Origin: a virus
Direction: 5' to 3' (one strand)
Length of the DNA stretch: 34,103 nucleotides
UHGV virus genome: UHGV-0238489
Shown here: positions 1 through 34,103 of the stretch, piece after piece
How the letters are laid out: the number at the start of each line of letters is the position of its first letter
Position numbering within the stretch: the first letter of the stretch is position 1
Translations under genes and position numbers: made by a program
Notes under the pieces: generated by a model
What the model saw: the letters and a program-made list of their open reading frames with translations, nothing else
Databases searched by the model: none
Told to the model about the DNA's origin: nothing

Positions 1-158
1 GAATATTTTTTGGTAAGCGTCAAATATGCGCGTTCTGGCTGTGCGTAGCCGGAACCTGTGGGAGCACGATGCCGATAAGTGAAAGGCATCGTGCTATGAA
101 GGAGGATTCTATCGATGTGGTCAATGGAAGACGGTTACCAGAGATAGGGCTTATGCAT

Positions 159-181
159 AAAAAAATAAGCCCGTGTAAGGG
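159..181. repeat. attL: att core copy (attL side, next to int): aaaaaaataagcccgtgtaaggg
   Basis: Exact 23-bp direct repeat of 33962-33984, located just beyond the integrase stop. It resembles the P2 attachment core as I recall it. Confidence 0.75.
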
Positions 182-265
182 CGTTTATATACCCTTACAA
201 CAGGGGCTTTCAACGGTGCAATGCGGGTTTGCGCGGCACGCAAGACCACTGAAAGCCATAATAAA

Positions 266-1279
266 CTACCCTACTGTGGACACTATGTGGACACTCTGAG
301 AGTCAACACCACCACGTAACGGATTGAGCGTTATCGCGTCCTGTAGGTACTCAGGGGCGAAGTGTGCATATGTCATTGTCTGCTCAATTCTTGAGTGCCC
401 AAGGATTCTTTGAAGCGTGATAATGTTGCCTCCGTTTATCATAAAGTGCGTGGCGAAGCTGTGCCGTAATGCGTGTGTGGCCTGACCCGGTGGCAGGTCG
501 GGTTTCAGCTCCTTCATTAGCCGTCTGAACGCTGGATAGTTAGCATCAGTGAACAGATAGCCACGCTTACCCGTTGTGATCATTGTTGCCAGCTCCTCGG
601 ATATCGGAACGGTTCGCGGCTTGTTGGTTTTTGTCTTAACAAACGTGACGCGATTTTGAATGATATTTTCCGCTTTCAGTTTTGCTGCCTCACTCCATCT
701 CGCGCCGGTGCTAAGACAAAGAATCGCAATTTTTTTATTATCTCCGTCCACTTTTGACAGCAGAAGCGCGATCTCCTCTTGCGTCAGGTAGCCGGTTTCA
801 GGCTTATCCTCTTTGAGTCTTTTAAGACCTCGGAAAGGATGCTCCCCGAAAAATAGCTCCGCATCTATCAACGCGGTAAACATCCCGCTAAGACACGTTA
901 AATCACGATTTATACTCGATGGCTTGATGCCTTGAGAACGCCGCACAGTGCTGTATTGGCTTATCAATGATTTAGTAATCTGAAAGGCACAAGGGTCGCT
1001 GGTTATCTTTGTGAACAACTCTATCTTGCTCAGGTAATCTCGACCGTGAGTCTCATGCTTGCCTTTCAACTCCCACCAGATTTTTGTTAGCTCTGACAGT
1101 TGCCGTTTATCTGTCGGTTTAGCGAGCCATTCTTTATCGTGATGGTTGTATTGAGTGTGTTTCTCAAAAGCTACAGCCTCACTTTTCTTGTCAAATTTCC
1201 TGCGGATGCGCTTTCCGTTGCGCCCGGCAGGTCTAATATCCACTTCATAACGACCATCATCGAGCTTTTTAACTGACAT
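266..1279 (-). CDS. int: tyrosine integrase (P2 Int-like), 337 aa from the MSVKKL start
   Basis: ORF 266-1312 on the minus strand. Internal ATG at 1279 is preceded by GGGAGG and gives 337 aa. The C-terminus contains R..HxxR...Y-type recombinase residues (ATHALRHSFATHF, TMTYAHF). Position is next to the att core. Confidence 0.9.
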   Translation of the reverse strand: MSVKKLDDGRYEVDIRPAGRNGKRIRRKFDKKSEAVAFEKHTQYNHHDKEWLAKPTDKRQLSELTKIWWELKGKHETHGRDYLSKIELFTKITSDPCAFQITKSLISQYSTVRRSQGIKPSSINRDLTCLSGMFTALIDAELFFGEHPFRGLKRLKEDKPETGYLTQEEIALLLSKVDGDNKKIAILCLSTGARWSEAAKLKAENIIQNRVTFVKTKTNKPRTVPISEELATMITTGKRGYLFTDANYPAFRRLMKELKPDLPPGQATHALRHSFATHFMINGGNIITLQRILGHSRIEQTMTYAHFAPEYLQDAITLNPLRGGVDSQSVHIVSTVG

Positions 1280-1375
1280 AAAGCCTCCCGATGATGTTAC
1301 TGCGTACTTCAATTTCCTGATTTAAATAACAAAAACTCACCGTGCATTTACTGCACAAATAGGCACCGTAAATGG

Positions 1376-1684
1376 TTAGCCAGTTTTCTGGTCTGAGTGG
1401 GGTAACGTTGTTGTCTGCTGCCCAAAGTGCGCGAGAGCCGGTGCAATCTGCCCAGCTTCTGGTGATATCGTCTCAGTCATGAACCACATGGTATATTTTT
1501 TGAACTGTGGATGATTCAAAATCTTCATCACTGCTTGTATGCCCATATCTTTTACTCCCTTCTCATAACTCGAAAGAGAGCTATAAGGAACTCCAGTTAA
1601 CTCACTGAATTCTTTTCTATTCATACGCTCCGACTCACGCATGATGGCCAGCTTCTCGTTGACGGGTATCATCGTAATTAACAC
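1376..1684 (-). CDS. C: immunity repressor (P2 C-like); start may be the internal MIPVNEK at 1672
   Basis: Small ORF upstream of int on the same strand and divergent from cox. It contains a TGVPYSSLSSYE helix-turn-helix-like segment. Size is about 99 aa as for P2 C. Confidence 0.75.
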   Translation of the reverse strand: MLITMIPVNEKLAIMRESERMNRKEFSELTGVPYSSLSSYEKGVKDMGIQAVMKILNHPQFKKYTMWFMTETISPEAGQIAPALAHFGQQTTTLPHSDQKTG

Positions 1685-1807
1685 TCCACTATTGATAGAA
1701 ATACGATAACGGAGTAATCTTTGTTTCGTTATCGCAGGTTAATGGCTCTAATATGGCAATTAAAAGCCATTAGGAGCAATTAAAACACTAACGAGGAATA
1801 GTCACAA
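1685..1807. promoter_or_regulatory. divergent early control region (Pc/Pe-type promoters and operator repeats)
   Basis: AT-rich intergenic region between divergent C and cox. It carries direct repeats caattaaaa at about 1756 and 1778, roughly two helical turns apart, and an inverted cgataacg/cgttatcg pair. Confidence 0.5.
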
Positions 1808-2083
1808 ATGAATAGGGTCATTGAGAGCGCGAGCGACGCGGTTCCGTATCAGGAGTTTGCGCGCCTTATTGGTAAAACCCCTGCTGCTGTCAAAGGGATG
1901 ATTGAGAAAGGCAAATTACCGGTAGTTGAGATGACTGATCCTCAGTCTACAAGTGGGAGAGCGGGGGAATACTGGGTGTACCTGCCAGCATGGAACAAAG
2001 GCATGAAGATGGCCTATGACAGTCGCCCTAAAGAAATTCGTGATGGTTGGTTGATGTGGTTGGGTTTAGGTGAACCAGCATAA
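1808..2083 (+). CDS. cox: Cox-like excisionase / early repressor, 91 aa
   Basis: A 91-aa ORF transcribed divergently from C. Size and position match P2 Cox. Confidence 0.7.
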   Translation: MNRVIESASDAVPYQEFARLIGKTPAAVKGMIEKGKLPVVEMTDPQSTSGRAGEYWVYLPAWNKGMKMAYDSRPKEIRDGWLMWLGLGEPA

Positions 2084-2264
2084 GGAGCCAGAAATGAAAA
2101 AACCACGTTGTATAGCTCAGTTGCTGCGTAACGAAAGCCCACGACAGATGAAGTTCAACATCACTCATGGTAAAGGGCGTAAAGGCATCATCATCCGCAC
2201 TCATAAGCCTGGATTTATTGCTATGGCTAAACGCTTTATGAAATCCCGGGGGATATCGTTATGA
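2070..2264 (+). CDS. small basic early protein (P2 orf78-like)
   Basis: A 64-aa ORF overlapping the cox stop and the B start (translational coupling). It is lysine/arginine-rich. Confidence 0.45.
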   Translation: MNQHKEPEMKKPRCIAQLLRNESPRQMKFNITHGKGRKGIIIRTHKPGFIAMAKRFMKSRGISL

Positions 2265-2761
2265 CGGTTATGACTCTTGCATTAGTTCAAAAACAACCTG
2301 CAGCTCTACGCGTCGTTATAGGAAAGCATCTTGCGGAACCTCGCTGGCACGATACCTGTGATTTTTATAATCAGATGATGGAGCGTGACCGCTTGACTGT
2401 CTGCTTTCATGCACAGTTAAAACAGCGCCACGCAGTAATGCGTTTTGAAGAAATGAATGACGTCGACCGCGAGCGTCTGGCTTGTGCTATCGATGAGCTG
2501 CGCACTGCTTTTTCAAAACGTCGTCAGGTTGGCGCAAGTGAATCTGCATATATTAATTTTCTAACGGTGGGTCAGCGCCGCTCTTTATTTCTACACGCGG
2601 GATTGAGTGAGGTCGAGTTCAATCAGCCTTACTGGCGCATTGACGAAGATGCTTGTTATTGGCGTGAGAAACTATTCCGCGCTTTGCGTGAATTGTTTAG
2701 CCTGTTTGAGTACGCTCCAACCATATTAACCTCGGTAAAGCCTGAGCAGTATTTACATTAA
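2261..2761 (+). CDS. B: replication protein B-like (helicase-loader type), 166 aa
   Basis: A 166-aa ORF at the P2 B position with the same length as P2 B. Confidence 0.7.
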   Translation: MTVMTLALVQKQPAALRVVIGKHLAEPRWHDTCDFYNQMMERDRLTVCFHAQLKQRHAVMRFEEMNDVDRERLACAIDELRTAFSKRRQVGASESAYINFLTVGQRRSLFLHAGLSEVEFNQPYWRIDEDACYWREKLFRALRELFSLFEYAPTILTSVKPEQYLH

Positions 2762-2809
2762 TTAATCTGGATTCGTTTTATTACACGCCTTACTGCGTGG
2801 GGATTCCTT

Positions 2810-3046
2810 TTGTCTGGAGATAGGCAAATGCATAAACAAAATACAGTGCCGACGTGCGTGCTCTCGGTACATCTGGCGCAAGCGGTGCGCGATGCGCAGC
2901 TCGATACCGCGACCCGTTTATCCTCTCATTTTGATCGCCTAATTGCGCACATCAGTAAGTCAGAACTCAACCGCACCGAGATCATCGAGCTATTGGGGCA
3001 AGAGTCCGAAAAATTGCACAACTCTATTTTTCATTGTGCTTGCTAA
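2810..3046 (+). CDS. hypothetical early protein (P2 orf80-83 region)
   Basis: ORF between B and A. No recognisable motif. Confidence 0.4.
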   Translation: MSGDRQMHKQNTVPTCVLSVHLAQAVRDAQLDTATRLSSHFDRLIAHISKSELNRTEIIELLGQESEKLHNSIFHCAC

Positions 3047-3068
3047 TCAATTTTAGAAGGAGACAAAA

Positions 3069-3344
3069 ATGAGTATCCGTATCGAGATAAATCATCAGTA
3101 TGTAGTTACAAGTGATCGCTACCAGTTCATTTTGCAGGAAAAGAAAGTGGCGACTGCTGGAAAAAATGAAGGTAGCGAATGGCTTGATACTGTCGGGTAT
3201 TATCCGACAATTCAAAAACTGGTTTCTGGTCTGGCGCTACATGACCTTTTAAATGGCGGTGCTGATAGTTTTGCGGCGTTGGGTGAGCAGGTCGAGCAGT
3301 TGGGGCTGCAATGTCAGACCGCGTTTTGTGCTGATGGTCGTTGA
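3069..3344 (+). CDS. hypothetical early protein (P2 orf82/83-like)
   Basis: A 91-aa ORF preceded by GGAGA and ending at the A start. Confidence 0.45.
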   Translation: MSIRIEINHQYVVTSDRYQFILQEKKVATAGKNEGSEWLDTVGYYPTIQKLVSGLALHDLLNGGADSFAALGEQVEQLGLQCQTAFCADGR

Positions 3345-5610
3345 GACTCGGGGGCGTATTGTCCCCTCGCTAGCCCTGCCAATATCTAAGCGCACCGGCG
3401 ATACTTTCGTTGGTGCTTATCCCTGGAATGCTCCCCGCGCTGCCATTGGCCGTGACAGACCCCTTACACGTGCCGAATTCCGTCAGGTGCAAGGTGTTTT
3501 ATACCGGATAGACCGCCTGCCTTTCTTTCTTAAGACGTTGTTTACATCCCGTTATAACTTCATTCGCCGCACAAAGAGCCCGCTCGGGGCGCTCTATTTC
3601 CTGAAAAACACCTTTGAGCGGAAGCTGTTGCCGCGTCTTGAGCGCGTTAACGAGCTGTGCGGGATGAATGAATCTGCGTCGAATGGTTTCTTGTCTGAGC
3701 GTGACGAATATGCGTGCTTGCCTGATATGAATGACAAAGAGCTGAAAAAATTTGCGGCCAGAATTGCCGCGCAGCTCTGGCGTAAATACGAGGAACTCAG
3801 CGACGAATGGGCTGAGGCTTTCGGCGGTAAAGAGACCCTTTTCACCGATGAGGCGCAGGCGCACATATATGGTCAGGTGGCCGGTGTTGCACACGCGTTC
3901 AACTTAACCCCGCTCTACTGGAAAAAATACCGTAAGGGTCAGATGACGATCCGCATGGCGTTTTCCGCTATTTCCCGTCTGATAAAAGATGATTGGTGGG
4001 TTAACCAGCTCAAGGCACAGCGTATGCGCTGGCGCGAGGCGCTGCTTATCGCTGCCGGTGAGGTCAACAAAGACCGTTCACCTTACGCAAGCAAAATGGC
4101 GATCCGCGAGGTTCACTCGCGCCGCTTGGCTAATCTCGAATATCTGAAATCCTGCGAACTGGAAAACAAAGTCACCGGCGAACGTATCGACCTTATCAGT
4201 AAAGTCATGGGGAGTATTTCAAACCCTGAAATACGCCGTATGGAGCTGATGAACACCATTGCCGGAATTGAACGCTACGCGGCCAGCGTTGGTGATGTGG
4301 GAATGTTTATCACGCTGACCACGCCGTCGAAGTATCACCCGACCCGACAGGTCGACAAAGGTGACAGCAAAATGGTGCAGCTGAATCACGGCTGGAACGA
4401 AACCGCATTCACCCCTAAAAACGGCCAGCGCTATCTGTGCCGAATCTGGAGTCTGATGCGCACCGCTTTCAAAGATAACGATTTGGAAGTGTATGGGATG
4501 CGCGTTGTCGAGCCGCACCACGACGGCACGCCACACTGGCATATGATGCTTTTTTGCAAACCCGGTCAGCGTAAAGCTATCAACGAAATTATGCGTCGTT
4601 ATGCCCTCAAAGAGGACGGACACGAAAAGGGTGCGGCAAAACAGCGCTTTGAGTCACGCCATCTTAATCAGGGCGGCGCGGCGGGTTATATCGCTAAATA
4701 CATTGCCAAAAATATCGACGGTTACGCTCTCGACGGTCAGCTCGACCACGACACTGGCAAGCCTCTGAAAGATACGGCCGCAGCCGTAACCGCATGGGCG
4801 TCTACATGGCGTATCCCTCAGTTTAAACCGATTGGCCTCCCGACAATGGGCGCTTACCGCGAACTCCGCAAGCTGCCGCGAGGGGTGAGTATCGCCAGCG
4901 AGTTTGACGACCGCGTCGAGGCCGTCCGGGCTGCTGCAGATGAGGGGGAGTTTGACCTGTATATCATCGCGCAGGGTGGGGCAAACAAGCCGCGCAATGC
5001 TCAGTCGGTCAGGGTCGCCCGTAGGGTGACGGATGAGGTTAACGAATACGAGGAAGATATCGATAGGGTGGTCGGTATTTATGCCCCTCACCTTGGGGTG
5101 AGCCGCGTACATGTAACCCGCACAGCGGAATGGCGCATCGTTCCCAAGGTTTTGGCTGTTGAGCCTTTGACCTTAAAAAGCGGCGCTGCCGCGCCTCGGA
5201 GTCCTGTCAATAACTGTGGAAAGCTCACTGGCGGTGATGATCCAGTTATGACACCCACACCGTCTGAACATGCTGCAGCGGTGTTAGATCTGATTGATAA
5301 AGGGCTTATCGCATGGGATGACCCCGAAGTTGTGACGGTGCTCAGGAGCGCATTAAAACACGGCGCGCCGCAGCAAAATCGACAGCAAAGAATAGATGAG
5401 CCATTAAAACCGCATCAGATAGCACCATCAGGACGAATGACAAAAGCCGAGAGGGCTCAGATTCCGCGCATCCGCTTCGGACTGGCGCAGCAGGGTATCA
5501 CGCCGCAGCGGTGGGAACTTCAGGCGCTGGCTCGTGGCGGAATAGTGGTTTATGGCGAAAAAAGATTTGTATACCCGATAGCGGACGAGTGGGTGAAGCA
5601 TGAGGGGTGA
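3334..5610 (+). CDS. A: rolling-circle replication initiator endonuclease (P2 A-like), 758 aa from the ATG at 3334
   Basis: ORF 3253-5610. The in-frame ATG at 3334 overlaps the upstream stop and gives about 758 aa (P2 A is about 761 aa). It carries a HUH-like motif (PHHDGTPHWHMMLF) and an AGYIAKYIAKN tyrosine motif typical of Rep-type relaxases. Confidence 0.85.
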   Translation: MVVETRGRIVPSLALPISKRTGDTFVGAYPWNAPRAAIGRDRPLTRAEFRQVQGVLYRIDRLPFFLKTLFTSRYNFIRRTKSPLGALYFLKNTFERKLLPRLERVNELCGMNESASNGFLSERDEYACLPDMNDKELKKFAARIAAQLWRKYEELSDEWAEAFGGKETLFTDEAQAHIYGQVAGVAHAFNLTPLYWKKYRKGQMTIRMAFSAISRLIKDDWWVNQLKAQRMRWREALLIAAGEVNKDRSPYASKMAIREVHSRRLANLEYLKSCELENKVTGERIDLISKVMGSISNPEIRRMELMNTIAGIERYAASVGDVGMFITLTTPSKYHPTRQVDKGDSKMVQLNHGWNETAFTPKNGQRYLCRIWSLMRTAFKDNDLEVYGMRVVEPHHDGTPHWHMMLFCKPGQRKAINEIMRRYALKEDGHEKGAAKQRFESRHLNQGGAAGYIAKYIAKNIDGYALDGQLDHDTGKPLKDTAAAVTAWASTWRIPQFKPIGLPTMGAYRELRKLPRGVSIASEFDDRVEAVRAAADEGEFDLYIIAQGGANKPRNAQSVRVARRVTDEVNEYEEDIDRVVGIYAPHLGVSRVHVTRTAEWRIVPKVLAVEPLTLKSGAAAPRSPVNNCGKLTGGDDPVMTPTPSEHAAAVLDLIDKGLIAWDDPEVVTVLRSALKHGAPQQNRQQRIDEPLKPHQIAPSGRMTKAERAQIPRIRFGLAQQGITPQRWELQALARGGIVVYGEKRFVYPIADEWVKHEG

Positions 5611-5728
5611 TTTATATCCATCTAAATCATGGTGTTATGATGGCTGTGTGAGTTCTTTTCTGATTGGGGCTGCGTTCGACGGCTTGAAATGTTGTAAATG
5701 CCCATAATCTGGTTTAAAGTGTTTTTAT

Positions 5729-5833
5729 GCCAACGACTAGGAGTATCTCCAGTCATAAATGTTGGCCTCTACAGGCCTTTATATAGTGTTGCTCTTGTAC
5801 TGCCTTCTCTTTCGAGAGAAGGTATGTACAAGA
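5729..5833 (+). ncRNA. candidate structured non-coding RNA upstream of the RT (possible retron msr/msd-like or RT-associated ncRNA)
   Basis: The 327-bp non-coding leader contains two strong hairpins: 5729-5766 (gccaac...gttggc enclosing ggag-tat-ctcc) and 5793-5833 (a 17-18-bp stem, tcttgtac..ccttctct / agagaagg..gtacaaga, with a ttcg loop). I found no clear a1/a2 inverted repeat. Confidence 0.3.
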
Positions 5834-5936
5834 AGTAAAGCCTGCGAAGGGAGGGTGTCTGGGGTGAGGAAAGACTGAGAGTTAAAGCATTCATCTTAGA
5901 ATCCATTCAACTCAAAAAACAAAAGCCCAGCCAACG

Positions 5937-6926
5937 ATGAAACCCCTTAGTCTCGAAAAAGCCTTCAATATCGCATTCTTCGAAAAAGATTCCTTTCAAA
6001 ACTTTCTTTCGTTTGAACCATTTCAACAAACTAAATTTATAACCTTTGATGAAAGGTTAATTGCTGAGCCCAGTTCTAAACTAAAAGAGTATCACAAATT
6101 CATAAATGAATTTGTTCTTTCATACTTGAAAGTAAATAAGGATGTTGTGTTTTCGTATAGAAAAGGAAGCAGCACTTATGATGCAGTAAAACTTCATGCC
6201 TGTAGTAAGATATTCTTCAATACTGATATTAAAAACTTTTTCCCGTCGATAACTCGTGAATATGCACGATCAGTTTTAGTTGATAACTTATCGAACGTTC
6301 CCATTTCCGATTTAAATATACATCTGGATAAAATTTTAGATTATATTATTATCGATAATTCGTTGCCTGTAGGGTTCCCAACATCACCAGCTTTCAGCAA
6401 TGCCTGTTTATATGACTTTGATGTTGAGATGCAGCAATATTGTATTAACCATGAATATATATTCACGCGCTATTCAGATGATATTATTATTTCCTCTGAA
6501 AATGATGAGGGGTTTGAGAATATTAATTCTGTAGTAAGTGACCTGCTGGGTGAGTTTGGGAATGGGCATTTCAAACTAAACTCAGCAAAAACTAAATTGA
6601 TTAAAAAAGGCAGTAAGATTAAGCTGCTGGGGATGGTTATTTTACCATCTCAGATAGTCTCTGTTGATATTAAAATAAAAAGAAAACTTGAGCATTTAAT
6701 TCATTTTTATGTAACGGATAAAGATAAATTTATAGATTCTATAATAAAAGATCCTAAAGTTAAAACTAGCGGATTGAATAATAGCGAGATTTTGGAAAAG
6801 GGTGTTAATACAGTTTCTGGTCTTTTAAATCATATAAACACAATTGATAAGAGTTATCTCGATAAGCTAAAGAGAAAATACGGAAATACGATTGTCGATA
6901 TGCTTTTTTACAAGAATGTTAATTAA
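5937..6926 (+). CDS. reverse transcriptase, 329 aa (retron-type or Abi-type defence RT)
   Basis: RT motifs are readable in the translation: motif A NTDIKNFFPSI, motif B' LPVGFPTSPAFSN, motif C YSDD (FTRYSDDIIIS), motif D/E LNSAKTKLI. A NAxxH-like YDAVKLH and a VTG-like VSG are present. AT-rich codon usage contrasts with the phage backbone. Confidence 0.8.
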   Translation: MKPLSLEKAFNIAFFEKDSFQNFLSFEPFQQTKFITFDERLIAEPSSKLKEYHKFINEFVLSYLKVNKDVVFSYRKGSSTYDAVKLHACSKIFFNTDIKNFFPSITREYARSVLVDNLSNVPISDLNIHLDKILDYIIIDNSLPVGFPTSPAFSNACLYDFDVEMQQYCINHEYIFTRYSDDIIISSENDEGFENINSVVSDLLGEFGNGHFKLNSAKTKLIKKGSKIKLLGMVILPSQIVSVDIKIKRKLEHLIHFYVTDKDKFIDSIIKDPKVKTSGLNNSEILEKGVNTVSGLLNHINTIDKSYLDKLKRKYGNTIVDMLFYKNVN

Positions 6927-6927
6927 A

Positions 6928-8280
6928 ATGAAAATAAACATTGAGATCTCAAAAATCCAGCATGTTGAACATATGTCATTTGCTATTGATCTTTCTGAAA
7001 ATAAACTGACTTGCATTGTAGGAAAGAACGGTGCTGGAAAGACAACGTTAATCAAAGCAATTAAAAATTTACAATCAGCAGATACATTCATAAAGACATC
7101 TTCTAGATATATATTCAATCCTGACAGTAGCATAGTATATAATATTAATGATCAAAATATAGTATATGTCTATGATGAGAATTTGAAGGTAATAGACACT
7201 AAGCAAATAATTCCAGCAGATATTAAATCCAATCTTTATGTCGAGTTGCCCATTCCTCATGGAATGAGGTTCAATAACTTCCCAACACTTAGTAAAATTG
7301 ATACAGAACTTAGAAAAAGTATTGCGTTTGAAAACTATAGCGTTCCCGAGGATTTGATAAATATACTCAATGAGGTATATCAGTCTTCTTCTTACAATAA
7401 TCTTAAAGCATTTTCTGTAAAAAATGAAATTTTCTATTTCAGATTGAATGAGAACGGAACATACATAAGGGAGGATTACTTTAGCTCGGGTGAGTATTTC
7501 ATTTTGAATTTATTTAGAATGATTGAGCTCAAAAGAAAGTTCATTGTCATAGATGAGATAGATATATCACTAGACTCTTCGGCGCAAGTCCATCTTATAG
7601 CAGTGCTAAGGAAATATTGTCAGAGACACTCGGTGAATATTGTATTCACAACACATTCACTTGCTTTAATGCAAACGCTGAATGATGATGAATTGTACTA
7701 TATGTGCGAAAGTGATGCTGGAACTACAATTACAAATCGATCCTATAATTATATAAAAAGTACGCTTTTTGGATTTAAAGGATGGGATAAGTACATTCTT
7801 ACTGAAGATGAAGTTCTGCAAAACTTCTTAGAATATATAATTAATGCCTCTGGGAATGATTACTTCTACGAATACAAAATAATATATGTTGGTGGAGGAA
7901 CTAATGTCATTGATTTAATGCGTCGTAATGAGAGAGAGAGCTTTCTCACGACTCAACAGAATGTGATCTCAGTGTTAGACGGAGATCAATTAGGTCAAAG
8001 GCATGCTCGAGGTGAAAATATTTTATGCATACCTTTCCAAAGTGTTGAGAAGGATTTCTATCAAGCATACGGCCAAGATGAATCGATCCCGAGAATTACA
8101 ACTAGAGGTAACGATAAACTTGATAAGCAAGTTTATCGAGGGGTAGTGAAAACCTATAACAACGGTTGGGATGAAACTAGGGTTTTTGAATACCTTGAGA
8201 GGTTAAAGCCTGATGAGTGTGAGGCTTTCAGGCAAAAAATTAGAGCATTTCTCCAAAGAAATATTTCGCCAGAGGGTTGA
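6928..8280 (+). CDS. ABC-type ATPase with C-terminal Toprim-like domain (OLD-family-like nuclease ATPase), about 450 aa
   Basis: Walker A GKNGAGKTT, ABC signature-like FSSGEY, Walker B FIVIDEID, H-loop FTTHS. The C-terminus has a conserved acidic ILTEDE and a DxD VLDGDQ, as in Toprim. Start is 1 nt after the RT stop (alternative upstream ATGs at 6892 and 6916). Confidence 0.7.
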   Translation: MKINIEISKIQHVEHMSFAIDLSENKLTCIVGKNGAGKTTLIKAIKNLQSADTFIKTSSRYIFNPDSSIVYNINDQNIVYVYDENLKVIDTKQIIPADIKSNLYVELPIPHGMRFNNFPTLSKIDTELRKSIAFENYSVPEDLINILNEVYQSSSYNNLKAFSVKNEIFYFRLNENGTYIREDYFSSGEYFILNLFRMIELKRKFIVIDEIDISLDSSAQVHLIAVLRKYCQRHSVNIVFTTHSLALMQTLNDDELYYMCESDAGTTITNRSYNYIKSTLFGFKGWDKYILTEDEVLQNFLEYIINASGNDYFYEYKIIYVGGGTNVIDLMRRNERESFLTTQQNVISVLDGDQLGQRHARGENILCIPFQSVEKDFYQAYGQDESIPRITTRGNDKLDKQVYRGVVKTYNNGWDETRVFEYLERLKPDECEAFRQKIRAFLQRNISPEG

Positions 8281-8422
8281 ATATAAGCTTCGGGATCTCA
8301 TGCGTCTCTATCTGCATGAAATTGCATTTGATAATTCCTATTTTTCTCGTGAGCTGTGTCACGTTAGGCGCAGCTCAGGGCTCATAATGCACCTGCATTA
8401 AAACCGACCCATCAAGCGCGCA

Positions 8423-8441
8423 GGCGAGGCGGGGATAGCAC
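8423..8441. other. cos: cos site candidate (19-mer ggcgaggcggggatagcac)
   Basis: It differs by one base from the P2 cohesive-end sequence as I recall it (GGCGAGGCGGGGAAAGCAC). It lies in a GC-rich stretch between the accessory locus and Q, the position expected for P2 cos. Confidence 0.6.
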
Positions 8442-8577
8442 TGCGCGCCAGACGTGGTGACAGCCTTTATTTTTACGCACCTGAGCGCGTCGTGGTGGCG
8501 CTGTCGTTTTGCGGGTCGGCGCTGATGTTTGTCGGGCGGTTAGGGGGCGTGTGGTGCGTCTGAGGCGATCAGTGATG

Positions 8578-8598
8578 ATGCCGCCCGGAGGCGGCATT
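8578..8598. terminator. hairpin gccgcc-cgga-ggcggc followed by atttt (possible terminator of the accessory operon, or bidirectional)
   Basis: GC stem followed by a T-run on the plus strand, between cos and the Q stop. Confidence 0.35.
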
Positions 8599-8608
8599 TT
8601 GAGAGGAG

Positions 8609-9625
8609 TTATTCTGATTCGAGGCTGTAATCTTTGAAGCGGATCACCTCCATTCCGAGCCAGTCATTTATCTCTTTGAAACGCTCCTGCAGCGGCGTCA
8701 GTTCGTTACGCACAAACACCCGCGCCACCTTCTCAACGTCACCCATTGAACCAATATTCTCAGGCTTGCCGCCCATCAACTGAAACGGCACGCGGTGCGC
8801 ATCGAGCAGGTCGGCGGCGCTCACCTTTTTGATATTGAAAAAATCATCCTTCGTGGCGACTTCACTCAACGGCACAATTTTGATCCCGTCTGGCTTGCCG
8901 TTGGGCGCGTAGAAAAACAAATTTTTGAAATTCCCGAGTCCTTTCGAGTCGCGCATCGCGTTGCGGAGCGATTCAACGTCGGTACTGCTTTGCGCGGCGT
9001 CGGTGACGTACATGATGTATCCCGCGTGTGCGCCATTCTGGTAATACTTGCGGCGAAACAGGGTGGCGGATTCATTCAGCCAGGCGGAATTTAGCGCGCT
9101 CAGGTATTCCGGCATCCCGTACAGCTCCTGATTGATATCAGGCTCAAGCAGATGACACACCGAGCCGGGGGCGAACGGGTGCGGCTGGGTGTAGCTCGAC
9201 ACGTACCAGTAAACGCCATCCTCGACACCCCGGCGGGTGTATTTAGCTGGTGAAGTTTCCAGCTTTAAGAGCTGGCCGGTGACGCTCATGCGCTTCTCAA
9301 GGTAGCCGTTGGCAAATACCAGATAATCGAGTACCAGGCGGCTGAAGTCCTGACGTGACAGCAACGGGTGCGGAATGTAGGTGCTAACCAGAATGTTACG
9401 TTTCACGTAAATCGGGGAACTGTGATGGACGGCGGCGCGCAGGCTTTTTGCCAGTCCCGAGAAGTTGACCGGCGGCTCGTACCATTTCCCGTTATGGATA
9501 CATTCGACGTAATCGAGAATATCGCGGCGATCCAGAACCGGGGAAGGCTCACCAAAAGTAAACGCCTCCATTTTTTGCGGTGCGCTGGCGGTCATTGTGA
9601 CGGGTTTCGTCTGTCGTTTTTTCAT
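8609..9625 (-). CDS. Q: portal protein (P2 Q-like), 338 aa
   Basis: Length and position next to cos, convergent with the terminase gene. Forms the leftward late operon Q-P. Confidence 0.85.
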   Translation of the reverse strand: MKKRQTKPVTMTASAPQKMEAFTFGEPSPVLDRRDILDYVECIHNGKWYEPPVNFSGLAKSLRAAVHHSSPIYVKRNILVSTYIPHPLLSRQDFSRLVLDYLVFANGYLEKRMSVTGQLLKLETSPAKYTRRGVEDGVYWYVSSYTQPHPFAPGSVCHLLEPDINQELYGMPEYLSALNSAWLNESATLFRRKYYQNGAHAGYIMYVTDAAQSSTDVESLRNAMRDSKGLGNFKNLFFYAPNGKPDGIKIVPLSEVATKDDFFNIKKVSAADLLDAHRVPFQLMGGKPENIGSMGDVEKVARVFVRNELTPLQERFKEINDWLGMEVIRFKDYSLESE

Positions 9626-9626
9626 C

Positions 9627-11396
9627 TTAGTTAATATCCAGAATTGAGGTTGATTGCATACCGCTCCCGGCGGAAAGCGGTTCGTTTAACAGGGCGTGCA
9701 TGGTCGCCCACGCAATATCCGCGTGGCTGGCTTCCTCGCTGCGGCTGGCTTCATAGGTGGCACTGCGCCCGCTGCTGGTCATGGTTTTACGGATCGCCAT
9801 AAATGACTGCGTGATGTCGGTTGCACCGGCGTCGTATTCCAGACACCCGCGACGGATGGTGTCTTTCGCTTTCAGCACCATCGCGATTTTCATTTCCGGC
9901 GTGTAGCGAATGGCGCGCGCTGCCGGGAAGAAGGAGCGCACGAGCTGGTAAACACCCTGGCCGATGCCGGTCGCATCGATGCCGATATACTCGACGCAAT
10001 ATTTCTCGGTCAGCTCGCGGATGGCCTCGGCCTGCGTCGCAAAATCCATCCCTTTCCACTGGTGACGCTCAAGGATGCGGAACTTGCCACCGGCAACCAG
10101 TGGCGGAGCCAGTACCGCACAGCCTGCACTGTCGCCGGTGTGCGACGGGTCATAGCCAATCCAGACCGGGCGCCAGTTAAACGGTCGGTCAGAGAACGGC
10201 GCAAAGTCTTCCCATTCTTCCATCGCATCGACCATGCAGCGCTGCAGCTCCTCGAACGGGAATACCGACGCTTTATCGTCGACAAATTCGCACATGAAGA
10301 GGTTGCGGAAATCTTCGGCGCTGTTTTCCTGTTTCAGCTGATCCAGATTAAACAGCGTGCATCCCCCGGCGAGTGCGTCCTCGATGGTGACAATCTGCCG
10401 CCACTGTCCGTCCGGGCACAGTACGCCACCGGCGAGCGCCTTATGACTGATATCGATGTCGACGCGCTCGCTCGCGCGGCTGCGTCCCCGGTTAAACAGT
10501 TCACCTGACCAGAACGGATACGCGCTATGTGCCAGCGTCGAGGGTGTTGAAAAGTAGGTGGTGCGCAGGTGTGACTGTGATGCCATCCCCGAGGCGACTT
10601 TGCGCAGCCGCTGAAAGTTGGGGATCCAGAAGATTTCATCGACGTACAGGTCGCCGTTGTGGCTCTGTGCGGTGTTGGAGTTCGTCCCGAGGAAAATCAG
10701 CTCTGCGTCGTTGTTACCGATGACAATCGGGTCGCCCGACAGGTCGACGTCGACCATGCGCGCGAAGGCGATGATGTACTTTCGGAACACGTAAGCCTGC
10801 GTCTTACTGGCTGACAAAAATATCTGGTTTTGCCCGGTCTTGAGCGCGCGCAGCAATGACTCACGCGCAAAGTAAAATGTCGCGCCAATCTGGCGTGATT
10901 TGAGGATGTGGCGGATGCGGTGCGCGATACCGGCCTTGTGCCAGTTGAGCTGATATTCAAAAGACTGATCGAAGAAAATCTCTTCGAGCTTTTCGATGGC
11001 CTCATCGCTGAAAAAATTACGTTTTGGCTTTTTGCGATCCCCTTTATTACGGCTCGCAATGTTGGGGTTTAAATCCACCTCGTTTCCGGTATGGCCGTAG
11101 CGGTTAATGCGTGCGAACCGTTCCATCTGGCGCGATAGAAAATCAGCGACCTTGAAGTCATGCGGCGTCAGGTCAGGCTTTGCATAAAGCTGGATCAGGC
11201 GCGCCTCGAGCGTCGTTTCCACGCGGTTAAGCGGGGCGGTTTCCTCCCACCCGTCGCGCTGTTTCCAGCTCTGCACGGTCGGGCGCTTGACCTGCAGTGT
11301 GTCGGCGATTTGTGGCACGGAAAATCCCTGCCAGAACAACAGACGCGCCTGTCGTCGCGGGTCATGCAAAAGGGAGAGGTCAGTCGAAATGGTCAT
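9627..11396 (-). CDS. P: terminase large (ATPase) subunit (P2 P-like), about 589 aa from MTISTD
   Basis: ORF 9627-11426. The internal ATG at 11396 has an upstream GAGG. Walker-A-like region and size match P2 P. It is divergent from O. Confidence 0.85.
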   Translation of the reverse strand: MTISTDLSLLHDPRRQARLLFWQGFSVPQIADTLQVKRPTVQSWKQRDGWEETAPLNRVETTLEARLIQLYAKPDLTPHDFKVADFLSRQMERFARINRYGHTGNEVDLNPNIASRNKGDRKKPKRNFFSDEAIEKLEEIFFDQSFEYQLNWHKAGIAHRIRHILKSRQIGATFYFARESLLRALKTGQNQIFLSASKTQAYVFRKYIIAFARMVDVDLSGDPIVIGNNDAELIFLGTNSNTAQSHNGDLYVDEIFWIPNFQRLRKVASGMASQSHLRTTYFSTPSTLAHSAYPFWSGELFNRGRSRASERVDIDISHKALAGGVLCPDGQWRQIVTIEDALAGGCTLFNLDQLKQENSAEDFRNLFMCEFVDDKASVFPFEELQRCMVDAMEEWEDFAPFSDRPFNWRPVWIGYDPSHTGDSAGCAVLAPPLVAGGKFRILERHQWKGMDFATQAEAIRELTEKYCVEYIGIDATGIGQGVYQLVRSFFPAARAIRYTPEMKIAMVLKAKDTIRRGCLEYDAGATDITQSFMAIRKTMTSSGRSATYEASRSEEASHADIAWATMHALLNEPLSAGSGMQSTSILDIN

Positions 11397-11426
11397 GGTT
11401 GCCTCGTGTCGGTGAATACGGGGCAA

Positions 11427-11562
11427 GGCTAAGGAAATAGCCGGGCATTATCGCTAACCCCCTGTTGTATCAGGGGTTGCACTTCCGCAAGCGGTGGCTG
11501 ATGCGGGGCGGAGTCGGGAAACTACCCCCGAACCGAAAACCCAACATCAGGACACCTGAACA
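11427..11562. promoter_or_regulatory. divergent late promoter region (P_P / P_O type, Ogr-dependent)
   Basis: Intergenic region between the divergent P and O late operons. Contains the partial dyad cccctgttgtatcagggg. Confidence 0.4.
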
Positions 11563-12417
11563 ATGGCAAAGAAAGTATCTAAATGGTTTCGCATCGGCGT
11601 CGAGGGTGACACCTGCGATGGCCGTGTCATCAGTGGTGATGACATTCAGGAAATGGCGGATTCCTTCGACCCGCGTGTCTATGGCTGTCGTATTAACCTC
11701 GAACACATCAAAAGCCTCTGGCCTGACAGTCCGTTTAAGCGTTATGGCGACGTGACCGAAGTCAAAGCCGAAGTCATCAGCGATGACTCTGCGCTGAACG
11801 GCAAAAAGGCGCTGTTTGCCAGAATTGCCCCGCTTGATGAGCTGGTCAGCATGGTACGCGCCGGTCAGAAGGTTTACACCTCGATGGAAATTCGCCCGAA
11901 TTTCTCCAACAGCGGCAAGTGTTACCTGATTGGCCTCGCCGTCACGGATGATCCGGCAAGCCTCGGCACTGAATACCTGGAATTCTGCAGCCGCGCCAGC
12001 CAGAACCCGCTCGCCGGTAAAAAAGACCAGCCGGGCGATCTCTTCTCGGTGGCTTCCCTTGCTGAGCTGGAATTCGAGGACGTCCCCGACACCATGCTCA
12101 ACAGCCTGACCGACAAGGTTAAATCGATTTTCAGCCGCAAACAGATCAGCGATGACGCACGTCTTGCAGATGTGCATGAAGCTGTGACGGCGGTCTCTGA
12201 GCAGGTGCAAACCAACCTGACCGCCACCGAAACGCGCGTCACCGAACTCGAAACCGCCTTTGCCCAGCTAAAGCAGGACGTGACCAGCCAGACCACGCAA
12301 AGCTCGCAGGCGTTTAACGCCCTGAAAAACTCCCTCGATAACACCGAAAGCCATCGCCAGCCGCGCCGCGAGAAGTCGAAAGGCGGAACGGGCGACGAGC
12401 TGCTGACCAACTGCTGA
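11563..12417 (+). CDS. O: capsid scaffolding protein (P2 O-like), 284 aa
   Basis: Same length as P2 O. First gene of the rightward late operon. Confidence 0.85.
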   Translation: MAKKVSKWFRIGVEGDTCDGRVISGDDIQEMADSFDPRVYGCRINLEHIKSLWPDSPFKRYGDVTEVKAEVISDDSALNGKKALFARIAPLDELVSMVRAGQKVYTSMEIRPNFSNSGKCYLIGLAVTDDPASLGTEYLEFCSRASQNPLAGKKDQPGDLFSVASLAELEFEDVPDTMLNSLTDKVKSIFSRKQISDDARLADVHEAVTAVSEQVQTNLTATETRVTELETAFAQLKQDVTSQTTQSSQAFNALKNSLDNTESHRQPRREKSKGGTGDELLTNC

Positions 12418-12477
12418 TAACCCGCCGGGTGTGCGTCACCCGGCCTGATGCCCCTATTTAGAGAAACAGGAATAACA

Positions 12478-13545
12478 ATGCGTAAAGATACCCGCTTTAA
12501 ATTTAATGCTTACCTGTCCCGCGTGGCTGAGCTGAACGGCGTCGACACCGACGATGTGGCAAAAAAATTCACCGTCGAGCCGTCCGTGACGCAAACCCTG
12601 ATGACTACCCTGCAGGCGTCATCCGCGTTTCTGACCAAAGTGAATATCGTGCCGGTCGACGAGCTGAAAGGCGAAAAAGTCGGGGTGGGCGTTAACGGTA
12701 CGATTGCGAGCACCACCGATACCGCCGCTGATGATGAGCGTAAGACCGCTGATTTTACCGCGCTCGAATCCAACAAATACGAATGCGCGCAAATCAACTT
12801 CGATTTCCATATTCGTTACAAACAGCTCGACCTGTGGGCGCGATTCCAGGACTTTCAGACCCGTATCCGTGACGCGATTATCAAGCGCCAGTCACTCGAT
12901 TTCATCATGGCCGGTTTCAACGGTATCACCCGGGCGGAGACTTCAAACCGTAAAAACAATCCGATGCTGCAGGATGTCGCGGTGGGCTGGCTGCAGAAGT
13001 ACCGCAATGAAGCAGCAGCGCGCGTGATGTCAAAAATCACCGATGAAGACGGCAAGGTCATTTCCGATGTGATCCGCGTGGGTAAAAACGGTGACTATGA
13101 AAACCTCGATGCGCTGGTCATGGATGCGACCACCAACCTGATTGATGAGATTTATCAGGATGACCCGGAGCTCGTCGTTATCACTGGCCGTAAGCTGATG
13201 GCGGATAAATATTTCCCGCTGGTCAACAAGGCGCAGGAAAACAGCGAAACGCTGGCCGCTGACATCATCATCAGCCAGAAGCGCATCGGCAACCTGCCTG
13301 CCGTGCGCGTGCCGTACTTCCCGGCGAATGCCCTAATGGTGACGCGCCTCGATAACCTGTCGATTTACTTCATGGATGACGCACACCGCCGCGCCATCAT
13401 TGAAGAGCCGAAAAAAGACCGTATCGAAAACTACGAGTCAATGAATATTGACTATGTGATCGAGGCTTACGCGGCCGGTTGTCTGATTGAGAACATCAAT
13501 TTAGTGGACTTCACTGCACCTGCTGCACCGGAAAGCGGGGAATAA
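12478..13545 (+). CDS. N: major capsid protein (P2 N-like), about 355 aa from MRKDTRF
   Basis: ORF 12448-13545. The ATG at 12478 is preceded by AGGAA. Size matches P2 N. Confidence 0.85.
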   Translation: MRKDTRFKFNAYLSRVAELNGVDTDDVAKKFTVEPSVTQTLMTTLQASSAFLTKVNIVPVDELKGEKVGVGVNGTIASTTDTAADDERKTADFTALESNKYECAQINFDFHIRYKQLDLWARFQDFQTRIRDAIIKRQSLDFIMAGFNGITRAETSNRKNNPMLQDVAVGWLQKYRNEAAARVMSKITDEDGKVISDVIRVGKNGDYENLDALVMDATTNLIDEIYQDDPELVVITGRKLMADKYFPLVNKAQENSETLAADIIISQKRIGNLPAVRVPYFPANALMVTRLDNLSIYFMDDAHRRAIIEEPKKDRIENYESMNIDYVIEAYAAGCLIENINLVDFTAPAAPESGE

Positions 13546-13548
13546 GCC

Positions 13549-14316
13549 ATGACGAGTCCCGCAGCGCGTCACATGATGCGGGTCTCGGCCTCTGAAACTG
13601 CGCGGCGGGCTGCTGCTCCGCTGCGCAATGCAACTGCCTATGAGCAGATGCTCGTCAAGCTGGCCGCAGACTGTCGCACGTTAAAACAAATCCGCTCCAA
13701 CGAGCGCAAGGCAGACAAAAAGCGTGAGCTGCTGCCGTTCTATCTGCCGTGGGTGGCTGGAGTCATCGCCAGTGGTAAAGGGGCGCAGGATGACATCGTC
13801 ATGACCGTCATGCTCTGGCGTCTTGATGCTGATGACATTGCTGGTGCGCTGGACATCGCCCGTTATGCGATGACGTATGGCCTGACCATGCCGACCGGCG
13901 GTCATCGCCGCACCACGCCGTATTTACTGGCCGAAGAGGTCGCACTGTCAGCACAGCGCCTGCTTGATGCAAAACAGCCTGTCGGGCTGTCGCTCCTGCT
14001 CGACACCATCACCCTGACCGAACGCGCAGACATGCCCGATATCGTGCGTGCGAAGCTGCACAAAATCACCGGCTATGTGCTGCGTGATGCTGGCAACCTG
14101 ACTGACGCGCTGGCGCACCTGCAGCGAGCGATCCAGTTAGAGCGGGCTATCGGTGTGAAAAAGGATATTGAGCAGCTTGAACGCGCGCTGAAACCCAAAC
14201 CAGAACCAAAACCAAAACCAGAACCAAAACAGAATAAACCGCGCACGCGCAAACCTGCCGCGAAACCGGCGGCACGGCGCGGGCGTCCCCCGAAAGTGGC
14301 AAAAGCCGCAGGTTAA
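13549..14316 (+). CDS. M: terminase small / endonuclease subunit (P2 M-like), 255 aa, with a C-terminal PEPKPK repeat
   Basis: Position after N. Basic C-terminal tail with (KPEPKP)n low-complexity. Confidence 0.8.
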   Translation: MTSPAARHMMRVSASETARRAAAPLRNATAYEQMLVKLAADCRTLKQIRSNERKADKKRELLPFYLPWVAGVIASGKGAQDDIVMTVMLWRLDADDIAGALDIARYAMTYGLTMPTGGHRRTTPYLLAEEVALSAQRLLDAKQPVGLSLLLDTITLTERADMPDIVRAKLHKITGYVLRDAGNLTDALAHLQRAIQLERAIGVKKDIEQLERALKPKPEPKPKPEPKQNKPRTRKPAAKPAARRGRPPKVAKAAG

Positions 14317-14415
14317 CCGAGCGCTCCCCGAGCCGGGCGGCACGCCGGTCAATGCGGGTATTGATTGCCCTGACTGCGACCGGCGTCCACCGCCCACCCA
14401 TTACCCGAGGTTGTC

Positions 14416-14922
14416 ATGACGACAGTGATTATTGAGCCAAAAAAAGAGCCGCAGGACGTGCCGGGCGTGGTGATACCGCCACCGGGCGTGAGTGAGCCGG
14501 TAATAAAAAACACCTTCTTTTTTCCTGATGTTGATCCGAAGCGCGTGCGTGAGCTGATGCGTTTGGAGCAGACCGTTTCCCCGCTGCGTCTGAATGATGC
14601 GATTAAAGCCGGTATGGCCGAAACCAATGCGGAGCTTGCCCTGTGGCGGGTTGAGCAGATGGCCGCAGGTTATCAGACGCTGGCGGATGTGCCTGCCGAT
14701 GATATCGACGGTGAAAGCGTGCGCTGCTTCCACTATTTCCGCGCCGTTTGCGCCATGACCAGTGCCACCCTGTTTGAACGCTATCGCGGCATCGATGCGA
14801 CGGCGAAAGGCGACCGCAAGGCGGAAAGCACCGAGGCGGTTATCGATGAACTGTGGCGGGATATGCGCTGGTCTGTGGCGCGTATTCAGGACAAGCCGCG
14901 CTGCATTGTCGGCCAAATCTGA
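14416..14922 (+). CDS. L: head completion / stabilisation protein (P2 L-like), 168 aa
   Basis: Size and position match P2 L. Confidence 0.8.
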   Translation: MTTVIIEPKKEPQDVPGVVIPPPGVSEPVIKNTFFFPDVDPKRVRELMRLEQTVSPLRLNDAIKAGMAETNAELALWRVEQMAAGYQTLADVPADDIDGESVRCFHYFRAVCAMTSATLFERYRGIDATAKGDRKAESTEAVIDELWRDMRWSVARIQDKPRCIVGQI

Positions 14923-15125
14923 TGAAGGTTTACGCGATGCAGGGTGACACCCTTGATGCGATTTGCGCCCGGTATTACGGGCGCACTGAGGGCGTCGTTG
15001 AAACGGTGCTGCAGGCGAATCCGGGGCTGTCAGAGCTGGGCGTGATTCTGCCGCACGGCACGGCCATTGAACTGCCCGAAACCGACAGCGCCCCGAAAAC
15101 CGAAACGGTGAATCTATGGGACTGA
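14922..15125 (+). CDS. X: tail protein X-like, 67 aa (MKVYAMQGDTLD...)
   Basis: The ATG overlaps the L stop (aTGA). Contains a LysM-like GDTLDAICARYYG motif. Size matches P2 X. Confidence 0.7.
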   Translation: MKVYAMQGDTLDAICARYYGRTEGVVETVLQANPGLSELGVILPHGTAIELPETDSAPKTETVNLWD

Positions 15126-15337
15126 GTGTGGAAAAAATCACGACGTTTATCGCTTACTGGCTGGCCGTGGGGCTGGCGTATTTCGGGGCGATGTCCCCTG
15201 AAAAGCTGGCGCTCTATGTGGGGAGTGCCTGCGCCATTTTCACCGCGCTGACGAACTACTGGTTTAAGCGCAAAACCTTTCGCTATCTGAAATCCCTCGG
15301 ACTCGATAAGGGGGCGATACGTGAGCTCAATCATTAA
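15116..15337 (+). CDS. Y: holin-like small membrane protein (P2 Y position)
   Basis: A 73-aa ORF with two hydrophobic segments and a charged C-terminus, directly upstream of the endolysin. Confidence 0.55.
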   Translation: MGLSVEKITTFIAYWLAVGLAYFGAMSPEKLALYVGSACAIFTALTNYWFKRKTFRYLKSLGLDKGAIRELNH

Positions 15338-15833
15338 ACGCTGCAGTGTGGCCGCCGTGCTGGCGCTGGCGGCGCTGGTGCCTGACTTTCGTCTGCTTAA
15401 CACCTCGCCCGAGGGACTGGCACTGATTGTCGACCTCGAAGGATGTCGCCTGACGCCTTACCAGTGCAGCGCGGGTGTGTGGACGTCAGGTATTGGTCAC
15501 ACTGCCGGTGTCGTCCCGAAAGGGGATATTACCGAACAGCGCGCGGCGGAAAACCTCGTTGCGGATGTCCTCAACACTGAGCAACGGCTCGCGGTCTGTG
15601 TGCCGGTGGATATGCCACCGCGCGTCTATGACACGCTGGTCAGTTTTGCCTTTAACGTGGGAACTGGTGCCGCCTGCCGCTCGACGCTGGTCTCGTATAT
15701 CAAACGTCATCAGTGGTGGCAGGCGTGCGACCAGCTTACCCGCTGGGTGTACGTGAATGGAGTCCGAAACCGGGGGCTGGAAAACCGACGCGATCGGGAA
15801 CGAACTTATTGCATGAAAGGGGTATCCCTATGA
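15321..15833 (+). CDS. K: endolysin, GH24-type lysozyme with hydrophobic N-terminal segment (P2 K position)
   Basis: LEGCRLTPYQCSAGVWTSGIGH matches the phage lysozyme catalytic E...D...T pattern. The N-terminal AAVLALAALVP segment is signal-anchor-like. Confidence 0.75.
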   Translation: MSSIIKRCSVAAVLALAALVPDFRLLNTSPEGLALIVDLEGCRLTPYQCSAGVWTSGIGHTAGVVPKGDITEQRAAENLVADVLNTEQRLAVCVPVDMPPRVYDTLVSFAFNVGTGAACRSTLVSYIKRHQWWQACDQLTRWVYVNGVRNRGLENRRDRERTYCMKGVSL

Positions 15834-16258
15834 AAAAACTGACATCACTGATTTTTGATTTCCTGCTGGCGCTGATGTTGTTCAGAGGACTGACTGACCC
15901 GCAAAGTGCGGCGGTCAACTTTGTTGCAGTGTGGGCGCTGTTTGATTGTCTGGTCTGCATTGCTGCCAGCTTTGCCGGTGTGGCTGCATATGACCACTGG
16001 CATAGGAACCGGCAAAAAGGTATTCCGCTGAATGACTCGGTAATGAAGATATTCCGCATGGTTTTTTGTCGTAAGCACTCCCCGCTGCGCCGCTTCTGGT
16101 CGTTGCTGTTTTTTACTGGCGTTTTTGCCTGCCTGGTCGGCGCGGGATGGGTGTTTACTGCGCTGCTGTATCTGATTTGTGCCCTGGTGCTTAAGGCTGT
16201 GCGCTCCGCTTACCGTCAGCGCATTGAGGGGGAAGGTTTGTGTCCAGATTCATTGTGA
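15830..16258 (+). CDS. lysA: LysA-like membrane protein (lysis timing), 142 aa
   Basis: The ATG at 15830 overlaps the K stop. Multiple TM segments. Position matches P2 lysA. Confidence 0.6.
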   Translation: MKKLTSLIFDFLLALMLFRGLTDPQSAAVNFVAVWALFDCLVCIAASFAGVAAYDHWHRNRQKGIPLNDSVMKIFRMVFCRKHSPLRRFWSLLFFTGVFACLVGAGWVFTALLYLICALVLKAVRSAYRQRIEGEGLCPDSL

Positions 16259-16668
16259 TTCTTCTGGCCGGTTTGCTCGCCGTGGTGCTGTGGCTGCGCC
16301 ATGATAACGCGAATTTATCCCGTTCCTTTGAAAAGGCAAACCGGGTCGCCAGCGAGCAAAAGACGACGATTGGCATGCTGAAAAATCAGCTTGCTGTATC
16401 GCAGCGGATCACCAGGACGAATGAAGCCGCGCAGGTCAGGCTTAGCGACGAGCTGAGCGCCGCCGGTGAGCTGGCGGCAAGACGTGAGCACACCATTACG
16501 AGACTGCTGAATGAAAACGAGGATTTACGCCGCTGGTATAGCGCTGATTTACCTGATGCTGTGCGCCGGTTGCACACCCGCACCAGCTGCGTCTCCGCCG
16601 CCCATTGTCTACAACGCCTGCCCGAAGGTGAGCCTTTGCCCAATGCCGGGAAGCGAGCCCACGACTAA
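16240..16668 (+). CDS. lysB: LysB-like (Rz-type inner-membrane spanin)
   Basis: N-terminal TM segment followed by a coiled-coil-like charged region. Contains an embedded out-of-frame lipoprotein ORF. Confidence 0.65.
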   Translation: MSRFIVILLAGLLAVVLWLRHDNANLSRSFEKANRVASEQKTTIGMLKNQLAVSQRITRTNEAAQVRLSDELSAAGELAARREHTITRLLNENEDLRRWYSADLPDAVRRLHTRTSCVSAAHCLQRLPEGEPLPNAGKRAHD

Positions 16669-16801
16669 CGGCGACCTGAGTGCTGATATTCGCAGGCTTG
16701 AGCACGCGCTCACCGCCTGCGCGCTCAAGGTCGAAACCATCAAAGACTGCCAGGATAAAATCGATGCAAAAAATGAAAAGCCTGCGCCAGGCGCTCACTG
16801 A
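16511..16801 (+). CDS. lysC: LysC-like (Rz1-type outer-membrane lipoprotein spanin), partly embedded in lysB in another frame
   Basis: Signal peptide with lipobox-like LMLCAGC. Proline-rich. Overlaps the 3' end of lysB, as Rz1 does. Confidence 0.55.
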   Translation: MKTRIYAAGIALIYLMLCAGCTPAPAASPPPIVYNACPKVSLCPMPGSEPTTNGDLSADIRRLEHALTACALKVETIKDCQDKIDAKNEKPAPGAH

Positions 16802-17231
16802 CGCCGTGCCGCAGTTAAAAACCAATCCCGAAATGATGCGTATCTTTGCCGATGAGGGAAATATCGATGCGCGTCTTGCCGCCTCGCTGTCACATGAAAA
16901 GAATTACACGCTGAATGTGATCGTCTGCGATTTTGTCGGCGACCCTGACCTGATTTTCGTGCCAGTGGTGGCGTGGCTCAGGGAGAACCAGCCGGATATC
17001 TGCACGCTGGATGAGGGGCGTAAAAAGGGCTATCGATTCCAGATGGATTTAAACGACGGGGATAATGTTGATATCAGTATCAGCCTGCAGCTCACCGAGC
17101 GCACGCTTGTCAGGGATGAAAACGGGGCTCTACACGTCAGCTATGCGCCTGAACCGCCATTACCCGAGCCGGTGACGCGTCCTACTGAGCTGTATATCAA
17201 TGGCGAACTGGTGAGCAAATGGGATGAATGA
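16764..17231 (+). CDS. R: tail completion protein R-like, 155 aa from MQKMKSL
   Basis: ORF 16680-17231. The internal ATG at 16764 gives 155 aa, as for P2 R. Confidence 0.7.
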   Translation: MQKMKSLRQALTDAVPQLKTNPEMMRIFADEGNIDARLAASLSHEKNYTLNVIVCDFVGDPDLIFVPVVAWLRENQPDICTLDEGRKKGYRFQMDLNDGDNVDISISLQLTERTLVRDENGALHVSYAPEPPLPEPVTRPTELYINGELVSKWDE

Positions 17232-17682
17232 ATTAAAGCCTTTTGATGACAAACTTGCGGGGTTGATTGCGGCAATATCACCTGCGGGTCGGCGTAAGCT
17301 GGCCGCTGAAATCGCAAAGGAACTGCGCAGATCGCAACAGCAACGCATCAAACAGCAAAAAGCACCTGATAGCTCACCGTATCAGGCACGAAAACGCCAG
17401 CCACTCAGGGCAAAAAAGGGGCGGATTAAAAAGGCGATGTTTCAGAAGCTGCGAACGAGCCGCTACATGAAAGCCAGTGGCCGCAGTGATACTGCCGTGG
17501 TGGAGTTCACTGGCAAGGTGCAACACATTGCGCAGATTCATCAATACGGACTTAAAGACCGGCCAAACCCTCATGCTCAGAACGTGCAATATCCAGCTCG
17601 TCAACTGCTTGGATTTAGCCACAATGAAGAGGTTATCGTTGAAAAAATAATCATCGAATATCTTGATAGGAAAAGGCTTTAG
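17224..17682 (+). CDS. S: tail completion protein S-like, 152 aa
   Basis: Overlaps the R stop. Size matches P2 S. Confidence 0.75.
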   Translation: MNELKPFDDKLAGLIAAISPAGRRKLAAEIAKELRRSQQQRIKQQKAPDSSPYQARKRQPLRAKKGRIKKAMFQKLRTSRYMKASGRSDTAVVEFTGKVQHIAQIHQYGLKDRPNPHAQNVQYPARQLLGFSHNEEVIVEKIIIEYLDRKRL

Positions 17683-18035
17683 AAACTCTAAGGTGATCCG
17701 TTAACAAAGGATTGAAAGGAACACCTTCCTTTTTATTCCCTAGATTTTATGCATTTAGTACTATTCTGCTCTTCCGGATACTACAAGTTTGGTTCTTAGC
17801 TCTAAGTTCTTGAGACCTCTCTTAATGAAAATACTAGTAAGAATGATGTTGTTCGTATCTTAATTTATTGTTATGTTTGGTTTTTTAGAGCTGTGGATGT
17901 TATCGTGATAACATCCTTAAGAACTCGATTTATCTATGATTTTTATGCTTCCGGAGGGCTTAAAAGTGCGTAATGAAATGGACTTTATTTGATTATTCAA
18001 TTTGGTATATGGTGTGTGCAAAACATTAATACAAT

Positions 18036-19853
18036 ATGGCGAATGGAATAAAGTTTAAAATGAATTTTATAAATAAAATGCTTAGATCGACTACTATAGA
18101 CTTTAAGAGAAAAACCTTTTATCTAGATTTTCTATTTCTTTTTGTTTGTGTTTGGACGCTTATCTCTTCTGGTTCTGAAGTTCAATATTATCTTTTTAAA
18201 TTTATTGGTAGTGATAGTTCCACCCTTTACGGCAGCGTCTTTGAAGATGCTATAGCCCGGATGCCTACATTTAATCAATATATAAAGGGTGCTTACACAG
18301 TCTCTGGTAATTTCGGTTTTATTGCTGCGCTGCTTATAGTCGCTGTGTCTTTGTTTTATCAGAGTGCGATACAGGTGTTTATCGTTTGTGTTATTAGTTC
18401 AGTGTTTGGATTGACGATAACAGATATTGTTATGTTCGTTTTTAACGATACTCTAACTACGCAATCAGTTACTGAAAGCATAATTGCGAATACATTGGGT
18501 TCGCCTATAATTGCAAGTTTCGTTGTTTTCCTGTTTTGTATAAAAAAGATTCTCTTTGGGGCTGTTAATGTTAATTTAGCTTTTCGCTTTGTTATGAGTT
18601 ATATAGTTTATGTTTTATTGTGTTCTTTAATATTATTGATTACTTACTACGTTGTATGTTTTTTCTACAGACCAACAGCTGTAAATTTTTCTGTATCAAC
18701 TTCAGAAGATTTTTCAGGGGATTATTTTATTACGCAAAAAGATAAGGCCTCGAAAAAAGACGACCCTGAGAAACAAAAACGCTTTTCATTGTTAGGTTCT
18801 CCCGTTGAAATAAATGAGTCTGTACGTGTTTATGGAGACATTAAAACTATAAGGTCAAAAACACATGAAAATGAAACCTTTAATTTAAAAATACTACCAT
18901 TACTTAATTGCATAGATGGCAGTTCAGTTAACGCTGCATCATCTAGATCTTTAACGTATAGCAATGTGAAAAATTTATCCATTAAATCGTCCGAGCTCAT
19001 CTCAATACTACTTATAAATGACAAGGTTGGTCATGTTAAAAGTAGTGACGAGCTTGTAAATATGTTTTCTGTTAAAAAGAATGACAGAAATGGATTTGAT
19101 GTTACAAAAATTAATGATGGTGCTTTTAGTTATTATCCATCCGAGTCTAACGCCGGGTTCTATATGGCTACGCCAGTGTCGGAATTTACAGGGGATCAAG
19201 CCAAGAAGATTGTCCAATATACATTGGATATTGATGGCGCTGAAAAAACAATTAGCGTTGAAGTTGAAAGGCTACGTTCAATAAATAAAGATAAGAAAAT
19301 GCACTGCGAAGTTGCATCTTTCAGAGATTCTGACGGTGATATTAACATAAAGGCTGATGAATCTGTATATCTTGGTCTTCTTGTTAAGATGGAATCAGAA
19401 GAGGAGAAGGAATTCTACTCACTTTTTAATGAAGATAATAGCAAAATTGTAGTGGATGGAAATTTACTATATGTCCAGGCTCAAAAAGTTCCGAAAGAAG
19501 ATTTGCTTGGGAAGTATTTTGTTAAAGGTTATCTGGATGGATTTATTCTCCATTCATTTGATAAATTATCATTAGATGGGAGAAATGTAGAGTCTAATAA
19601 GATGGATAACCTGATGGTCATGGGTGATGATATATATGCAAGTGTATCTGATGGGACTAACTTGGTAATAAGCGGTAGGGCTGATCTTTTTTATAAAAAT
19701 AGGCTACGGCAAAATAAAACATTATGGGAGTCGTCAAGTGATAATACGCTAATACTTGGCGGGCTTGGTGGATTGCTGGTTTCATTATTGTTGTGGGGAA
19801 GTAATAAAATTTTTACAACTCTACGTAAAAATGAAGTTATTAATATGTTTTAA
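18036..19853 (+). CDS. polytopic membrane protein of unknown function, 605 aa; cargo gene in an AT-rich island between S and V
   Basis: About five N-terminal TM helices, a roughly 350-aa hydrophilic domain and a C-terminal TM (LILGGLGGLLVSLLLWG). Strongly AT-rich codon usage unlike flanking phage genes. I recognise no catalytic motif. Confidence 0.6.
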   Translation: MANGIKFKMNFINKMLRSTTIDFKRKTFYLDFLFLFVCVWTLISSGSEVQYYLFKFIGSDSSTLYGSVFEDAIARMPTFNQYIKGAYTVSGNFGFIAALLIVAVSLFYQSAIQVFIVCVISSVFGLTITDIVMFVFNDTLTTQSVTESIIANTLGSPIIASFVVFLFCIKKILFGAVNVNLAFRFVMSYIVYVLLCSLILLITYYVVCFFYRPTAVNFSVSTSEDFSGDYFITQKDKASKKDDPEKQKRFSLLGSPVEINESVRVYGDIKTIRSKTHENETFNLKILPLLNCIDGSSVNAASSRSLTYSNVKNLSIKSSELISILLINDKVGHVKSSDELVNMFSVKKNDRNGFDVTKINDGAFSYYPSESNAGFYMATPVSEFTGDQAKKIVQYTLDIDGAEKTISVEVERLRSINKDKKMHCEVASFRDSDGDINIKADESVYLGLLVKMESEEEKEFYSLFNEDNSKIVVDGNLLYVQAQKVPKEDLLGKYFVKGYLDGFILHSFDKLSLDGRNVESNKMDNLMVMGDDIYASVSDGTNLVISGRADLFYKNRLRQNKTLWESSSDNTLILGGLGGLLVSLLLWGSNKIFTTLRKNEVINMF

Positions 19854-19864
19854 GTTTTTTGAAA

Positions 19865-19885
19865 GGGCGGGTAATACCGCCATTT
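19865..19885 (+). terminator. hairpin gggcgg-gtaata-ccgcc followed by a weak T-tract, downstream of the membrane-protein ORF
   Basis: Stem-loop directly after the stop at 19853. Confidence 0.35.
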
Positions 19886-20014
19886 CATATGGGTTGTACG
19901 GTTTTGTTTAATTGTAATTGCATCTTGCTCTCTAGTTAACATATTGCAAATCATTATTGTCTTAGATGTTTATATTAAACTGTATTCAAATTTCTATTAA
20001 TTATTTTTGTTTTC

Positions 20015-20045
20015 AGGTTGTGCAGTCCCCCACAAAACCCCGCTC
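20015..20045 (+). promoter_or_regulatory. candidate Ogr-dependent late promoter for V (partial dyad gttgtg-N9-cacaaa)
   Basis: Imperfect TGT...ACA dyad about 50 bp upstream of the V start, resembling P2 late-promoter activator sites. Confidence 0.35.
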
Positions 20046-20082
20046 GATTGCCGCTGTCCCTGCCCGGCGGCATCCTTCCCGC

Positions 20083-20724
20083 ATGAACAATTTAACTTCT
20101 CTGCAGGAAATCGCTCGGGCGATCCGCAATCTCATCCGCACCGGCATTGTGACCGACGTCGACTCAGACGAGGGGCTTTGTCGTGTCCAGACCGGTGGGA
20201 TGCAAACCACGTGGCTTAACTGGCTGACCTGTCGCGCCGGTCGCTCACGGGTGTGGTGGGCTCCTTCCGTTGGTGAGCAGGTGCTCATTCTTGCCATTGG
20301 TGGCGAGCTCGACACTGCCTTTGTGCTGCCCGGAATTTTCTCTGATGACCATCCTGCGCCGTCAGCCTCGCCTGATGCGCTTCACGTCGCTTTTCCTGAC
20401 GGTGCTGTTATCGAGTACGAACCCGAAAGCGGATCGCTCACCGTATCCGGTATCAAAACCGCCGACGTTACCGCGTCGGATTCCATCACCGCCACCGTGC
20501 CGCTGGTACTGGTCAAGGCATCGACCCGCATCACCCTCGATACACCCGAGGTGGTGTGTACCAACAAGCTGACCACCGGCACGCTCGAAGTGAAAAAAGG
20601 CGGGAAGATGTCGGGGAACATCGATCACACCGGCGGGAAATTTACCTCGAACGGCGTGCAGGTCGATGACCACGACCACGGCGGTGTGGAGCAGGGCGGA
20701 AACTGGACGAAGGGGGTCAAATGA
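20083..20724 (+). CDS. V: baseplate spike / assembly protein V-like, 213 aa from MNNLTSL
   Basis: ORF 19966-20724. The internal ATG at 20083 gives 213 aa (P2 V is about 211 aa). The C-terminus is histidine/glycine-rich. Confidence 0.8.
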   Translation: MNNLTSLQEIARAIRNLIRTGIVTDVDSDEGLCRVQTGGMQTTWLNWLTCRAGRSRVWWAPSVGEQVLILAIGGELDTAFVLPGIFSDDHPAPSASPDALHVAFPDGAVIEYEPESGSLTVSGIKTADVTASDSITATVPLVLVKASTRITLDTPEVVCTNKLTTGTLEVKKGGKMSGNIDHTGGKFTSNGVQVDDHDHGGVEQGGNWTKGVK

Positions 20725-21071
20725 CGGTGCGTTATCTGGGAATGAATAGCCACACCGGCCTCAGTATTTCTGAGGTTGAGCACATCAGGCAAAGCGTGCG
20801 CGACATTCTGGTCACGCCGGTGGGCTCGCGGATCATGCGTCGTGAATATGGCTCGCTACTGTCTGCACTGATTGACCAGCCGCAGACCCCGGCGCTGCGT
20901 CTGCAGATTATGGCCGCGTGCTACTCCGCGATCCAGAAGTGGGAGCCGCGCGTCAGTTTATCGACCATCACCTTTGAACGCGGAGAGGATGACGGCGCGA
21001 TGTACGTCGATATGACCGGCACGCGTTCGGCATCAGGCCAGCCTTTTTCTGTCACCCTTCCACTGAGTTAA
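20721..21071 (+). CDS. W: baseplate wedge protein W-like (GP25 lysozyme-like fold), 116 aa
   Basis: Overlaps the V stop. Size matches P2 W. Confidence 0.8.
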   Translation: MTVRYLGMNSHTGLSISEVEHIRQSVRDILVTPVGSRIMRREYGSLLSALIDQPQTPALRLQIMAACYSAIQKWEPRVSLSTITFERGEDDGAMYVDMTGTRSASGQPFSVTLPLS

Positions 21072-21076
21072 ACGTT

Positions 21077-21985
21077 ATGGCTATTGTTGACCTGAGCCAG
21101 CTCGCCGCACCTGATGTTGTGGAAGAGCTGGACTATGAAACCATCCTGACAGAGCGAAAGGCGACGCTTGTCTCGCTGTATCCCGAAGAGCAACAGGACG
21201 CAGTCGCGCGCACGCTGACGCTTGAGTCTGAGCCGATTGTGAAGCTGCTGCAGGAAAATGCTTACCGGGAGGTTATCTGGCGTCAGCGTGTCAATGAGTC
21301 GGCACGGGCGGTGATGCTGGCTTACGCAGCCGGTCATGACCTCGATAACCTCGGCGCAAATTACAACGTTGAGCGTCTTGTTATTACGCCTGCTGATGAT
21401 ACGACGCTGCCGCCGACACCTGCCGTGATGGAGTCGGACACCGATTATCGCCTGCGTATTCAACAGGCTTTTGAGGGAATGAGTGTGGCCGGGTCGACCG
21501 GTGCGTATCAGTTTCATGGCCGCAGCGCTGACGGACGGGTCGCCGATATTTCGGTTATCAGCCCGCAGCCCGCCTGCGTGACCGTGTCGGTACTGTCCCG
21601 GGAGAATAACGGCGCGGCGTCCGGGGAACTGCTCGCTGTGGTGCGTAATGCGCTGAACGGTGAGGATGTGAGGCCGGTCGCTGACCGTGTGACCGTGCAG
21701 TCGGCGGTCATTGTCGACTACACCATCGAGGCCGCGCTTTATCTCTATCCCGGCCCCGAAAGCGAGCCGGTGCTCAGTGCGGCAAAAGCGAAGCTACAGA
21801 CCTATATCAACGCGCAGCACCGGCTCGGGCGTGACATCCGCAAGTCTGCCATCTATGCCGCGCTTCACGTCGAGGGCGTGCAGCGTGTCGAACTTGTCGC
21901 GCCGGTCGCTGACATCGTACTCAATGAGACGCAGGCGTCATATTGCACCGAGTACAGCGTAAAGATCGGGGGCAACGATGAGTGA
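21077..21985 (+). CDS. J: baseplate protein J-like, 302 aa
   Basis: Same length as P2 J. Follows W. Confidence 0.8.
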   Translation: MAIVDLSQLAAPDVVEELDYETILTERKATLVSLYPEEQQDAVARTLTLESEPIVKLLQENAYREVIWRQRVNESARAVMLAYAAGHDLDNLGANYNVERLVITPADDTTLPPTPAVMESDTDYRLRIQQAFEGMSVAGSTGAYQFHGRSADGRVADISVISPQPACVTVSVLSRENNGAASGELLAVVRNALNGEDVRPVADRVTVQSAVIVDYTIEAALYLYPGPESEPVLSAAKAKLQTYINAQHRLGRDIRKSAIYAALHVEGVQRVELVAPVADIVLNETQASYCTEYSVKIGGNDE

Positions 21986-22508
21986 TACCCGTCTGCTGCC
22001 GGTGGGTTCGTCGCCGCTTGAGGTGGCGGCGGCGCGCGCCTGCGCGGATATCGAAAATACCCCCGTCCCGCTGCGTCGCCTCTGGAACCCTGACAACTGC
22101 CCCGCAAACCTGCTGCCGTGGCTTGCCTGGGCGTTTTCGGTTGACCGCTGGGATGAGAGCTGGCCGGAAGAAACCAAACGCGAGGTTATCCGCAGCGCGT
22201 GGTTTATCCATGCGCACAAAGGAACGATTGGCGCGGTGCGTCGTGTGGTCGAGCCGCTTGGGTATCTGATTAACGTGACGGAATGGTGGGAGACGAACGA
22301 CCCGCCGGGGACGTTTCGCCTTGATATCGGCGTGCTGGAGACCGGCATCACTGAAGAAATGTATTACGAAATGGAAAGGCTGATTGCCGATGCAAAGCCA
22401 GCCAGTCGCCATATTATTGGCCTAAATATTATTCAGGACATACCGGGTTATCTCTTCACCGGAGCCCTGACCTATGACGGCGACATCATCACGGTTTACC
22501 CCGGATAA
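21978..22508 (+). CDS. I: baseplate / tail protein I-like, 176 aa
   Basis: Same length as P2 I. Overlaps the J stop. Confidence 0.8.
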
Positions 22509-22519
22509 GTGAGAACAGA

Positions 22520-24205
22520 ATGACAGTGAAATATAAAACCGTTATCACCAAAGCCGGTGCGGAAAAACTGGCGGCGGCGACGCTCCCGAACGGGAAGAAA
22601 GTCAATTTTGCGGCGATGGCCGTCGGGGATGGTGGCGGAAAACTGCCCGAGCCGGACGCCAGCCAGACAAAACTCGTCAATGAGGTCTGGCGTCATGCGT
22701 TGAACAAAATCAGCCTGGACAAAAAACATAAAAATTATGTCGTGGCGGAGCTGGTGATCCCCCCGGAGACCGGCGGTTTCTGGCTGCGTGAAATGGGGCT
22801 TTACGATGACACCGGCACGCTGATTGCGGTCGGCAATATGGCCGAAAGTTATAAGCCCGAACTGGCGGAAGGGTCAGGCCGCGCACAGACGCTGCGCATG
22901 GTGATCATGGTGAGCGATATCGACACTGTCGAGCTGTCCATAGATACGACACTGGTGATGGCGACGCAGGATTATGTCGACGATAAACTCGCAGAGCATG
23001 AGCAGTCCCGTCGCCATCCTGACGCCACGCTGAAAGAAAAAGGGTTCACGCAGTTAAGCAGTGCGACCGACAGCACGTCTGAGGCGCTCGCCGCGACACC
23101 GAAAGCGGTTAAGGCGGCGTATGACCTTGCAAAAGGTAAATACTCGGCTCAGGACGCGACCACGGCGCAGAAAGGGATTGTTCAGCTCAGCAGCGCCATC
23201 GACAGCGTGTCTGAGACGCTCGCCGCAACGCCAAAAGCGGTGAAAGCGGCGAATGATAATGCTGATGGCCGCGTTCCTTCCTCGCGCAAAATTAACGGAC
23301 ACTCCCTGAATGCTGACACCAGTGTCACCTCGCAGGATATTTTCGACGACCAGGCTATTGGGCTGGTAACGGAGGATTTAGACACCCTTAAAACGCCGGG
23401 TATTTACTTTCAGCCAGCGAATTCTAATACCTCAGCCGCCAGACATTACCCTGAAAATAACGCCGGGACGCTGGTCATTTATAAAAATGCCGGAGTGACT
23501 CAGGTATACCGGGTTTATAACAGCTCCCGGAGCTACTCGCGCAGCCAGTATTCAACAGGCGCATGGACACCGTGGACGCCTGATGATGTTTTTCCGGTAG
23601 GCGCTCCCGTTGCGTGGCCGTCTGACAGTGTTCCTGCTGGCTATGCCGTCATGCAGGGACAAACTTTTGATAAAGTCGCGTATCCGCTGCTTGCTGTGGT
23701 GTACCCATCGGGTGTTATTCCTGATATGCGGGGCTGGACAATCAAAGGTAAACCCGCAAGTGGGCGCGCTATTTTGTCTCAGGAGCAGGACGGCATTAAA
23801 TCGCACGCCCACGGTGCCAGCGCATCGAGCACCGATTTAGGGACGAAAACCACCAGTGCTTTTGACCACGGAACGAAAACTACCACGACCTTTGACTACG
23901 GGACAAAAACCACTAATGCAACCGGCAACCATGCGCACACTTTTACCGTACACCGGGGAGATCAGGCCGGGGGACAGGCCGCCGACGGTAACGAAATAGC
24001 GACGGGAACGAAAACAACATCAACTGCAGGTAATCACGCGCATACCGTGGCGATTGGTGCCCACAATCATAATGTCGGGATTGGCGCACACTCGCACTCC
24101 GTTGCTATTGGCGCACACGGTCACACCATTACGATCGCCGCGTCGGGTAATGCAGAAAACACCATCAAAAACATCGCATTTAACTATATCGTGAGACTCG
24201 CATAA
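22520..24205 (+). CDS. H: tail fibre protein H-like, 561 aa, with internal repeats and C-terminal HxH repeats
   Basis: Conserved N-terminal region ([21 protein letters not shown]...) typical of P2-family H. Tandem [20 protein letters not shown] motif. C-terminal GNHAHT / IGAHxH repeats. Confidence 0.8.
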
Positions 24206-24783
24206 TGACGTTTAAAATGACCGGAGAAAGCCGGACTATCACTGTGTATAACTTTCGTGCAGACACCTGTGAATTTATTGGAAAAGGTGACGCCCTGATA
24301 CCGGCATTTACCGGATTGCCCGCCTGCTGCACCAGTGAAAAGCCCCCGGAAACCCGAGACGGATTTATTCCGGTTTATGACACTGAAAATGGTTGCTGGG
24401 CTATCACTGAAGACCACCGGGGTGAGGTTGTCTATGACACCGAAACAGGTCATGAGAGGGAGATAACCGAGCCGGGTCAGTATCCGGCAGGAACAACACC
24501 GGTTGTGCCGGAAAACCCGTGGCAGAAATGGGATGGTAAAACATGGGTTGATGATGCTGATGCTGCACGTAATGCATTGACAGAGGCTGCGAAAAACAAC
24601 AAAAACAGGCTTCTTAAACAGGCCAATACTGCGGTTGCGACATTACAGGACTCCGTTGATCTGGAGATGGCAACCGACGATGAAAAAACGCACCTCATTG
24701 CATGGAAAAAATACCGTGTTTTACTGAGCCGCATCCAGCCGGAGGATGCTCCGGATATTGAATGGCCGCCGCTGCCAGTCTGA
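24205..24783 (+). CDS. G: tail fibre assembly chaperone G-like, 192 aa
   Basis: The start overlaps the H stop. Size and position match P2 G. Confidence 0.7.
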   Translation: MTFKMTGESRTITVYNFRADTCEFIGKGDALIPAFTGLPACCTSEKPPETRDGFIPVYDTENGCWAITEDHRGEVVYDTETGHEREITEPGQYPAGTTPVVPENPWQKWDGKTWVDDADAARNALTEAAKNNKNRLLKQANTAVATLQDSVDLEMATDDEKTHLIAWKKYRVLLSRIQPEDAPDIEWPPLPV

Positions 24784-24790
24784 TCCGACA

Positions 24791-24816
24791 TCTGGCGGGC
24801 AGTTGCCCGCCTTTTC
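24791..24816 (+). terminator. intrinsic terminator after G (ggcgggca-gt-tgcccgcc then tttt)
   Basis: Perfect 8-bp GC-rich stem followed by a T-run. Confidence 0.6.
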
Positions 24817-24918
24817 CTTTCCCGTCGTTGTGTCAGACCTTAGCCAACCCTGACAAATAGCCCGCACCCGCCACACAACAGAAAATATCACTCACCCCTT
24901 AACCACGGAGTTAAACGG

Positions 24919-26112
24919 ATGAGTGACTATCATCACGGCGTGCAGGTCATCGAGATTAACGATGGCGTGCGCACCATTTCCACCGTTTCGACGGCCATCA
25001 TCGGCATGGTCTGCACGGCCAGCGATGCTGACGAAAAAACATTTCCCCTCAATGAGCCGGTGCTCATTACGAACGTGCAGAGCGCTATCGGTAAGGCCGG
25101 TAAACAGGGCACGCTGTCGGCGTCCCTGCAGGCTATCGCTGACCAGTGCAAGCCGGTCATCGTGGCCGTGCGTGTGGCCGAAGGTATTGAAGATCCGGAG
25201 AACCCCGAGGCGGCGCACAAACAGACCATTTCTAATATCATCGGCACCACCGACGAAAACGGCAAATATACCGGGCTGAAAGCCCTGCTGACGGCGAAAA
25301 CCGTCACCGGCGTTAAGCCACGGATTCTCGGCGTGCCGGGGCTGGATTCACAGGAGGTGGCGACCGCACTCGCGTCCACCTGTCAGAGCCTGCGCGCCTT
25401 TGGCTATGTCAGCGCATGGGGCTGTAAAACCATTTCCGAGGCCATCGACTACCGCGAGAATTTCAGCCAGCGTGAGCTGATGGTCATCTTCCCTGATTTT
25501 CTGACATGGGACACCACGGCGAACGCGACCGCGACAGCCTGGGCGACGGCGCGCGCGCTCGGCCTGCGTGCCAAAATCGACCAGACGGTCGGCTGGCATA
25601 AAACCCTGTCTAACGTTGGTGTTAACGGTGTGACCGGCGTCAGTGCCTCAGTATCGTGGGATTTGCAGGAACCGGCGACCGACGCCAACCTGCTGAATCA
25701 GGCCGGTGTCACCACGCTTATCCGCAATGATGGTTTCAAGTTTTGGGGAAACCGTACCTGCTCGGATGATCCGCTTTTCCTGTTTGAGAACTACACCCGC
25801 ACCGCGCAGGTACTGGCCGACACGATGGCGGAGGCGCACGCGTGGGCGATGGATAAACCCATTACCCCGACCCTCATTCGCGACATCGTTTCCGGTATCA
25901 ATGCCAAATTCCGCGAGCTGAAAACCAGTGGTTATATCGTTGACGGCTTCTGCTGGTACGACCCGGAGTCGAACGACACCGCGACCCTGAAAGTGGGGAA
26001 ACTGTATATCGATTACGACTATACCCCCGTCCCGCCGCTGGAAAACCTGACCCTGCGCCAGCGCATCACCGATACCTACCTGGCGAACCTGTCGGACTCG
26101 GTCAACAGCTAA
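24919..26112 (+). CDS. FI: contractile tail sheath protein (P2 FI-like), 397 aa
   Basis: Size matches P2 FI (about 396 aa). Precedes the tube gene. Confidence 0.9.
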   Translation: MSDYHHGVQVIEINDGVRTISTVSTAIIGMVCTASDADEKTFPLNEPVLITNVQSAIGKAGKQGTLSASLQAIADQCKPVIVAVRVAEGIEDPENPEAAHKQTISNIIGTTDENGKYTGLKALLTAKTVTGVKPRILGVPGLDSQEVATALASTCQSLRAFGYVSAWGCKTISEAIDYRENFSQRELMVIFPDFLTWDTTANATATAWATARALGLRAKIDQTVGWHKTLSNVGVNGVTGVSASVSWDLQEPATDANLLNQAGVTTLIRNDGFKFWGNRTCSDDPLFLFENYTRTAQVLADTMAEAHAWAMDKPITPTLIRDIVSGINAKFRELKTSGYIVDGFCWYDPESNDTATLKVGKLYIDYDYTPVPPLENLTLRQRITDTYLANLSDSVNS

Positions 26113-26124
26113 GGAGCTCTGAGC

Positions 26125-26643
26125 ATGGCGTTACCCCGCAAACTGAAATACCTGAATATGTTCAACGATGGCCTCAGCTATATGGGCGTTGTTGAATCCG
26201 TCACCCTGCCAAAACTGACCCGCAAGCTGGAGAAATATCGCGGCGGCGGGATGCCGGGGGCGGTGTCGGTTGACCTTGGCCTCGATGACGATGCGCTGTC
26301 GCTTGAGTGGACGCTCGGCGGTCTGCCTGACATTGAATTGTGGGCGCAGTACGCCTCACCGGGTGCTGACAGCGTGCCGCTGCGTTTTACCGGCTCTTAT
26401 CAGCGTGACGACACCGGCGCGATTTCTGCCGTCGAGGTGGTGATGCGTGGCCGTCATAAAGAATACGACGGCGGTGAAAACAAGCAGGGCGAAAGCGGTA
26501 CAACCAAAATGGCGACCGAGTGCGCCTATTACCAGCTCACGATCGACGGCAAAGAAGTCATCGAGATTGACGTGATCAACATGGTGCTGAAAGTCGACGG
26601 TGTCGACCGTATGGCAGAGCACCGCAAGGCGATTGGCCTGTAA
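26125..26643 (+). CDS. FII: tail tube protein (P2 FII-like), 172 aa
   Basis: Same length as P2 FII. Follows the sheath gene. Confidence 0.9.
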   Translation: MALPRKLKYLNMFNDGLSYMGVVESVTLPKLTRKLEKYRGGGMPGAVSVDLGLDDDALSLEWTLGGLPDIELWAQYASPGADSVPLRFTGSYQRDDTGAISAVEVVMRGRHKEYDGGENKQGESGTTKMATECAYYQLTIDGKEVIEIDVINMVLKVDGVDRMAEHRKAIGL

Positions 26644-26697
26644 TCCTTCAACCGGTCAGTGAGGCTGGCCGGTCATTTACCCTGATGAGAAATTCGC

Positions 26698-27012
26698 ATG
26701 AAAAATATCAATGAGACTGCTGTTGCTGACACTGAGCACGTCAATCCGAATGTCGTTATTTTTGACACCCCGCTGATGCGCGGTGAGCAGAAAATTGAGC
26801 AGGTCACCTTAACCAAACCGAATGCGGGAACCCTGCGCGGGGTGTCGCTGGCGTCGCTGGCAAATTCCGACGTTGATGCGCTGATTAAGGTGCTGCCGCG
26901 CATGACATATCCGGCACTGACCGAGCACGAGCTCGCGCGTCTGGATGCGTCAGACCTGATTTCACTGGCCGGTAAGGTGGTCGGTTTTTTGTCACCAGCT
27001 TCGGGTCGCTGA
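26698..27012 (+). CDS. E: tail assembly chaperone E-like (zero-frame product)
   Basis: Small acidic ORF upstream of the tape measure gene. Contains the slippery heptamer ttttttg near its 3' end. Confidence 0.75.
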   Translation: MKNINETAVADTEHVNPNVVIFDTPLMRGEQKIEQVTLTKPNAGTLRGVSLASLANSDVDALIKVLPRMTYPALTEHELARLDASDLISLAGKVVGFLSPASGR

Positions 27013-27168
27013 CCTTCCCGGAAAAACTGTCGGTCGATGACCTGATGGCGGATATTGCGGTGATCTTCCACTGGCCGCCATCAGAGCTAAATTCCCTGAG
27101 TGTGACCGAGCTCCTGACATGGCGCGATAAGGCGCTGCAACGAAGCGGAAGCCATCATGAGCAATAAC
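26698..27168 (+). CDS. E': E+E' -1 frameshift product of the tail assembly chaperone
   Basis: Slippery site g-tttttt-g at 26984-26991. The -1 frame continues ...TFPEKLSVDDLMADIAVIFHWPPSELNSLSVTELLTWRDKALQRSGSHHEQ to TAA at 27166-27168, overlapping the T start. This mirrors the known P2 E/E' arrangement. Confidence 0.65.
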
Positions 27169-29598
27169 GTCAGAATCGAGGTGCTGCTGAACGCAGTTGA
27201 CCGGGCAAGCCGCCCGCTTAAAGCGATTCAGAACGCCAGCAAATCCCTGTCTGGTGATATCCGCAATTCACAAAAAAGCCTGCGCGAACTTAATGCGCAG
27301 GCGTCCCGTATTGACGGATTCCGCAAAGCTAGCGCCCAGCTTGCCGTGACCGGTCATTCGCTTGAGAAAGCGAAACAGGAAGCGCAAGCCCTTGCCACAC
27401 AATTTAAAAACACCGAGCGCCCGACGCGCGCGCAGGCGCAGGTGCTTGAATCGGCAAAGCGTGCCGCCGACGGGCTGCAGACGAAATACAACAGCCTCAC
27501 TGAGTCTGTTAAGCGCCAGCAACGTGAACTCGGTGCAGTCGGTATTAATACCCGTAATCTGGCAAATGATGAGCGGGGGCTTAAATCGCGCATCAGTGAG
27601 ACTACCGCGCAGCTTAATCGGCAGCGTGAGGCACTGGCGAAAGTCAGCGCACAGCAGGCGAAGTTAAGCCGGGTGAAAGCGCGGTATCAGGCCGGTAAAT
27701 CACTGGCCGGAAACGCAGCGGCGGCTGGCGCAGCCGGTGTTGGTATTGCAACGGCGGGAACCCTCGCCGGGGTTAAGCTGCTGACGCCTGGTTATGAATT
27801 TGCACAGAAAAACTCAGAGCTGCAGGCCGTGCTCGGTGTCGACAAACAGTCACCTGAAATGCAGGCGCTGCGTAAACAGGCGCGCCAGCTCGGTGATAAT
27901 ACCGCTGCCTCTGCCGATGATGCGGCGGGTGCGCAGATTATCATTGCCAAAAGCGGCGGCGATGCGGCGGCCATTCAGGCGGCGACGCCGGTCACACTGA
28001 ATATGGCGCTGTCGAACAAGCGCACGATGGAAGAAAACGCTGCGCTGCTGACAGGCATGAAATCTGCTTTTCAGCTCTCTAACGATAAAGTCGCGCATAT
28101 TGGTGATGTTCTCTCGATGACGATGAACAAAACCGCCGCCGACTTTGATGGAATGAGTGATGCGCTGACCTATGCCGCGCCAGTGGCGAAAAATGCCGGG
28201 GTAAGTATCGAAGAAACCGCCGCAATGGTGGGGGCGCTGCACGATTCCAAAATCACCGGCTCGATGGCGGGTACAGGGAGCCGTGCCGTTCTGAGTCGCC
28301 TGCAGGCGCCAACCGGTAAAGCGTACGACGCCATCAAAGAGCTCGGTATTAAAACGTCAGATAGCAAAGGCAATACGCGTCCGATATTTTCCATCCTGAA
28401 AGAAATGCAGCGCAGTTTTGAGAAAAACAATCTCGGAACGGGTCAGAAATCCGAATACATGAAAACCATTTTCGGTGAAGAGGCCAGCTCGGCGGCCGCC
28501 GTGCTGATGGCCGCCGCATCAAGCGGCAAGCTCGACCAGCTCACCGCCGCGTTTAAAGCCTCAGACGGTAAGACTGAGGAACAGGTTAAGGTTATGCAGG
28601 ATAACCTCGGCGGCGACTTTAAAGAGTTTCAGTCAGCCTATGAGGCGGTCGGCACTGACCTGTTTGATCAGCAGGAGGGCTCACTGCGTAAGCTGACGCA
28701 GACGGCCACGCAATATGTGCTCAGGCTCGACGGCTGGATCCAGAAAAATAAAGGGCTGGCGACCACCCTCGGCGTGGTGGTTGGTGGTGCGCTGGCGCTG
28801 ATCGGTGTGATGGGCGGGATTGGCCTTGTCGCATGGCCGGTGGTGATGGGGATTAATGCCATCATTGCGGCGGCTGGCGTGCTCGGTGTGGTTTTCAGTA
28901 CGGTCGGCGGCGCGATTGTCACGGCCATTGGCGCAATCAGCCTGCCGGTGCTGGCGGTAGCCGGTGCAGTGGTGGCCGGTGCATTGCTGATCCGCAAATA
29001 CTGGGAGCCGCTCGGTGCATTCCTCTTGGGCGTGGTGGAGGGACTGAAAGCCGCCTTTGCACCGGTGGGGGACATGTTTACCCCGCTCGCGCCGGTGTTT
29101 GACGCCATCGCTGAAAAGCTGGGTGTCGTCTGCCAGTGGTTTAAAGACCTGCTTGCGCCGGTGAAAGCCACGCAGGACACGCTCTCCAGTTGCAAAAATG
29201 TCGGCGTTACTTTTGGTCAGGCGCTGGCTGATGCGCTGATGATGCCGCTCAAGATGTTTAACAGCCTGAGCGGCAAGGTCGGCTGGCTACTGGAAAAACT
29301 CGGCGTTATCAAAAAAGAATCCAGCGACCTCGACCAGACCGCAGCGAAAGCGAATAAAGCGTCCCCGAATGGCGGGTATATCCTTGCGACCGCTGGATAT
29401 GGCGGGTATCAGGCGTATCAGCCGGTCACTGCACCTGCAGGCCGGTCTTATATCGACCAGAGCAAAAGCGAATACAACATCAATCTGCAGGGCGGGGTCG
29501 CGCCGGGCAGTGACCTTGACCGCCAGCTCCGTGACGCCGTCGACAAACTTGACCGCGAGAAACGTGCGCGCCAGCGATCCAGTATGAGACTCGACTGA
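27157..29598 (+). CDS. T: tail tape measure protein (P2 T-like), 813 aa
   Basis: Long, alanine/glycine-rich, coiled-coil N-terminus and hydrophobic glycine-rich middle. Position after E/E'. Confidence 0.9.
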   Translation: MSNNVRIEVLLNAVDRASRPLKAIQNASKSLSGDIRNSQKSLRELNAQASRIDGFRKASAQLAVTGHSLEKAKQEAQALATQFKNTERPTRAQAQVLESAKRAADGLQTKYNSLTESVKRQQRELGAVGINTRNLANDERGLKSRISETTAQLNRQREALAKVSAQQAKLSRVKARYQAGKSLAGNAAAAGAAGVGIATAGTLAGVKLLTPGYEFAQKNSELQAVLGVDKQSPEMQALRKQARQLGDNTAASADDAAGAQIIIAKSGGDAAAIQAATPVTLNMALSNKRTMEENAALLTGMKSAFQLSNDKVAHIGDVLSMTMNKTAADFDGMSDALTYAAPVAKNAGVSIEETAAMVGALHDSKITGSMAGTGSRAVLSRLQAPTGKAYDAIKELGIKTSDSKGNTRPIFSILKEMQRSFEKNNLGTGQKSEYMKTIFGEEASSAAAVLMAAASSGKLDQLTAAFKASDGKTEEQVKVMQDNLGGDFKEFQSAYEAVGTDLFDQQEGSLRKLTQTATQYVLRLDGWIQKNKGLATTLGVVVGGALALIGVMGGIGLVAWPVVMGINAIIAAAGVLGVVFSTVGGAIVTAIGAISLPVLAVAGAVVAGALLIRKYWEPLGAFLLGVVEGLKAAFAPVGDMFTPLAPVFDAIAEKLGVVCQWFKDLLAPVKATQDTLSSCKNVGVTFGQALADALMMPLKMFNSLSGKVGWLLEKLGVIKKESSDLDQTAAKANKASPNGGYILATAGYGGYQAYQPVTAPAGRSYIDQSKSEYNINLQGGVAPGSDLDRQLRDAVDKLDREKRARQRSSMRLD

Positions 29599-29611
29599 GG
29601 GAGGGGTAAAA

Positions 29612-30076
29612 ATGTTAATGGTGCTGGGCTTTTTTGTGTTTGAACGGCGCACCCTGCCGCATCAGTCAATGCAGTATTCGAAGGACTACCGGTGGGTGTC
29701 AAATGACCGTATTGGAAAACCACCTGCTTATCAGTATCTCGGGGAGGGGGAGACCTCGCGCACCCTGTCAGGCACGCTTTACCCTGAAATCACTGGCGGG
29801 CGTCTGTCACTGATGGCCATCGAACTGATGGCCGACGAGGGGCGCGCATGGCCGCTGATTGACGGAACCGGTATGATCCACGGGATGTATGTCATCGATA
29901 AAGTGACTCACAACCACACCGAGTTATTCAGCGACGGTGCGGCTAAAAAAATCGAGTTTAGCCTGTCGCTTAAGCGGGTGGATGAATCCCTCGCGGCCAT
30001 CTACGGCGACCTGAAAACGCAGGCTGACAATCTGGTCACGTCTGCCGGTAACTGGCTCGGGGGGATGGCGGGATGA
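29612..30076 (+). CDS. U: tail protein U-like, 154 aa
   Basis: Size and position match P2 U. Confidence 0.8.
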   Translation: MLMVLGFFVFERRTLPHQSMQYSKDYRWVSNDRIGKPPAYQYLGEGETSRTLSGTLYPEITGGRLSLMAIELMADEGRAWPLIDGTGMIHGMYVIDKVTHNHTELFSDGAAKKIEFSLSLKRVDESLAAIYGDLKTQADNLVTSAGNWLGGMAG

Positions 30077-31236
30077 TAACGGGAATGAACATTCAGACCG
30101 GGGCGCGCATTGCCCCTGATTTTATGCTCACGCTCGATGGCGCAGATATCTCACAGAATTTCAGCAACCGGCTTATCGGGCTGACCATGACCGACAATCG
30201 CGGATTCGAGGCTGATCAGCTTGATATCGAGCTTGATGATTCTGACGGGCTGGTTGAGCTGCCGCCGCGCGGGGCATCGCTGACGCTGTGGCTGGGCTGG
30301 CAGGGCTCGGCGCTGATAAACAAAGGGAGTTTCACGGTTGACGAAATCGAGCACCGGGGCGCGCCTGACAGGCTGACCCTCCGGGGGCGCAGCGCGGATT
30401 TTCGCGGGACGCTGAACTCCAGGCGCGAACAGTCATGGCACGACACCACGCTCGGGGTGATTGTTGAGGCTATCGCGCAGCGTAACAAACTGACGGCCAG
30501 CGTGGCTGATACCCTGAAATCTGTTGCTGTGCCGCATATCGACCAGTCTCAGGAATCCGACGCCGCGTTTTTGTCCCGACTGGCGGATCGTAACGGGGCA
30601 GCGGTTTCGGTCAAAGCCGGGAAATTGTTATTCCTGAAAGCCGGTAGCGCGATGACGGCCAGTGGCAAGGCCATCCCGCAAATGACCGTCGAACGCGGTG
30701 ACGGCGACCGCCATCAGTTCGCCATTGCAGACCGTGAGGCTTACACCGGCGTAACGGCGAAATGGCTGCACACCAGAGACCCGAAACCGCAAAAGCAAAA
30801 GGTGAAGCTCAAACGCAAACCCAAAGAGCAGCACCTGCGTGCGCTGCAGCACCCGAAGGCCGTCAAAACATCGGCAAAGGCTAAAAAGAAAAAGGAGCAG
30901 GAAGCGCGGGAAGGTGAGTATATGGCTGGTGAGTCCGACAATGTTCTGGAACTCACGACCATCTACGCGACAAAGGCGCAGGCCATGCGCGCAGCTCAGG
31001 CAAAGTGGGACAGGATACAACGTGGGGTGGCGGAGTTTTCGATTACGCTCGCCACTGGCCGCGCTGATTTATTTCCTGAAACGCCGGTTGCAGTGAAAGG
31101 CTTTAAGCGCGTTATAGACGAACAGGCGTGGATAATCAGCCGTGTGGTGCACAGCTTTAATGGGAGCGGCTTCACGACGGGCTTAGAGCTTGAGGTTAAG
31201 GTTTCTGATGTGGAGTATGAAAGCGAGGAAACTTAA
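30073..31236 (+). CDS. D: tail protein D-like (late control D), 387 aa
   Basis: Same length as P2 D. Overlaps the U stop. Confidence 0.85.
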   Translation: MITGMNIQTGARIAPDFMLTLDGADISQNFSNRLIGLTMTDNRGFEADQLDIELDDSDGLVELPPRGASLTLWLGWQGSALINKGSFTVDEIEHRGAPDRLTLRGRSADFRGTLNSRREQSWHDTTLGVIVEAIAQRNKLTASVADTLKSVAVPHIDQSQESDAAFLSRLADRNGAAVSVKAGKLLFLKAGSAMTASGKAIPQMTVERGDGDRHQFAIADREAYTGVTAKWLHTRDPKPQKQKVKLKRKPKEQHLRALQHPKAVKTSAKAKKKKEQEAREGEYMAGESDNVLELTTIYATKAQAMRAAQAKWDRIQRGVAEFSITLATGRADLFPETPVAVKGFKRVIDEQAWIISRVVHSFNGSGFTTGLELEVKVSDVEYESEET

Positions 31237-31317
31237 CGATGTGTTTTAATTATGTGTTTGTTTTATAAGTGAAAAATGAGTAAAATTAACACATTGAATA
31301 CGCCGGAGACCCTCATC

Positions 31318-31539
31318 ATGTTTCATTGTCCGAAATGCCATCATGCCGCCCACGCCCGCACGAGTCGCTATTTTACTGATACCACAAAAGAGCGGTATCA
31401 CCAGTGCACAAACATCAACTGCAGTTGCACGTTTGTGACCACTGAAACAGTCGAGCGTTTCATCGTATCACCGGGCGAGGTAGTACCCGCGCCGCCGCAT
31501 CCAACAACGTCAGGTCAGCAGCAAATTCAATGGATGTGA
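31318..31539 (+). CDS. ogr: Ogr-type zinc-finger late-gene transcriptional activator, 73 aa from MFHCPKC
   Basis: CPKC...CTNINCSC four-cysteine pattern with HARTSRYFTDTTKERYHQC, closely matching P2 Ogr as I recall it. The ORF track begins at an upstream ATG at 31276. Confidence 0.85.
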   Translation: MFHCPKCHHAAHARTSRYFTDTTKERYHQCTNINCSCTFVTTETVERFIVSPGEVVPAPPHPTTSGQQQIQWM

Positions 31540-31641
31540 GAAGAAGTTGGTAGGTGGAATCTGGGTACGATATTTGTTAATACTAGCTTGTTGTAACAAA
31601 AATTAATTCTGACCTAACAGTACATTACGGAAAACGTATCC

Positions 31642-31851
31642 ATGACTTTTGATGAATATATGCAAAAAACCAGAGAAATAAATGAGCAACTTCAAGAGAT
31701 TTCTATGCTAACGGCAAATCAAGCACTAACAAATTGCGCAAACTCATCCAATCCCGGCTTTGTTGATCTGATGCGTCGTCATGCAGAATTGACAATGCGC
31801 TCGTTTAAGCTTACTGAAGAGATGATGAAACAGTTAGCTATTGATAACTAA
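31642..31851 (+). CDS. hypothetical small protein, 69 aa, AT-rich moron between ogr and the terminator
   Basis: ORF in an AT-rich segment not present in the P2 backbone. Followed by a strong intrinsic terminator. Confidence 0.4.
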   Translation: MTFDEYMQKTREINEQLQEISMLTANQALTNCANSSNPGFVDLMRRHAELTMRSFKLTEEMMKQLAIDN

Positions 31852-31957
31852 TAATCAAACACTAGGCCAAAAAGGTGTAAGAGCACTAGACACAATGATT
31901 GATACTCTGATTCTTTAAAGCAAATCAAAATTTTCTACCATTTTTTTTATAAATAAC

Positions 31958-31980
31958 GCCCCGCATTTGCGGGGCTTTTT
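31958..31980 (+). terminator. intrinsic terminator (gccccgc-attt-gcggggc then ttttt)
   Basis: Perfect 7-bp GC stem plus T5. The group II intron begins immediately downstream. Confidence 0.8.
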
Positions 31981-33896
31981 GTATGTGCGCCGGGCATGGC
32001 GCGTAGCGCCGTGACTGGCGCTGTTCTTCAACTGTGGTGGCTGAAGAACGACTAAGAGGTGAAAGTCCTCCACACACCCGGTGAGGGGAAGTGTTAGCGG
32101 AAGGCAAGGGTGTTCATCGCGAGGTGAAATCTGAAGGAAGCCGGATGCAAAATGCTGGCCTGACGAACAGGAAGCGGTTAAGGCGGCGCAGCGGGGTAAG
32201 GTGGCATACATCACCAAAGCCCGATACTCACACGGAACGCTGTGACGTAGAGCCGACAGGCATAAGCAGGAAAGTCGCGCGAATTACCCCGGGAGATCTG
32301 CCGTCCTGTCAGTGTGCTACCGGCGTCGTAAGGTGCCGGGATGGGGCGGCAGAAGTCAGCCGACGCTGTAGTAGTGCTGCAAAACCGGCAGCATGAAGGG
32401 CCGAACATGATTAACCGTGATTAGGACATCCGAACCCGATGATGATTAATGAAGCACAAGCGCAGGCAACTGCGGCCAGCGGCAGAGGAGACGGACGGTA
32501 TCCGTCAGGGCTGCATGATGGCGCTGAAATCAGCACGGCGGCGGGTGGGCAAACGAAAGCGGAAGTGCCGCTGACGATGGAAGCGGTGATAACGAGAGAA
32601 AACCTGATGCTGGCTTATCAGCGCGTGGTGGAAAACAAAGGCGCGGCGGGGGTGGATAACCTCAGCGTGGCGGAGTTGAAACCGTGGCTGAAGAAGAACT
32701 GGCGCAGTGTCAGGCAGGCATTGATTGACGGAAACTACCAGCCGCGGGCAATACGCCGGATGGATATCCCGAAGCCGGATGGCGGCGTGAGAATCTTAGG
32801 CATCCCGACGGTGGTGGACAGGCTTATCCAGCAGGCGATAGCGCAGCAGTTAAGCGCCATCGTGGACAAAAGCTTCTCAGACTCCAACGGCTTCCGGCCG
32901 GGGCGCAACGCATGGCAGGCGGTGCAACAGGCACAGCGTTACATACGGGGCGGCAAACGGTGGGTGGTGGATATGGATCTGGAGAAGTTCTTTGACCGGG
33001 TGGATCACAGACTCCTGATGACGCGTCTGGCCAGAACGATAAAGGACAGGCGGGTGCTGAGACTGATACGCCGCTACCTGAAAGCGGAAATAGTCCGGGA
33101 CGGGCAAAGGGAGAAACGGCAGGAGGGCATGCCGCAGGGCGGCCCGCTGTCGCCGTTACTGTCGAACATCCTGCTGGATGAACTGGATAAAGAACTGGAG
33201 CGTCGTTGACACAGCTTCTGCCGCTACGCAGACGACTGCAACATCAACGTAAGCAGCCGGAAAGCGGGCGACCATCTGCTGAAGAACATCAGGGCGTTCG
33301 TGGAGAACAAAATGAAACTGAAGGTGAATGAGAAGAAGAGCGCGGTGGCGCGCCCGTGGGAGCGGAAGTTCCTCGGGTACAGTGTGACATGGCACAAACA
33401 GGCGAAGCTGAAAATAGCCCTGACGAGCGTGAACAGGCTGAAGGAGAAAGTCCGCAGTCTGACCACGGGAAACCGGAGCAAATCAGTGAAAGCGACAATC
33501 AATGCCCTGACGCCAGTGCTGCGTGGATGGATAAGCTACTTCAGGCTGACGGAAGTCAGAGGAGTGCAGGAAGAGCTGGACGGCTGGATCAAACGGAAAC
33601 TGCGGTGCCTGTTGTGGCGGCAGTGGAAGAGGCCGGGAACCCGGACGAAGAACCTGCAAAGAGCGGGGCTGAGTAAGGACAGGGCGATGATCTCAGCGTA
33701 CAACAACCATGGGCCATGGTGGAACTCAGGGTCAAGCCATATGAATCAGGCGATAAAGAATGCGTGGTTCAGCAGGCAGGGTCTGATATCACTGCTGGAA
33801 CAGCAGAGGCAGTTCCAGTGTTAACATGAACCGCCGTATGCGGAGCCGCATGTACGGTGGTGTGAGAGGACGGCGGGAGTGATCCCGCCTCCTACT
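31981..33896 (+). mobile_element. group II intron (bacterial, class C-like), about 1.9 kb, inserted just after an intrinsic terminator
   Basis: GTGCG-like 5' end at 31986. An RT/maturase ORF sits inside. Domain V-like hairpin at about 33829-33860 (ccgtatgcgg-agc-cgcatgtacgg) and a domain VI-like bulged hairpin at about 33864-33895. Insertion after a terminator stem-loop is typical of IIC introns. Boundaries are approximate (about +/-10 nt). Confidence 0.7.
32439..33824 (+). pseudogene. group II intron-encoded RT/maturase interrupted by a single in-frame TGA (33207-33209)
   Basis: ORFs 32439-33209 and 33300-33824 are in the same frame. The sequence reads ...LDELDKELERR-TGA-HSFCRYADDCNINV..., so the stop replaces the codon just before the YADD motif. 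RT motifs (GIPTVVDRLIQQA, LPQGGPLSPLLSNILL) precede a maturase-like C-terminus. Confidence 0.7.
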
Positions 33897-33961
33897 CGAT
33901 CGATGTGGTCAATGTGTGGACATTGTAATAAATAAATCCATTTATTTCATTAGGTTAGAAC

Positions 33962-33984
33962 AAAAAAATAAGCCCGTGTAAGGG
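33962..33984. repeat. attR: att core copy (attR side, next to ogr)
   Basis: Exact 23-bp direct repeat of 159-181. The right copy continues as agatt, matching the P2 core as I recall it. Confidence 0.75.
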
Positions 33985-34103
33985 AGATTACACAGGCTAA
34001 GGAGGTGGTTCCTGGTACAGCTAGCATTTTATGGGTTATGTTTTTCAGCGAAACGGATGATAACCTTAATAAATGCAGCTGTATGTGATCGGTTTCTAAG
34101 AAT

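Follow-up and report, generated by a model that had tools for sequence, protein, structure and literature searches.

A P2-like prophage with a probable type I-B1 retron at its tin/old hotspot

The locus studied here raises the question of what kind of system occupies the tin/old region of a P2-like prophage, where an AT-rich unit of two genes is found between gene A and cos. The window, i.e., the whole stretch of 34,103 nucleotides that was analysed (UHGV virus genome UHGV-0238489), contains an island of approximately 2.8 kb (positions 5570-8348, as delimited by low GC content and by the ends of backbone homology), with a GC content of 0.29-0.37 at about 5750-8250 versus 0.50-0.60 in both flanks. 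The island is bordered on the left by a P2 A-type replication endonuclease (3253-5610) and on the right by the minus-strand portal gene Q (8609-9625), with the sequence GGCGAGGCGGGGATAGCAC at 8424-8442 as the right-hand landmark, which, going by the P2 cohesive-end consensus, we take to be P2 cos. Cargo of the tin/old hotspot consists of variable low-GC genes that lie, in P2-like prophages, between A and cos, and the original prediction had placed the unit there correctly; its description of a reverse transcriptase (RT) of 329 aa followed 1 nt later by a second gene likewise agrees with the open reading frames, the GC profile and the gene junction. We put at roughly 80% the probability that a complete type I-B1 retron makes up the island and that this hotspot holds it as exchangeable cargo.

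Comparison with 1,603 E. coli genomes containing P2-like A genes showed that homology to P2-like prophages ends near 5540-5570, and backbone homology to other P2-like prophages restarts near 8349-8388. In 9 other E. coli genomes, the island is ~98% identical, whereas the adjacent portal gene is just 81-82% identical. The cassette is rare, being present in 10 of the 5,426 complete E. coli genomes, and a nearly identical locus (99.9% across the segment) is found in E. coli A15 in RefSeq; no deposited phage genome was found to carry either the cassette or the effector gene. Retrons are no strangers to this site: Ec67 and Ec86, known from 186-related prophages, reportedly occupy as cargo the stretch from the early operon's end to cos in the P2/186 family. 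The former is a type I-C retron with an RT-Toprim fusion and the latter belongs to type II-A, both with canonical ncRNAs. A survey also lists retrons among the cargo at the P2 tin/old hotspot (Rousset 2022), the I-B1 system of the window being absent from the accessible part of its supplementary tables.

The first gene (5937-6926, plus strand, ATG start) encodes the RT, residues 3-328 of which match the PADLOC model RT_I-B (PDLC02937; E = 8e-111), and the protein also matches Pfam RVT_1 (E = 2e-18). RT_I-B scores 368 bits versus 172 bits for the next-best model, the top models being RT_I-B, II-A and I-A, and all of the best 25 PADLOC matches are retron RT models, with no UG, Abi or DRT model among them. 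In a sequence search of the PDB, the matches above noise are retron RTs without exception, the closest being those of type I-A retrons (Ec78 and Ec83; E = 1e-22 to 1e-19). By these matches, the protein belongs to the retron RT lineage, and the nearest solved RTs together with the PADLOC ranking point to a clade-1 retron RT, as in types I-A and II-A1. The YSDD motif, also named in the original prediction, corresponds to residues 179-182 (encoded at 6471-6482), and R178, Y179, D181 and D182 are invariant among 26 homologs. The NAxxH- and VTG-type residues that it also listed are retained in part: in the alignment, their places are taken by AVKLH and LLG, respectively, a degenerate state in which just H87 and G232 are kept. 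Both residues are invariant within the I-B1 family, and the histidine is the most conserved residue of NAxxH (Mestre 2020).

The second gene (6928-8280) encodes an effector of 450 aa from an ATG at 6928, although a longer form starting with TTG at 6892 is possible. At the junction (AAT TAA a ATG), the effector ATG is located exactly 1 nt past the RT stop codon. The protein matches PADLOC ATPase-Toprim_I-B over its full length (E = 1e-179) and Pfam ABC-ATPase families (AAA_21, E = 5e-16). Its N-terminal ABC ATPase domain (6928-7737, plus strand) contains Walker A, encoded at 7021-7047, and Walker B (D209E210) at 7552-7557, with Walker A G32-T40, SGE 187-189, D209, E210 and H243 being invariant. 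The C-terminal OLD-type Toprim domain with a helical tail (7780-8280, plus strand) carries the motifs TEDEVL (residues 292-297) and DGD (351-353), in which E293 (7804-7806) and D351, G352 and D353 (7978-7986) are invariant across 44 sequences, in line with the Toprim-like E/DxD signature noted earlier. Pfam reports no Toprim domain in the effector, and the assignment follows from the PADLOC match and from fold comparison of a separate domain model. Sequence and profile searches of the PDB recovered generic ABC ATPase motifs only; in the Foldseek comparison, the best structural match of the effector is the class 1 OLD protein 6p74, with the PtuA ATPase heads of type I-A retrons also among the best matches. 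With an ABC ATPase bearing Walker A, signature, Walker B and H-loop, and a Toprim domain bearing the Glu and DxD motifs, the effector is an OLD-family ABC ATPase with a predicted Toprim nuclease (Class 3B OLD).

By definition, type I-B1 couples a clade-1 RT to an ABC ATPase-Toprim protein whose motifs read EDxxL and DxD (Mestre 2020; PMC7736814, Table 1), and is also known as Class 3B OLD, with the gene located downstream of the RT (PMC10568477). In the window, the ABC ATPase-Toprim effector is encoded downstream of the RT, its motif IV reads EDxxL and its motif V DxD, and we found no subtype-defining difference from I-B1, of which the system is a member. The same arrangement recurs in ~65 loci from Gamma-, Beta- and Epsilonproteobacteria, Bacteroidota and Firmicutes MAGs, where an effector homolog (33-89% identical) begins at most ~50 nt after the RT homolog. 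Profile searches, the check proposed with the original prediction, match both proteins to retron I-B models, which bears out its view of a candidate defence module made of a retron-type RT and an OLD-like ATPase/Toprim protein, as well as the likeness to type I retrons, the ATPase homology being present and the RT not being of the Abi/DRT kind. By contrast, its suggestion that this exact pairing may be undescribed does not hold, because the system is already catalogued as subtype I-B1 (PMC7736814) or Class 3B OLD (PMC10568477) and PADLOC HMMs exist for both proteins. The 2020 classification included no I-B1 member among the described retrons (PMC7736814), and in the literature searched we found neither a later experimental study of an I-B1 member nor one shown to defend against phage.

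The third component of a retron is a structured ncRNA. Here, the original prediction had found none; the canonical repeats that it looked for are indeed absent, but a conserved structured ncRNA upstream of the RT had been missed. The putative I-B1 ncRNA (msr/msd-like; 5727-5844, plus strand, 3' end provisional) was delineated with a covariance model, which gives a single match in the window (5726-5848, plus strand, 96.5 bits, E = 3e-20), the third-best score of 65 against the family model. The model finds one RT-adjacent match per locus in 65 loci, in 11 of which the ncRNA lies on the strand opposite to the RT. Rfam holds no family matching the window ncRNA, which presumably corresponds to the structural family 'IB1' of Mestre 2020. 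It is preceded by a candidate sigma-70 promoter (5692-5720, plus strand) with a -35 box TTGTAA (5692-5697), a 17-nt spacer and a -10 box TAAAGT (5715-5720), placing the inferred transcription start at A5727, 3 nt before stem P1. The hexamers are weak in the window (8 of 12 matches) and were missed by a generic promoter scan; across loci, conservation reaches 86% for the -35 T, 73% for T-12, 83% for A-11, 81% for T-7 and 89% for the +1 A, and 49 of the 64 loci show the pattern TTG-16..18-TAnnnT-5..8-A. The ncRNA would be a separately promoted transcript of ~115 nt.

Its first element is stem P1 (5729-5766, plus strand), formed by GCCAAC (5729-5734) and GTTGGC (5761-5766) around hairpin H1 (5735-5754, GACTAGGAG-TAT-CTCCAGTC). 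The 5 modelled pairs of P1 are paired in 96% of the cells, with changes on both sides in 5/5, and its duplex energy is -6.7 kcal/mol for cognate versus -3.0 for non-cognate arms; H1 is a near-invariant hairpin of 8 pairs (100% paired; both-side changes in 3, 4 invariant). A conserved single-stranded linker follows (5766-5788, plus strand), with the box CCTCTAC (5766-5772) and an invariant A5781 in TTTAT; T5770 and A5781 are invariant in an alignment of 41 sequences, and in an alignment of 65 sequences, conservation is 90% or more for A5781 and for the CTA of the box. The last element is a long variable msd-like hairpin (5789-5838, plus strand) on a conserved base of the TTAC/GTAA type, here TTGCT/AGTAA. 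Its six core pairs are 98% paired, with compensatory changes in all of them, and pairing at the base lies at 70-87%; a hairpin of 11-29 bp occupies this place in the majority of the 43 loci with the motif that were analysed, and the cognate duplex (-20.0 kcal/mol) is stronger than non-cognate ones (-7.6). Over the whole structure, 93% of the cells are paired versus 79% after shuffling, and covariation is 0.449 versus 0.185, with none of the 500 shuffles as high. The layout, in which a structured ncRNA next to the RT combines short msr stem-loop(s) with one long msd stem-loop, is that of retrons; no conserved small hairpin or terminator was detected 3' of the long hairpin (mean z -0.3).

What this ncRNA lacks are the elements from which retron RTs usually prime. 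The I-B1 ncRNA showed no a1/a2 duplex in which a branching G faces an opposing G, the family alignment contains no invariant unpaired G, and a branching G is not assignable. Four family-wide searches for a1/a2 repeats gave cognate pairings no better than controls, in accordance with their reported absence: the upstream region was set against everything downstream, and the 3' flank in turn against the 5' tail with the P1 arm (non-cognate combinations doing as well), the linker (candidate helix 53% paired) and the CCUCUA box (p = 0.89). P1 and the long hairpin, used as positive controls in these duplex tests, behaved as expected. A pairing of CAGGC(C)TTTA (5772-5781) with TAAAGCCTG (5836-5844) is possible in the window alone. 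The helix closing the MFE fold of 5700-5936, TGTTTTT (5720-5726) with AAAAACA (5915-5921), was rejected as a1/a2 because its 5' arm reads TAGCTTT in an 88%-identical Erwinia locus in which the 3' arm is unchanged, and because this arm is sited past the -10 box, ahead of the inferred start of transcription. Retron-Kva1, a clade-1 retron described as having a 'non-canonical ncRNA', was considered as an I-B1 relative and discarded, since its ncRNA has normal a1/a2.

A recognisable counterpart lies in type I-A, with which the window ncRNA shares the SL2 stem, the linker GAC-(C)UCUA-...UUUAU and the long msd hairpin. In particular, the window linker is similar to L1 (GAC-TCTAA-TTTATTGA), the linker located after SL2 in the type I-A ncRNA L074 among the retron census sequences. 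However, I-A ncRNAs carry a1-branching G-SL1 at the 5' end and a full a2 at the 3' end, both missing here, and the I-B1 SL2 is, unlike that of I-A, enlarged by the near-invariant H1. This raises the possibility that the I-B1 family does not consist of classical retrons: its autonomous ncRNA would not be primed from the 2'-OH of a branching G, cDNA would be made conditionally or in another form (e.g., a near full-length copy of the RNA), and the sensor logic would differ from that of msDNA-guard models. We regard this reading as possible yet doubtful, and only tentatively suggest the corresponding history, in which I-B1 retrons lost the a1-branching G-SL1 part of their I-A/II-A1 relatives and the ncRNA came to be a free-standing gene with its own promoter, in either orientation, starting at the SL2-like stem. 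The failed a1/a2 pairings, the absence of the L074-type 5' part, the conserved promoter just ahead of P1 and the opposite orientation of the ncRNA in 11 of 65 loci all speak for such a departure. So do results of the retron census, in which two ncRNAs of the I-B1 family, Terminals 308 and 314, were tested without the effector and yielded RT-DNA '0 by PAGE'; hence, constitutive abundant msDNA cannot be assumed. For Terminal 308, an RT-DNA of 116 nt was nevertheless sequenced, extending from just after GUAAAAAA through H1 to RNA nucleotide 3, an atypical end that differs from the usual stop after the linker. However, the census constructs were heterologous and T7-driven, and their ncRNA ends had been set from predictions; Terminal 314 was made without P1/H1, and Terminal 308 was not found among the loci analysed here, its effector type being unconfirmed. 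Moreover, the RT is close to type I-A retron RTs, which prime from a branching G, and the SL2-like stem, the invariant A of the linker and the long hairpin are kept, in keeping with normal RT binding and termination. If the departure were real, cDNA priming in I-B1 would be of a kind not yet described for retrons, or synthesis might be confined to infection, and control of the OLD-type nuclease would fall to an RT-RNA complex instead of a constitutive branched msDNA.

Whether the island is a working type I-B1 retron may be asked in view of its rarity in E. coli, its weak promoter hexamers and its degenerate retron signature motifs, all of which would suit decaying or non-functional cargo without a current role. 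We consider this improbable: both open reading frames are intact, the catalytic residues of both proteins are all in place, the ncRNA scores third-best of its family, and the cassette is ~98% conserved over differing prophage backbones. Furthermore, dN/dS is ~0.06 for the RT, relative to its Erwinia homolog, and 0.07 for the effector, indicating strong purifying selection on both proteins.

A Retron-Eco8-type system (I-B2, Class 3A OLD) that senses phage SSB would have the same general layout of an RT and an ABC ATPase-Toprim effector, together with an ncRNA. However, the gene order is reversed, as the effector gene follows the RT here but precedes it in I-B2; motif IV is EDxxL here and EGxxE in I-B2; and the Eco8 RT, which belongs to clade 3, matches that of the window only at E = 1e-7 in the PDB search, compared with about 1e-20 for I-A RTs, while PADLOC's second RT_I-B model scores 115 bits versus 368 for the best. 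The 750-aa Eco8 effector has no detectable sequence similarity to the window effector, being absent both from the sequence and profile matches and from the best 50 Foldseek matches, and the Eco8 ncRNA, unlike that of the window, has canonical a1/a2 with branching and opposing G. Membership in I-B2 is refuted by gene order, motif IV and the RT and effector comparisons, and an Eco8-type identity is accordingly very unlikely. Finally, that the RT is an Abi-P2, UG or DRT defence enzyme placed next to the ATPase by chance, an alternative left standing in the original prediction and recalling the RT of P2-EC30 at the same hotspot (Odegrip 2006, as cited in Rousset 2022), has a negligible chance of being correct, since the PADLOC ranking excludes it, the PDB matches above noise are all retron RTs, and the gene is tightly and widely linked to an ATPase-Toprim gene and a retron-like ncRNA.

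Taken as a type I-B1 retron, the system likely defends by abortive infection, its nuclease being held in check by a complex of the RT with RNA/cDNA; the models for this are Retron-Eco8 (I-B2) as well as Retron-Eco7/Ec78 and Ec83 (I-A). In Eco8, msdDNA autoinhibits the OLD effector within a 4:4:4 complex and binding of phage SSB releases DNA degradation, which makes it the likely model for restraint and release of a Toprim nuclease by cDNA; in Eco7, the RT-msDNA restrains PtuAB. Here, the 450-aa OLD-family effector would be translationally coupled to the RT, which may bind the P1/H1 stem-loop and copy the variable hairpin into cDNA. The resulting RT-RNA-cDNA complex would keep the ATPase-Toprim nuclease inactive until a phage factor binds, modifies or degrades the cDNA; the freed nuclease would then cut DNA and abort the infection, shielding the lysogen population, and the prophage with it, from competing phages. 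Phage SSB is a possible trigger, shared with Eco8. The Eco8 assembly itself may not transfer, given an effector of 450 rather than 750 aa and the lack of detectable sequence similarity between the two. Type I-A retrons (RT, PtuA ATPase and PtuB HNH) provide the closest solved RTs and structurally similar ATPase heads, although their nuclease is a separate HNH protein, whereas that of the window is a fused Toprim domain. A further relative is P2 Old (Class 1 OLD), the occupant of the same hotspot in phage P2, which has the same ABC ATPase-Toprim architecture and fold and is a single gene without RT or ncRNA, whereas the window-type protein is always linked to both.

The identification as such is routine: PADLOC-type tools would call a retron I-B, and the P2 hotspot is known to carry retrons. 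The value of the locus lies instead in offering a convenient E. coli representative of I-B1, in which the OLD-type effector is the smallest (450 aa) and the ncRNA is devoid of canonical priming elements. With a cassette conserved at ~98% on P2-like backbones that are ~81% identical, it also represents a clean case of defence cargo swapping at the hotspot. Once worked out, RT priming and the restraint of this minimal ATPase-Toprim protein would extend the Eco8 and Ec78 models, and retron engineering could gain a compact ncRNA scaffold with a promoter of its own.

The retron cassette lies in a low-GC island (5570-8348; GC 0.29-0.37 against 0.50-0.60 in the flanks) of a P2-like prophage, which spans the whole window and has yegR adjoining its integration site; a prophage of E. 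coli strain A15 is 99.9% identical to the window over the island segment. As originally predicted, the island carries two genes on the same strand, encoding a 329-aa reverse transcriptase (RT; 5937-6926) and a 450-aa effector (6928-8280) whose ATG follows the RT stop codon by 1 nt, and it is inserted between A and cos/Q. To its left is gene A (3253-5610), which encodes the P2-type replication endonuclease; to its right are a P2-like cos sequence (8424-8442) and Q, the portal gene, encoded on the minus strand (8609-9625). Where gene A meets the island, its stop codon is overlapped by a 10-bp inverted repeat (TGATTTATAT/ATCTAAATCA, 5608-5629), which may represent a terminator or a recombination boundary. 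A second AT-rich island (17700-19900; GC 0.31-0.36) contains a single 605-aa ORF (18036-19853, plus strand) between tail genes resembling S and V of P2, where P2 itself has orf30; this ORF is matched by neither Pfam nor PADLOC and may be prophage cargo of an unknown kind. Beyond a GC dip at 31.2-32.2 kb, the right end of the window (32439-33824) encodes a second RT, unrelated to that of the retron. It looks to be of the group II intron type and divided between two ORFs, 32439-33209 (RVT_1, E 4e-28) and 33300-33824 (GIIM, the maturase domain of group II introns, E 5e-22).

Both cassette proteins were matched nearly end to end by PADLOC models of type I-B retrons, namely, RT_I-B (PDLC02937; residues 3-328 of 329, E 8e-111) and ATPase-Toprim_I-B (PDLC02914; residues 1-443 of 450, E 1e-179), with the second-ranked RT model, II-A, scoring 172 bits against 368 for RT_I-B. 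The original prediction had left the RT family open, with Abi-P2 as a possibility; because 25 out of the 25 PADLOC matches listed for the RT are retron models, an Abi-P2 or DRT identity is ruled out. Type I-B has been divided into I-B1, with a clade-1 RT and an ATPase-Toprim protein bearing EDxxL in motif IV and DxD in motif V, and I-B2, which has a clade-3 RT and the motif EGxxE and includes Retron-Eco8 (Mestre et al. 2020, PMC7736814). In I-B1 (Class 3B) the old gene follows the RT, whereas in I-B2 (Class 3A) it precedes the RT (PMC10568477). Given that the effector carries TEDEVL (292-297) and DGD (351-353) and is encoded downstream of the RT, and that the closest solved RTs are those of type I-A (Ec78 and Ec83, E 1e-22 to 1e-19), with a weaker match to the Eco8 RT (E 1e-7), the window system is classified by its sequence as I-B1 and not as Eco8-like. 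The suggestion that this pairing might be undescribed is thus contradicted, since it corresponds to the I-B1 of Mestre 2020 and both of its proteins match I-B models.

Pfam detected only an ABC ATPase in the effector, and no Toprim was recovered by PDB sequence and profile searches; therefore, the fold was examined by Foldseek comparison of a full-length AlphaFold model (pLDDT 86.5). The top match was the Thermus scotoductus OLD nuclease, followed by the retron I-A PtuA and by GajA. Furthermore, 44 effector homologs show no variation in Walker A, the SGE signature, Walker B, or the H-loop, nor at E293, D351/D353, and E374. The OLD fold and the full-length I-B match bear out the predicted ATPase with a Toprim domain. 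The NAxxH- and VTG-type residues ascribed to the RT survive in part: H87 and G232 are kept, but the motifs are degenerate, reading AVKLH and LLG.

A locus search with one genome per species returned 80 loci, in approximately 65 of which a full-length effector homolog (33-89% identical) begins no more than about 50 nt past the RT homolog. These paired loci span Gamma-, Beta-, and Epsilonproteobacteria, Bacteroidota, and Firmicutes MAGs, and the RT-effector pairing is, judging from the homologs, old and widespread. Relative to the Erwinia homolog, dN/dS is 0.06 (RT) and 0.07 (effector), which indicates strong purifying selection on both genes. The cassette is present in 10 out of 5,426 complete E. 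coli genomes and was not found in deposited phage genomes; members of the I-B1 family also occur on a few plasmids. Nine of these genomes, whose flanks were compared with those of the window (5150-5610 and 8349-8800), carry a cassette ~98% identical to that of the window next to a portal gene of just 81-82% identity and a gene A 3' end of 90-95%. The difference between cassette and portal gene therefore indicates that the cassette moved between P2-like backbones, as cargo exchanged by recombination. Such movement fits the expectation for the P2 hotspot (Rousset 2022); the portion of that study's curated table that was searched does not include the cassette. The Pfam domains RVT_1 and ATPase occur together in P0139, a 420-aa E. 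coli protein that NCBI labels "partial" and that shows 99% identity to the effector across 72% of its length; the RT 3' end and the effector have probably been joined in it by a frameshift or during assembly.

The original prediction found no a1/a2 repeats of a retron ncRNA, and this holds at the family level too, but a conserved ncRNA is nevertheless present (covariance-model hit at 5726-5848). Alignment of the regions 5' of RT homologs uncovered a nearly invariant 21-nt motif (CGACTAGGAGTATCTCCAGTC; window 5734-5754), located 105-400 nt upstream of the RT start. The structure comprises a covarying P1 stem of 5-6 bp (GCCAAC 5729-5734 with GTTGGC 5761-5766; CCAG/CTGG, GTCAG/CTGAC, and GCTAG/CTAGC among other loci), an H1 hairpin enclosed by P1, an unpaired linker that contains a CCUCUA(C/G) box and the invariant A5781, and a long hairpin of variable sequence (5789-5838) with a conserved UUAC...GUAA base. 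A covariance model built on 41 sequences matched each of 65 loci exactly once (E 7e-21 to 2e-3; 3e-20 in the window). In the 65-sequence alignment, the 5 pairs of P1, 8 of H1, and 6 of the hairpin core were paired in 96%, 100%, and 98% of cells, with 5, 3, and 6 pairs, respectively, changed on both sides. The covariation score of the whole structure was 0.449, compared with 0.185 for shuffled alignments (0 out of 500 shuffles as high) and at most 0.10 with the partners slid. Some of the 105- to 400-nt spacers between ncRNA and RT are filled by short tandem repeats: a locus from Shewanella has (CTCAGCACT)n and one from Pseudomonas (CCAGCT)n; spacer repeats lie at about 3660-3900 and 3700-3990 in the related loci L024 and L028, respectively.

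Directly 5' of the ncRNA, a sigma-70-type promoter pattern (TTG-16..18-TAnnnT-5..8-A) is found in 49 out of 64 loci at a conserved position (T-35 86%, A-11 83%, T-7 81%, A+1 89%), and transcription should therefore start 3 nt before P1. The candidate promoter of the window (TTGTAA 5692-5697, TAAAGT 5715-5720) has weak hexamers and a predicted start at A5727. In 11 out of 65 loci, the ncRNA and the RT are encoded on opposite strands, which argues that it is an independent transcription unit. Within this subgroup (L013, L019, L025, L030, L033, L041, L047, L048, L050, L066, and L072), the ncRNA is directly 5' of the RT and divergent, with a hairpin base of CUAC...GUAG rather than UUAC...GUAA.

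Across the family, neither the sequence preceding P1 or forming the 5' end nor the linker showed better a1/a2 pairing with cognate than with non-cognate 3' flanks; P1 and the hairpin, the positive controls, were strongly cognate-specific. The strongest candidate helix was paired in just 53%, the CCUCUA box behaved toward the 3' flank as did shuffled controls (p = 0.89), and the alignment contains no invariant unpaired G as a branching G. The stem that closes the minimum-free-energy fold was rejected as a1/a2, since even the closest relative does not preserve it. In the window alone, CAGGC(C)UUUA (5772-5781) is pairable with UAAAGCCUG (5836-5844), in competition with the hairpin base. Compared with type I-A references (the canonical related locus L074 and clade-1 ncRNAs in the supplement of a published retron census), the I-B1 RNA has counterparts of the SL2 stem (GUC...GAC), of the L1 linker (UCUAA-UUUAUUGA, corresponding to CCUCUAC...UUUAU), and of the msd hairpin followed by G-UAA. 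H1 makes its SL2 larger, and it lacks the a1-branching G-SL1 module along with most of a2. In the Retron-Eco7 structure, an L1 adenosine fills the RT nucleotide site at termination, and A5781 is plausibly its equivalent.

No functional study of an I-B1 retron was found in the literature searched. The census supplement (PMC10849725, file 3) includes two ncRNAs of the I-B1 RNA family, Terminal 308 and Terminal 314, both in heterologous, T7-driven constructs with the effector left out. Terminal 308, which has the full ncRNA element, is listed as "0 by PAGE," although the supplement prints an RT-DNA sequence for it. This sequence is a 116-nt reverse complement of the ncRNA with one deletion, and its ends correspond to the G in the 5' AUG and the final A of GUAAAAAA. 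Terminal 314, cloned without P1/H1, yielded no RT-DNA (PMC10849725). Terminal 308 was sought among the related loci to confirm its effector type and was absent from them. These data show that the ncRNA can be copied, but they also caution against taking abundant msDNA with canonical termination for granted.

For the window retron, the parts list, its conservation, and the intact catalytic residues are established. In Retron-Eco8, RT, effector, and msDNA form a 4:4:4 complex in which the msdDNA autoinhibits the OLD nuclease until phage SSB binding releases non-specific DNA degradation, and in Retron-Eco7/Ec83, PtuAB is restrained by RT-msDNA. By analogy, P1/H1 would be bound by the RT and the variable hairpin copied, the nucleoprotein complex would hold the ATPase-Toprim effector inactive, and a phage-induced change in the cDNA or RNA would free the nuclease, aborting the infection; the window effector, however, is 300 residues shorter than that of Eco8 and unrelated to it in sequence. 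The triggers expected from this analogy are phage genes for an SSB, nuclease, methylase, or helicase. The system joins a known, bioinformatically defined, and experimentally untouched retron subtype, with the ncRNA as the sole unexpected result: it is an autonomous unit, in some loci inverted with respect to the RT, and devoid of a1/a2 and of an assignable branching G. Because of these features, I-B1 systems might prime or deploy their cDNA unlike classical retrons, a tentative reading to which we assign about one chance in four.

Follow-up and report, generated by a model that had tools for sequence, protein, structure and literature searches.

The DNA analyzed here, a stretch of 34,103 nucleotides from UHGV virus genome UHGV-0238489 which we refer to as the window, contains a structured RNA gene at positions 5727-5838 that we consider, with a probability of roughly 85%, to be the template ncRNA of a type I-B1 retron. 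That an RT-templating ncRNA might be located upstream of the reverse transcriptase (RT) gene had been proposed from the sequence alone, and the proposal has gained support from several sides: a retron RT is encoded next to it, the same RNA adjoins the RT in 80 of the 81 loci that carry the RT-effector pair, its helices show compensatory changes, and the RT-DNA of a relative has been sequenced. The description as a retron-like template RNA is thereby supported; the label of a canonical msr-msd is not earned, since a1/a2 repeats and a branching G with msr hairpins behind it were not located.

Genomic Context of the Retron

The surroundings of the RNA gene are those of a P2-like prophage, with integrase, gpA, portal, terminase, and tail genes. 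The retron is located in a variable locus between the replication gene A and the portal gene, and the hotspot of genetic variation in P2-like phages is known to hold defence genes, retrons included (Rousset et al. 2022). The protein-coding genes of the locus are as follows:

3253-5610: gene A (Pfam Phage_GPA)
5937-6926, plus strand: retron reverse transcriptase, 329 aa (PADLOC RT_I-B, Pfam RVT_1)
6928-8280, plus strand: ATPase-Toprim (OLD-like) effector, 450 aa (PADLOC ATPase-Toprim_I-B)

The locus was found in 10 of 5,426 complete E. coli genomes, with identities of 98% to 99.9%, while the phage collection searched with it gave no match. RefSeq labels the genes at the E. coli copies "reverse transcriptase" and "ATPase/nuclease" only, and the RNA is unannotated.

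Two other regions of the window were noted. An ORF of 605 aa on the plus strand (18036-19853), with no Pfam or PADLOC match, is located directly upstream of the gene for a gpV-like baseplate spike (19966-20724), in the position of the P2 orf30 variable locus; a moron or an as yet unrecognised defence gene might be encoded here. Located at the window's right end, a second and unrelated RT of the group II intron type is split between two plus-strand ORFs, one of 256 aa with an RVT_1 domain (32439-33209; Pfam 4e-28) and one of 174 aa with a GIIM maturase domain (33300-33824; 5e-22), and probably represents a frameshifted or truncated intron-encoded protein.

Classification of the RT and Effector Proteins

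The RT matched a PADLOC RT_I-B profile over positions 3-315 of 316 (368 bits, 8.3e-111), whereas the second PADLOC RT_I-B model gave only 115 bits. The catalytic motif YSDD is intact at residues 179-182 and is retained across the family together with all of the invariant RT residues. The best matches in the PDB were all to retron RTs, the nearest of which belong to the type I-A retrons Ec78 and Ec83 (about 1e-20), whereas the Eco8 RT was matched at only 1.1e-7.

The effector matched the PADLOC ATPase-Toprim_I-B profile over its full length (596 bits, 1.3e-179) and contains a Walker A motif (GKNGAGKT), the Toprim motif EDEVL (293-297) and a DGD motif (351-353). RefSeq and the gene calls in homologous loci agree on the ATG at 6928 as its start codon, one base past the stop codon of the RT gene, a spacing suggestive of translational coupling. 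A longer ORF beginning with a TTG at 6892 (462 aa, overlapping the RT gene by 35 nt) was rejected as an artefact of the ORF listing.

The Toprim motif EDxxL is assigned to type I-B1 and EGxxE to type I-B2 in Table 1 of Mestre et al. 2020 (PMC7736814), who also described a structured RNA family called "IB1" for type I-B1, with no characterised retron. Neither of the hallmarks of type I-B2 (Eco8), a clade 3 RT and an EGxxE sequence in Toprim motif IV, was found in the window, and the Eco8 effector had no detectable similarity to the window effector at 1e-3. Judged by its proteins, the system is thus a retron of type I-B1 and not Eco8-like (I-B2), because of the EDEVL motif, the type I-A retrons as the nearest RTs, the distance of the Eco8 RT (1e-7), and the undetected Eco8 effector. 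The papers searched contain no report of a defence phenotype for type I-B1.

Folding of the Intergenic Region

The stop codon of gene A (5610) and the start codon of the RT gene (5937) are separated by 326 bp. Both of the structures described in the sequence-only reading are real. The nested hairpin at 5729-5766 consists of an outer helix (5729-5734/5761-5766) and an inner hairpin (5735-5743/5747-5754), and the long stem at 5793-5833 has 18 bp, one bulged U (5825) and a UUCG loop (5811-5814), and is lengthened by UUGC:GUAA to cover 5789-5838. The segment 5729-5833 folded at -42.1 kcal/mol, compared with -23.2 +/- 3.2 kcal/mol in 200 dinucleotide shuffles, none of which was as stable (z = -5.96), and the whole gap between gene A and the RT gene gave a z of -4.33. 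A search of 5611-5936 against the Rfam covariance models with permissive filters returned nothing at E <= 10, and a permissive scan of 5000-9000 returned matches at chance level only, none of which was inside the gap.

An 8-nt direct repeat, GCCAACGA, was observed at the start of the ncRNA (5729-5736) and at the start codon of the RT gene (5930-5937). It is not kept in the relatives from Erwinia and Kluyvera and is probably due to chance.

Conservation and Covariation of the RNA

The comparison included 80 genome loci with a related RT, with identities ranging from 88% down to about 37%. Using a profile of the window block (nhmmer) and alignment by eye, we obtained a match adjacent to the RT gene in 79 of the 80 fetched loci, plus the window itself. 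The RNA is more strongly conserved than the protein encoded next to it: E. coli and Photorhabdus share 57% identity in the RT but about 90% in the RNA block. The features of the RNA gene are listed below.

5692-5697, plus strand: -35-like hexamer TTGTAA (positional TTG signal, 80 loci)
5715-5720, plus strand: -10-like hexamer TAAAGT (positional logo, 80 loci)
5727-5838, plus strand: conserved core of the probable retron I-B1 ncRNA, ~112 nt, from the 5' AUG to the 3' GUAA (80-locus alignment; RNAalifold)
5729-5766, plus strand: P1 helix, 5729-5734/5761-5766, which encloses P2 (covariation in 76 distinct sequences)
5735-5754, plus strand: P2 hairpin GACUAGGAG-UAU-CUCCAGUC, nearly invariant (100% of cells paired)
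5766-5771, plus strand: CCUCUA, a nearly invariant single-stranded motif directly 3' of P1 (alignment)
5778-5782, plus strand: UUUAU linker motif, with UUUA, UUGA, or CUGA in relatives (by eye)
5789-5838, plus strand: SL3, a long msd-like hairpin with basal UUGC:GUAA, a bulged A, an 18-bp stem, and a UUCG loop
5772-5779 with 5837-5844, plus strand: possible flanking helix CAGGCCUU/AAAGCCUG with one C.A mismatch (clade-limited)

The elements follow one another in a common order across the loci. A -35/-10-like pair and six further bases precede the AUG, P1, P2 in the form GACUAGGAG-YAK-CUCCAGUC, the 3' strand of P1, and CCUCUA; these are followed by a short variable stretch ending in UUUA, UUGA, or CUGA, then by UUAC or CUAC, a long hairpin of unrelated sequence, and GUAA or GUAG. 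No family-wide conservation was seen 3' of GUAA in the eye alignment of the 80 loci, and the core at 5727-5838 gives the bounds of conservation rather than a mapped 3' end.

The sole RT-effector locus without a clear ncRNA match was L048 (2841-2907), where the best match had 14 bits and an E of 0.1. The effector homology in this locus begins ~1.3 kb farther from the RT than usual, and there may be an insertion between the genes.

Folding and covariance analysis across homologous loci had been suggested as a check on the RNA, and both stems were found to be conserved, with covarying pairs in P1. RNAalifold, run on 15 Enterobacterales sequences, recovered three helices, P1, P2, and SL3 (5789-5810/5815-5838), in which nine pairs displayed compensatory changes. 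In the larger set of 76 distinct sequences, all six pairs of P1 showed compensatory changes, the pair G5729:C5766 for example being GC in 54 sequences and AU in 17. P2, which in the window has a bulged A5739 and a UAU loop, contains a U:A pair that is replaced by C:G in 6 sequences, and it holds the only invariant G residues of the RNA (5735, 5740, and 5752). Standard pairs were formed in 95.4% of the cells of the 5' domain, with nine pairs doubly changed, and the observed covariation score was reached by none of 500 shuffles; when the 3' partners were slid as a control, pairing fell to 27% to 42%. A covariance model of the 5' domain had a single match in the 34-kb window (5725-5779, 73 bits) and scored 63 to 74 bits in nine later-fetched loci that had been left out of model building.

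SL3 is conserved in a different manner. A hairpin of 12 to 35 bp (median 21) was present at its position in all 80 loci, with a median z of -6.5, and compensatory changes occur within Enterobacterales, whereas the pairwise sequence identity was only 0.51 compared with 0.85 for the 5' domain. The RNA next to the RT gene thus combines short conserved hairpins with a long sequence-variable hairpin, as is general for retrons.

The AUG at the 5' edge of the core could in principle be the start codon of a leaderless mRNA for a small peptide of 19 codons in the window, which reads MPTTRSISSHKCWPLQAFI. Although an ATG is found at this position in 52 of the 80 loci, the other 28 have no start codon and the lengths of the ORFs vary from 4 to more than 50 codons. 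The G of the AUG moreover covaries with its pairing partner, and P2 does not vary at any codon position, and we attach next to no credence to this explanation.

Promoter Signals and Gene Orientation

To obtain a logo of the promoter, the 80 upstream regions were anchored on the G of GACU. The key positions of the -10 element at -20, -19, and -15 were T in 61, A in 66, and T in 63 of the 80 loci, which corresponds to TAnnnT at a fixed distance. A TTG signal was seen at -43 to -41, with a TTG-like hexamer 16 to 18 nt before the -10 in 61 of the 80 loci, and an A at -8, 7 nt downstream of the -10, in 62 of them. These signals point to a sigma-70-type promoter with a predicted transcription start at about A5727, and the divergent loci described next strengthen this prediction. 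A scan for consensus promoters did not list the -10/-35 pair of the window, which has 8 of 12 matches.

The gene for the RNA is located on the strand opposite to the RT and effector genes in 20 of the 80 loci (L018, L024, L029, L036, L037, L039, L052, L053, L060, L062, L067-L069, L071, L073-L075, and L078-L080), where it lies a short distance upstream of the RT gene, in some cases less than 60 bp from the RT start, and is transcribed in the divergent direction. The base of the long hairpin in these loci is CUAC...GUAG instead of UUAC...GUAA.

These observations bear on the explanation that the hairpins terminate transcription of gene A or control RT translation as a cis-acting 5' leader (an attenuator or thermosensor), with no templating involved. 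The element is located between the upstream gene and the RT gene, on the same strand, in 60 loci, and the consensus scan returned the hairpin at 5764-5777 followed by TTTATATAGT as terminator-like. However, this hairpin loses two of its five pairs in Photorhabdus, where the flanking CCUCUA and UUUAU stay in place, and a member of the family yields cDNA. The simple terminator that had been named as a possible refutation of the templating role is excluded, and a leader function is very improbable: because of its own conserved promoter signal and the 20 loci in which it is located on the opposite strand, the RNA is best regarded as an independent transcription unit rather than as the terminator of gene A or a mere leader of the RT gene.

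Evidence for a Probable Template Role of the RNA

Two members of the family are included in the supplement of the census by Khan et al. (PMC10849725), under the names "Retron Terminal 308" and "Retron Terminal 314". Mestre-308 was cloned with the full RNA, and its RT-DNA was sequenced, although the yield was 0 by PAGE. In sequence, the RT-DNA is the reverse complement of a stretch of the RNA that reaches from the G in the 5' AUG to an A-run 3' of GUAA, and thus spans P1 and P2 (PMC10849725). Compared with the ncRNA as listed, the RT-DNA has a deletion of 1 nt and is therefore not a copy of the reference sequence. Mestre-314 was cloned from the linker onward, without P1 and P2, and gave no RT-DNA (PMC10849725). 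The census evidence comprises one positive and one negative case, obtained in a heterologous host with the effector absent. It shows that RTs of the I-B1 family can copy this RNA, as in member 308, and suggests that the 5' domain is needed for RT-DNA.

The ncRNA of Mestre-308 contains every conserved element of the window RNA. Judged by this similarity and by the model built here, the window RNA appears to belong to the "IB1" ncRNA family.

It might still be argued that the RNA is a scaffold that binds the RT or effector, or an antitoxin, which is not normally reverse-transcribed, so that the census reads represent a trace by-product. The absence of a visible product for member 308 and the failure to find canonical priming features would fit such a role. 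On the other hand, the RT has kept YSDD and every invariant residue throughout the family, the long hairpin is hypervariable yet always present, which is the pattern of a retron msd, and the deletion in the sequenced RT-DNA sets it apart from the listed ncRNA. We consider the scaffold explanation improbable and favour a template RNA.

Both ends of the 308 RT-DNA are located at the bases of helices that DNA can form, and they may have been trimmed by an exonuclease instead of marking where copying began and stopped. Clade-1 retrons are trimmed by ExoVII, and a type I-A-like entry in the census is without its first four nucleotides. By analogy with type I-A, the likeness of CCUCUA...UUUAU to the linker of these retrons would predict that the RT stops just 3' of 5782. 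This prediction disagrees with the published 308 RT-DNA, which runs through P1 and P2.

Departures from the Canonical Retron Layout

The canonical order of a retron ncRNA is a1, branching G, msr hairpins, msd hairpin, opposing G, and a2. No terminal inverted repeats corresponding to a1 and a2 were found when the upstream 25 nt, the 5' strand of P1, and the linker were compared with the tails. In this comparison, in which the tail of each locus was set against the tails of other loci, the upstream region and the 5' strand of P1 showed no excess pairing with their own 3' tail. The promoter signal puts the predicted 5' end of the RNA at P1, and there is therefore no room for a 5' a1. The alignment contained no invariant unpaired G, nor was any G invariant in the linker. 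G5735 is placed directly 3' of the 5' strand of P1, as a branching G would be, but it is paired, and the helix encloses P2 only. The 308 cDNA over P1 and P2 likewise does not fit a simple split into an uncopied msr and a copied msd.

A possible weak analogue of a1/a2 is the helix CAGGCCUU/AAAGCCUG between the linker and the tail (5772-5779/5837-5844). It is retained in the clade of the window, with one compensatory change from G:C to A:U (L084) and wobble changes (L083 and L086). Across the family the signal is weak, with p values of about 0.02 to 0.04 and a Stouffer Z of -1.4 for the folding gain with the true versus shuffled tail, and the helix is absent from the RNAalifold consensus of the 15 Enterobacterales sequences.

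A small hairpin, CCU-GCGA-AGG, was also observed just 3' of GUAA (5841-5850), with a double change to UCU...AGA in L083. It competes with the helix proposed for 5772-5779/5837-5844.

Four placements of the priming site or repeats were considered and set aside. The G of the 5' AUG as the branching G is contradicted by its covariation between G:C and A:U, with an A and a compensating U in 17 sequences, and G5735, suggested by the sequence "G-CU-UAGGAC" of the type I-A Mestre-34, was abandoned because SL1 is variable among the type I-A RNAs. Priming from the G of GUAA, with only the 5' half copied, is at odds with the published RT-DNA, which is complementary through SL3, and UUAC:GUAA as the inner end of a1/a2, with SL3 alone copied, is at odds with its start 3' of GUAA. 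A search by eye for homology between the 5' edge of the RNA and the tail, of the kind used in rolling-circle or template-jump copying, gave no consistent match.

A bolder interpretation, which is possible but which we hold to be rather doubtful, is that the I-B1 RNAs are non-canonical as a group: they would start at P1, be without a1/a2, allow divergent coding, be copied nearly from end to end, and be primed in an altered way. The invariant P1/P2 hairpin and CCUCUA would then enter the DNA product, where the conserved element might act as DNA, for example as a handle or sensor for the OLD-like nuclease, and priming would be unlike that from a classical 5'-proximal branching G.

A Model for the Type I-B1 Retron

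The RNA would be made from its own sigma-70-type promoter and would fold into a 5' domain, in which P1 surrounds P2 and is followed by CCUCUA, a linker, and the long variable hairpin. The RT would recognise the conserved P1/P2-CCUCUA domain, probably by binding to P1 and P2, and would copy the RNA into single-stranded DNA at least through SL3. Priming may occur from the 2'-OH of a G, with low confidence in any specific site. By analogy with Eco8 and Eco7, the RT and the RNA/DNA hybrid would hold the ATPase-Toprim nuclease in check for as long as no phage disturbs the complex; once freed, the nuclease would kill or arrest the cell, a putative defence by abortive infection.

If the assignment is correct, the P2-like prophage carries a tripartite retron whose type is fixed as I-B1, and an RNA gene that is unannotated by RefSeq here and unmatched in Rfam obtains exact coordinates and a tested structure. 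It also defines the anatomy of an uncharacterised type: promoter, P1, P2, CCUCUA, and SL3, with no a1/a2 and with divergent transcription in a quarter of the loci. The rules for priming and termination may differ from those of textbook retrons, which bears on the defence mechanism and on the use of these RTs as DNA writers.

Comparison with Known Retrons

The nearest solved RTs, those of Retron-Eco7 (Ec78), Retron-Eco4 (Ec83), and other retrons of types I-A and II-A1, belong to the same RT clade as the window RT. In type I-A, SL2 is followed by a CUCUAAUUUAUU linker, at which the Eco7 RT terminates, and this arrangement resembles the helix followed by CUCUA...UUUAU in the window; by this analogy, UUUAU is possibly equivalent to the Eco7 termination linker. 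The a1 ends of many members of the I-A/II-A1 group, UUA(C)-G opposite G-(G)UAA, also recall UUAC...GUAA. However, the type I-A and II-A1 ncRNAs are composed of a1, branching G, SL1, SL2, linker, msd, opposing G, and a2, with clear terminal repeats, whereas the window RNA begins at P1 and no terminal repeats were found. The effectors also differ, being PtuA/PtuB or NDT proteins in types I-A and II-A1 and an ATPase-Toprim protein in the window.

Retron-Eco8 (I-B2) shares the effector class, an OLD-family ATPase-Toprim nuclease, with the window. Its mechanism has been solved: the RT, msDNA, and effector form a tetramer that is released when a phage SSB binds to the msDNA. By analogy, Eco8 offers the best working model for the holding and release of the I-B1 effector, although its RT is distant from that of the window (1e-7), its motif IV is EGxxE, and its ncRNA is of another family with a canonical a1/a2 and a branching G18.

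Ec67, of type I-C with an RT-Toprim fusion, and Ec86, of type II-A, are found in P2/186-like prophages, as is the window retron, and both have a canonical msr-msd. In 1996, Dodd and Egan reportedly assigned Ec67 and Ec86 to a segment of 186-related prophages that is bounded by cos and a terminator.

The closest known counterpart is Mestre-308 of type I-B1, which has the same layout of P1, GACUAGGAG...CUCCAGUC, CCUCUA, UUUAU, and UUUUAC-hairpin-GUAA. The definition of type I-B1, with a clade 1 RT and an ATPase and Toprim effector with EDxxL and DxD motifs, applies to the window as well, and nothing essential differs. The prediction of the system type and the RNA family thus goes back to 2020, a single member has been examined experimentally, and the window locus adds a new member.

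Follow-up and report, generated by a model that had tools for sequence, protein, structure and literature searches.

Phage P2 gpM and phage 186 gpR belong to the same family of small terminase subunits and share the gene order N-M-L. Both have the same layout, in which a helical core is followed by a KPKPExxP run and by a basic tail ending in (K/R)RGRP(P/K)K. The run is short and imperfect in the described members, reading KPKTEAAPRK in 186 R (249 aa) and KPKPEPQPK in P2-type gpM (247 aa). No paper on the C-terminus of gpM came up in our literature searches. In solved structures of small terminases the C-termini are generally disordered, and in HK97 and P22 the C-terminal segment participates in DNA binding (PMC11331095). 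The viral genome UHGV-0238489 (34,103 nt; hereafter the window, meaning the whole stretch of DNA that was analyzed) encoded a gpM of this family, with the same gene order and layout and with full-length collinearity, but with a perfect duplicated KPKPEP unit in place of the short imperfect run and a length of 255 aa. The repeat is an ordinary in-frame coding repeat polymorphism, and its 7-unit form in the window is a new allele of a well-known type of feature.

The prophage and its small terminase

The whole window was a P2/186-like prophage, matching a prophage of Escherichia coli A15 at 99.778% identity over 29,316 nt. The A15 counterpart adjoins yegR, which is also what the left window edge abuts in A15, and a CyaR/RyeE sRNA gene lay at the right window edge (33,966 to 34,051, minus strand); the prophage thus appears to sit at the yegR-cyaR locus of the chromosome. 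A type I-B retron gene pair (5,937 to 6,926 and 6,928 to 8,280, plus strand; RT_I-B 8e-111 and ATPase-Toprim_I-B 1e-179 by PADLOC) was situated between the replication gene (3,253 to 5,610) and the portal gene (8,609 to 9,625), a position known as the cos-proximal defense hotspot of P2-like phages (PMC9122126). A search with Rfam at gathering thresholds gave no msr/msd RNA. Group II intron RNA domains extended from 32,113 to 33,900 on the plus strand, near the right window end and past the last of the large phage ORFs (RF02001 at 32,113 to 32,282, RF01998 at 32,317 to 32,401, and RF00029 at 33,829 to 33,900), and the two ORFs that they flank (32,439 to 33,209 and 33,300 to 33,824) may represent an intron-encoded protein that is split or degraded. 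Between baseplate gene V and the virion-morphogenesis gene lay an ORF of 605 aa (18,036 to 19,853, plus strand); it is hypothetical in A15, gave no PADLOC match, and may be an accessory (moron) gene.

By its sequence, the ORF at 13,549 to 14,316 (plus strand, 255 aa) is a small terminase subunit gene of the P2 gpM/186 gpR type. Its product matched PF05944 (Phage_term_smal) with 145 bits against a cutoff of 29.4, residues 35 to 164 covering profile positions 1 to 129 of 130, and matched phrog_74 ('terminase small subunit') at 5.7e-95. Along the whole gene, nucleotide identity to 186 R and PSP3 M was 74%, and the gene is an annotated CDS in the A15 prophage; the RefSeq name for this type is 'terminase endonuclease subunit'. 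It lay between the genes for the P2-family major capsid protein (N, PF05125, 12,448 to 13,545) and the head completion protein gpL (PF05926, 14,416 to 14,922), with the portal and terminase ATPase genes upstream on the minus strand according to the ORF layout and the A15 annotation, which is the position of this gene in P2-type head operons. The first-pass annotation, made from the sequence alone, had labeled the product a small terminase, and the profile matches, the P2-type gene order, and the collinearity with 186 R and P2 M all bear this out.

An AlphaFold2 model built from a 36-sequence alignment (mean pLDDT 81, pTM 0.71) predicted an all-helical core, in which most of residues 31 to 210 had block-mean pLDDT values above 90; the values fell to 80 and 67 at the loops of residues 71 to 80 and 111 to 120. 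The last predicted core helix (residues 204 to 214, KDIEQLERAL; 14,158 to 14,190, plus strand) ended directly upstream of the repeat. From residue 215 onward the chain was modeled as coil, with pLDDT falling from 78 to ~41 and staying below 50 for residues 227 to 255; disorder and an extended conformation of the linker are predictions. An exhaustive search without profiles, across 1.84 billion representatives, retrieved 1003 relatives, and the alignments to 50%-identity cluster representatives (n = 130 reaching the C-terminal part) mostly stopped at query residues ~214 to 220. Beyond this point, those 130 relatives carried anything from 0 to ~100 aa of unrelated low-complexity sequence, variously acidic, rich in Pro/Ala/Thr, or basic. 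Since both the helix and the homology end here, the repeat begins where the conserved fold gives way to an extension that is hypervariable and presumably disordered, in agreement with the disordered C-termini of solved small terminases (PMC11331095).

A search of PDB sequences gave no homologue of gpM (best E-value 0.68), and Foldseek against the PDB returned only weak TPR matches to the core (E 0.01 to 0.08, TM ~0.3), with no solved small terminase among them. Pfam TPR matches below threshold were also seen at residues 168 to 202. On the strength of the model, residues 1 to 214 (13,549 to 14,190) may adopt a non-canonical, TPR-like all-alpha small-terminase architecture. With no PDB homologue and only weak TPR-like matches, DNA binding by the gpM family appears to be structurally uncharacterized.

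Repeat structure and copy-number alleles

Read in frame, positions 14,191 to 14,232 (plus strand) consisted of seven NNNCCN hexamers, AAACCC AAACCA GAACCA AAACCA AAACCA GAACCA AAACAG, encoding KP KP EP KP KP EP KQ (KPKPEPKPKPEPKQ), residues 215 to 228 of the 255 in gpM. Tandem Repeats Finder (TRF) reported the array at 14,191 to 14,230 with a period of 18 nt (unit AAACCNAAACCAGAACCA), 2.2 copies, 95% matches, and a score of 73, and reported it again at periods of 12 and 6. This score was the second highest in the window. The top-scoring tandem repeat (23,843 to 23,913; period 30, 2.4 copies, 78% matches, score 86) lay inside the ORF at 22,520 to 24,205, which corresponds to a 'phage tail protein' CDS in A15 and is likely a tail fiber gene. 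A score of at least 73 anywhere in the window arose in only 1 of 100 dinucleotide-preserving shuffles, so that the gpM repeat exceeds chance and has the adjacent high-identity copies, at least two, that are expected of a variable-number tandem repeat. Only two to three of its units were perfect. The 12-mer CCAAAACCAGAA occurred exactly once, at 14,212, with a one-mismatch copy from 14,194; the starts of these copies were 18 nt apart with 6 nt between them, and the array is therefore best described as a duplicated 18-nt KPKPEP unit that is itself built of X-Pro hexamers. Two minus-strand ORFs across the repeat (14,137 to 14,397, reading FWFW..., and 14,147 to 14,401, reading LVLV...) are mechanical by-products of it.

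A tandem repeat at this place had been noted in the first-pass annotation, and both TRF and direct reading recovered it, with some changes to its description. A hexamer-built repeat was correctly seen, but the 12-mer put forward as its unit is present exactly only once and the true period is 18. The proposed (KPEPKP)n coding holds in that the peptide contains (KPEPKP)x2, although the last P is a Q. The repeat does encode a proline/lysine low-complexity segment near the C-terminal end; it is not the terminal tail of the protein, as had been supposed, but an internal linker that is followed by a conserved basic tail of 27 aa.

Pairwise alignment of the window with the A15 prophage showed 58 substitutions, scattered across the element, and only two indels. 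One indel was a hexamer in gpM; the other was a difference between A7 and A6 in the run at window position 159. The A7 run (~153 to 159; A6 in A15) lies in the loop of the inverted repeat GGGCTTATGCATAAAAAAATAAGCCC. Both indels fall in simple repeats, which are classic slippage substrates, and by our arithmetic the chance that one of two random indels over 29.3 kb hits the 40-nt array is ~0.003. The A15 gene was 762 nt long compared with 768 nt in the window, differing by two substitutions and by the absence of one AAACCA, and its peptide was KPKPEPKPEPKQ, with six units. The missing unit can be assigned to one of two identical neighboring AAACCA (KP) hexamers at 14,209 to 14,220 (plus strand), though the 6-nt gap can be placed in more than one way and BLAST puts it at 14,204 to 14,209. 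Copy number therefore differed, seven against six, between genomes that are 99.78% identical, as would be expected of a variable-number repeat.

We evaluated the repeat in 5,426 complete E. coli genomes, 52 of which carried this gpM clade. A 217-nt query segment of the window corresponded to 205 nt in 50 of these, to 202 nt in KV7, whose tail has a separate deletion of 3 nt, and to 211 nt in A15. A 5-unit allele was thus present in 51 of the 52, reading AAACCC AAACCA GAACCC GCACC(A/C) AAACAG (KPKPEPAPKQ, five imperfect units), and the same 5-unit version was found in Citrobacter youngae and Lelliottia. Judged from these sequences, the repeat of the window is an insertion relative to the common allele. 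The 6-unit protein was found, identical, on 23 contigs from several sources, while the 7-unit protein of the window was absent from ~15 billion sequences. An exact-pattern scan of metagenome and viral contig collections gave no match to the expanded-allele junction CCAGAACCAAAACAGAATAAACC, and searching proteins with only the final 65 residues (100 candidates scored) gave no further expanded alleles, the nine partial proteins returned all having the 5-unit linker. The change from five to six units requires either a 6-nt gain with several substitutions or a 12-nt duplication with a 6-nt loss; no intermediate allele was found in the sequences searched, and no single-step route could be reconstructed. 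Copy-number variation was seen only in the sublineage whose units had turned into perfect repeats, and the wider clade showed five imperfect units throughout. The expectation that copy number may vary between isolates was thus borne out by comparison across related prophages, with seven units here, six in A15, and five in 51 further E. coli genomes.

The linker has also changed length independently in other lineages (KPKPEPAPKAEAAPKVNKP, KPKPEPAPKADEKPKVNKP, KPKAETAPRQPRQKVKTTKP, TKTTKP insertions, and insertions of TK or TT), giving gpM proteins of 249, 251, 253, 255, and 256 aa with a constant tail. A separate gpM lineage in Enterobacter, Leclercia, and E. coli (255 to 256 aa) carried an older, diverged duplication, KPKPEPAPK-AEAAPK-VNKP, in the same linker, which shows an independent expansion at the same site. 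In viral contigs, a degenerate KPKPEPKPKPEPK DNA pattern matched 13 loci, all of them spacers in unrelated proteins, such that KPKPEP repeats also act as spacers outside this family; searched with tblastn, none of the 13 encoded a gpM relative.

Spacer length and the basic tail

Beyond the repeat, 14,233 to 14,313 (plus strand) encoded a conserved basic tail, NKPRTRKPAAKPAARRGRPPKVAKAAG, that was near-identical in all 186-type relatives. The 41 residues from position 215 on included 11 Pro, 10 Lys, and 5 Arg, with a net charge of +13. AT-hooks have a core of R-G-R-P flanked by basic residues. The tail contained such a core with Lys/Arg flanks in RRGRPPK (R243 to K249; 14,275 to 14,295, plus strand), as read directly and from the 36-sequence alignment, in which K235, G245, R246, P247, and K249 were invariant. 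The equivalent motif was KRGRPKKK in P2-type gpM and KRGRGRPRK in a 61%-identical representative. The Pfam AT_hook profile gave no match on the tail at E-values up to 10, HMMER filters being known to drop such short weak matches, and our literature searches found no paper tying AT-hooks to small terminases. The basic tail is probably involved in binding nucleic acid or a partner protein.

We consider it likely that the array is a small in-frame variable-number repeat in a disordered gpM linker, born of slippage, tolerated in its length, and most likely neutral. In one sublineage of E. coli, the X-Pro units have turned into perfect AAACCA/GAACCA repeats, after which replication slippage (slipped-strand mispairing) or unequal recombination between adjacent identical hexamers could add or remove units. 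Alternating X-Pro dipeptides would form an extended, non-globular spacer that keeps the basic tail away from the helical core, and whose exact length may be of little importance. A change in copy number would be kept because the spacer is extended rather than folded. At an assumed polyproline-II rise of ~3 Å per residue, the linker of the window would be at most ~6 Å longer than that of A15 and ~12 Å longer than that of the common allele. The repeat had been described as slippage-prone, which fits the one-unit difference between near-identical prophages, but the 6-unit protein was identical on all 23 contigs; the slippage rate is therefore not high, and the site is a mild warm spot and not a hypermutable locus.

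A functional tuning of spacer length, in which the X-Pro rod would determine how far the AT-hook-like tail reaches toward cos DNA or the large terminase, with the expansion as an adaptive change, for example to a partner protein or a P4-like satellite, is unlikely in our assessment. In its favor, the linker varies next to invariant tail residues (K235, G245-R246-P247, and K249), the tail motif recurs in P2-type gpM and in the 61%-identical representative, a short KPKPExxP run is conserved across the P2 and 186 clades, and C-terminal regions of other small terminases do contribute to DNA binding (PMC11331095). Against it, 51 of the 52 E. coli relatives have retained five units, linker residues and lengths drift freely between lineages, and many family members have no tail at all; nor could any other terminase or portal gene difference between the window and A15 be tied to the repeat change. 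A more specific version, which we consider very unlikely, is that the X-Pro run joins with the invariant RGRP tail to make a tethered AT-hook-like minor-groove arm by which a non-canonical, TPR-like small terminase would touch cos DNA, with the spacer repeat setting its reach and copy-number alleles altering the specificity or efficiency of packaging, e.g., toward P4-like satellites that share cos.

Either genome could in principle carry an assembly error that accounts for the one-unit difference, and the whole copy-number difference could be a sequencing or assembly artifact without any real polymorphism. Each expanded allele did occur in only one of the complete E. coli genomes, the 7-unit protein was missing from the ~15 billion proteins searched, and the second indel between the window and A15 is a homopolymer-length difference, typical of sequencing error. 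A clean, in-frame difference of one 6-nt unit is, however, not typical of either short-read or long-read assembly errors, and the 23 contigs with the 6-unit protein are independent and come from several sources, so that at least the polymorphism between five and six units is real; we regard an artifact as very unlikely. The repeat, being simple in sequence, variable in copy number, and inside a coding region, might be suspected of phase variation, as a contingency locus that turns terminase expression or the reading frame on and off. However, the unit is 6 nt, and every change in copy number therefore stays in frame and leaves no on/off switch; the 7-, 6-, and 5-unit alleles all encoded full-length proteins with the same tail, and only two to three units were perfect. 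We therefore rejected this candidate, whose probability we place close to nil. Slippage in a length-tolerant spacer remains our preferred reading, with the expansion itself most likely selectively neutral.

For the prophage lineage itself, the repeat could serve as a fine-scale typing marker within one E. coli P2/186-like lineage, and it marks the boundary in gpM between the folded core and the disordered tail. Any wider relevance is indirect, in that it points to a conserved AT-hook-like tail in a small-terminase family that lacks a solved structure and whose TPR-like fold appears non-canonical. Such a tail might account for the contact of P2-family terminases with DNA.

Comparison with known systems

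A close relative of the window protein was A15 gpM (WP_201489198.1), a 6-unit allele at the same chromosomal locus by yegR and with the same homogenized AAACCA/GAACCA units. It differed from the window protein in having one KP unit fewer and in a change from A to V at window residue 238, in the tail.

Outside the family, the closest analogue of the linker was the (Glu-Pro)n/(Lys-Pro)n spacer of TonB, which likewise consists of alternating X-Pro dipeptides with E and K. In TonB, this run is an extended, rigid spacer that joins two functional parts and tolerates changes in length. The likeness is one of analogy and not of homology: the gpM linker is much shorter (14 residues), cytoplasmic, and joins a terminase core to a basic tail. 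When the TonB-type polyproline spacer was tried as a candidate, TonB_N (PF16031) reached only E = 4 and 8.5 bits against a cutoff of 33, the resemblance being compositional only.

As a class of variation, the repeat resembles in-frame coding variable-number repeats, for example the Ser-Asp repeats of staphylococcal surface proteins, which likewise undergo copy-number change that keeps the frame (through a 6-nt or 18-nt unit in gpM) in a non-globular spacer (PMC3324548). Compared with these, the gpM repeat has far fewer units (two to three perfect ones), is not at the cell surface, and is much less mutable because it has far fewer perfect copies. We found no evidence for host-interaction selection on the gpM repeat.

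The small terminases of HK97, G20c, 44RR, E217, and P22 offer a structural comparison. Their C-terminal tens of residues are unordered in the free protein, as is predicted for the gpM extension, but these proteins form rings and have a different core fold, whereas the core of gpM is predicted to be all-alpha and TPR-like.

What the first reader, a model, noticed from the sequence alone, without database searches (positions are those of the whole stretch)
17683..20082. AT-rich cargo island between S and V encoding a 605-aa polytopic membrane protein of unknown function
P2 has only a short ORF (orf30) between S and V. Here about 2.4 kb of strongly AT-rich DNA is inserted with its own AT-rich upstream region and a downstream hairpin. 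The single large ORF has about five N-terminal TM helices, a roughly 350-aa hydrophilic domain with no motif I can assign, and a C-terminal TM anchor. Composition and location point to horizontally acquired cargo. A membrane-anchored sensor/effector in a prophage is a plausible superinfection-exclusion or abortive-infection protein. I cannot assign it to a known family.
Basis: partly seen in the sequence, partly recalled or inferred. Interest (0 to 1): 0.8.

Follow-up and report, generated by a model that had tools for sequence, protein, structure and literature searches.

The report
Unknown membrane protein in prophage hotspot
A P2-like prophage carries, in a slot that usually holds anti-phage genes, one foreign gene for an inner-membrane protein with a large periplasmic domain unlike any solved structure; it is probably a new envelope-level phage-exclusion or surface-conversion factor, but its function is untested.

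Summary
A 2,334-bp island (17683-20016, 33% GC, flanks 48-59%) sits between tail gene S and baseplate gene V of an intact P2-like prophage. It holds one gene. The true start is 18060, giving 597 aa rather than 605.

The protein has five N-terminal TM helices, a 340-residue all-beta domain and a C-terminal TM helix. Positive-inside bias and two invariant cysteines place the beta domain in the periplasm. No Pfam, NCBIfam, PHROG or PADLOC model matches it. A confident model (pLDDT 93.5) has no Foldseek relative in PDB or BFVD.

Close relatives form only 13 clusters among 5.8 billion proteins. An exhaustive search found about 237 divergent full-length relatives (20-26% identity). All named ones are from Pseudomonadota.

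Fourteen of 15 contexts examined are mobile-element cargo. Nine of these are in P2-like phages, across three different slots, including the classic portal-gpA defence hotspot.

In 78 related phages the S-V slot is empty in 17 and filled in 61. The fillings form 52 protein clusters, many of them known defence genes.

Best reading: a solo, envelope-acting exclusion or defence determinant of a new family. Function is inferred from context only. The main rival is an envelope-modifying conversion enzyme.

The parts
17683..20016 (.). AT-rich cargo island inserted between the S stop codon and the conserved segment upstream of V
   Evidence: 2,334 bp at 32.9% GC, against 48% for S and 59% for V. The boundaries come from comparison with empty and filled S-V slots in related phages. 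There are no flanking direct or inverted repeats.
18060..19853 (+). Cargo gene, 597 aa plus stop: polytopic inner-membrane protein of an unannotated family (WP_201489199.1 in E. coli A15)
   Evidence: ORF listing. PGAP start and product 'hypothetical protein'. All homologues start at this ATG, and the upstream ATG at 18036 is out of frame in Citrobacter. dN/dS is about 0.15 against the 88%-identical copies.
18060..18674 (+). Residues 1-205: membrane domain with five TM helices and a conserved first periplasmic loop (40-85). Invariant Q42 (18183-18185) and D122 (18423-18425); near-invariant N144 and G147
   Evidence: Hydropathy, AF2 helices, conservation across 50 divergent members, and six conserved hydrophobic segments with positive-inside bias in 46 distant members.
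18675..19697 (+). Residues 206-546: all-beta domain of about 22 strands, predicted periplasmic, with invariant C284 (18909-18911) and C416 (19305-19307)
   Evidence: AF2 domain model with pLDDT 93.5 and pTM 0.89. No Foldseek relative in PDB or BFVD. Exactly two Cys in this domain in 47 of 50 members. No internal repeat.
19698..19742 (+). Residues 547-561: the most conserved stretch of the family, the juxtamembrane motif R550-x-N-x-T554-x-W556-E557 just before the last TM helix
   Evidence: R550, T554, W556 and E557 are invariant in 50 divergent members. This region has the highest conservation of any. Coordinates were checked.
19743..19850 (+). Residues 562-597: C-terminal TM helix (562-584) and a 13-residue cytoplasmic tail
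17683..18059 (+). AT-rich (32% GC) non-coding leader that travels with the gene. A weak hairpin lies at 17709-17739. The last 100 nt or so are nearly identical in the Citrobacter and IMG/VR copies
   Evidence: Alignment A6. Hairpin fold dG -9.7 kcal/mol, z -1.7. The simple consensus scan found no strong sigma-70 site on the + strand, so a promoter here is inferred, not shown.
19860..19887 (+). Hairpin 7 nt after the stop codon; possible terminator without a good U-tract
   Evidence: dG -14.9 kcal/mol, z -2.3.
20017..20082 (+). Conserved GC-rich segment upstream of V that forms the right edge of the slot (TGT..ACA dyad and a GCCGC...GGCGGC hairpin)
   Evidence: It is present immediately upstream of V in both empty and filled slots of related phages. 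Fold.
17224..17682 (+). gpS (tail completion / virion morphogenesis protein); left flank of the slot
   Evidence: PGAP annotation. Pfam Phage_tail_S in homologous loci.
20083..20724 (+). gpV (baseplate assembly / spike protein); right flank of the slot
   Evidence: PGAP annotation. Pfam Phage_base_V and Phage_spike in homologous loci.

Best explanation
The island is a single-gene cargo cassette in the S-V (orf30) slot of a P2-like prophage. This slot is hypervariable and rich in defence genes.

Its product is an inner-membrane protein with both termini in the cytoplasm. Five TM helices lead into a disulfide-bonded all-beta periplasmic domain of about 340 residues, and a sixth TM helix anchors the other end. 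A cluster of invariant polar residues (Q42, D122, N144, R550, T554, W556, E557) sits where the helices meet the periplasm.

I propose that it protects the lysogen, or the host of any other mobile element that carries it, at the level of the cell envelope. The most likely mode is interference with the periplasm and inner-membrane step of genome entry by incoming phages. The beta domain would engage the incoming apparatus, and the conserved membrane-interface site would carry out the block or gating.

Shown here: the gene, its foreign origin, purifying selection, the architecture, the lack of known relatives, and its mobile-element and hotspot contexts. Inferred: the topology, the disulfide, expression in the lysogen, and all of the function.
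For: 1. The gene is real and under selection. Full-length homologues span 95% down to about 20% identity with the same architecture. dN/dS is about 0.15 in both the TM and beta parts.

2. It is mobile, solo cargo. Contexts found:
- the S-V slot in E. coli, Citrobacter and two IMG/VR phages;
- the classic portal-gpA defence hotspot of P2-like prophages in Klebsiella (next to an AAA_15/AAA_21 ATPase gene) and in two other phages;
- between the integrase and the portal gene of a Pseudomonas-like P2-like prophage;
- just after the integrase of a 186-like prophage;
- a prophage edge in Xenorhabdus;
- an ICE-like element in Y. ruckeri;
- a Rhizobium conjugative plasmid, between RES-Xre and PIN toxin-antitoxin pairs;
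- Tn7-like transposon cargo in Methylosinus;
- an integrase/IS island;
- beside ParE/RelB and ThiF+JAB genes.
No partner gene recurs across these contexts.

3. The slot is a defence hotspot. Of 78 related phages, 17 have an empty 62-bp gap as measured, and 61 carry AT-rich inserts of 750-4,105 bp. The inserts hold 52 protein clusters in about 39 arrangements. They include PtuA/Septu (E 5.7e-146), AriA plus DUF4435 (PARIS), AbiL, AIPR, SIR2, TIR, DUF4238, GmrSD_N and PDC-S31.

4. The same prophage carries a type I-B retron in the gpA-portal hotspot.

5. The protein must act in the envelope. Positive-inside bias holds in 46 distant members. Exactly two Cys occur in the beta domain in 47 of 50 members, and both are invariant. 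The cytoplasmic segments are tiny and are the least conserved parts. All invariant polar residues lie at the periplasmic membrane face.

6. There are precedents for inner-membrane proteins that stop phage genome entry: P22 SieA (PMC10883804) and SNIPE (PMC13190303).
Against: - There is no functional datum of any kind. Defence is inferred from location only.
- P2 hotspots also carry non-defence cargo. Examples are cdt toxins and partition systems (Rousset 2022) and a MASE4-GGDEF protein found in this survey.
- Known exclusion proteins are much smaller. SieA has 162-164 aa and three TM helices.
- A polar cluster that stays invariant across homologues of about 20% identity looks more like a catalytic or gating site than a surface that recognises fast-evolving phage proteins.
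- dN/dS gives no sign of diversifying selection in the beta domain.
- No convincing sigma-70 promoter was found upstream by the simple scan. The gene is co-oriented with the late genes, so expression in the lysogen is unproven.
- The family is very rare. A broadly useful defence might be expected to be more common.
Confidence: 0.45

Rival explanations
1. It is an envelope-modifying conversion enzyme. The invariant D122, N144, R550 and E557 cluster at the periplasmic membrane face would be an active site acting on a lipid-anchored substrate, such as LPS core or lipid A, undecaprenyl-phosphate-linked glycans or phospholipid head groups. The beta domain would bind the glycan. The result would be an altered surface: receptor masking, seroconversion or resistance to envelope stress. 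This would still exclude some phages, but by blocking adsorption rather than entry.
For: - The invariant acidic and basic residues sit at the membrane-periplasm interface.
- Selection is uniformly purifying, with no hypervariable recognition surface.
- The gene works as a solo gene across alpha-, beta- and gammaproteobacteria, which fits a universal envelope substrate.
- The weak top Foldseek hits are lectin-like or glucanase-like beta-sandwiches (Emp46p CRD, legume lectins, GH16), although all have probability <=0.23 and TM <=0.2.
- From general knowledge, P2 itself adsorbs to LPS core.
Against: - Nothing matches any glycosyltransferase, acyltransferase, phosphotransferase or ligase family in Pfam or NCBIfam for any of 50 members.
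- Six TM helices are far fewer than in GT-C enzymes or Wzy/WaaL-type enzymes.
- No gtrA/gtrB-like partner or sugar-activating gene lies nearby in any context.
- The structural hits are not significant.
Confidence: 0.25
2. It is a periplasm-triggered abortive-infection channel. The six-helix membrane domain would oligomerise into a gated pore. The beta domain would sense envelope damage or a phage periplasmic protein and open the pore, collapsing the membrane potential and killing or arresting the cell.
For: - Conserved polar residues inside and at the mouth of the TM helices (Q42, D122, E139, N144) are compatible with an ion path.
- Membrane-disrupting effectors are common in defence systems (general knowledge).
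- The hotspot contexts are the same as for the best explanation.
Against: - The conserved residues cluster at one membrane face rather than lining a full-length path.
- There is no evidence of toxicity or oligomerisation.
- There is no antitoxin-like or regulatory partner gene.
- Sensing only from the periplasm would be unusual for an Abi system.
Confidence: 0.12
3. It is accessory cargo unrelated to phages or other mobile elements. Examples would be a virulence or colonisation factor, protection against bacteriocins, tailocins or T6SS, a transporter-like function, or a selfish passenger with little benefit.
For: - P2 hotspots hold non-defence genes too (MASE4-GGDEF).
- One context, P0032, shows no mobile-element signal.
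- The family is rare.
Against: - Purifying selection holds over deep divergence.
- The gene has been captured repeatedly and independently in slots dominated by defence genes.
- It resembles no transporter or adhesin family.
Confidence: 0.18

Closest known systems
P22 SieA (superinfection exclusion A)
   Same: It is a prophage-encoded, single-gene inner-membrane protein that is necessary and sufficient to block DNA injection. It probably interferes with the periplasmic and membrane ejection-protein conduit. Its sequence types are very divergent, below 30% identity (PMC10883804). This is the best functional analogue of what I propose.
   Different: SieA has 162-164 aa, three TM helices and no large periplasmic domain. 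I did not compare the two sequences directly. The architectures do not correspond.
SNIPE (membrane-bound nuclease defence system)
   Same: It is constitutively membrane-localised and acts at the site of genome injection. It associates with tape measure proteins and inner-membrane entry factors (PMC13190303).
   Different: SNIPE works through a nuclease domain that cuts the entering DNA. The protein here has no nuclease domain or any other cytoplasmic domain.
P2 accessory exclusion genes old, tin and Z/fun, with orf30
   Same: They are AT-rich, non-essential morons of P2-like phages, sitting in the three loci known to take up foreign genes: the TO region, the Z region and orf30 (PMC3091744; PMC9122126; preprint 10.1101/2024.10.15.618418). 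The island occupies the orf30 locus.
   Different: From general knowledge and the cited papers, Old (ATPase-TOPRIM), Tin and Fun are soluble cytoplasmic proteins. Orf30 is a gene of about 261 bp with unknown function. None resembles this 597-aa membrane protein.
Membrane proteins with five or six TM helices plus one large periplasmic beta-rich domain (YidC P1 domain, LptF/LptG beta-jellyroll)
   Same: The layout is similar in outline: a helical bundle joined to a periplasmic beta domain that works at the outer face of the inner membrane. This comparison rests on general knowledge.
   Different: The order is reversed relative to YidC (1 TM, P1 domain, 5 TM), and the domain is inserted at a different place from LptF/G. 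Neither appears among the Foldseek hits, and there is no Pfam match. It is an analogy only.

Membership tests
Any curated protein family (Pfam-A, NCBIfam, PHROGs) | Significant profile-HMM match | tested here: not met
   Pfam gave 0 hits at E<=1. PHROGs gave 0 hits. NCBIfam gave only a 12-bit chance hit against a cutoff of 538. None of 50 divergent members matches Pfam or PHROGs.
Known or candidate anti-phage defence proteins (PADLOC-DB v2.0.0, including PDC candidates and the Rousset and Vassallo systems) | Significant match to a PADLOC model | tested here: not met
   0 hits for the window protein and 0 hits for any of 50 superfamily members. Systems described after 2023 are not covered.
Proteins of known structure | Sequence-profile or fold similarity to a PDB entry | tested here: not met
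Horizontally acquired moron / hotspot cargo of P2-like phages | Deviant base composition compared with the core phage genes | tested here: met
   32.9% GC against 48-59% in the flanks.
Horizontally acquired moron / hotspot cargo of P2-like phages | The locus is variable between otherwise syntenic phages, with empty and differently filled versions | tested here: met
   Of 78 loci, 17 are empty and 61 are filled, with 52 protein clusters. Only 1 of 5,426 E. coli genomes has this cargo.
Horizontally acquired moron / hotspot cargo of P2-like phages | Own promoter and terminator, with expression from the repressed prophage | tested here: inconclusive
   There is a 377-bp AT-rich leader that is conserved among copies and a downstream hairpin. 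The simple scan found no strong sigma-70 consensus on the + strand. No expression data are available.
Superinfection-exclusion proteins acting at genome entry (SieA-like in function) | Located in the inner membrane | tested here: inconclusive
   Six conserved hydrophobic segments, positive-inside bias and an AF2 helical bundle all predict it. This is prediction only.
Superinfection-exclusion proteins acting at genome entry (SieA-like in function) | Blocks infection after adsorption and before DNA reaches the cytoplasm; necessary and sufficient as a single gene | not testable with these tools
   This needs plating, adsorption and DNA-entry assays.
Superinfection-exclusion proteins acting at genome entry (SieA-like in function) | Homology to SieA, Imm, Sp, Cor, Llp or gp15 | not tested
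   I made no direct sequence comparison. Size and architecture differ greatly from SieA, and no Pfam or PHROG family of these proteins was hit.
Phage-borne O-antigen/LPS modification enzymes (GtrC, Oac, Wzy-type) | Match to GT-C, acyltransferase-3 or Wzy families, and nearby gtrA/gtrB or equivalent partner genes | tested here: not met
   There is no family match. No such neighbour appears in any of 15 contexts.

The most novel reading that the evidence does not exclude
This would be the founding member of a new class of envelope-level immunity. A solo inner-membrane protein would use a periplasmic domain with a previously unseen beta fold to detect the incoming genome-delivery apparatus of phages, or possibly of conjugative elements. 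A conserved polar site at the membrane-periplasm interface would then stop nucleic-acid entry. The gene would be portable across alpha-, beta- and gammaproteobacteria and would travel between phages, ICEs, plasmids and Tn7-like transposons.
Probability: 0.3. Interest if true: 0.8.

Novelty: new variant of a known kind. Interest (0 to 1): 0.55.

Why it matters
Almost all characterised anti-phage systems sense and act in the cytoplasm. Proteins that stop infection in the periplasm or at the inner membrane are few, small and specific to particular phages.

A 600-residue protein with all its conserved machinery on the periplasmic side is therefore unusual. It has a confidently predicted fold with no detectable relative. 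It has been captured repeatedly in phage defence hotspots and in other mobile elements across three classes of Pseudomonadota. If it proves to be a defence protein, it offers a tractable single-gene way into envelope-level immunity and the mechanics of phage genome entry. If it proves to be a surface-conversion enzyme, it would be a new enzyme family.

The survey also shows that the S-V (orf30) slot is a defence-rich hypervariable hotspot in its own right. The hotspot papers I read single out the gpA-portal and Z/fun loci, or lump everything downstream of gpL together, so this slot is a further place to mine for new systems.

Tried and rejected
- Profile searches with the search for homologous proteins using divergent alignments returned only the close family or the first sequence. 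They gave no names or contexts for distant members, so two of the three searches yielded nothing new.
- The search for related loci with the divergent alignment failed because no stretch was conserved enough.
- The first full-length AF2 model, built from 14 sequences, was mediocre (pLDDT 68.7) and its Foldseek hits were noise.
- There is no hit in 50,697 phage records by DNA or tblastn.
- Transposon or IS-type insertion was rejected, because the island has no flanking direct or inverted repeats.
- An internal duplication in the beta domain was rejected (hhalign probability 1.8%).
- Diversifying selection on the beta domain was not seen.
- An outer-membrane beta-barrel reading, suggested by weak hits to NalP, FadL and OmpW-like barrels, was rejected because the domain is flanked by TM helices on both sides and has no signal peptide.
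- A recurring partner gene was looked for and not found. KTSC plus a DUF87/HerA-like ATPase lie near two copies (L006, L014). I left this as an unexplained coincidence.
- A text search for the family's accession numbers in the paper library found nothing.
Full report
**What is there**

The window is an intact P2-like prophage. It is 99.8% identical over the query stretch to one in E. coli A15 (otter, Mexico), integrated between yegR and yegQ.

A 2,334-bp stretch of 32.9% GC (17683-20016) lies between the stop codon of tail-completion gene S (17224-17682) and a conserved GC-rich 66-bp segment directly upstream of baseplate gene V (20083-20724).

The stretch holds one long ORF. The mechanical ORF begins at 18036 and gives 605 aa. 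PGAP and every homologue begin at the ATG at 18060. In the Citrobacter copies a 1-nt indel puts the upstream ATG out of frame. The product is therefore 597 aa.

A 377-bp AT-rich leader precedes the gene. A hairpin follows the stop codon at 19860-19887, with dG -14.9 kcal/mol and z -2.3. No direct or inverted repeats flank the island.

**The protein**

Hydropathy and AlphaFold2 agree on the layout:
- five TM helices (about 21-39, 86-98, 103-128, 136-160, 173-203);
- an all-beta region (206-546);
- a short conserved juxtamembrane stretch (547-561);
- a sixth TM helix (562-584) and a 13-residue tail.

The topology can be inferred from 46 relatives of about 20% identity. All six hydrophobic segments are conserved in them. 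K+R minus D+E is +2.8 for the N-terminus, +1.9 for loop 2 and +1.0 for the C-terminus, but -2.0 for loop 1. This gives an N-in, C-in topology with the beta domain in the periplasm.

The cysteines support this. The beta domain has exactly two Cys in 47 of 50 members, and both (C284, C416) are invariant, as expected for a periplasmic disulfide.

The residues invariant across the superfamily are Q42, D122, C284, C416, G539, R550, T554, W556 and E557. G38, Y57, G147, G220, F242 and G490 are conserved in at least 90% of members, and N144 in 88%. All the polar ones lie at the periplasmic ends of the helices or in the juxtamembrane motif. The cytoplasmic segments are the shortest and least conserved parts. 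Whatever the protein does, it does it in the membrane or periplasm.

**No known relatives**

- Pfam, PHROGs and PADLOC give no hit, and NCBIfam gives only a 12-bit chance hit far below its cutoff.
- None of 50 divergent members hits Pfam, PADLOC or PHROGs.
- A profile search against all PDB sequences finds nothing.
- A domain-only AF2 model built from an 85-sequence alignment is very confident (pLDDT 93.5, pTM 0.89). Even so, Foldseek finds nothing convincing in PDB (best E 8e-3, probability <=0.23, TM <=0.15) or in BFVD (best E 2e-3, probability <=0.30).
- The domain has no internal repeat.

**Distribution**

The close family is extremely rare:
- 13 clusters at 90% identity among 5.8 billion proteins, all 597-601 aa and all from Enterobacterales;
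- 1 of 5,426 complete E. coli genomes;
- 1 of 185,579 species-representative genomes;
- 2 of 2.9 million IMG/VR contigs;
- none of 50,697 phage records.

An exhaustive phmmer search of 1.84 billion representatives shows a wider superfamily. It found 237 proteins at E<=1e-3 and 118 at E<=1e-10. Nearly all are full-length matches of 570-620 aa at 20-26% identity. Most of the 30 looked up are singletons from metagenomes.

The named members come from Klebsiella, Yersinia, Xenorhabdus, Citrobacter, Cronobacter, Pseudomonas, Pandoraea, Rhizobium, Mesorhizobium, Bradyrhizobium, Methylosinus and Acidocella. All are Pseudomonadota and all are annotated as hypothetical.

dN/dS against the 88%-identical copies is about 0.15 in both the TM part and the beta part. 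This is a functional gene under purifying selection.

**Genomic contexts**

I examined 15 contexts:
- Four have the gene in the S-V slot of P2-like phages: the window, Citrobacter, and two IMG/VR contigs at 88% and 52% identity.
- Three have it in the classic portal-gpA defence hotspot of P2-like prophages. These are Klebsiella at 37% identity, beside an AAA_15/AAA_21 ATPase gene, and two metagenomic phages at 39% and 24% identity.
- One lies between the integrase and the portal gene of a Pseudomonas-like P2-like element.
- One lies directly after the integrase of a 186-like prophage.
- One is at a prophage edge in Xenorhabdus.
- One is next to a MobA relaxase in a Y. ruckeri ICE-like element.
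- One is on a Rhizobium conjugative plasmid, between RES-Xre and PIN toxin-antitoxin pairs.
- One is in the cargo of a Tn7-like transposon.
- One is in an integrase/IS island.
- One is beside a T4CP fragment, ParE/RelB and ThiF+JAB genes.
- One is uninformative.

These bullets list 16 loci. The two IMG/VR contigs in the first bullet count as one context, which gives the 15 contexts used elsewhere in this report.

No partner gene recurs across these contexts. The gene is a solo, highly mobile cargo gene.

**The S-V slot**

I fetched the 80 IMG/VR loci closest by gpS and measured the S-V interval. Of 78 loci with both genes, 17 are empty, with a 62-bp gap as measured. The other 61 carry inserts of 750-4,105 bp, and the 30 largest, the ones listed, are all 32-39% GC.

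The inserts encode 85 ORFs that fall into 52 clusters and about 39 arrangements. Thirty-seven representatives hit 211 PADLOC models and many defence-associated Pfam domains. The PADLOC hits include PtuA of Septu (E 5.7e-146), AriA of PARIS, AbiL, PDC-S31 and PDC-M01A. The Pfam hits include AAA_15, AAA_21, AIPR, SIR2_2, TIR_2, DUF4062, DUF4238, DUF4435, GmrSD_N and PIN-TPR. Non-defence cargo such as a MASE4-GGDEF protein also occurs.

In every case the insertion lies between the S stop codon and the conserved segment upstream of V. This fits cassette exchange by recombination in the conserved flanks.

The literature I read treats this slot unevenly:
- One genome paper lists the orf30 locus among three regions of P2-like phages that take up foreign genes (PMC3091744). 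Another notes a longer gene in place of orf30 in phage R18C (PMC6823313).
- The defence-hotspot papers single out other loci. Rousset 2022 treats the gpA-portal locus (PMC9122126). Vassallo 2022 adds the fun locus (PMC9519451). The iLund4u preprint adds a tail-protein-to-CI locus.
- A 2026 NAR paper reports 16% of P2 defence systems 'downstream of GpL' without resolving S-V (PMC13586616).

**Interpretation**

The evidence fits a cargo gene whose product acts in the cell envelope for the benefit of its carrier.

I rank envelope-level exclusion or defence first (0.45). The reasons are the repeated capture in defence-dominated slots of several mobile-element types, and the exclusively periplasmic and membrane functional mass. 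[quoted passage not shown]

The protein is not a member of either family. SieA has 162-164 aa with three TM helices. SNIPE acts through a nuclease domain, and this protein has no nuclease or other cytoplasmic domain.

The main rival (0.25) is an envelope-modifying conversion enzyme. Its active site would be the invariant D122, N144, R550 and E557 cluster at the membrane interface. The uniform purifying selection and the invariance of that cluster fit an enzyme or a gate better than a variable recognition surface. Against it, no enzyme family, partner gene or significant fold match supports it.

A periplasm-triggered Abi channel (0.12) and a non-defence accessory function (0.18) remain open. 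All functional statements are inferences, and no experiment or expression datum exists.

**Novelty and interest**

The phenomenon is well known: AT-rich foreign cargo in a P2 variable locus, likely protective. The protein family is not. It has no annotation, no detectable homologue of known function and no structural relative by Foldseek, and its architecture is unusual for a defence candidate.

I rate it a new variant of a known kind, with interest 0.55. It is a well-delimited, single-gene, testable candidate. It is also one of very many uncharacterised hotspot genes, and its function is unproven.

Noticed in passing
window 5937-8280 (+), within the AT-rich island at about 5900-8300: The classic gpA-portal hotspot of this prophage carries a type I-B retron. 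The RT is at 5937-6926 (PADLOC RT_I-B, E 8.3e-111). The ATPase-TOPRIM effector is at 6928-8280 (ATPase-Toprim_I-B, E 1.2e-179). The msr/msd RNA was not located, and the Rfam gathering scan found no retron RNA.
   Followed up: partly
window 32113-32401 and 33829-33900 (+): Group II intron RNA domains are present (RF02001 at 139 bits, RF01998, RF00029). They flank a disrupted ltrA reverse transcriptase/maturase, annotated as a pseudogene in strain A15. [quoted passage not shown]
   Followed up: no
window 33966-34051 (-): The CyaR (RyeE) sRNA gene lies just outside the prophage (Rfam, 100.7 bits).
   Followed up: no
window 20017-20082 and the equivalent position in L019-L098: A segment of about 66 bp directly upstream of V is conserved in all the related P2-like phages inspected, whether the slot is empty or filled. 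It holds a TGT..ACA dyad and a GCCGC...GGCGGC hairpin that ends about 13 nt before the ATG, with no obvious Shine-Dalgarno sequence. It may be the late promoter or activator site, or a translational element for V. I did not resolve this.
   Followed up: partly
L019-L098 (IMG/VR P2-like contigs), S-V interval: The S-V (orf30) slot is a hypervariable, defence-rich hotspot: 61 of 78 loci are filled, with 52 protein clusters including Septu, PARIS, AbiL, AIPR, SIR2, TIR and DUF4238 genes. Many clusters, several of them membrane proteins, are unannotated.
   Followed up: yes
L006 1-1329 and L014 16874-18816: A KTSC-domain gene next to a DUF87/HerA-like ATPase gene lies within a few kb of family members in two unrelated elements: the Y. 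ruckeri ICE-like element and the Rhizobium plasmid pRlX2. This may be coincidence or a common conjugative-element backbone.
   Followed up: no
window about 31500-32000: A third AT-rich dip (GC 0.38) follows the ogr-like regulator. It holds a hypothetical gene of about 69 aa annotated in strain A15. It lies at the tail-gene-D/ogr end, where the iLund4u preprint reports a further P2 hotspot.
   Followed up: no
L099 6484-8650: In the Klebsiella P2-like prophage, the family member shares the portal-gpA hotspot with an AAA_15/AAA_21 ATPase gene and a 294-aa gene with no Pfam hit. These look like a two-gene defence system.
   Followed up: no

Follow-up and report, generated by a model that had tools for sequence, protein, structure and literature searches.

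The G-FI interval of a P2-like prophage of E. coli: a probable operon boundary with the Z/fun accessory slot left empty

The interval between the tail-fibre assembly gene G and the tail sheath gene FI in a P2-like prophage of E. coli is very probably a plain operon boundary at which the Z/fun accessory slot has been left empty. The prophage is contained complete in the stretch of DNA analysed here (UHGV virus genome UHGV-0238489, 34,103 nucleotides, referred to throughout as the window). The interval measures exactly 135 bp (24784–24918), from the TGA stop codon of G (24781–24783) to the ATG of FI at 24919, and is mostly accounted for by a putative terminator, an activator site, a -10 element, a transcription start and a ribosome-binding site (Table 1). 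No gene, invertase cassette or remnant stands between G and the promoter pF, and the GC content across the gap (0.505–0.548) reveals no dip of the kind left by foreign DNA.

Of the two classic hotspots of P2, one is the Z/fun position, flanked by the tail-fibre genes on one side and the sheath gene on the other. It has been rediscovered by a systematic hotspot search, which reported defence-like genes, invertases and swaps of the tail fibre as its contents (bioRxiv 10.1101/2024.10.15.618418). Hotspots of antiviral genes have also been described in P2 (PMC9122126).

Genome organization and accessory slots

Pfam searches recovered, in P2 order, domains of integrase, HTH repressor, Cox, GPA, portal, GpR, tail S, baseplate V, tail fibre, Caudo_TAP, sheath, tube, GPD and Ogr_Delta. 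The P2 core order used for comparison was int, C-like repressor, cox, B and A; Q and P on the opposite strand; then O, N, M, L, the lysis genes, R, S, V, W, J, I, H, G, FI, FII, E, E', T, U, D and ogr. The window thus has the gene order of a P2-like (Peduovirus-type) phage, and the PGAP table of the near-identical prophage in E. coli A15 agrees with this. A protein identical to the window's G (WP_000143189.1) carries the PGAP name 'tail fiber assembly protein'.

Accessory genes are found in the P2 record after A (tin/old), between S and V (orf30) and between G and FI (fun(Z)). The first-pass annotation had placed cargo at the A/Q and S/V slots of the window and had described a G-FI gap of about 135 bp that holds a terminator and a probable late promoter, with the Z/fun position unoccupied; each of these points is borne out by the features in Table 1, the two signals of the gap by a hairpin and by alignment to pF of P2. 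At A/Q, an RT and an ATPase-Toprim effector together form, on their PADLOC matches, a type I-B retron, the msr/msd non-coding RNA of which is expected in 5611–5936. The DNA of this retron is shared with no INPHARED phage record beyond approximately 130 bp at its right edge. The S/V slot contains a single ORF of 605 amino acids without a match in Pfam, PADLOC or PHROG, a candidate for an uncharacterised accessory or defence gene; among 5426 complete E. coli genomes, its DNA was present only in that of A15, a strain from otter faeces in Mexico. V probably starts near 20083. Both slots coincide with dips in GC content, to 0.28–0.39 at 6000–8400 (A/Q) and 0.33–0.40 at 17400–19800 (S/V).

At the right end of the window, a group II intron with domains D1–D4 and the 3' catalytic domains (Rfam) lies between ogr and the CyaR/RyeE sRNA gene. 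Its encoded protein is split into a truncated RVT_1 part and a part with the maturase domain, and at the near-identical locus of E. coli A15 the ltrA gene is annotated by PGAP as a pseudogene with an internal stop. The A15 prophage is situated between yegR and yegQ.

Table 1. Features of the window that are discussed in the text, with the evidence for each
Feature	Position	Strand	Evidence or remark
Integrase	266–1312	-	Pfam
Replication protein A	3253–5610		Pfam
A/Q slot	5611–8608		
RT, A/Q slot	5937–6926		PADLOC RT_I-B, E = 8e-111
ATPase-Toprim effector, A/Q slot	6892–8280		PADLOC ATPase-Toprim_I-B, E = 1e-179
Portal protein Q	8609–9625	-	Pfam
S	17224–17682		
S/V slot	17683–19965		
605-aa ORF, S/V slot	18036–19853		
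Tail fibre H	22520–24205		Pfam
G, tail-fibre assembly protein	24205–24783	+	Pfam Caudo_TAP, E = 4.6e-36; last gene of the V-W-J-I-H-G late operon
ORF overlapping the gap	24721–24891	-	20–56 codons (range of the four overlapping ORFs)
ORF overlapping the gap	24746–24853	+	as above
ORF overlapping the gap	24762–24860	+	as above
ORF overlapping the gap	24833–24895	-	as above
Spacer, 10 nt, G stop codon to terminator	24784–24793	+	
Putative Rho-independent terminator of the V operon	24794–24821	+	Terminator scan and RNA fold
Putative activator (Ogr) binding site of pF	24823–24851	+	Aligns to P2 17555–17583
Core dyad TGT (24829–24831)-N12-CCA (24844–24846)	24829–24846		Pattern match at 24829–24847
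Inverted repeat TGTCAG (24831–24836) / CTGACA (24850–24855)	24831–24855	unstranded	Sequence reading (first-pass annotation)
Probable -10 element GAAAAT of pF	24881–24886	+	7–8 nt upstream of the aligned P2 start
Predicted transcription start of the F operon (FI, FII, E, E', T, U, D)	24893–24895	+	Homology: aligns to P2 17626–17628
Ribosome-binding site GGAG, 8 nt before the FI start codon	24907–24910	+	Sequence reading
FI, tail sheath, first gene of the F operon	24919–26112	+	Pfam Phage_sheath_1, Phage_sheath_1C, Gp18_domIII_N
Ogr-family zinc-finger late activator, expected to act at the pF site	31276–31539	+	Pfam Ogr_Delta, E = 2.5e-20
Group II intron	32113–33900		Rfam
Intron-encoded protein, truncated RVT_1	32439–33209		
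Intron-encoded protein, maturase domain	33300–33824		
CyaR/RyeE sRNA gene	33966–34051	-	

Comparison with other phages and prophages

The window was aligned with phages P2 (NC_001895) and Wphi and with Salmonella phage STYP1 (KX833211), an isolated P2-like phage, the alignments being unambiguous from the hairpin onward. P2 has the same order of genes (H, G, then FI, FII, E, E' and T) and, base for base from window position 24794, the same hairpin, activator site, -10 element, start region and ribosome-binding site. DNA identity is approximately 77% over 24794–25400, a segment that begins at the hairpin and extends into the 5' part of FI, and the two FI sequences are about 81% identical. Unlike in the window, G and FI are 2377 bp apart in P2, and the interval includes fun(Z) (1587 bp, minus strand, 15675–17261) and a separately annotated V-operon terminator at 15639–15666. 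The succession of terminator, minus-strand cargo and activator site is found in the P2 record at both S/orf30/V and G/fun(Z)/FI, which indicates that accessory slots lie between an operon terminator and the next late promoter. In Wphi the G-FI slot is occupied by orf44, and in this phage as in P2 the cargo stands at the point corresponding to the 10-nt spacer of the window. Similarity to the window begins exactly at the hairpin (24794) in P2, Wphi and most phage records.

STYP1 has an empty gap of 128 bp in which no feature is annotated and in which, as in the window, hairpin, TGT-N12-CCA, -10 element and ribosome-binding site follow in the same order; it differs in its host genus and in having 77.5% DNA identity over the matched segment. 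In E. coli A15 (NZ_CP028759) and in 36 E. coli genomes that carry the G-gap-FI segment of the window at an identity of at least 99%, this segment is 99–100% identical and the gap is again 135 bp. A15 also possesses the retron, the S/V cargo and the group II intron, its prophage organization matching that of the window throughout. One of the 36, WP2-S18-ESBL-07, is likewise empty at G-FI and carries a DUF3696 protein and a hypothetical protein at A/Q and a hypothetical gene of 987 bp at S/V.

The occupied versions of the slot (orf44 in Wphi; DUF5677, a Sll1717-type P-loop ATPase and DUF6650 in E. coli; invertase cassettes) have the flanking genes of the window and, on the right side of the insert, its pF module, but contain in addition either accessory DNA of 0.6–2.4 kb or a recombinase gene together with an invertible segment of the tail fibre. 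In one relative (locus L008), the FI region of which is 97% identical to the window at the DNA level, an insert of 864 bp occupies the slot, and similarity resumes at window position 24827, just before the activator site. The insert encodes a hexapeptide-repeat (acyltransferase-like) protein of 194 amino acids (6190–6774, minus strand; phrog_2154), which is apparently divided into two ORFs in locus L007. Another close FI relative (L074) has a family-25 glycosyltransferase of LPS biosynthesis in this position (1559–2302, minus strand). Both are cargo of a surface-modification type.

Occupancy of the slot

The frequencies that follow are rough, being drawn from 136 loci selected by similarity in FI, 12 annotated E. 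coli loci (13 with WP2-S18) and 60 rows of E. coli match starts. The loci with the closest FI relatives were collected from 80 IMG/VR viral contigs and from 80 bacterial genomes, one per species, and G-like and FI genes were located by profile searches; both genes were found in 136 of the 160 loci. The gap was at most 160 bp in 54 of the viral contigs, 161–400 bp in 19 and more than 400 bp in three; the corresponding numbers for the bacterial genomes were 34, 13 and 13, and for both sources 88, 32 and 16. Empty gaps are therefore the majority (88/136) among the loci closest in FI, a sample biased to the FI type of the window, which is closest to those of Enterobacter and Citrobacter prophages (89–95% protein identity). 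The slot was empty in 71 of the 99 loci having an FI at least 88% identical to that of the window, and in one of 12 among the most distant.

Within E. coli, empty G-FI slots are a minority and cargo or a DNA invertase is usual. Among 12 annotated loci sampled at even steps, two were cleanly empty (R4, 132 bp; JNE131328, 123 bp) and six carried cargo, consisting of DUF5677, a Sll1717-type P-loop ATPase, a hypothetical protein with DUF6650, two other single hypothetical proteins, and an IS3 fragment with hypothetical proteins. Three more had an invertase cassette or its remnants, and the last only pseudogene fragments of tail-fibre assembly. Fun(Z) of P2, for which the PGAP name is 'P-loop ATPase, Sll1717 family', was present in 13 of 5426 E. 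coli genomes, with all matches at an identity of at least 99%.

The complete E. coli genomes were also searched with window positions 24700–24918, and 60 rows were taken at even steps through the 1427 matching records. In four rows the match ran from the 3' end of G through the whole gap, these being empty sites with a G like that of the window. It began at the hairpin (query 93–104) in 29 rows, at the activator site (query 128–129; window 24828) in 24 and elsewhere in three. In 20 of the 24 rows starting at the activator site, the match adjoins a recombinase (DNA invertase) gene that belongs to an invertible tail-fibre segment. There are thus two recurrent points, the hairpin at 24794 and the activator site at 24828, at which similarity begins across phages and E. 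coli prophages.

The empty gap might alternatively be a scar, left when this lineage recently lost its Z/fun cargo by deletion, so that the empty state would be derived and short-lived. Slots that hold nothing but remnants do exist in E. coli, and the hexapeptide-repeat gene of L008 occupies the slot next to an FI region nearly identical to that of the window; since the one locus is occupied and the other empty, both forms occur within one FI lineage. The gap of the window, however, is free of remnant sequence and can be aligned over its full length, from the 3' end of G to the start of FI, to its empty counterpart in E. coli R4 (77.5% identity). It also aligns with that of STYP1, and these alignments argue for a long-lived arrangement. 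The same layout with a gap of 160 bp or less recurs in the 88 loci counted above, and the identical empty arrangement is shared by the 36 E. coli genomes, including WP2-S18-ESBL-07 with its different cargo at the other two slots. A recent deletion is consequently an improbable origin for the gap, and the reading as an ordinary boundary with an empty slot is retained.

The terminator hairpin

The hairpin consists of a stem of seven base pairs, all GC (GGCGGGC/GCCCGCC, 24794–24800 and 24805–24811), with an AGTT loop, as located by the terminator scan, and is followed at 24812–24821 by the T-tract TTTTCCTTTC, which has seven T's in 10 nt and is broken by CC. The fold energy of the RNA is -18.3 kcal/mol (z = -2.98), and only one of 200 shuffled sequences was as stable. 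With a GC-rich stem-loop, a T-rich tract and the last gene of an operon upstream, the structure is predicted to be an intrinsic terminator.

The empty gaps of relatives show on alignment a GC-rich hairpin followed by T's in the same position. Automatic scoring of hairpins and T-runs in 75 relatives was confounded, the minimum-energy fold having paired the T-run with upstream A's, and from that analysis fold energies and visual alignment alone were used. The stems of the relatives exist in two unrelated forms, GGCGGGC-N4-GCCCGCC and AGCCCTCC-N4-GGAGGGCT. Unrelated sequences in one position fit selection for structure and not for a sequence-specific site.

In P2, fun(Z) stands between G and the hairpin that adjoins pF. 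The P2 copy of this hairpin (17522–17548; 523–549 of locus L003) has a weakened stem (GGTGAGC versus GCCCGCC, with one wobble and one mismatch), as would fit relaxed selection in a phage whose V operon is served by another terminator.

It has also to be considered whether the hairpin at 24794–24811 is a conserved boundary element, such as a recombination junction or an insulator, that travels with the pF module and does not terminate the V operon. The homologous hairpin of P2 is indeed found beyond fun(Z), beside pF, while the V-operon terminator of that phage is annotated elsewhere, at 15639–15666, and in about half of the spread E. coli sample similarity begins exactly at the hairpin. In the window, however, it is the sole terminator-like structure after G, it begins 10 nt past the stop codon and it has the classic combination of stem and T-tract. 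The presence of a hairpin of unrelated sequence in the same position in relatives, and the mismatched stem of the P2 copy, are further points against such an element, which we consider very unlikely. The hairpin is accordingly treated here as the putative V-operon terminator.

The promoter pF and its activator site

The P2 record contains an 'activator binding site; activation of pF promoter' at 17555–17583, an F operon start at 17626–17628 and FI from 17652. By homology to these annotated signals, pF is assigned in the window to the DNA directly upstream of FI. P2 possesses four Ogr-dependent late promoters with the consensus TGT-N12-ACA (PMC3931495). The right half-site of pF is CCA, versus ACA in the consensus; the annotated activator site of P2 is centred on a matching TGT-N12-CCA dyad, pF of P2 being the same CCA variant. 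In the window the dyad is centred approximately 56 nt upstream of the predicted start, a partial dyad of the TGT-N12-ACA type being sought about 55 nt upstream. TGT-N12-CCA occurs 88–90 nt before the ATG of FI in 66 of 75 distinct empty gaps, a GA(A/C)AAT block at the -10 position is nearly invariant among the aligned relatives, and ACGGAGTT at the ribosome-binding site of FI is unchanged in nearly all of them.

The pattern TGT-N12-MCAA has four matches in the window versus 8.5 expected. Such a short pattern is not enriched and so cannot by itself identify late promoters, for which reason the pF call rests on positional homology to P2. A sigma-70 consensus scan of 24300–25300 returned no promoter, as expected if pF is activator-dependent, and is uninformative.

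As the late-promoter dyad, the first-pass annotation had proposed the inverted repeat tgtcag...ctgaca. The repeat is present and in the right place, but the conserved dyad is TGT-N12-CCA, with which it shares only its left arm. TGTCAG-N13-CTGACA is found in full in the closest relatives of the window and in part in two others (L116 and L144); in the alignments it is absent from P2, Wphi, STYP1 and the Enterobacter-type gaps. A 6-bp repeat of this kind is statistically unremarkable by itself.

Coding potential of the gap

No ORF lies wholly inside 24784–24918. Four ORFs of 20–56 codons overlap the gap (Table 1), of which the two longest on the plus strand begin inside G and the one of 56 codons on the minus strand ends inside G. 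In the closest non-identical relatives the latter frame is interrupted by in-frame stops and the plus-strand ORFs align only in part, several of the matches containing stops; the gap alignments also include 1-nt indels. As conserved genes these ORFs were rejected, since their similarity only reflects conservation of the DNA and their frames are broken by stops. Rfam gave nothing in the gap, whether the whole window was searched at the gathering threshold or 24700–25000 permissively (E <= 1), and PGAP annotates no CDS or other feature between G and FI in E. coli A15, WP2-S18-ESBL-07 or R4. A small ORF in the gap with conserved homologues, which the first-pass annotation had named as the observation that would contradict an empty slot, was looked for in the relatives and was not found.

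Some Enterobacter-type relatives, in which the gap is 374–393 bp, have a conserved small ORF in the slot (6650–6820, minus strand, in L047; also in L051, L068, L076, L077, L078, L100, L101 and L106). It comprises 56 codons as read, but the likely product is a protein of about 40 amino acids starting at an internal Met after GAGGTG (MTILLW...GDETEKDYEECPYD), with one hydrophobic helix and an acidic tail. The frame is open in nine distinct DNA versions; there is no match in Pfam or PHROG and no homolog in the window. At an occupied E. coli locus (NZ_AP040215; 2878–3045, minus strand, of L171), a predicted hypothetical protein of 55 amino acids in the PGAP annotation (WP_023908562.1) overlaps the conserved hairpin upstream of pF, its gene lying mostly in cargo-side DNA that is missing from the window.

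That the gap encodes a small protein or a small RNA overlooked by ORF finders and annotation pipelines is extremely unlikely: ORFs do overlap it, and the Enterobacter-type relatives have their membrane-peptide ORF of 40–56 codons in a longer version of the slot, but the overlapping frames are broken or only partly aligned and pass through 1-nt indels, a tblastn search of the window with the relatives' peptide gave nothing significant (best E = 0.63, elsewhere in the window), no Rfam family matches the gap, and regulatory signals take up most of the 135 bp.

Proposed operation of the boundary

At this boundary, late transcription of V-W-J-I-H-G would end at the GC-rich hairpin and T-tract, 10 nt past the stop codon of G, and transcription of FI-FII-E-E'-T-U-D would restart approximately 100 nt further on, at pF. 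With its weak -10 element and no recognisable -35, this promoter would depend on the phage's own zinc-finger activator Ogr, which would bind the TGT-N12-CCA dyad centred some 56 nt upstream of the start, and a leader of 25 nt with the GGAG ribosome-binding site would precede FI. Termination and Ogr-dependent initiation at these positions of the window are both proposed from the sequence and its homology to P2. In relatives, the accessory genes or the tail-fibre invertase lie between the stop codon of G and one of two elements, the hairpin or the activator site. These begin no more than 10 and 44 nt after that stop codon in the window, which leaves no room for a gene.

Exchange at the hotspot may proceed through two discrete right-hand junctions that flank the hairpin (24794 and 24828), such that cassettes either bring no terminator and reuse the resident one or bring their own and replace it, the bare succession of stop codon, hairpin and pF being the ancestral ground state. 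This scheme is put forward tentatively, as possible but on balance doubtful.

Significance

The gap in the window is an unoccupied instance of a known slot, with a terminator of a known kind and a known promoter, and nothing in it is new in kind. The hotspot, pF and the P2 operon-end terminators have already been described (P2 GenBank record; PMC3931495; PMC9122126; bioRxiv 10.1101/2024.10.15.618418; PMC13586616). A census of 1511 P2-like prophages reported no case with both main defence hotspots devoid of genes (PMC13586616), and a single minor slot without cargo is compatible with that result. An empty G-FI slot is a common and ordinary state. The value of the present observation is one of bookkeeping only, in that the G-FI slot has been fixed to the base and stands unoccupied in a prophage that has cargo in both of the other classic P2 slots; the gap can serve as a clean, base-accurate empty reference for delimiting cargo at the G-FI slot in other P2-like prophages.

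Follow-up and report, generated by a model that had tools for sequence, protein, structure and literature searches.

Group II introns of class C (IIC) are distinguished by a set of features listed by Toor et al. 2006 (PMC1702495), among them a domain V whose distal stem is 2 bp shorter, a CGC triad in place of AGC, and an 11-nt epsilon' bulge carrying a conserved AGGAA. B.h.I1 of Bacillus halodurans is a biochemically characterised member of this class (PMC1702495). In E. coli, the intron E.c.I6 was named by Leclercq & Cordaux 2012 from strains CFT073, ED1a, S88 and APEC O1 and its ORF was assigned to class C (Table S2); all four of these copies have disrupted ORFs and lie inside mobile elements (PMC3522654). 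In this report, we describe an intron found near the right end of UHGV virus genome UHGV-0238489, whose whole stretch of 34,103 nt was analysed and is called the window throughout. The window holds a complete P2-like prophage, as indicated by its att cores, P2-type integrase, portal, D-ogr gene order and arm repeats, and positions 31985-33900 are very probably a copy of the known E. coli class C mobile group II intron of the E.c.I6 family that has since lost its intron-encoded protein (IEP). The intron is an ordinary decaying passenger of this prophage, of a kind that is already known.

The closest described relative is the CFT073 copy of E.c.I6 (CFT073 4320108-4321914), with which the window intron shares 95-97% of its nucleotides along the 1.8 kb that can be aligned, the same ends, a position after a terminator hairpin (CFT073 tttttgttat/GTGCG, the slash here and below marking the junction) and a following C. 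As in E.c.I6, the ORF of the window intron is disrupted and lies within a mobile element. The two copies differ in their state and carrier: the CFT073 intron is 1807 nt long, has internal deletions of about 19 nt and 80 nt and is located in the selC island, whereas the window copy is full length but for 3 bp, resides in a P2-like prophage and carries the lesions G258*, Y271N and a 3-bp deletion. With B.h.I1 the window intron shares a shortened domain V that contains CGC as well as the bulge carrying AGGAA, but it differs in sequence and comes from a host of another phylum, and self-splicing and the use of a stem-loop would apply to the E. coli intron by analogy with B.h.I1.

Boundaries, empty site and prophage setting of the intron

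The intron and the elements that surround its insertion site are as follows.

31985-33900, plus strand: group II intron, very probably class C (IIC) and E.c.I6 family, 1916 nt (Rfam matches, five flanking contexts and the empty site).
31958-31980, plus strand: Rho-independent terminator downstream of ogr and a 69-aa ORF (terminator scan and fold).
33904-33922, plus strand: two direct repeats, TGTGGTCA (33904-33911) and TGTGGACA (33915-33922), P2-type Int arm-binding sites of attR/attP (consensus match).
33963-33989, plus strand: attR core, the P2 core sequence (repeat search).

The boundaries were determined by aligning the window with the same intron in a tellurite-resistance island (L003), an afa/dra plasmid (L004), L005, L006, CFT073 and contigs of Escherichia sp. 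Across these different flanks the similarity begins at GTGCG (31985) and stops at ...CTCGAT (33900), and five flanking contexts agree. The intron therefore has a 5' end of GUGCG (GTGCG at 31985) and a 3' end of ...CUACUCGAU (...CTCGAT, 33900), and the group II termini (5' GUGYG, 3' AY) are found exactly at the exon junctions, as GTGCG at 31985 and ...GAT at 33900. For the empty site, the flanks were joined at the junction and queried against 5426 complete E. coli genomes, in which many intron-free P2-like prophages or prophage remnants at the cyaR/yegQ site run unbroken through the junction, with ...gcggggctttttgtat/cgatgtggtca... contiguous. Two intron-free relatives (L007 and L008) read ...gccccgcaaatgcggggctttttgtat-cgatgtggtcaatgtgtggaca... 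across it, and the empty site is ...ctttttgtat/cgatgtgg... Among deposited phage genomes (INPHARED) the empty site is present only in a 2.4-kb fragment of phage TP, which is contiguous with it from 3 nt upstream of the junction onward. Because the five flanking contexts and the intron-free relatives together fix the junction, the intron comprises 31985-33900. The original prediction, made from the sequence of the window, had placed a group II intron at 31981-33896; the intron is there, but both ends were 4 nt off, as the flanking contexts and the empty site show. The empty site drawn at that time, ...cttttt/tcgatcgatgtgg... (...cttttt/tcgatcgatg...), has to be replaced by the ...ctttttgtat/cgatgtgg... 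of L007 and L008, in which the flanks do join contiguously, as the proposed comparison with intron-free P2-like prophages was expected to reveal.

Covariance models identify the intron on the plus strand in three places: group-II-D1D4-3 at 32113-32282 (139.3 bits, E = 5e-29), group-II-D1D4-1 at 32317-32401 (63.5 bits) and, for domains V and VI, Intron_gpII at 33829-33900 (48.5 bits). All three Rfam matches exceed the gathering scores. The G+C content of the intron is 58%, compared with 51% in the rest of the window and 43% in the kilobase before the intron.

The setting of the insertion is that of the right end of a P2-like prophage. The neighbouring genes carry annotations for late control D and for tail and tape-measure proteins, and ogr, identified by the Pfam family Ogr_Delta, is followed by the 69-aa ORF (31642-31851), which was missing from the original prediction, then by the terminator and the intron. 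The terminator consists of a 7-bp all-GC stem with a 4-nt loop (31958-31975) and the run TTTTT (31976-31980); its fold reaches -9.2 kcal/mol, a value matched by 0 of 200 shuffles, so the strong terminator described at these positions was correctly recognised. The same terminator is present and unoccupied in L007 and L008. By analogy, this terminator hairpin (31958-31980) would be the homing target of the intron, whose insertion point is separated by 9 nt from the hairpin before it and by 3 nt from the Int arm repeats that follow. The repeats follow the Int arm-site consensus tgTGGaCa (PMC3448106), begin 3 nt past the intron and are kept in the intron-free relatives. The att core occurs as an exact match at 33963-33989 and as a copy with two mismatches at 160-186 (attL), with 0 expected by chance, and the distance from core to core is about 33.8 kb, intron included. 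CyaR was located by Rfam at 33966-34051 on the minus strand, and the att core overlaps the cyaR terminator. A search with Rfam for a retron ncRNA upstream of the second reverse transcriptase (RT) gave no credible match. Since only 3 nt separate the end of the intron from the Int arm repeats of attR, it travels with the phage; the Ogr_Delta match and the attR core uphold the earlier view of an intron that sits between ogr and attR and hitch-hikes with its carrier. It lies just outside the recombination arm and presumably does not disturb integration or excision.

Class C features of the ribozyme and its insertion sites

The ribozyme elements discussed below are listed with the evidence for each.

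33831-33860, plus strand: domain V, CCGCCGUAUGCGGAGCCGCAUGUACGGUGG, 30 nt compared with the usual 34 (Rfam Intron_gpII alignment and fold).
33863-33898, plus strand: domain VI with bulged A33895 as the putative branch point (Rfam alignment and fold).
32129-32139, plus strand: IIC-specific epsilon' bulge AUCUGAAGGAA, 11 nt, with AGGAA at 32135-32139 (11 unpaired positions in the Rfam D1D4-3 alignment).
32206-32209, plus strand: EBS1 (AUAC) in the terminal loop of the domain I hairpin GGUGGCAUACAUCACC (Rfam alignment, fold and covariation with IBS1).
31981-31984, plus strand: IBS1 (GTAT), the final 4 nt of the 5' exon (can pair with the EBS1 candidate AUAC).
32250, plus strand: candidate EBS3 (G) (internal loop of the Rfam D1D4-3 model, which is not a solved structure).
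33901, plus strand: IBS3 (C), with which the 3' exon begins (site comparison).

Against the Rfam consensus, domain V shows a 4-nt gap in its distal stem and has CCGCC under GAGCC, which gives a basal CGC compared with the AGC of other classes. Domains V and VI fold with z = -6.1, and in this fold A33895 alone is left unpaired along the 3' strand of the domain VI stem. The minimum free energy fold of domains I-III reached z = -1.6, and the structure of these domains was taken from the Rfam covariance alignments rather than from that fold.

Exon recognition is best illustrated by the first pairing, in which EBS1 AUAC (32206-32209) is complementary to IBS1 GUAU (31981-31984) over 4 nt, within the 3-4 bp rule of IIC introns. 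The 5' exon ends with GTAT, CTAT or TTAT at other insertion sites. In L014 (Escherichia sp. MOD1-EC7003) EBS1 is changed to ACAA, and L011, a copy from the same genome, follows TTGT, a compensatory change with which ACAA pairs perfectly. Another AUAC (32224-32227) was considered as EBS1 and rejected; it is unchanged in L014, whereas the terminal-loop AUAC (32206-32209) changes in step with IBS1. For the candidate EBS3/IBS3 pair, the window has G32250-C33901 and L014 has C-G, which amounts to one compensatory event; CFT073, with A and C, departs from this pairing. The 3' exon opens with C in all six contexts that have a readable 3' flank together with the window-type G or the CFT073 A, and with G in L014. 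The decayed CFT073 copy fits neither the EBS1 nor the EBS3 pairing.

A hairpin precedes each of the nine independent insertion sites compared, ending 3-14 nt before the junction, and all of these sites end in T(A/G)T; seven of the nine hairpins fold better than each of 200 shuffles. No common sequence was found upstream of position -4 among the nine sites, which suggests that EBS2/IBS2 is absent and that the upstream stem-loop takes the place of IBS2. The ribozyme itself is almost unchanged, with two window-specific changes, at 32367 (a C-G pair becoming U-G in the D1D4-1 model) and at 32309, and with domains V and VI identical to those of intact copies. It might therefore retain the ability to splice or move with an intact E.c.I6 protein provided by another copy.

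The protein points to the same class. When the intact 462-aa protein of L003 was compared with solved structures, it scored 473 bits with the GsI-IIC RT (6AR1), 364 bits with the Eubacterium rectale IIC maturase (7UIM) and 293 and 289 bits with further IIC structures, compared with 150 bits for LtrA (IIA) and 119 bits for the T.el4h protein (IIB). Residues 47-456 of the intact E.c.I6-type protein give an end-to-end alignment with the GsI-IIC RT (E = 7e-141) and with the E. rectale maturase (7UIM/7UIN, 1e-107). These similarities support the assignment of the IEP to ORF class C. It could be argued that the intron belongs to another class (IIA, IIB or bacterial class D, E or F) and that its place after a terminator is coincidental, since the GUGCG 5' end and the combination of RVT_1 and GIIM domains are common to all classes. 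However, the shortened domain V and its CGC triad, the bulge with AGGAA, an EBS1 of 4 nt and the hairpins at nine of nine sites are all of the IIC type, and the protein scores three times higher on IIC proteins than on IIA or IIB proteins, which makes membership of another class extremely improbable. A class C intron inserted after an intrinsic terminator, as originally predicted, is thus supported by every class C feature scored as present and, in addition, by the E.c.I6 identity, and no observation speaks against it.

The intron-encoded protein and its lesions

The coding features of the intron are listed below.

32439-33824, plus strand: IEP (RT/maturase) pseudogene, 461 codon positions and a terminal stop (Pfam and alignment to the intact 462-aa L003 protein).
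33207-33209, plus strand: nonsense TGA, evidently from GGA (Gly258) (comparison of intron copies).
32886-32887, plus strand: site of a 3-bp deletion (GCT), after 32886, that turns the RT motif FSDSSYGFR into FSDSNGFR (intron alignment).
33246-33248, plus strand: AAC (Asn) for TAC (Tyr271), YADDCNIYV becoming YADDCNINV (intron alignment).
33312-33824, plus strand: 170-aa ORF with the maturase (X) domain alone (lineage-specific CTG-to-ATG start; GIIM by Pfam).

The IEP frame, which belongs to domain IV of the intron, matches the Pfam families RVT_1 (E = 4e-28) and GIIM (E = 5.5e-22): its first 256 codons match RVT_1, and the 204 codons past the TGA match the remainder of RVT_1 and then GIIM. Together with the three Rfam matches, these domains provide the covariance-model and IEP homology that had been proposed as a check on the prediction. 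No endonuclease (HNH/En) domain was found in the IEP by Pfam. In this respect the family resembles the GsI-IIC RT and the E. rectale maturase, which combine RT, X/thumb and a short C-terminal DNA-binding part without an endonuclease domain; unlike them, the window IEP is truncated at codon 257 and lacks YADD. The frame has exactly one internal stop, the TGA at 33207-33209, which is codon 257 of the window frame and Gly258 in the numbering of the intact protein. YADD occupies residues 264-267, and a protein that ends at codon 257 cannot include this active site. The TGA had been thought to replace the codon just before YADD, but the alignment puts it six codons before Y264, in the RT palm context ...ELERRGHSFCRYADD, where the conserved sequence is ...ELERRGH.F.RYADD. 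The claim that a single TGA inactivates the frame was right in that there is one internal stop and it is a nonsense codon; the frame is not otherwise intact, however, because it also carries the 3-bp deletion and Y271N.

Base 33207 is T in all five prophage-borne copies, namely the window, A15 (L001), KV7 (L002) and two IMG/VR prophage contigs (L015 and L016), and it is G in six copies that are not prophage-borne (L003, L004, L005, L006, L010 and L014). A sequencing or assembly error in the window, one of the explanations first offered, would account for a one-base difference from the intact copies; since the same T is found in five independent records that differ from one another at other positions, including A15, KV7 and the two IMG/VR contigs, this explanation is ruled out for practical purposes. 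A second suggestion was that the TGA is recoded or read through, as selenocysteine, as tryptophan or in a programmed manner, to give a full-length active IEP. This would be in keeping with a frame that runs 204 codons past the TGA with recognisable RT and GIIM domains and with a nearly intact ribozyme. Yet TGA is a stop codon in E. coli, and the codon is GGA (Gly) in six copies that are otherwise 95-99% identical, which argues strongly against recoding. In addition, Y271N beside YADD in the lineage and the in-frame deletion in the SSYGFRPGR motif of the window are changes that relaxed constraint would give, and we regard an active read-through product as very unlikely indeed. The TGA is evidently a real GGA-to-TGA nonsense mutation, which was the remaining suggestion. 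In RefSeq, the copies of A15 and KV7 are entered as ltrA pseudogenes that contain an internal stop. A fitting annotation for the locus in the window is an ltrA pseudogene inside an intron at 31985-33900.

The other lesions allow the decay to be ordered. The 3-bp deletion in the SSYGFRPGR motif is present only in the window and A15, Y271N and L293M mark the prophage lineage (in the window and KV7, its two members in the full-length comparison), and T119I occurs in the window only. Because the TGA is found in all five prophage-borne copies and the deletion in a sublineage alone, the nonsense mutation probably came first and the 3-bp deletion later. The nonsense mutation presumably arose once, at or soon after the insertion, and it could predate the insertion if the inserting RNA was mobilised by the protein of another copy.

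A further reading takes the decay to be incomplete. The prophage lineage may have made a split or stand-alone maturase out of the intron protein, with the 170-aa maturase (X-domain) protein and the 256-aa N-terminal fragment still promoting splicing of read-through transcripts, and the ribozyme would then be under selection to remain able to splice in transcripts that read through from the ogr-side late operon. A Shine-Dalgarno-like GGAG (33302-33305) stands 6 nt upstream of the derived ATG at 33312, and both are common to the prophage-borne copies compared in full (window and KV7); PGAP predicts an intact protein of 170 aa with a GIIM domain, WP_171817703.1, at the corresponding place in A15 and KV7, and domains V and VI are unchanged. 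Against this, the lineage is defined by just three derived substitutions, of which one could easily make an ATG by chance, and the N-terminal fragment of the window has gained a deletion in a conserved motif. The site needs no splicing because no gene is interrupted, and group II maturase activity, as known from LtrA, needs the RT domain together with the X domain. We therefore consider both the continued splicing function of the two fragments and the selection that would maintain it to be improbable, if slightly less so than an active read-through product, and the 170-aa ORF is most likely an accident of decay. If the split maturase were real, the intron would be at an early stage of domestication within a phage.

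Distribution and proposed history of the prophage-borne intron

E.c.I6 is a known and common intron. Sequence related to it was found in 1267 of the 5426 complete E. coli genomes, with a near full-length copy in 833, many of them annotated with an intact ltrA; intact copies are 1919 nt long, encode a 462-aa ltrA and occur in other E. coli chromosomes and plasmids. The junction between prophage and intron is present in only two of the 5426 genomes, A15 and KV7, and at least four other public records hold the same mutated intron at this position of the prophage. Deposited phage genomes (INPHARED) contained no copy of the intron; their sole match, of 83% across 197 nt, lay in a Pseudomonas element, and our literature search on group II introns in P2-like prophages found nothing specific. 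The chromosome beside yegQ differs between the two strains, with a ParDE pair in A15 and none in KV7, and this difference suggests that the phage carried an already dead intron between hosts.

We propose a history that accounts for these observations. An active E.c.I6 ribonucleoprotein would have recognised the terminator hairpin and GTAT/C in the DNA of a P2-like phage, and, as in known class C introns, the intron RNA would have reverse-spliced into the terminator DNA and then been reverse transcribed. Priming would have come from the nascent DNA strand, because the protein has no endonuclease domain. The IEP gene would later have been broken by the nonsense mutation, leaving an intron that is no longer self-mobile and that would spread only as phage cargo. 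Because the intron lies after a terminator, outside genes and outside the att arm sites, its cost to the phage is probably little beyond 1.9 kb, and splicing would not be needed.

For the family, the natural covariation of EBS1 with IBS1 would set the target rule of E.c.I6 as a hairpin, a spacer of 3-14 nt and then (G)TAT/C. For the carrier, an insertion 3 nt outside the arm repeats indicates that a P2-like attP may tolerate 1.9 kb of extra DNA right beside the arm. Together, the locus offers a clean and well-dated case of a known pattern in which class C introns target terminators, cease to encode a working protein and survive only as cargo of larger mobile elements, a pattern that corresponds to the extinction dynamics reported for Enterobacteriales (PMC3522654).

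A stand-alone maturase-domain frame and relatives of the intron

At position 33312, the prophage lineage of the E. coli class C intron E.c.I6 carries a C-to-A change that converts CTG into ATG, with GGAG located 6 nt before it (window 33302-33314). Because of this new ATG and its upstream GGAG, PGAP calls an intact 170-aa stand-alone protein of the maturase (GIIM) domain (WP_171817703.1) in strains A15 and KV7, which carry the same prophage-borne intron copy.

Elsewhere, several copies of a variant of E.c.I6 coincide with contig ends in the Escherichia sp. MOD1-EC7003 draft genome (L011, L012 and L014). In this variant EBS1 is altered to ACAA and the GGA codon is intact; it seems to be an active relative, present in multiple copies, that uses a different IBS1, TTGT. 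The initial ~270 nt of an E.c.I6-like intron, divergent beyond that point and preceded by a weak hairpin and GTAT, were found in CAMBHV010000085.1, a contig labelled as a Clostridia MAG. Possible explanations are mis-binning of a contig of enterobacterial origin, chimerism, or an intron that is itself recombinant.

Variable gene content of the prophage

The interval between ogr and the terminator contains one small frame:

31642-31851, + strand: 69-aa ORF

A Pfam search with this ORF gave no match. In two related intron-free prophages (L007 and L008), a trypsin-like peptidase gene stands in its place and the same terminator and att arm are kept, and the interval looks like a slot for cargo genes.

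Another RT, unrelated to that of the intron, is encoded at 5937-8280 (+), a locus that presumably occupies the P2 tin/old variable slot:

within 5937-8280, + strand: 329-aa RT (PADLOC RT_I-B, E = 8e-111)
within 5937-8280, + strand: 462-aa protein overlapping the RT (ATPase-Toprim_I-B, E = 1e-179)

The pair resembles a retron defence system of type I-B, whose ncRNA region likely lies at about 5690-5935; an Rfam search for the ncRNA gave no match.

The att core and cyaR

The right end of the prophage overlaps an sRNA gene:

33966-34051, - strand: CyaR sRNA (100.7 bits)

The attL core (160-186; GGGCGTTT) and the attR core (GGGAGATT) mismatch at 2 of 27 positions, consistent with a crossover inside the left portion, where the two cores are identical. 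The P2 att core (33963-33989) and the cyaR terminator hairpin overlap, and thus, in the lysogen, the 3' end of cyaR comes from the prophage end.
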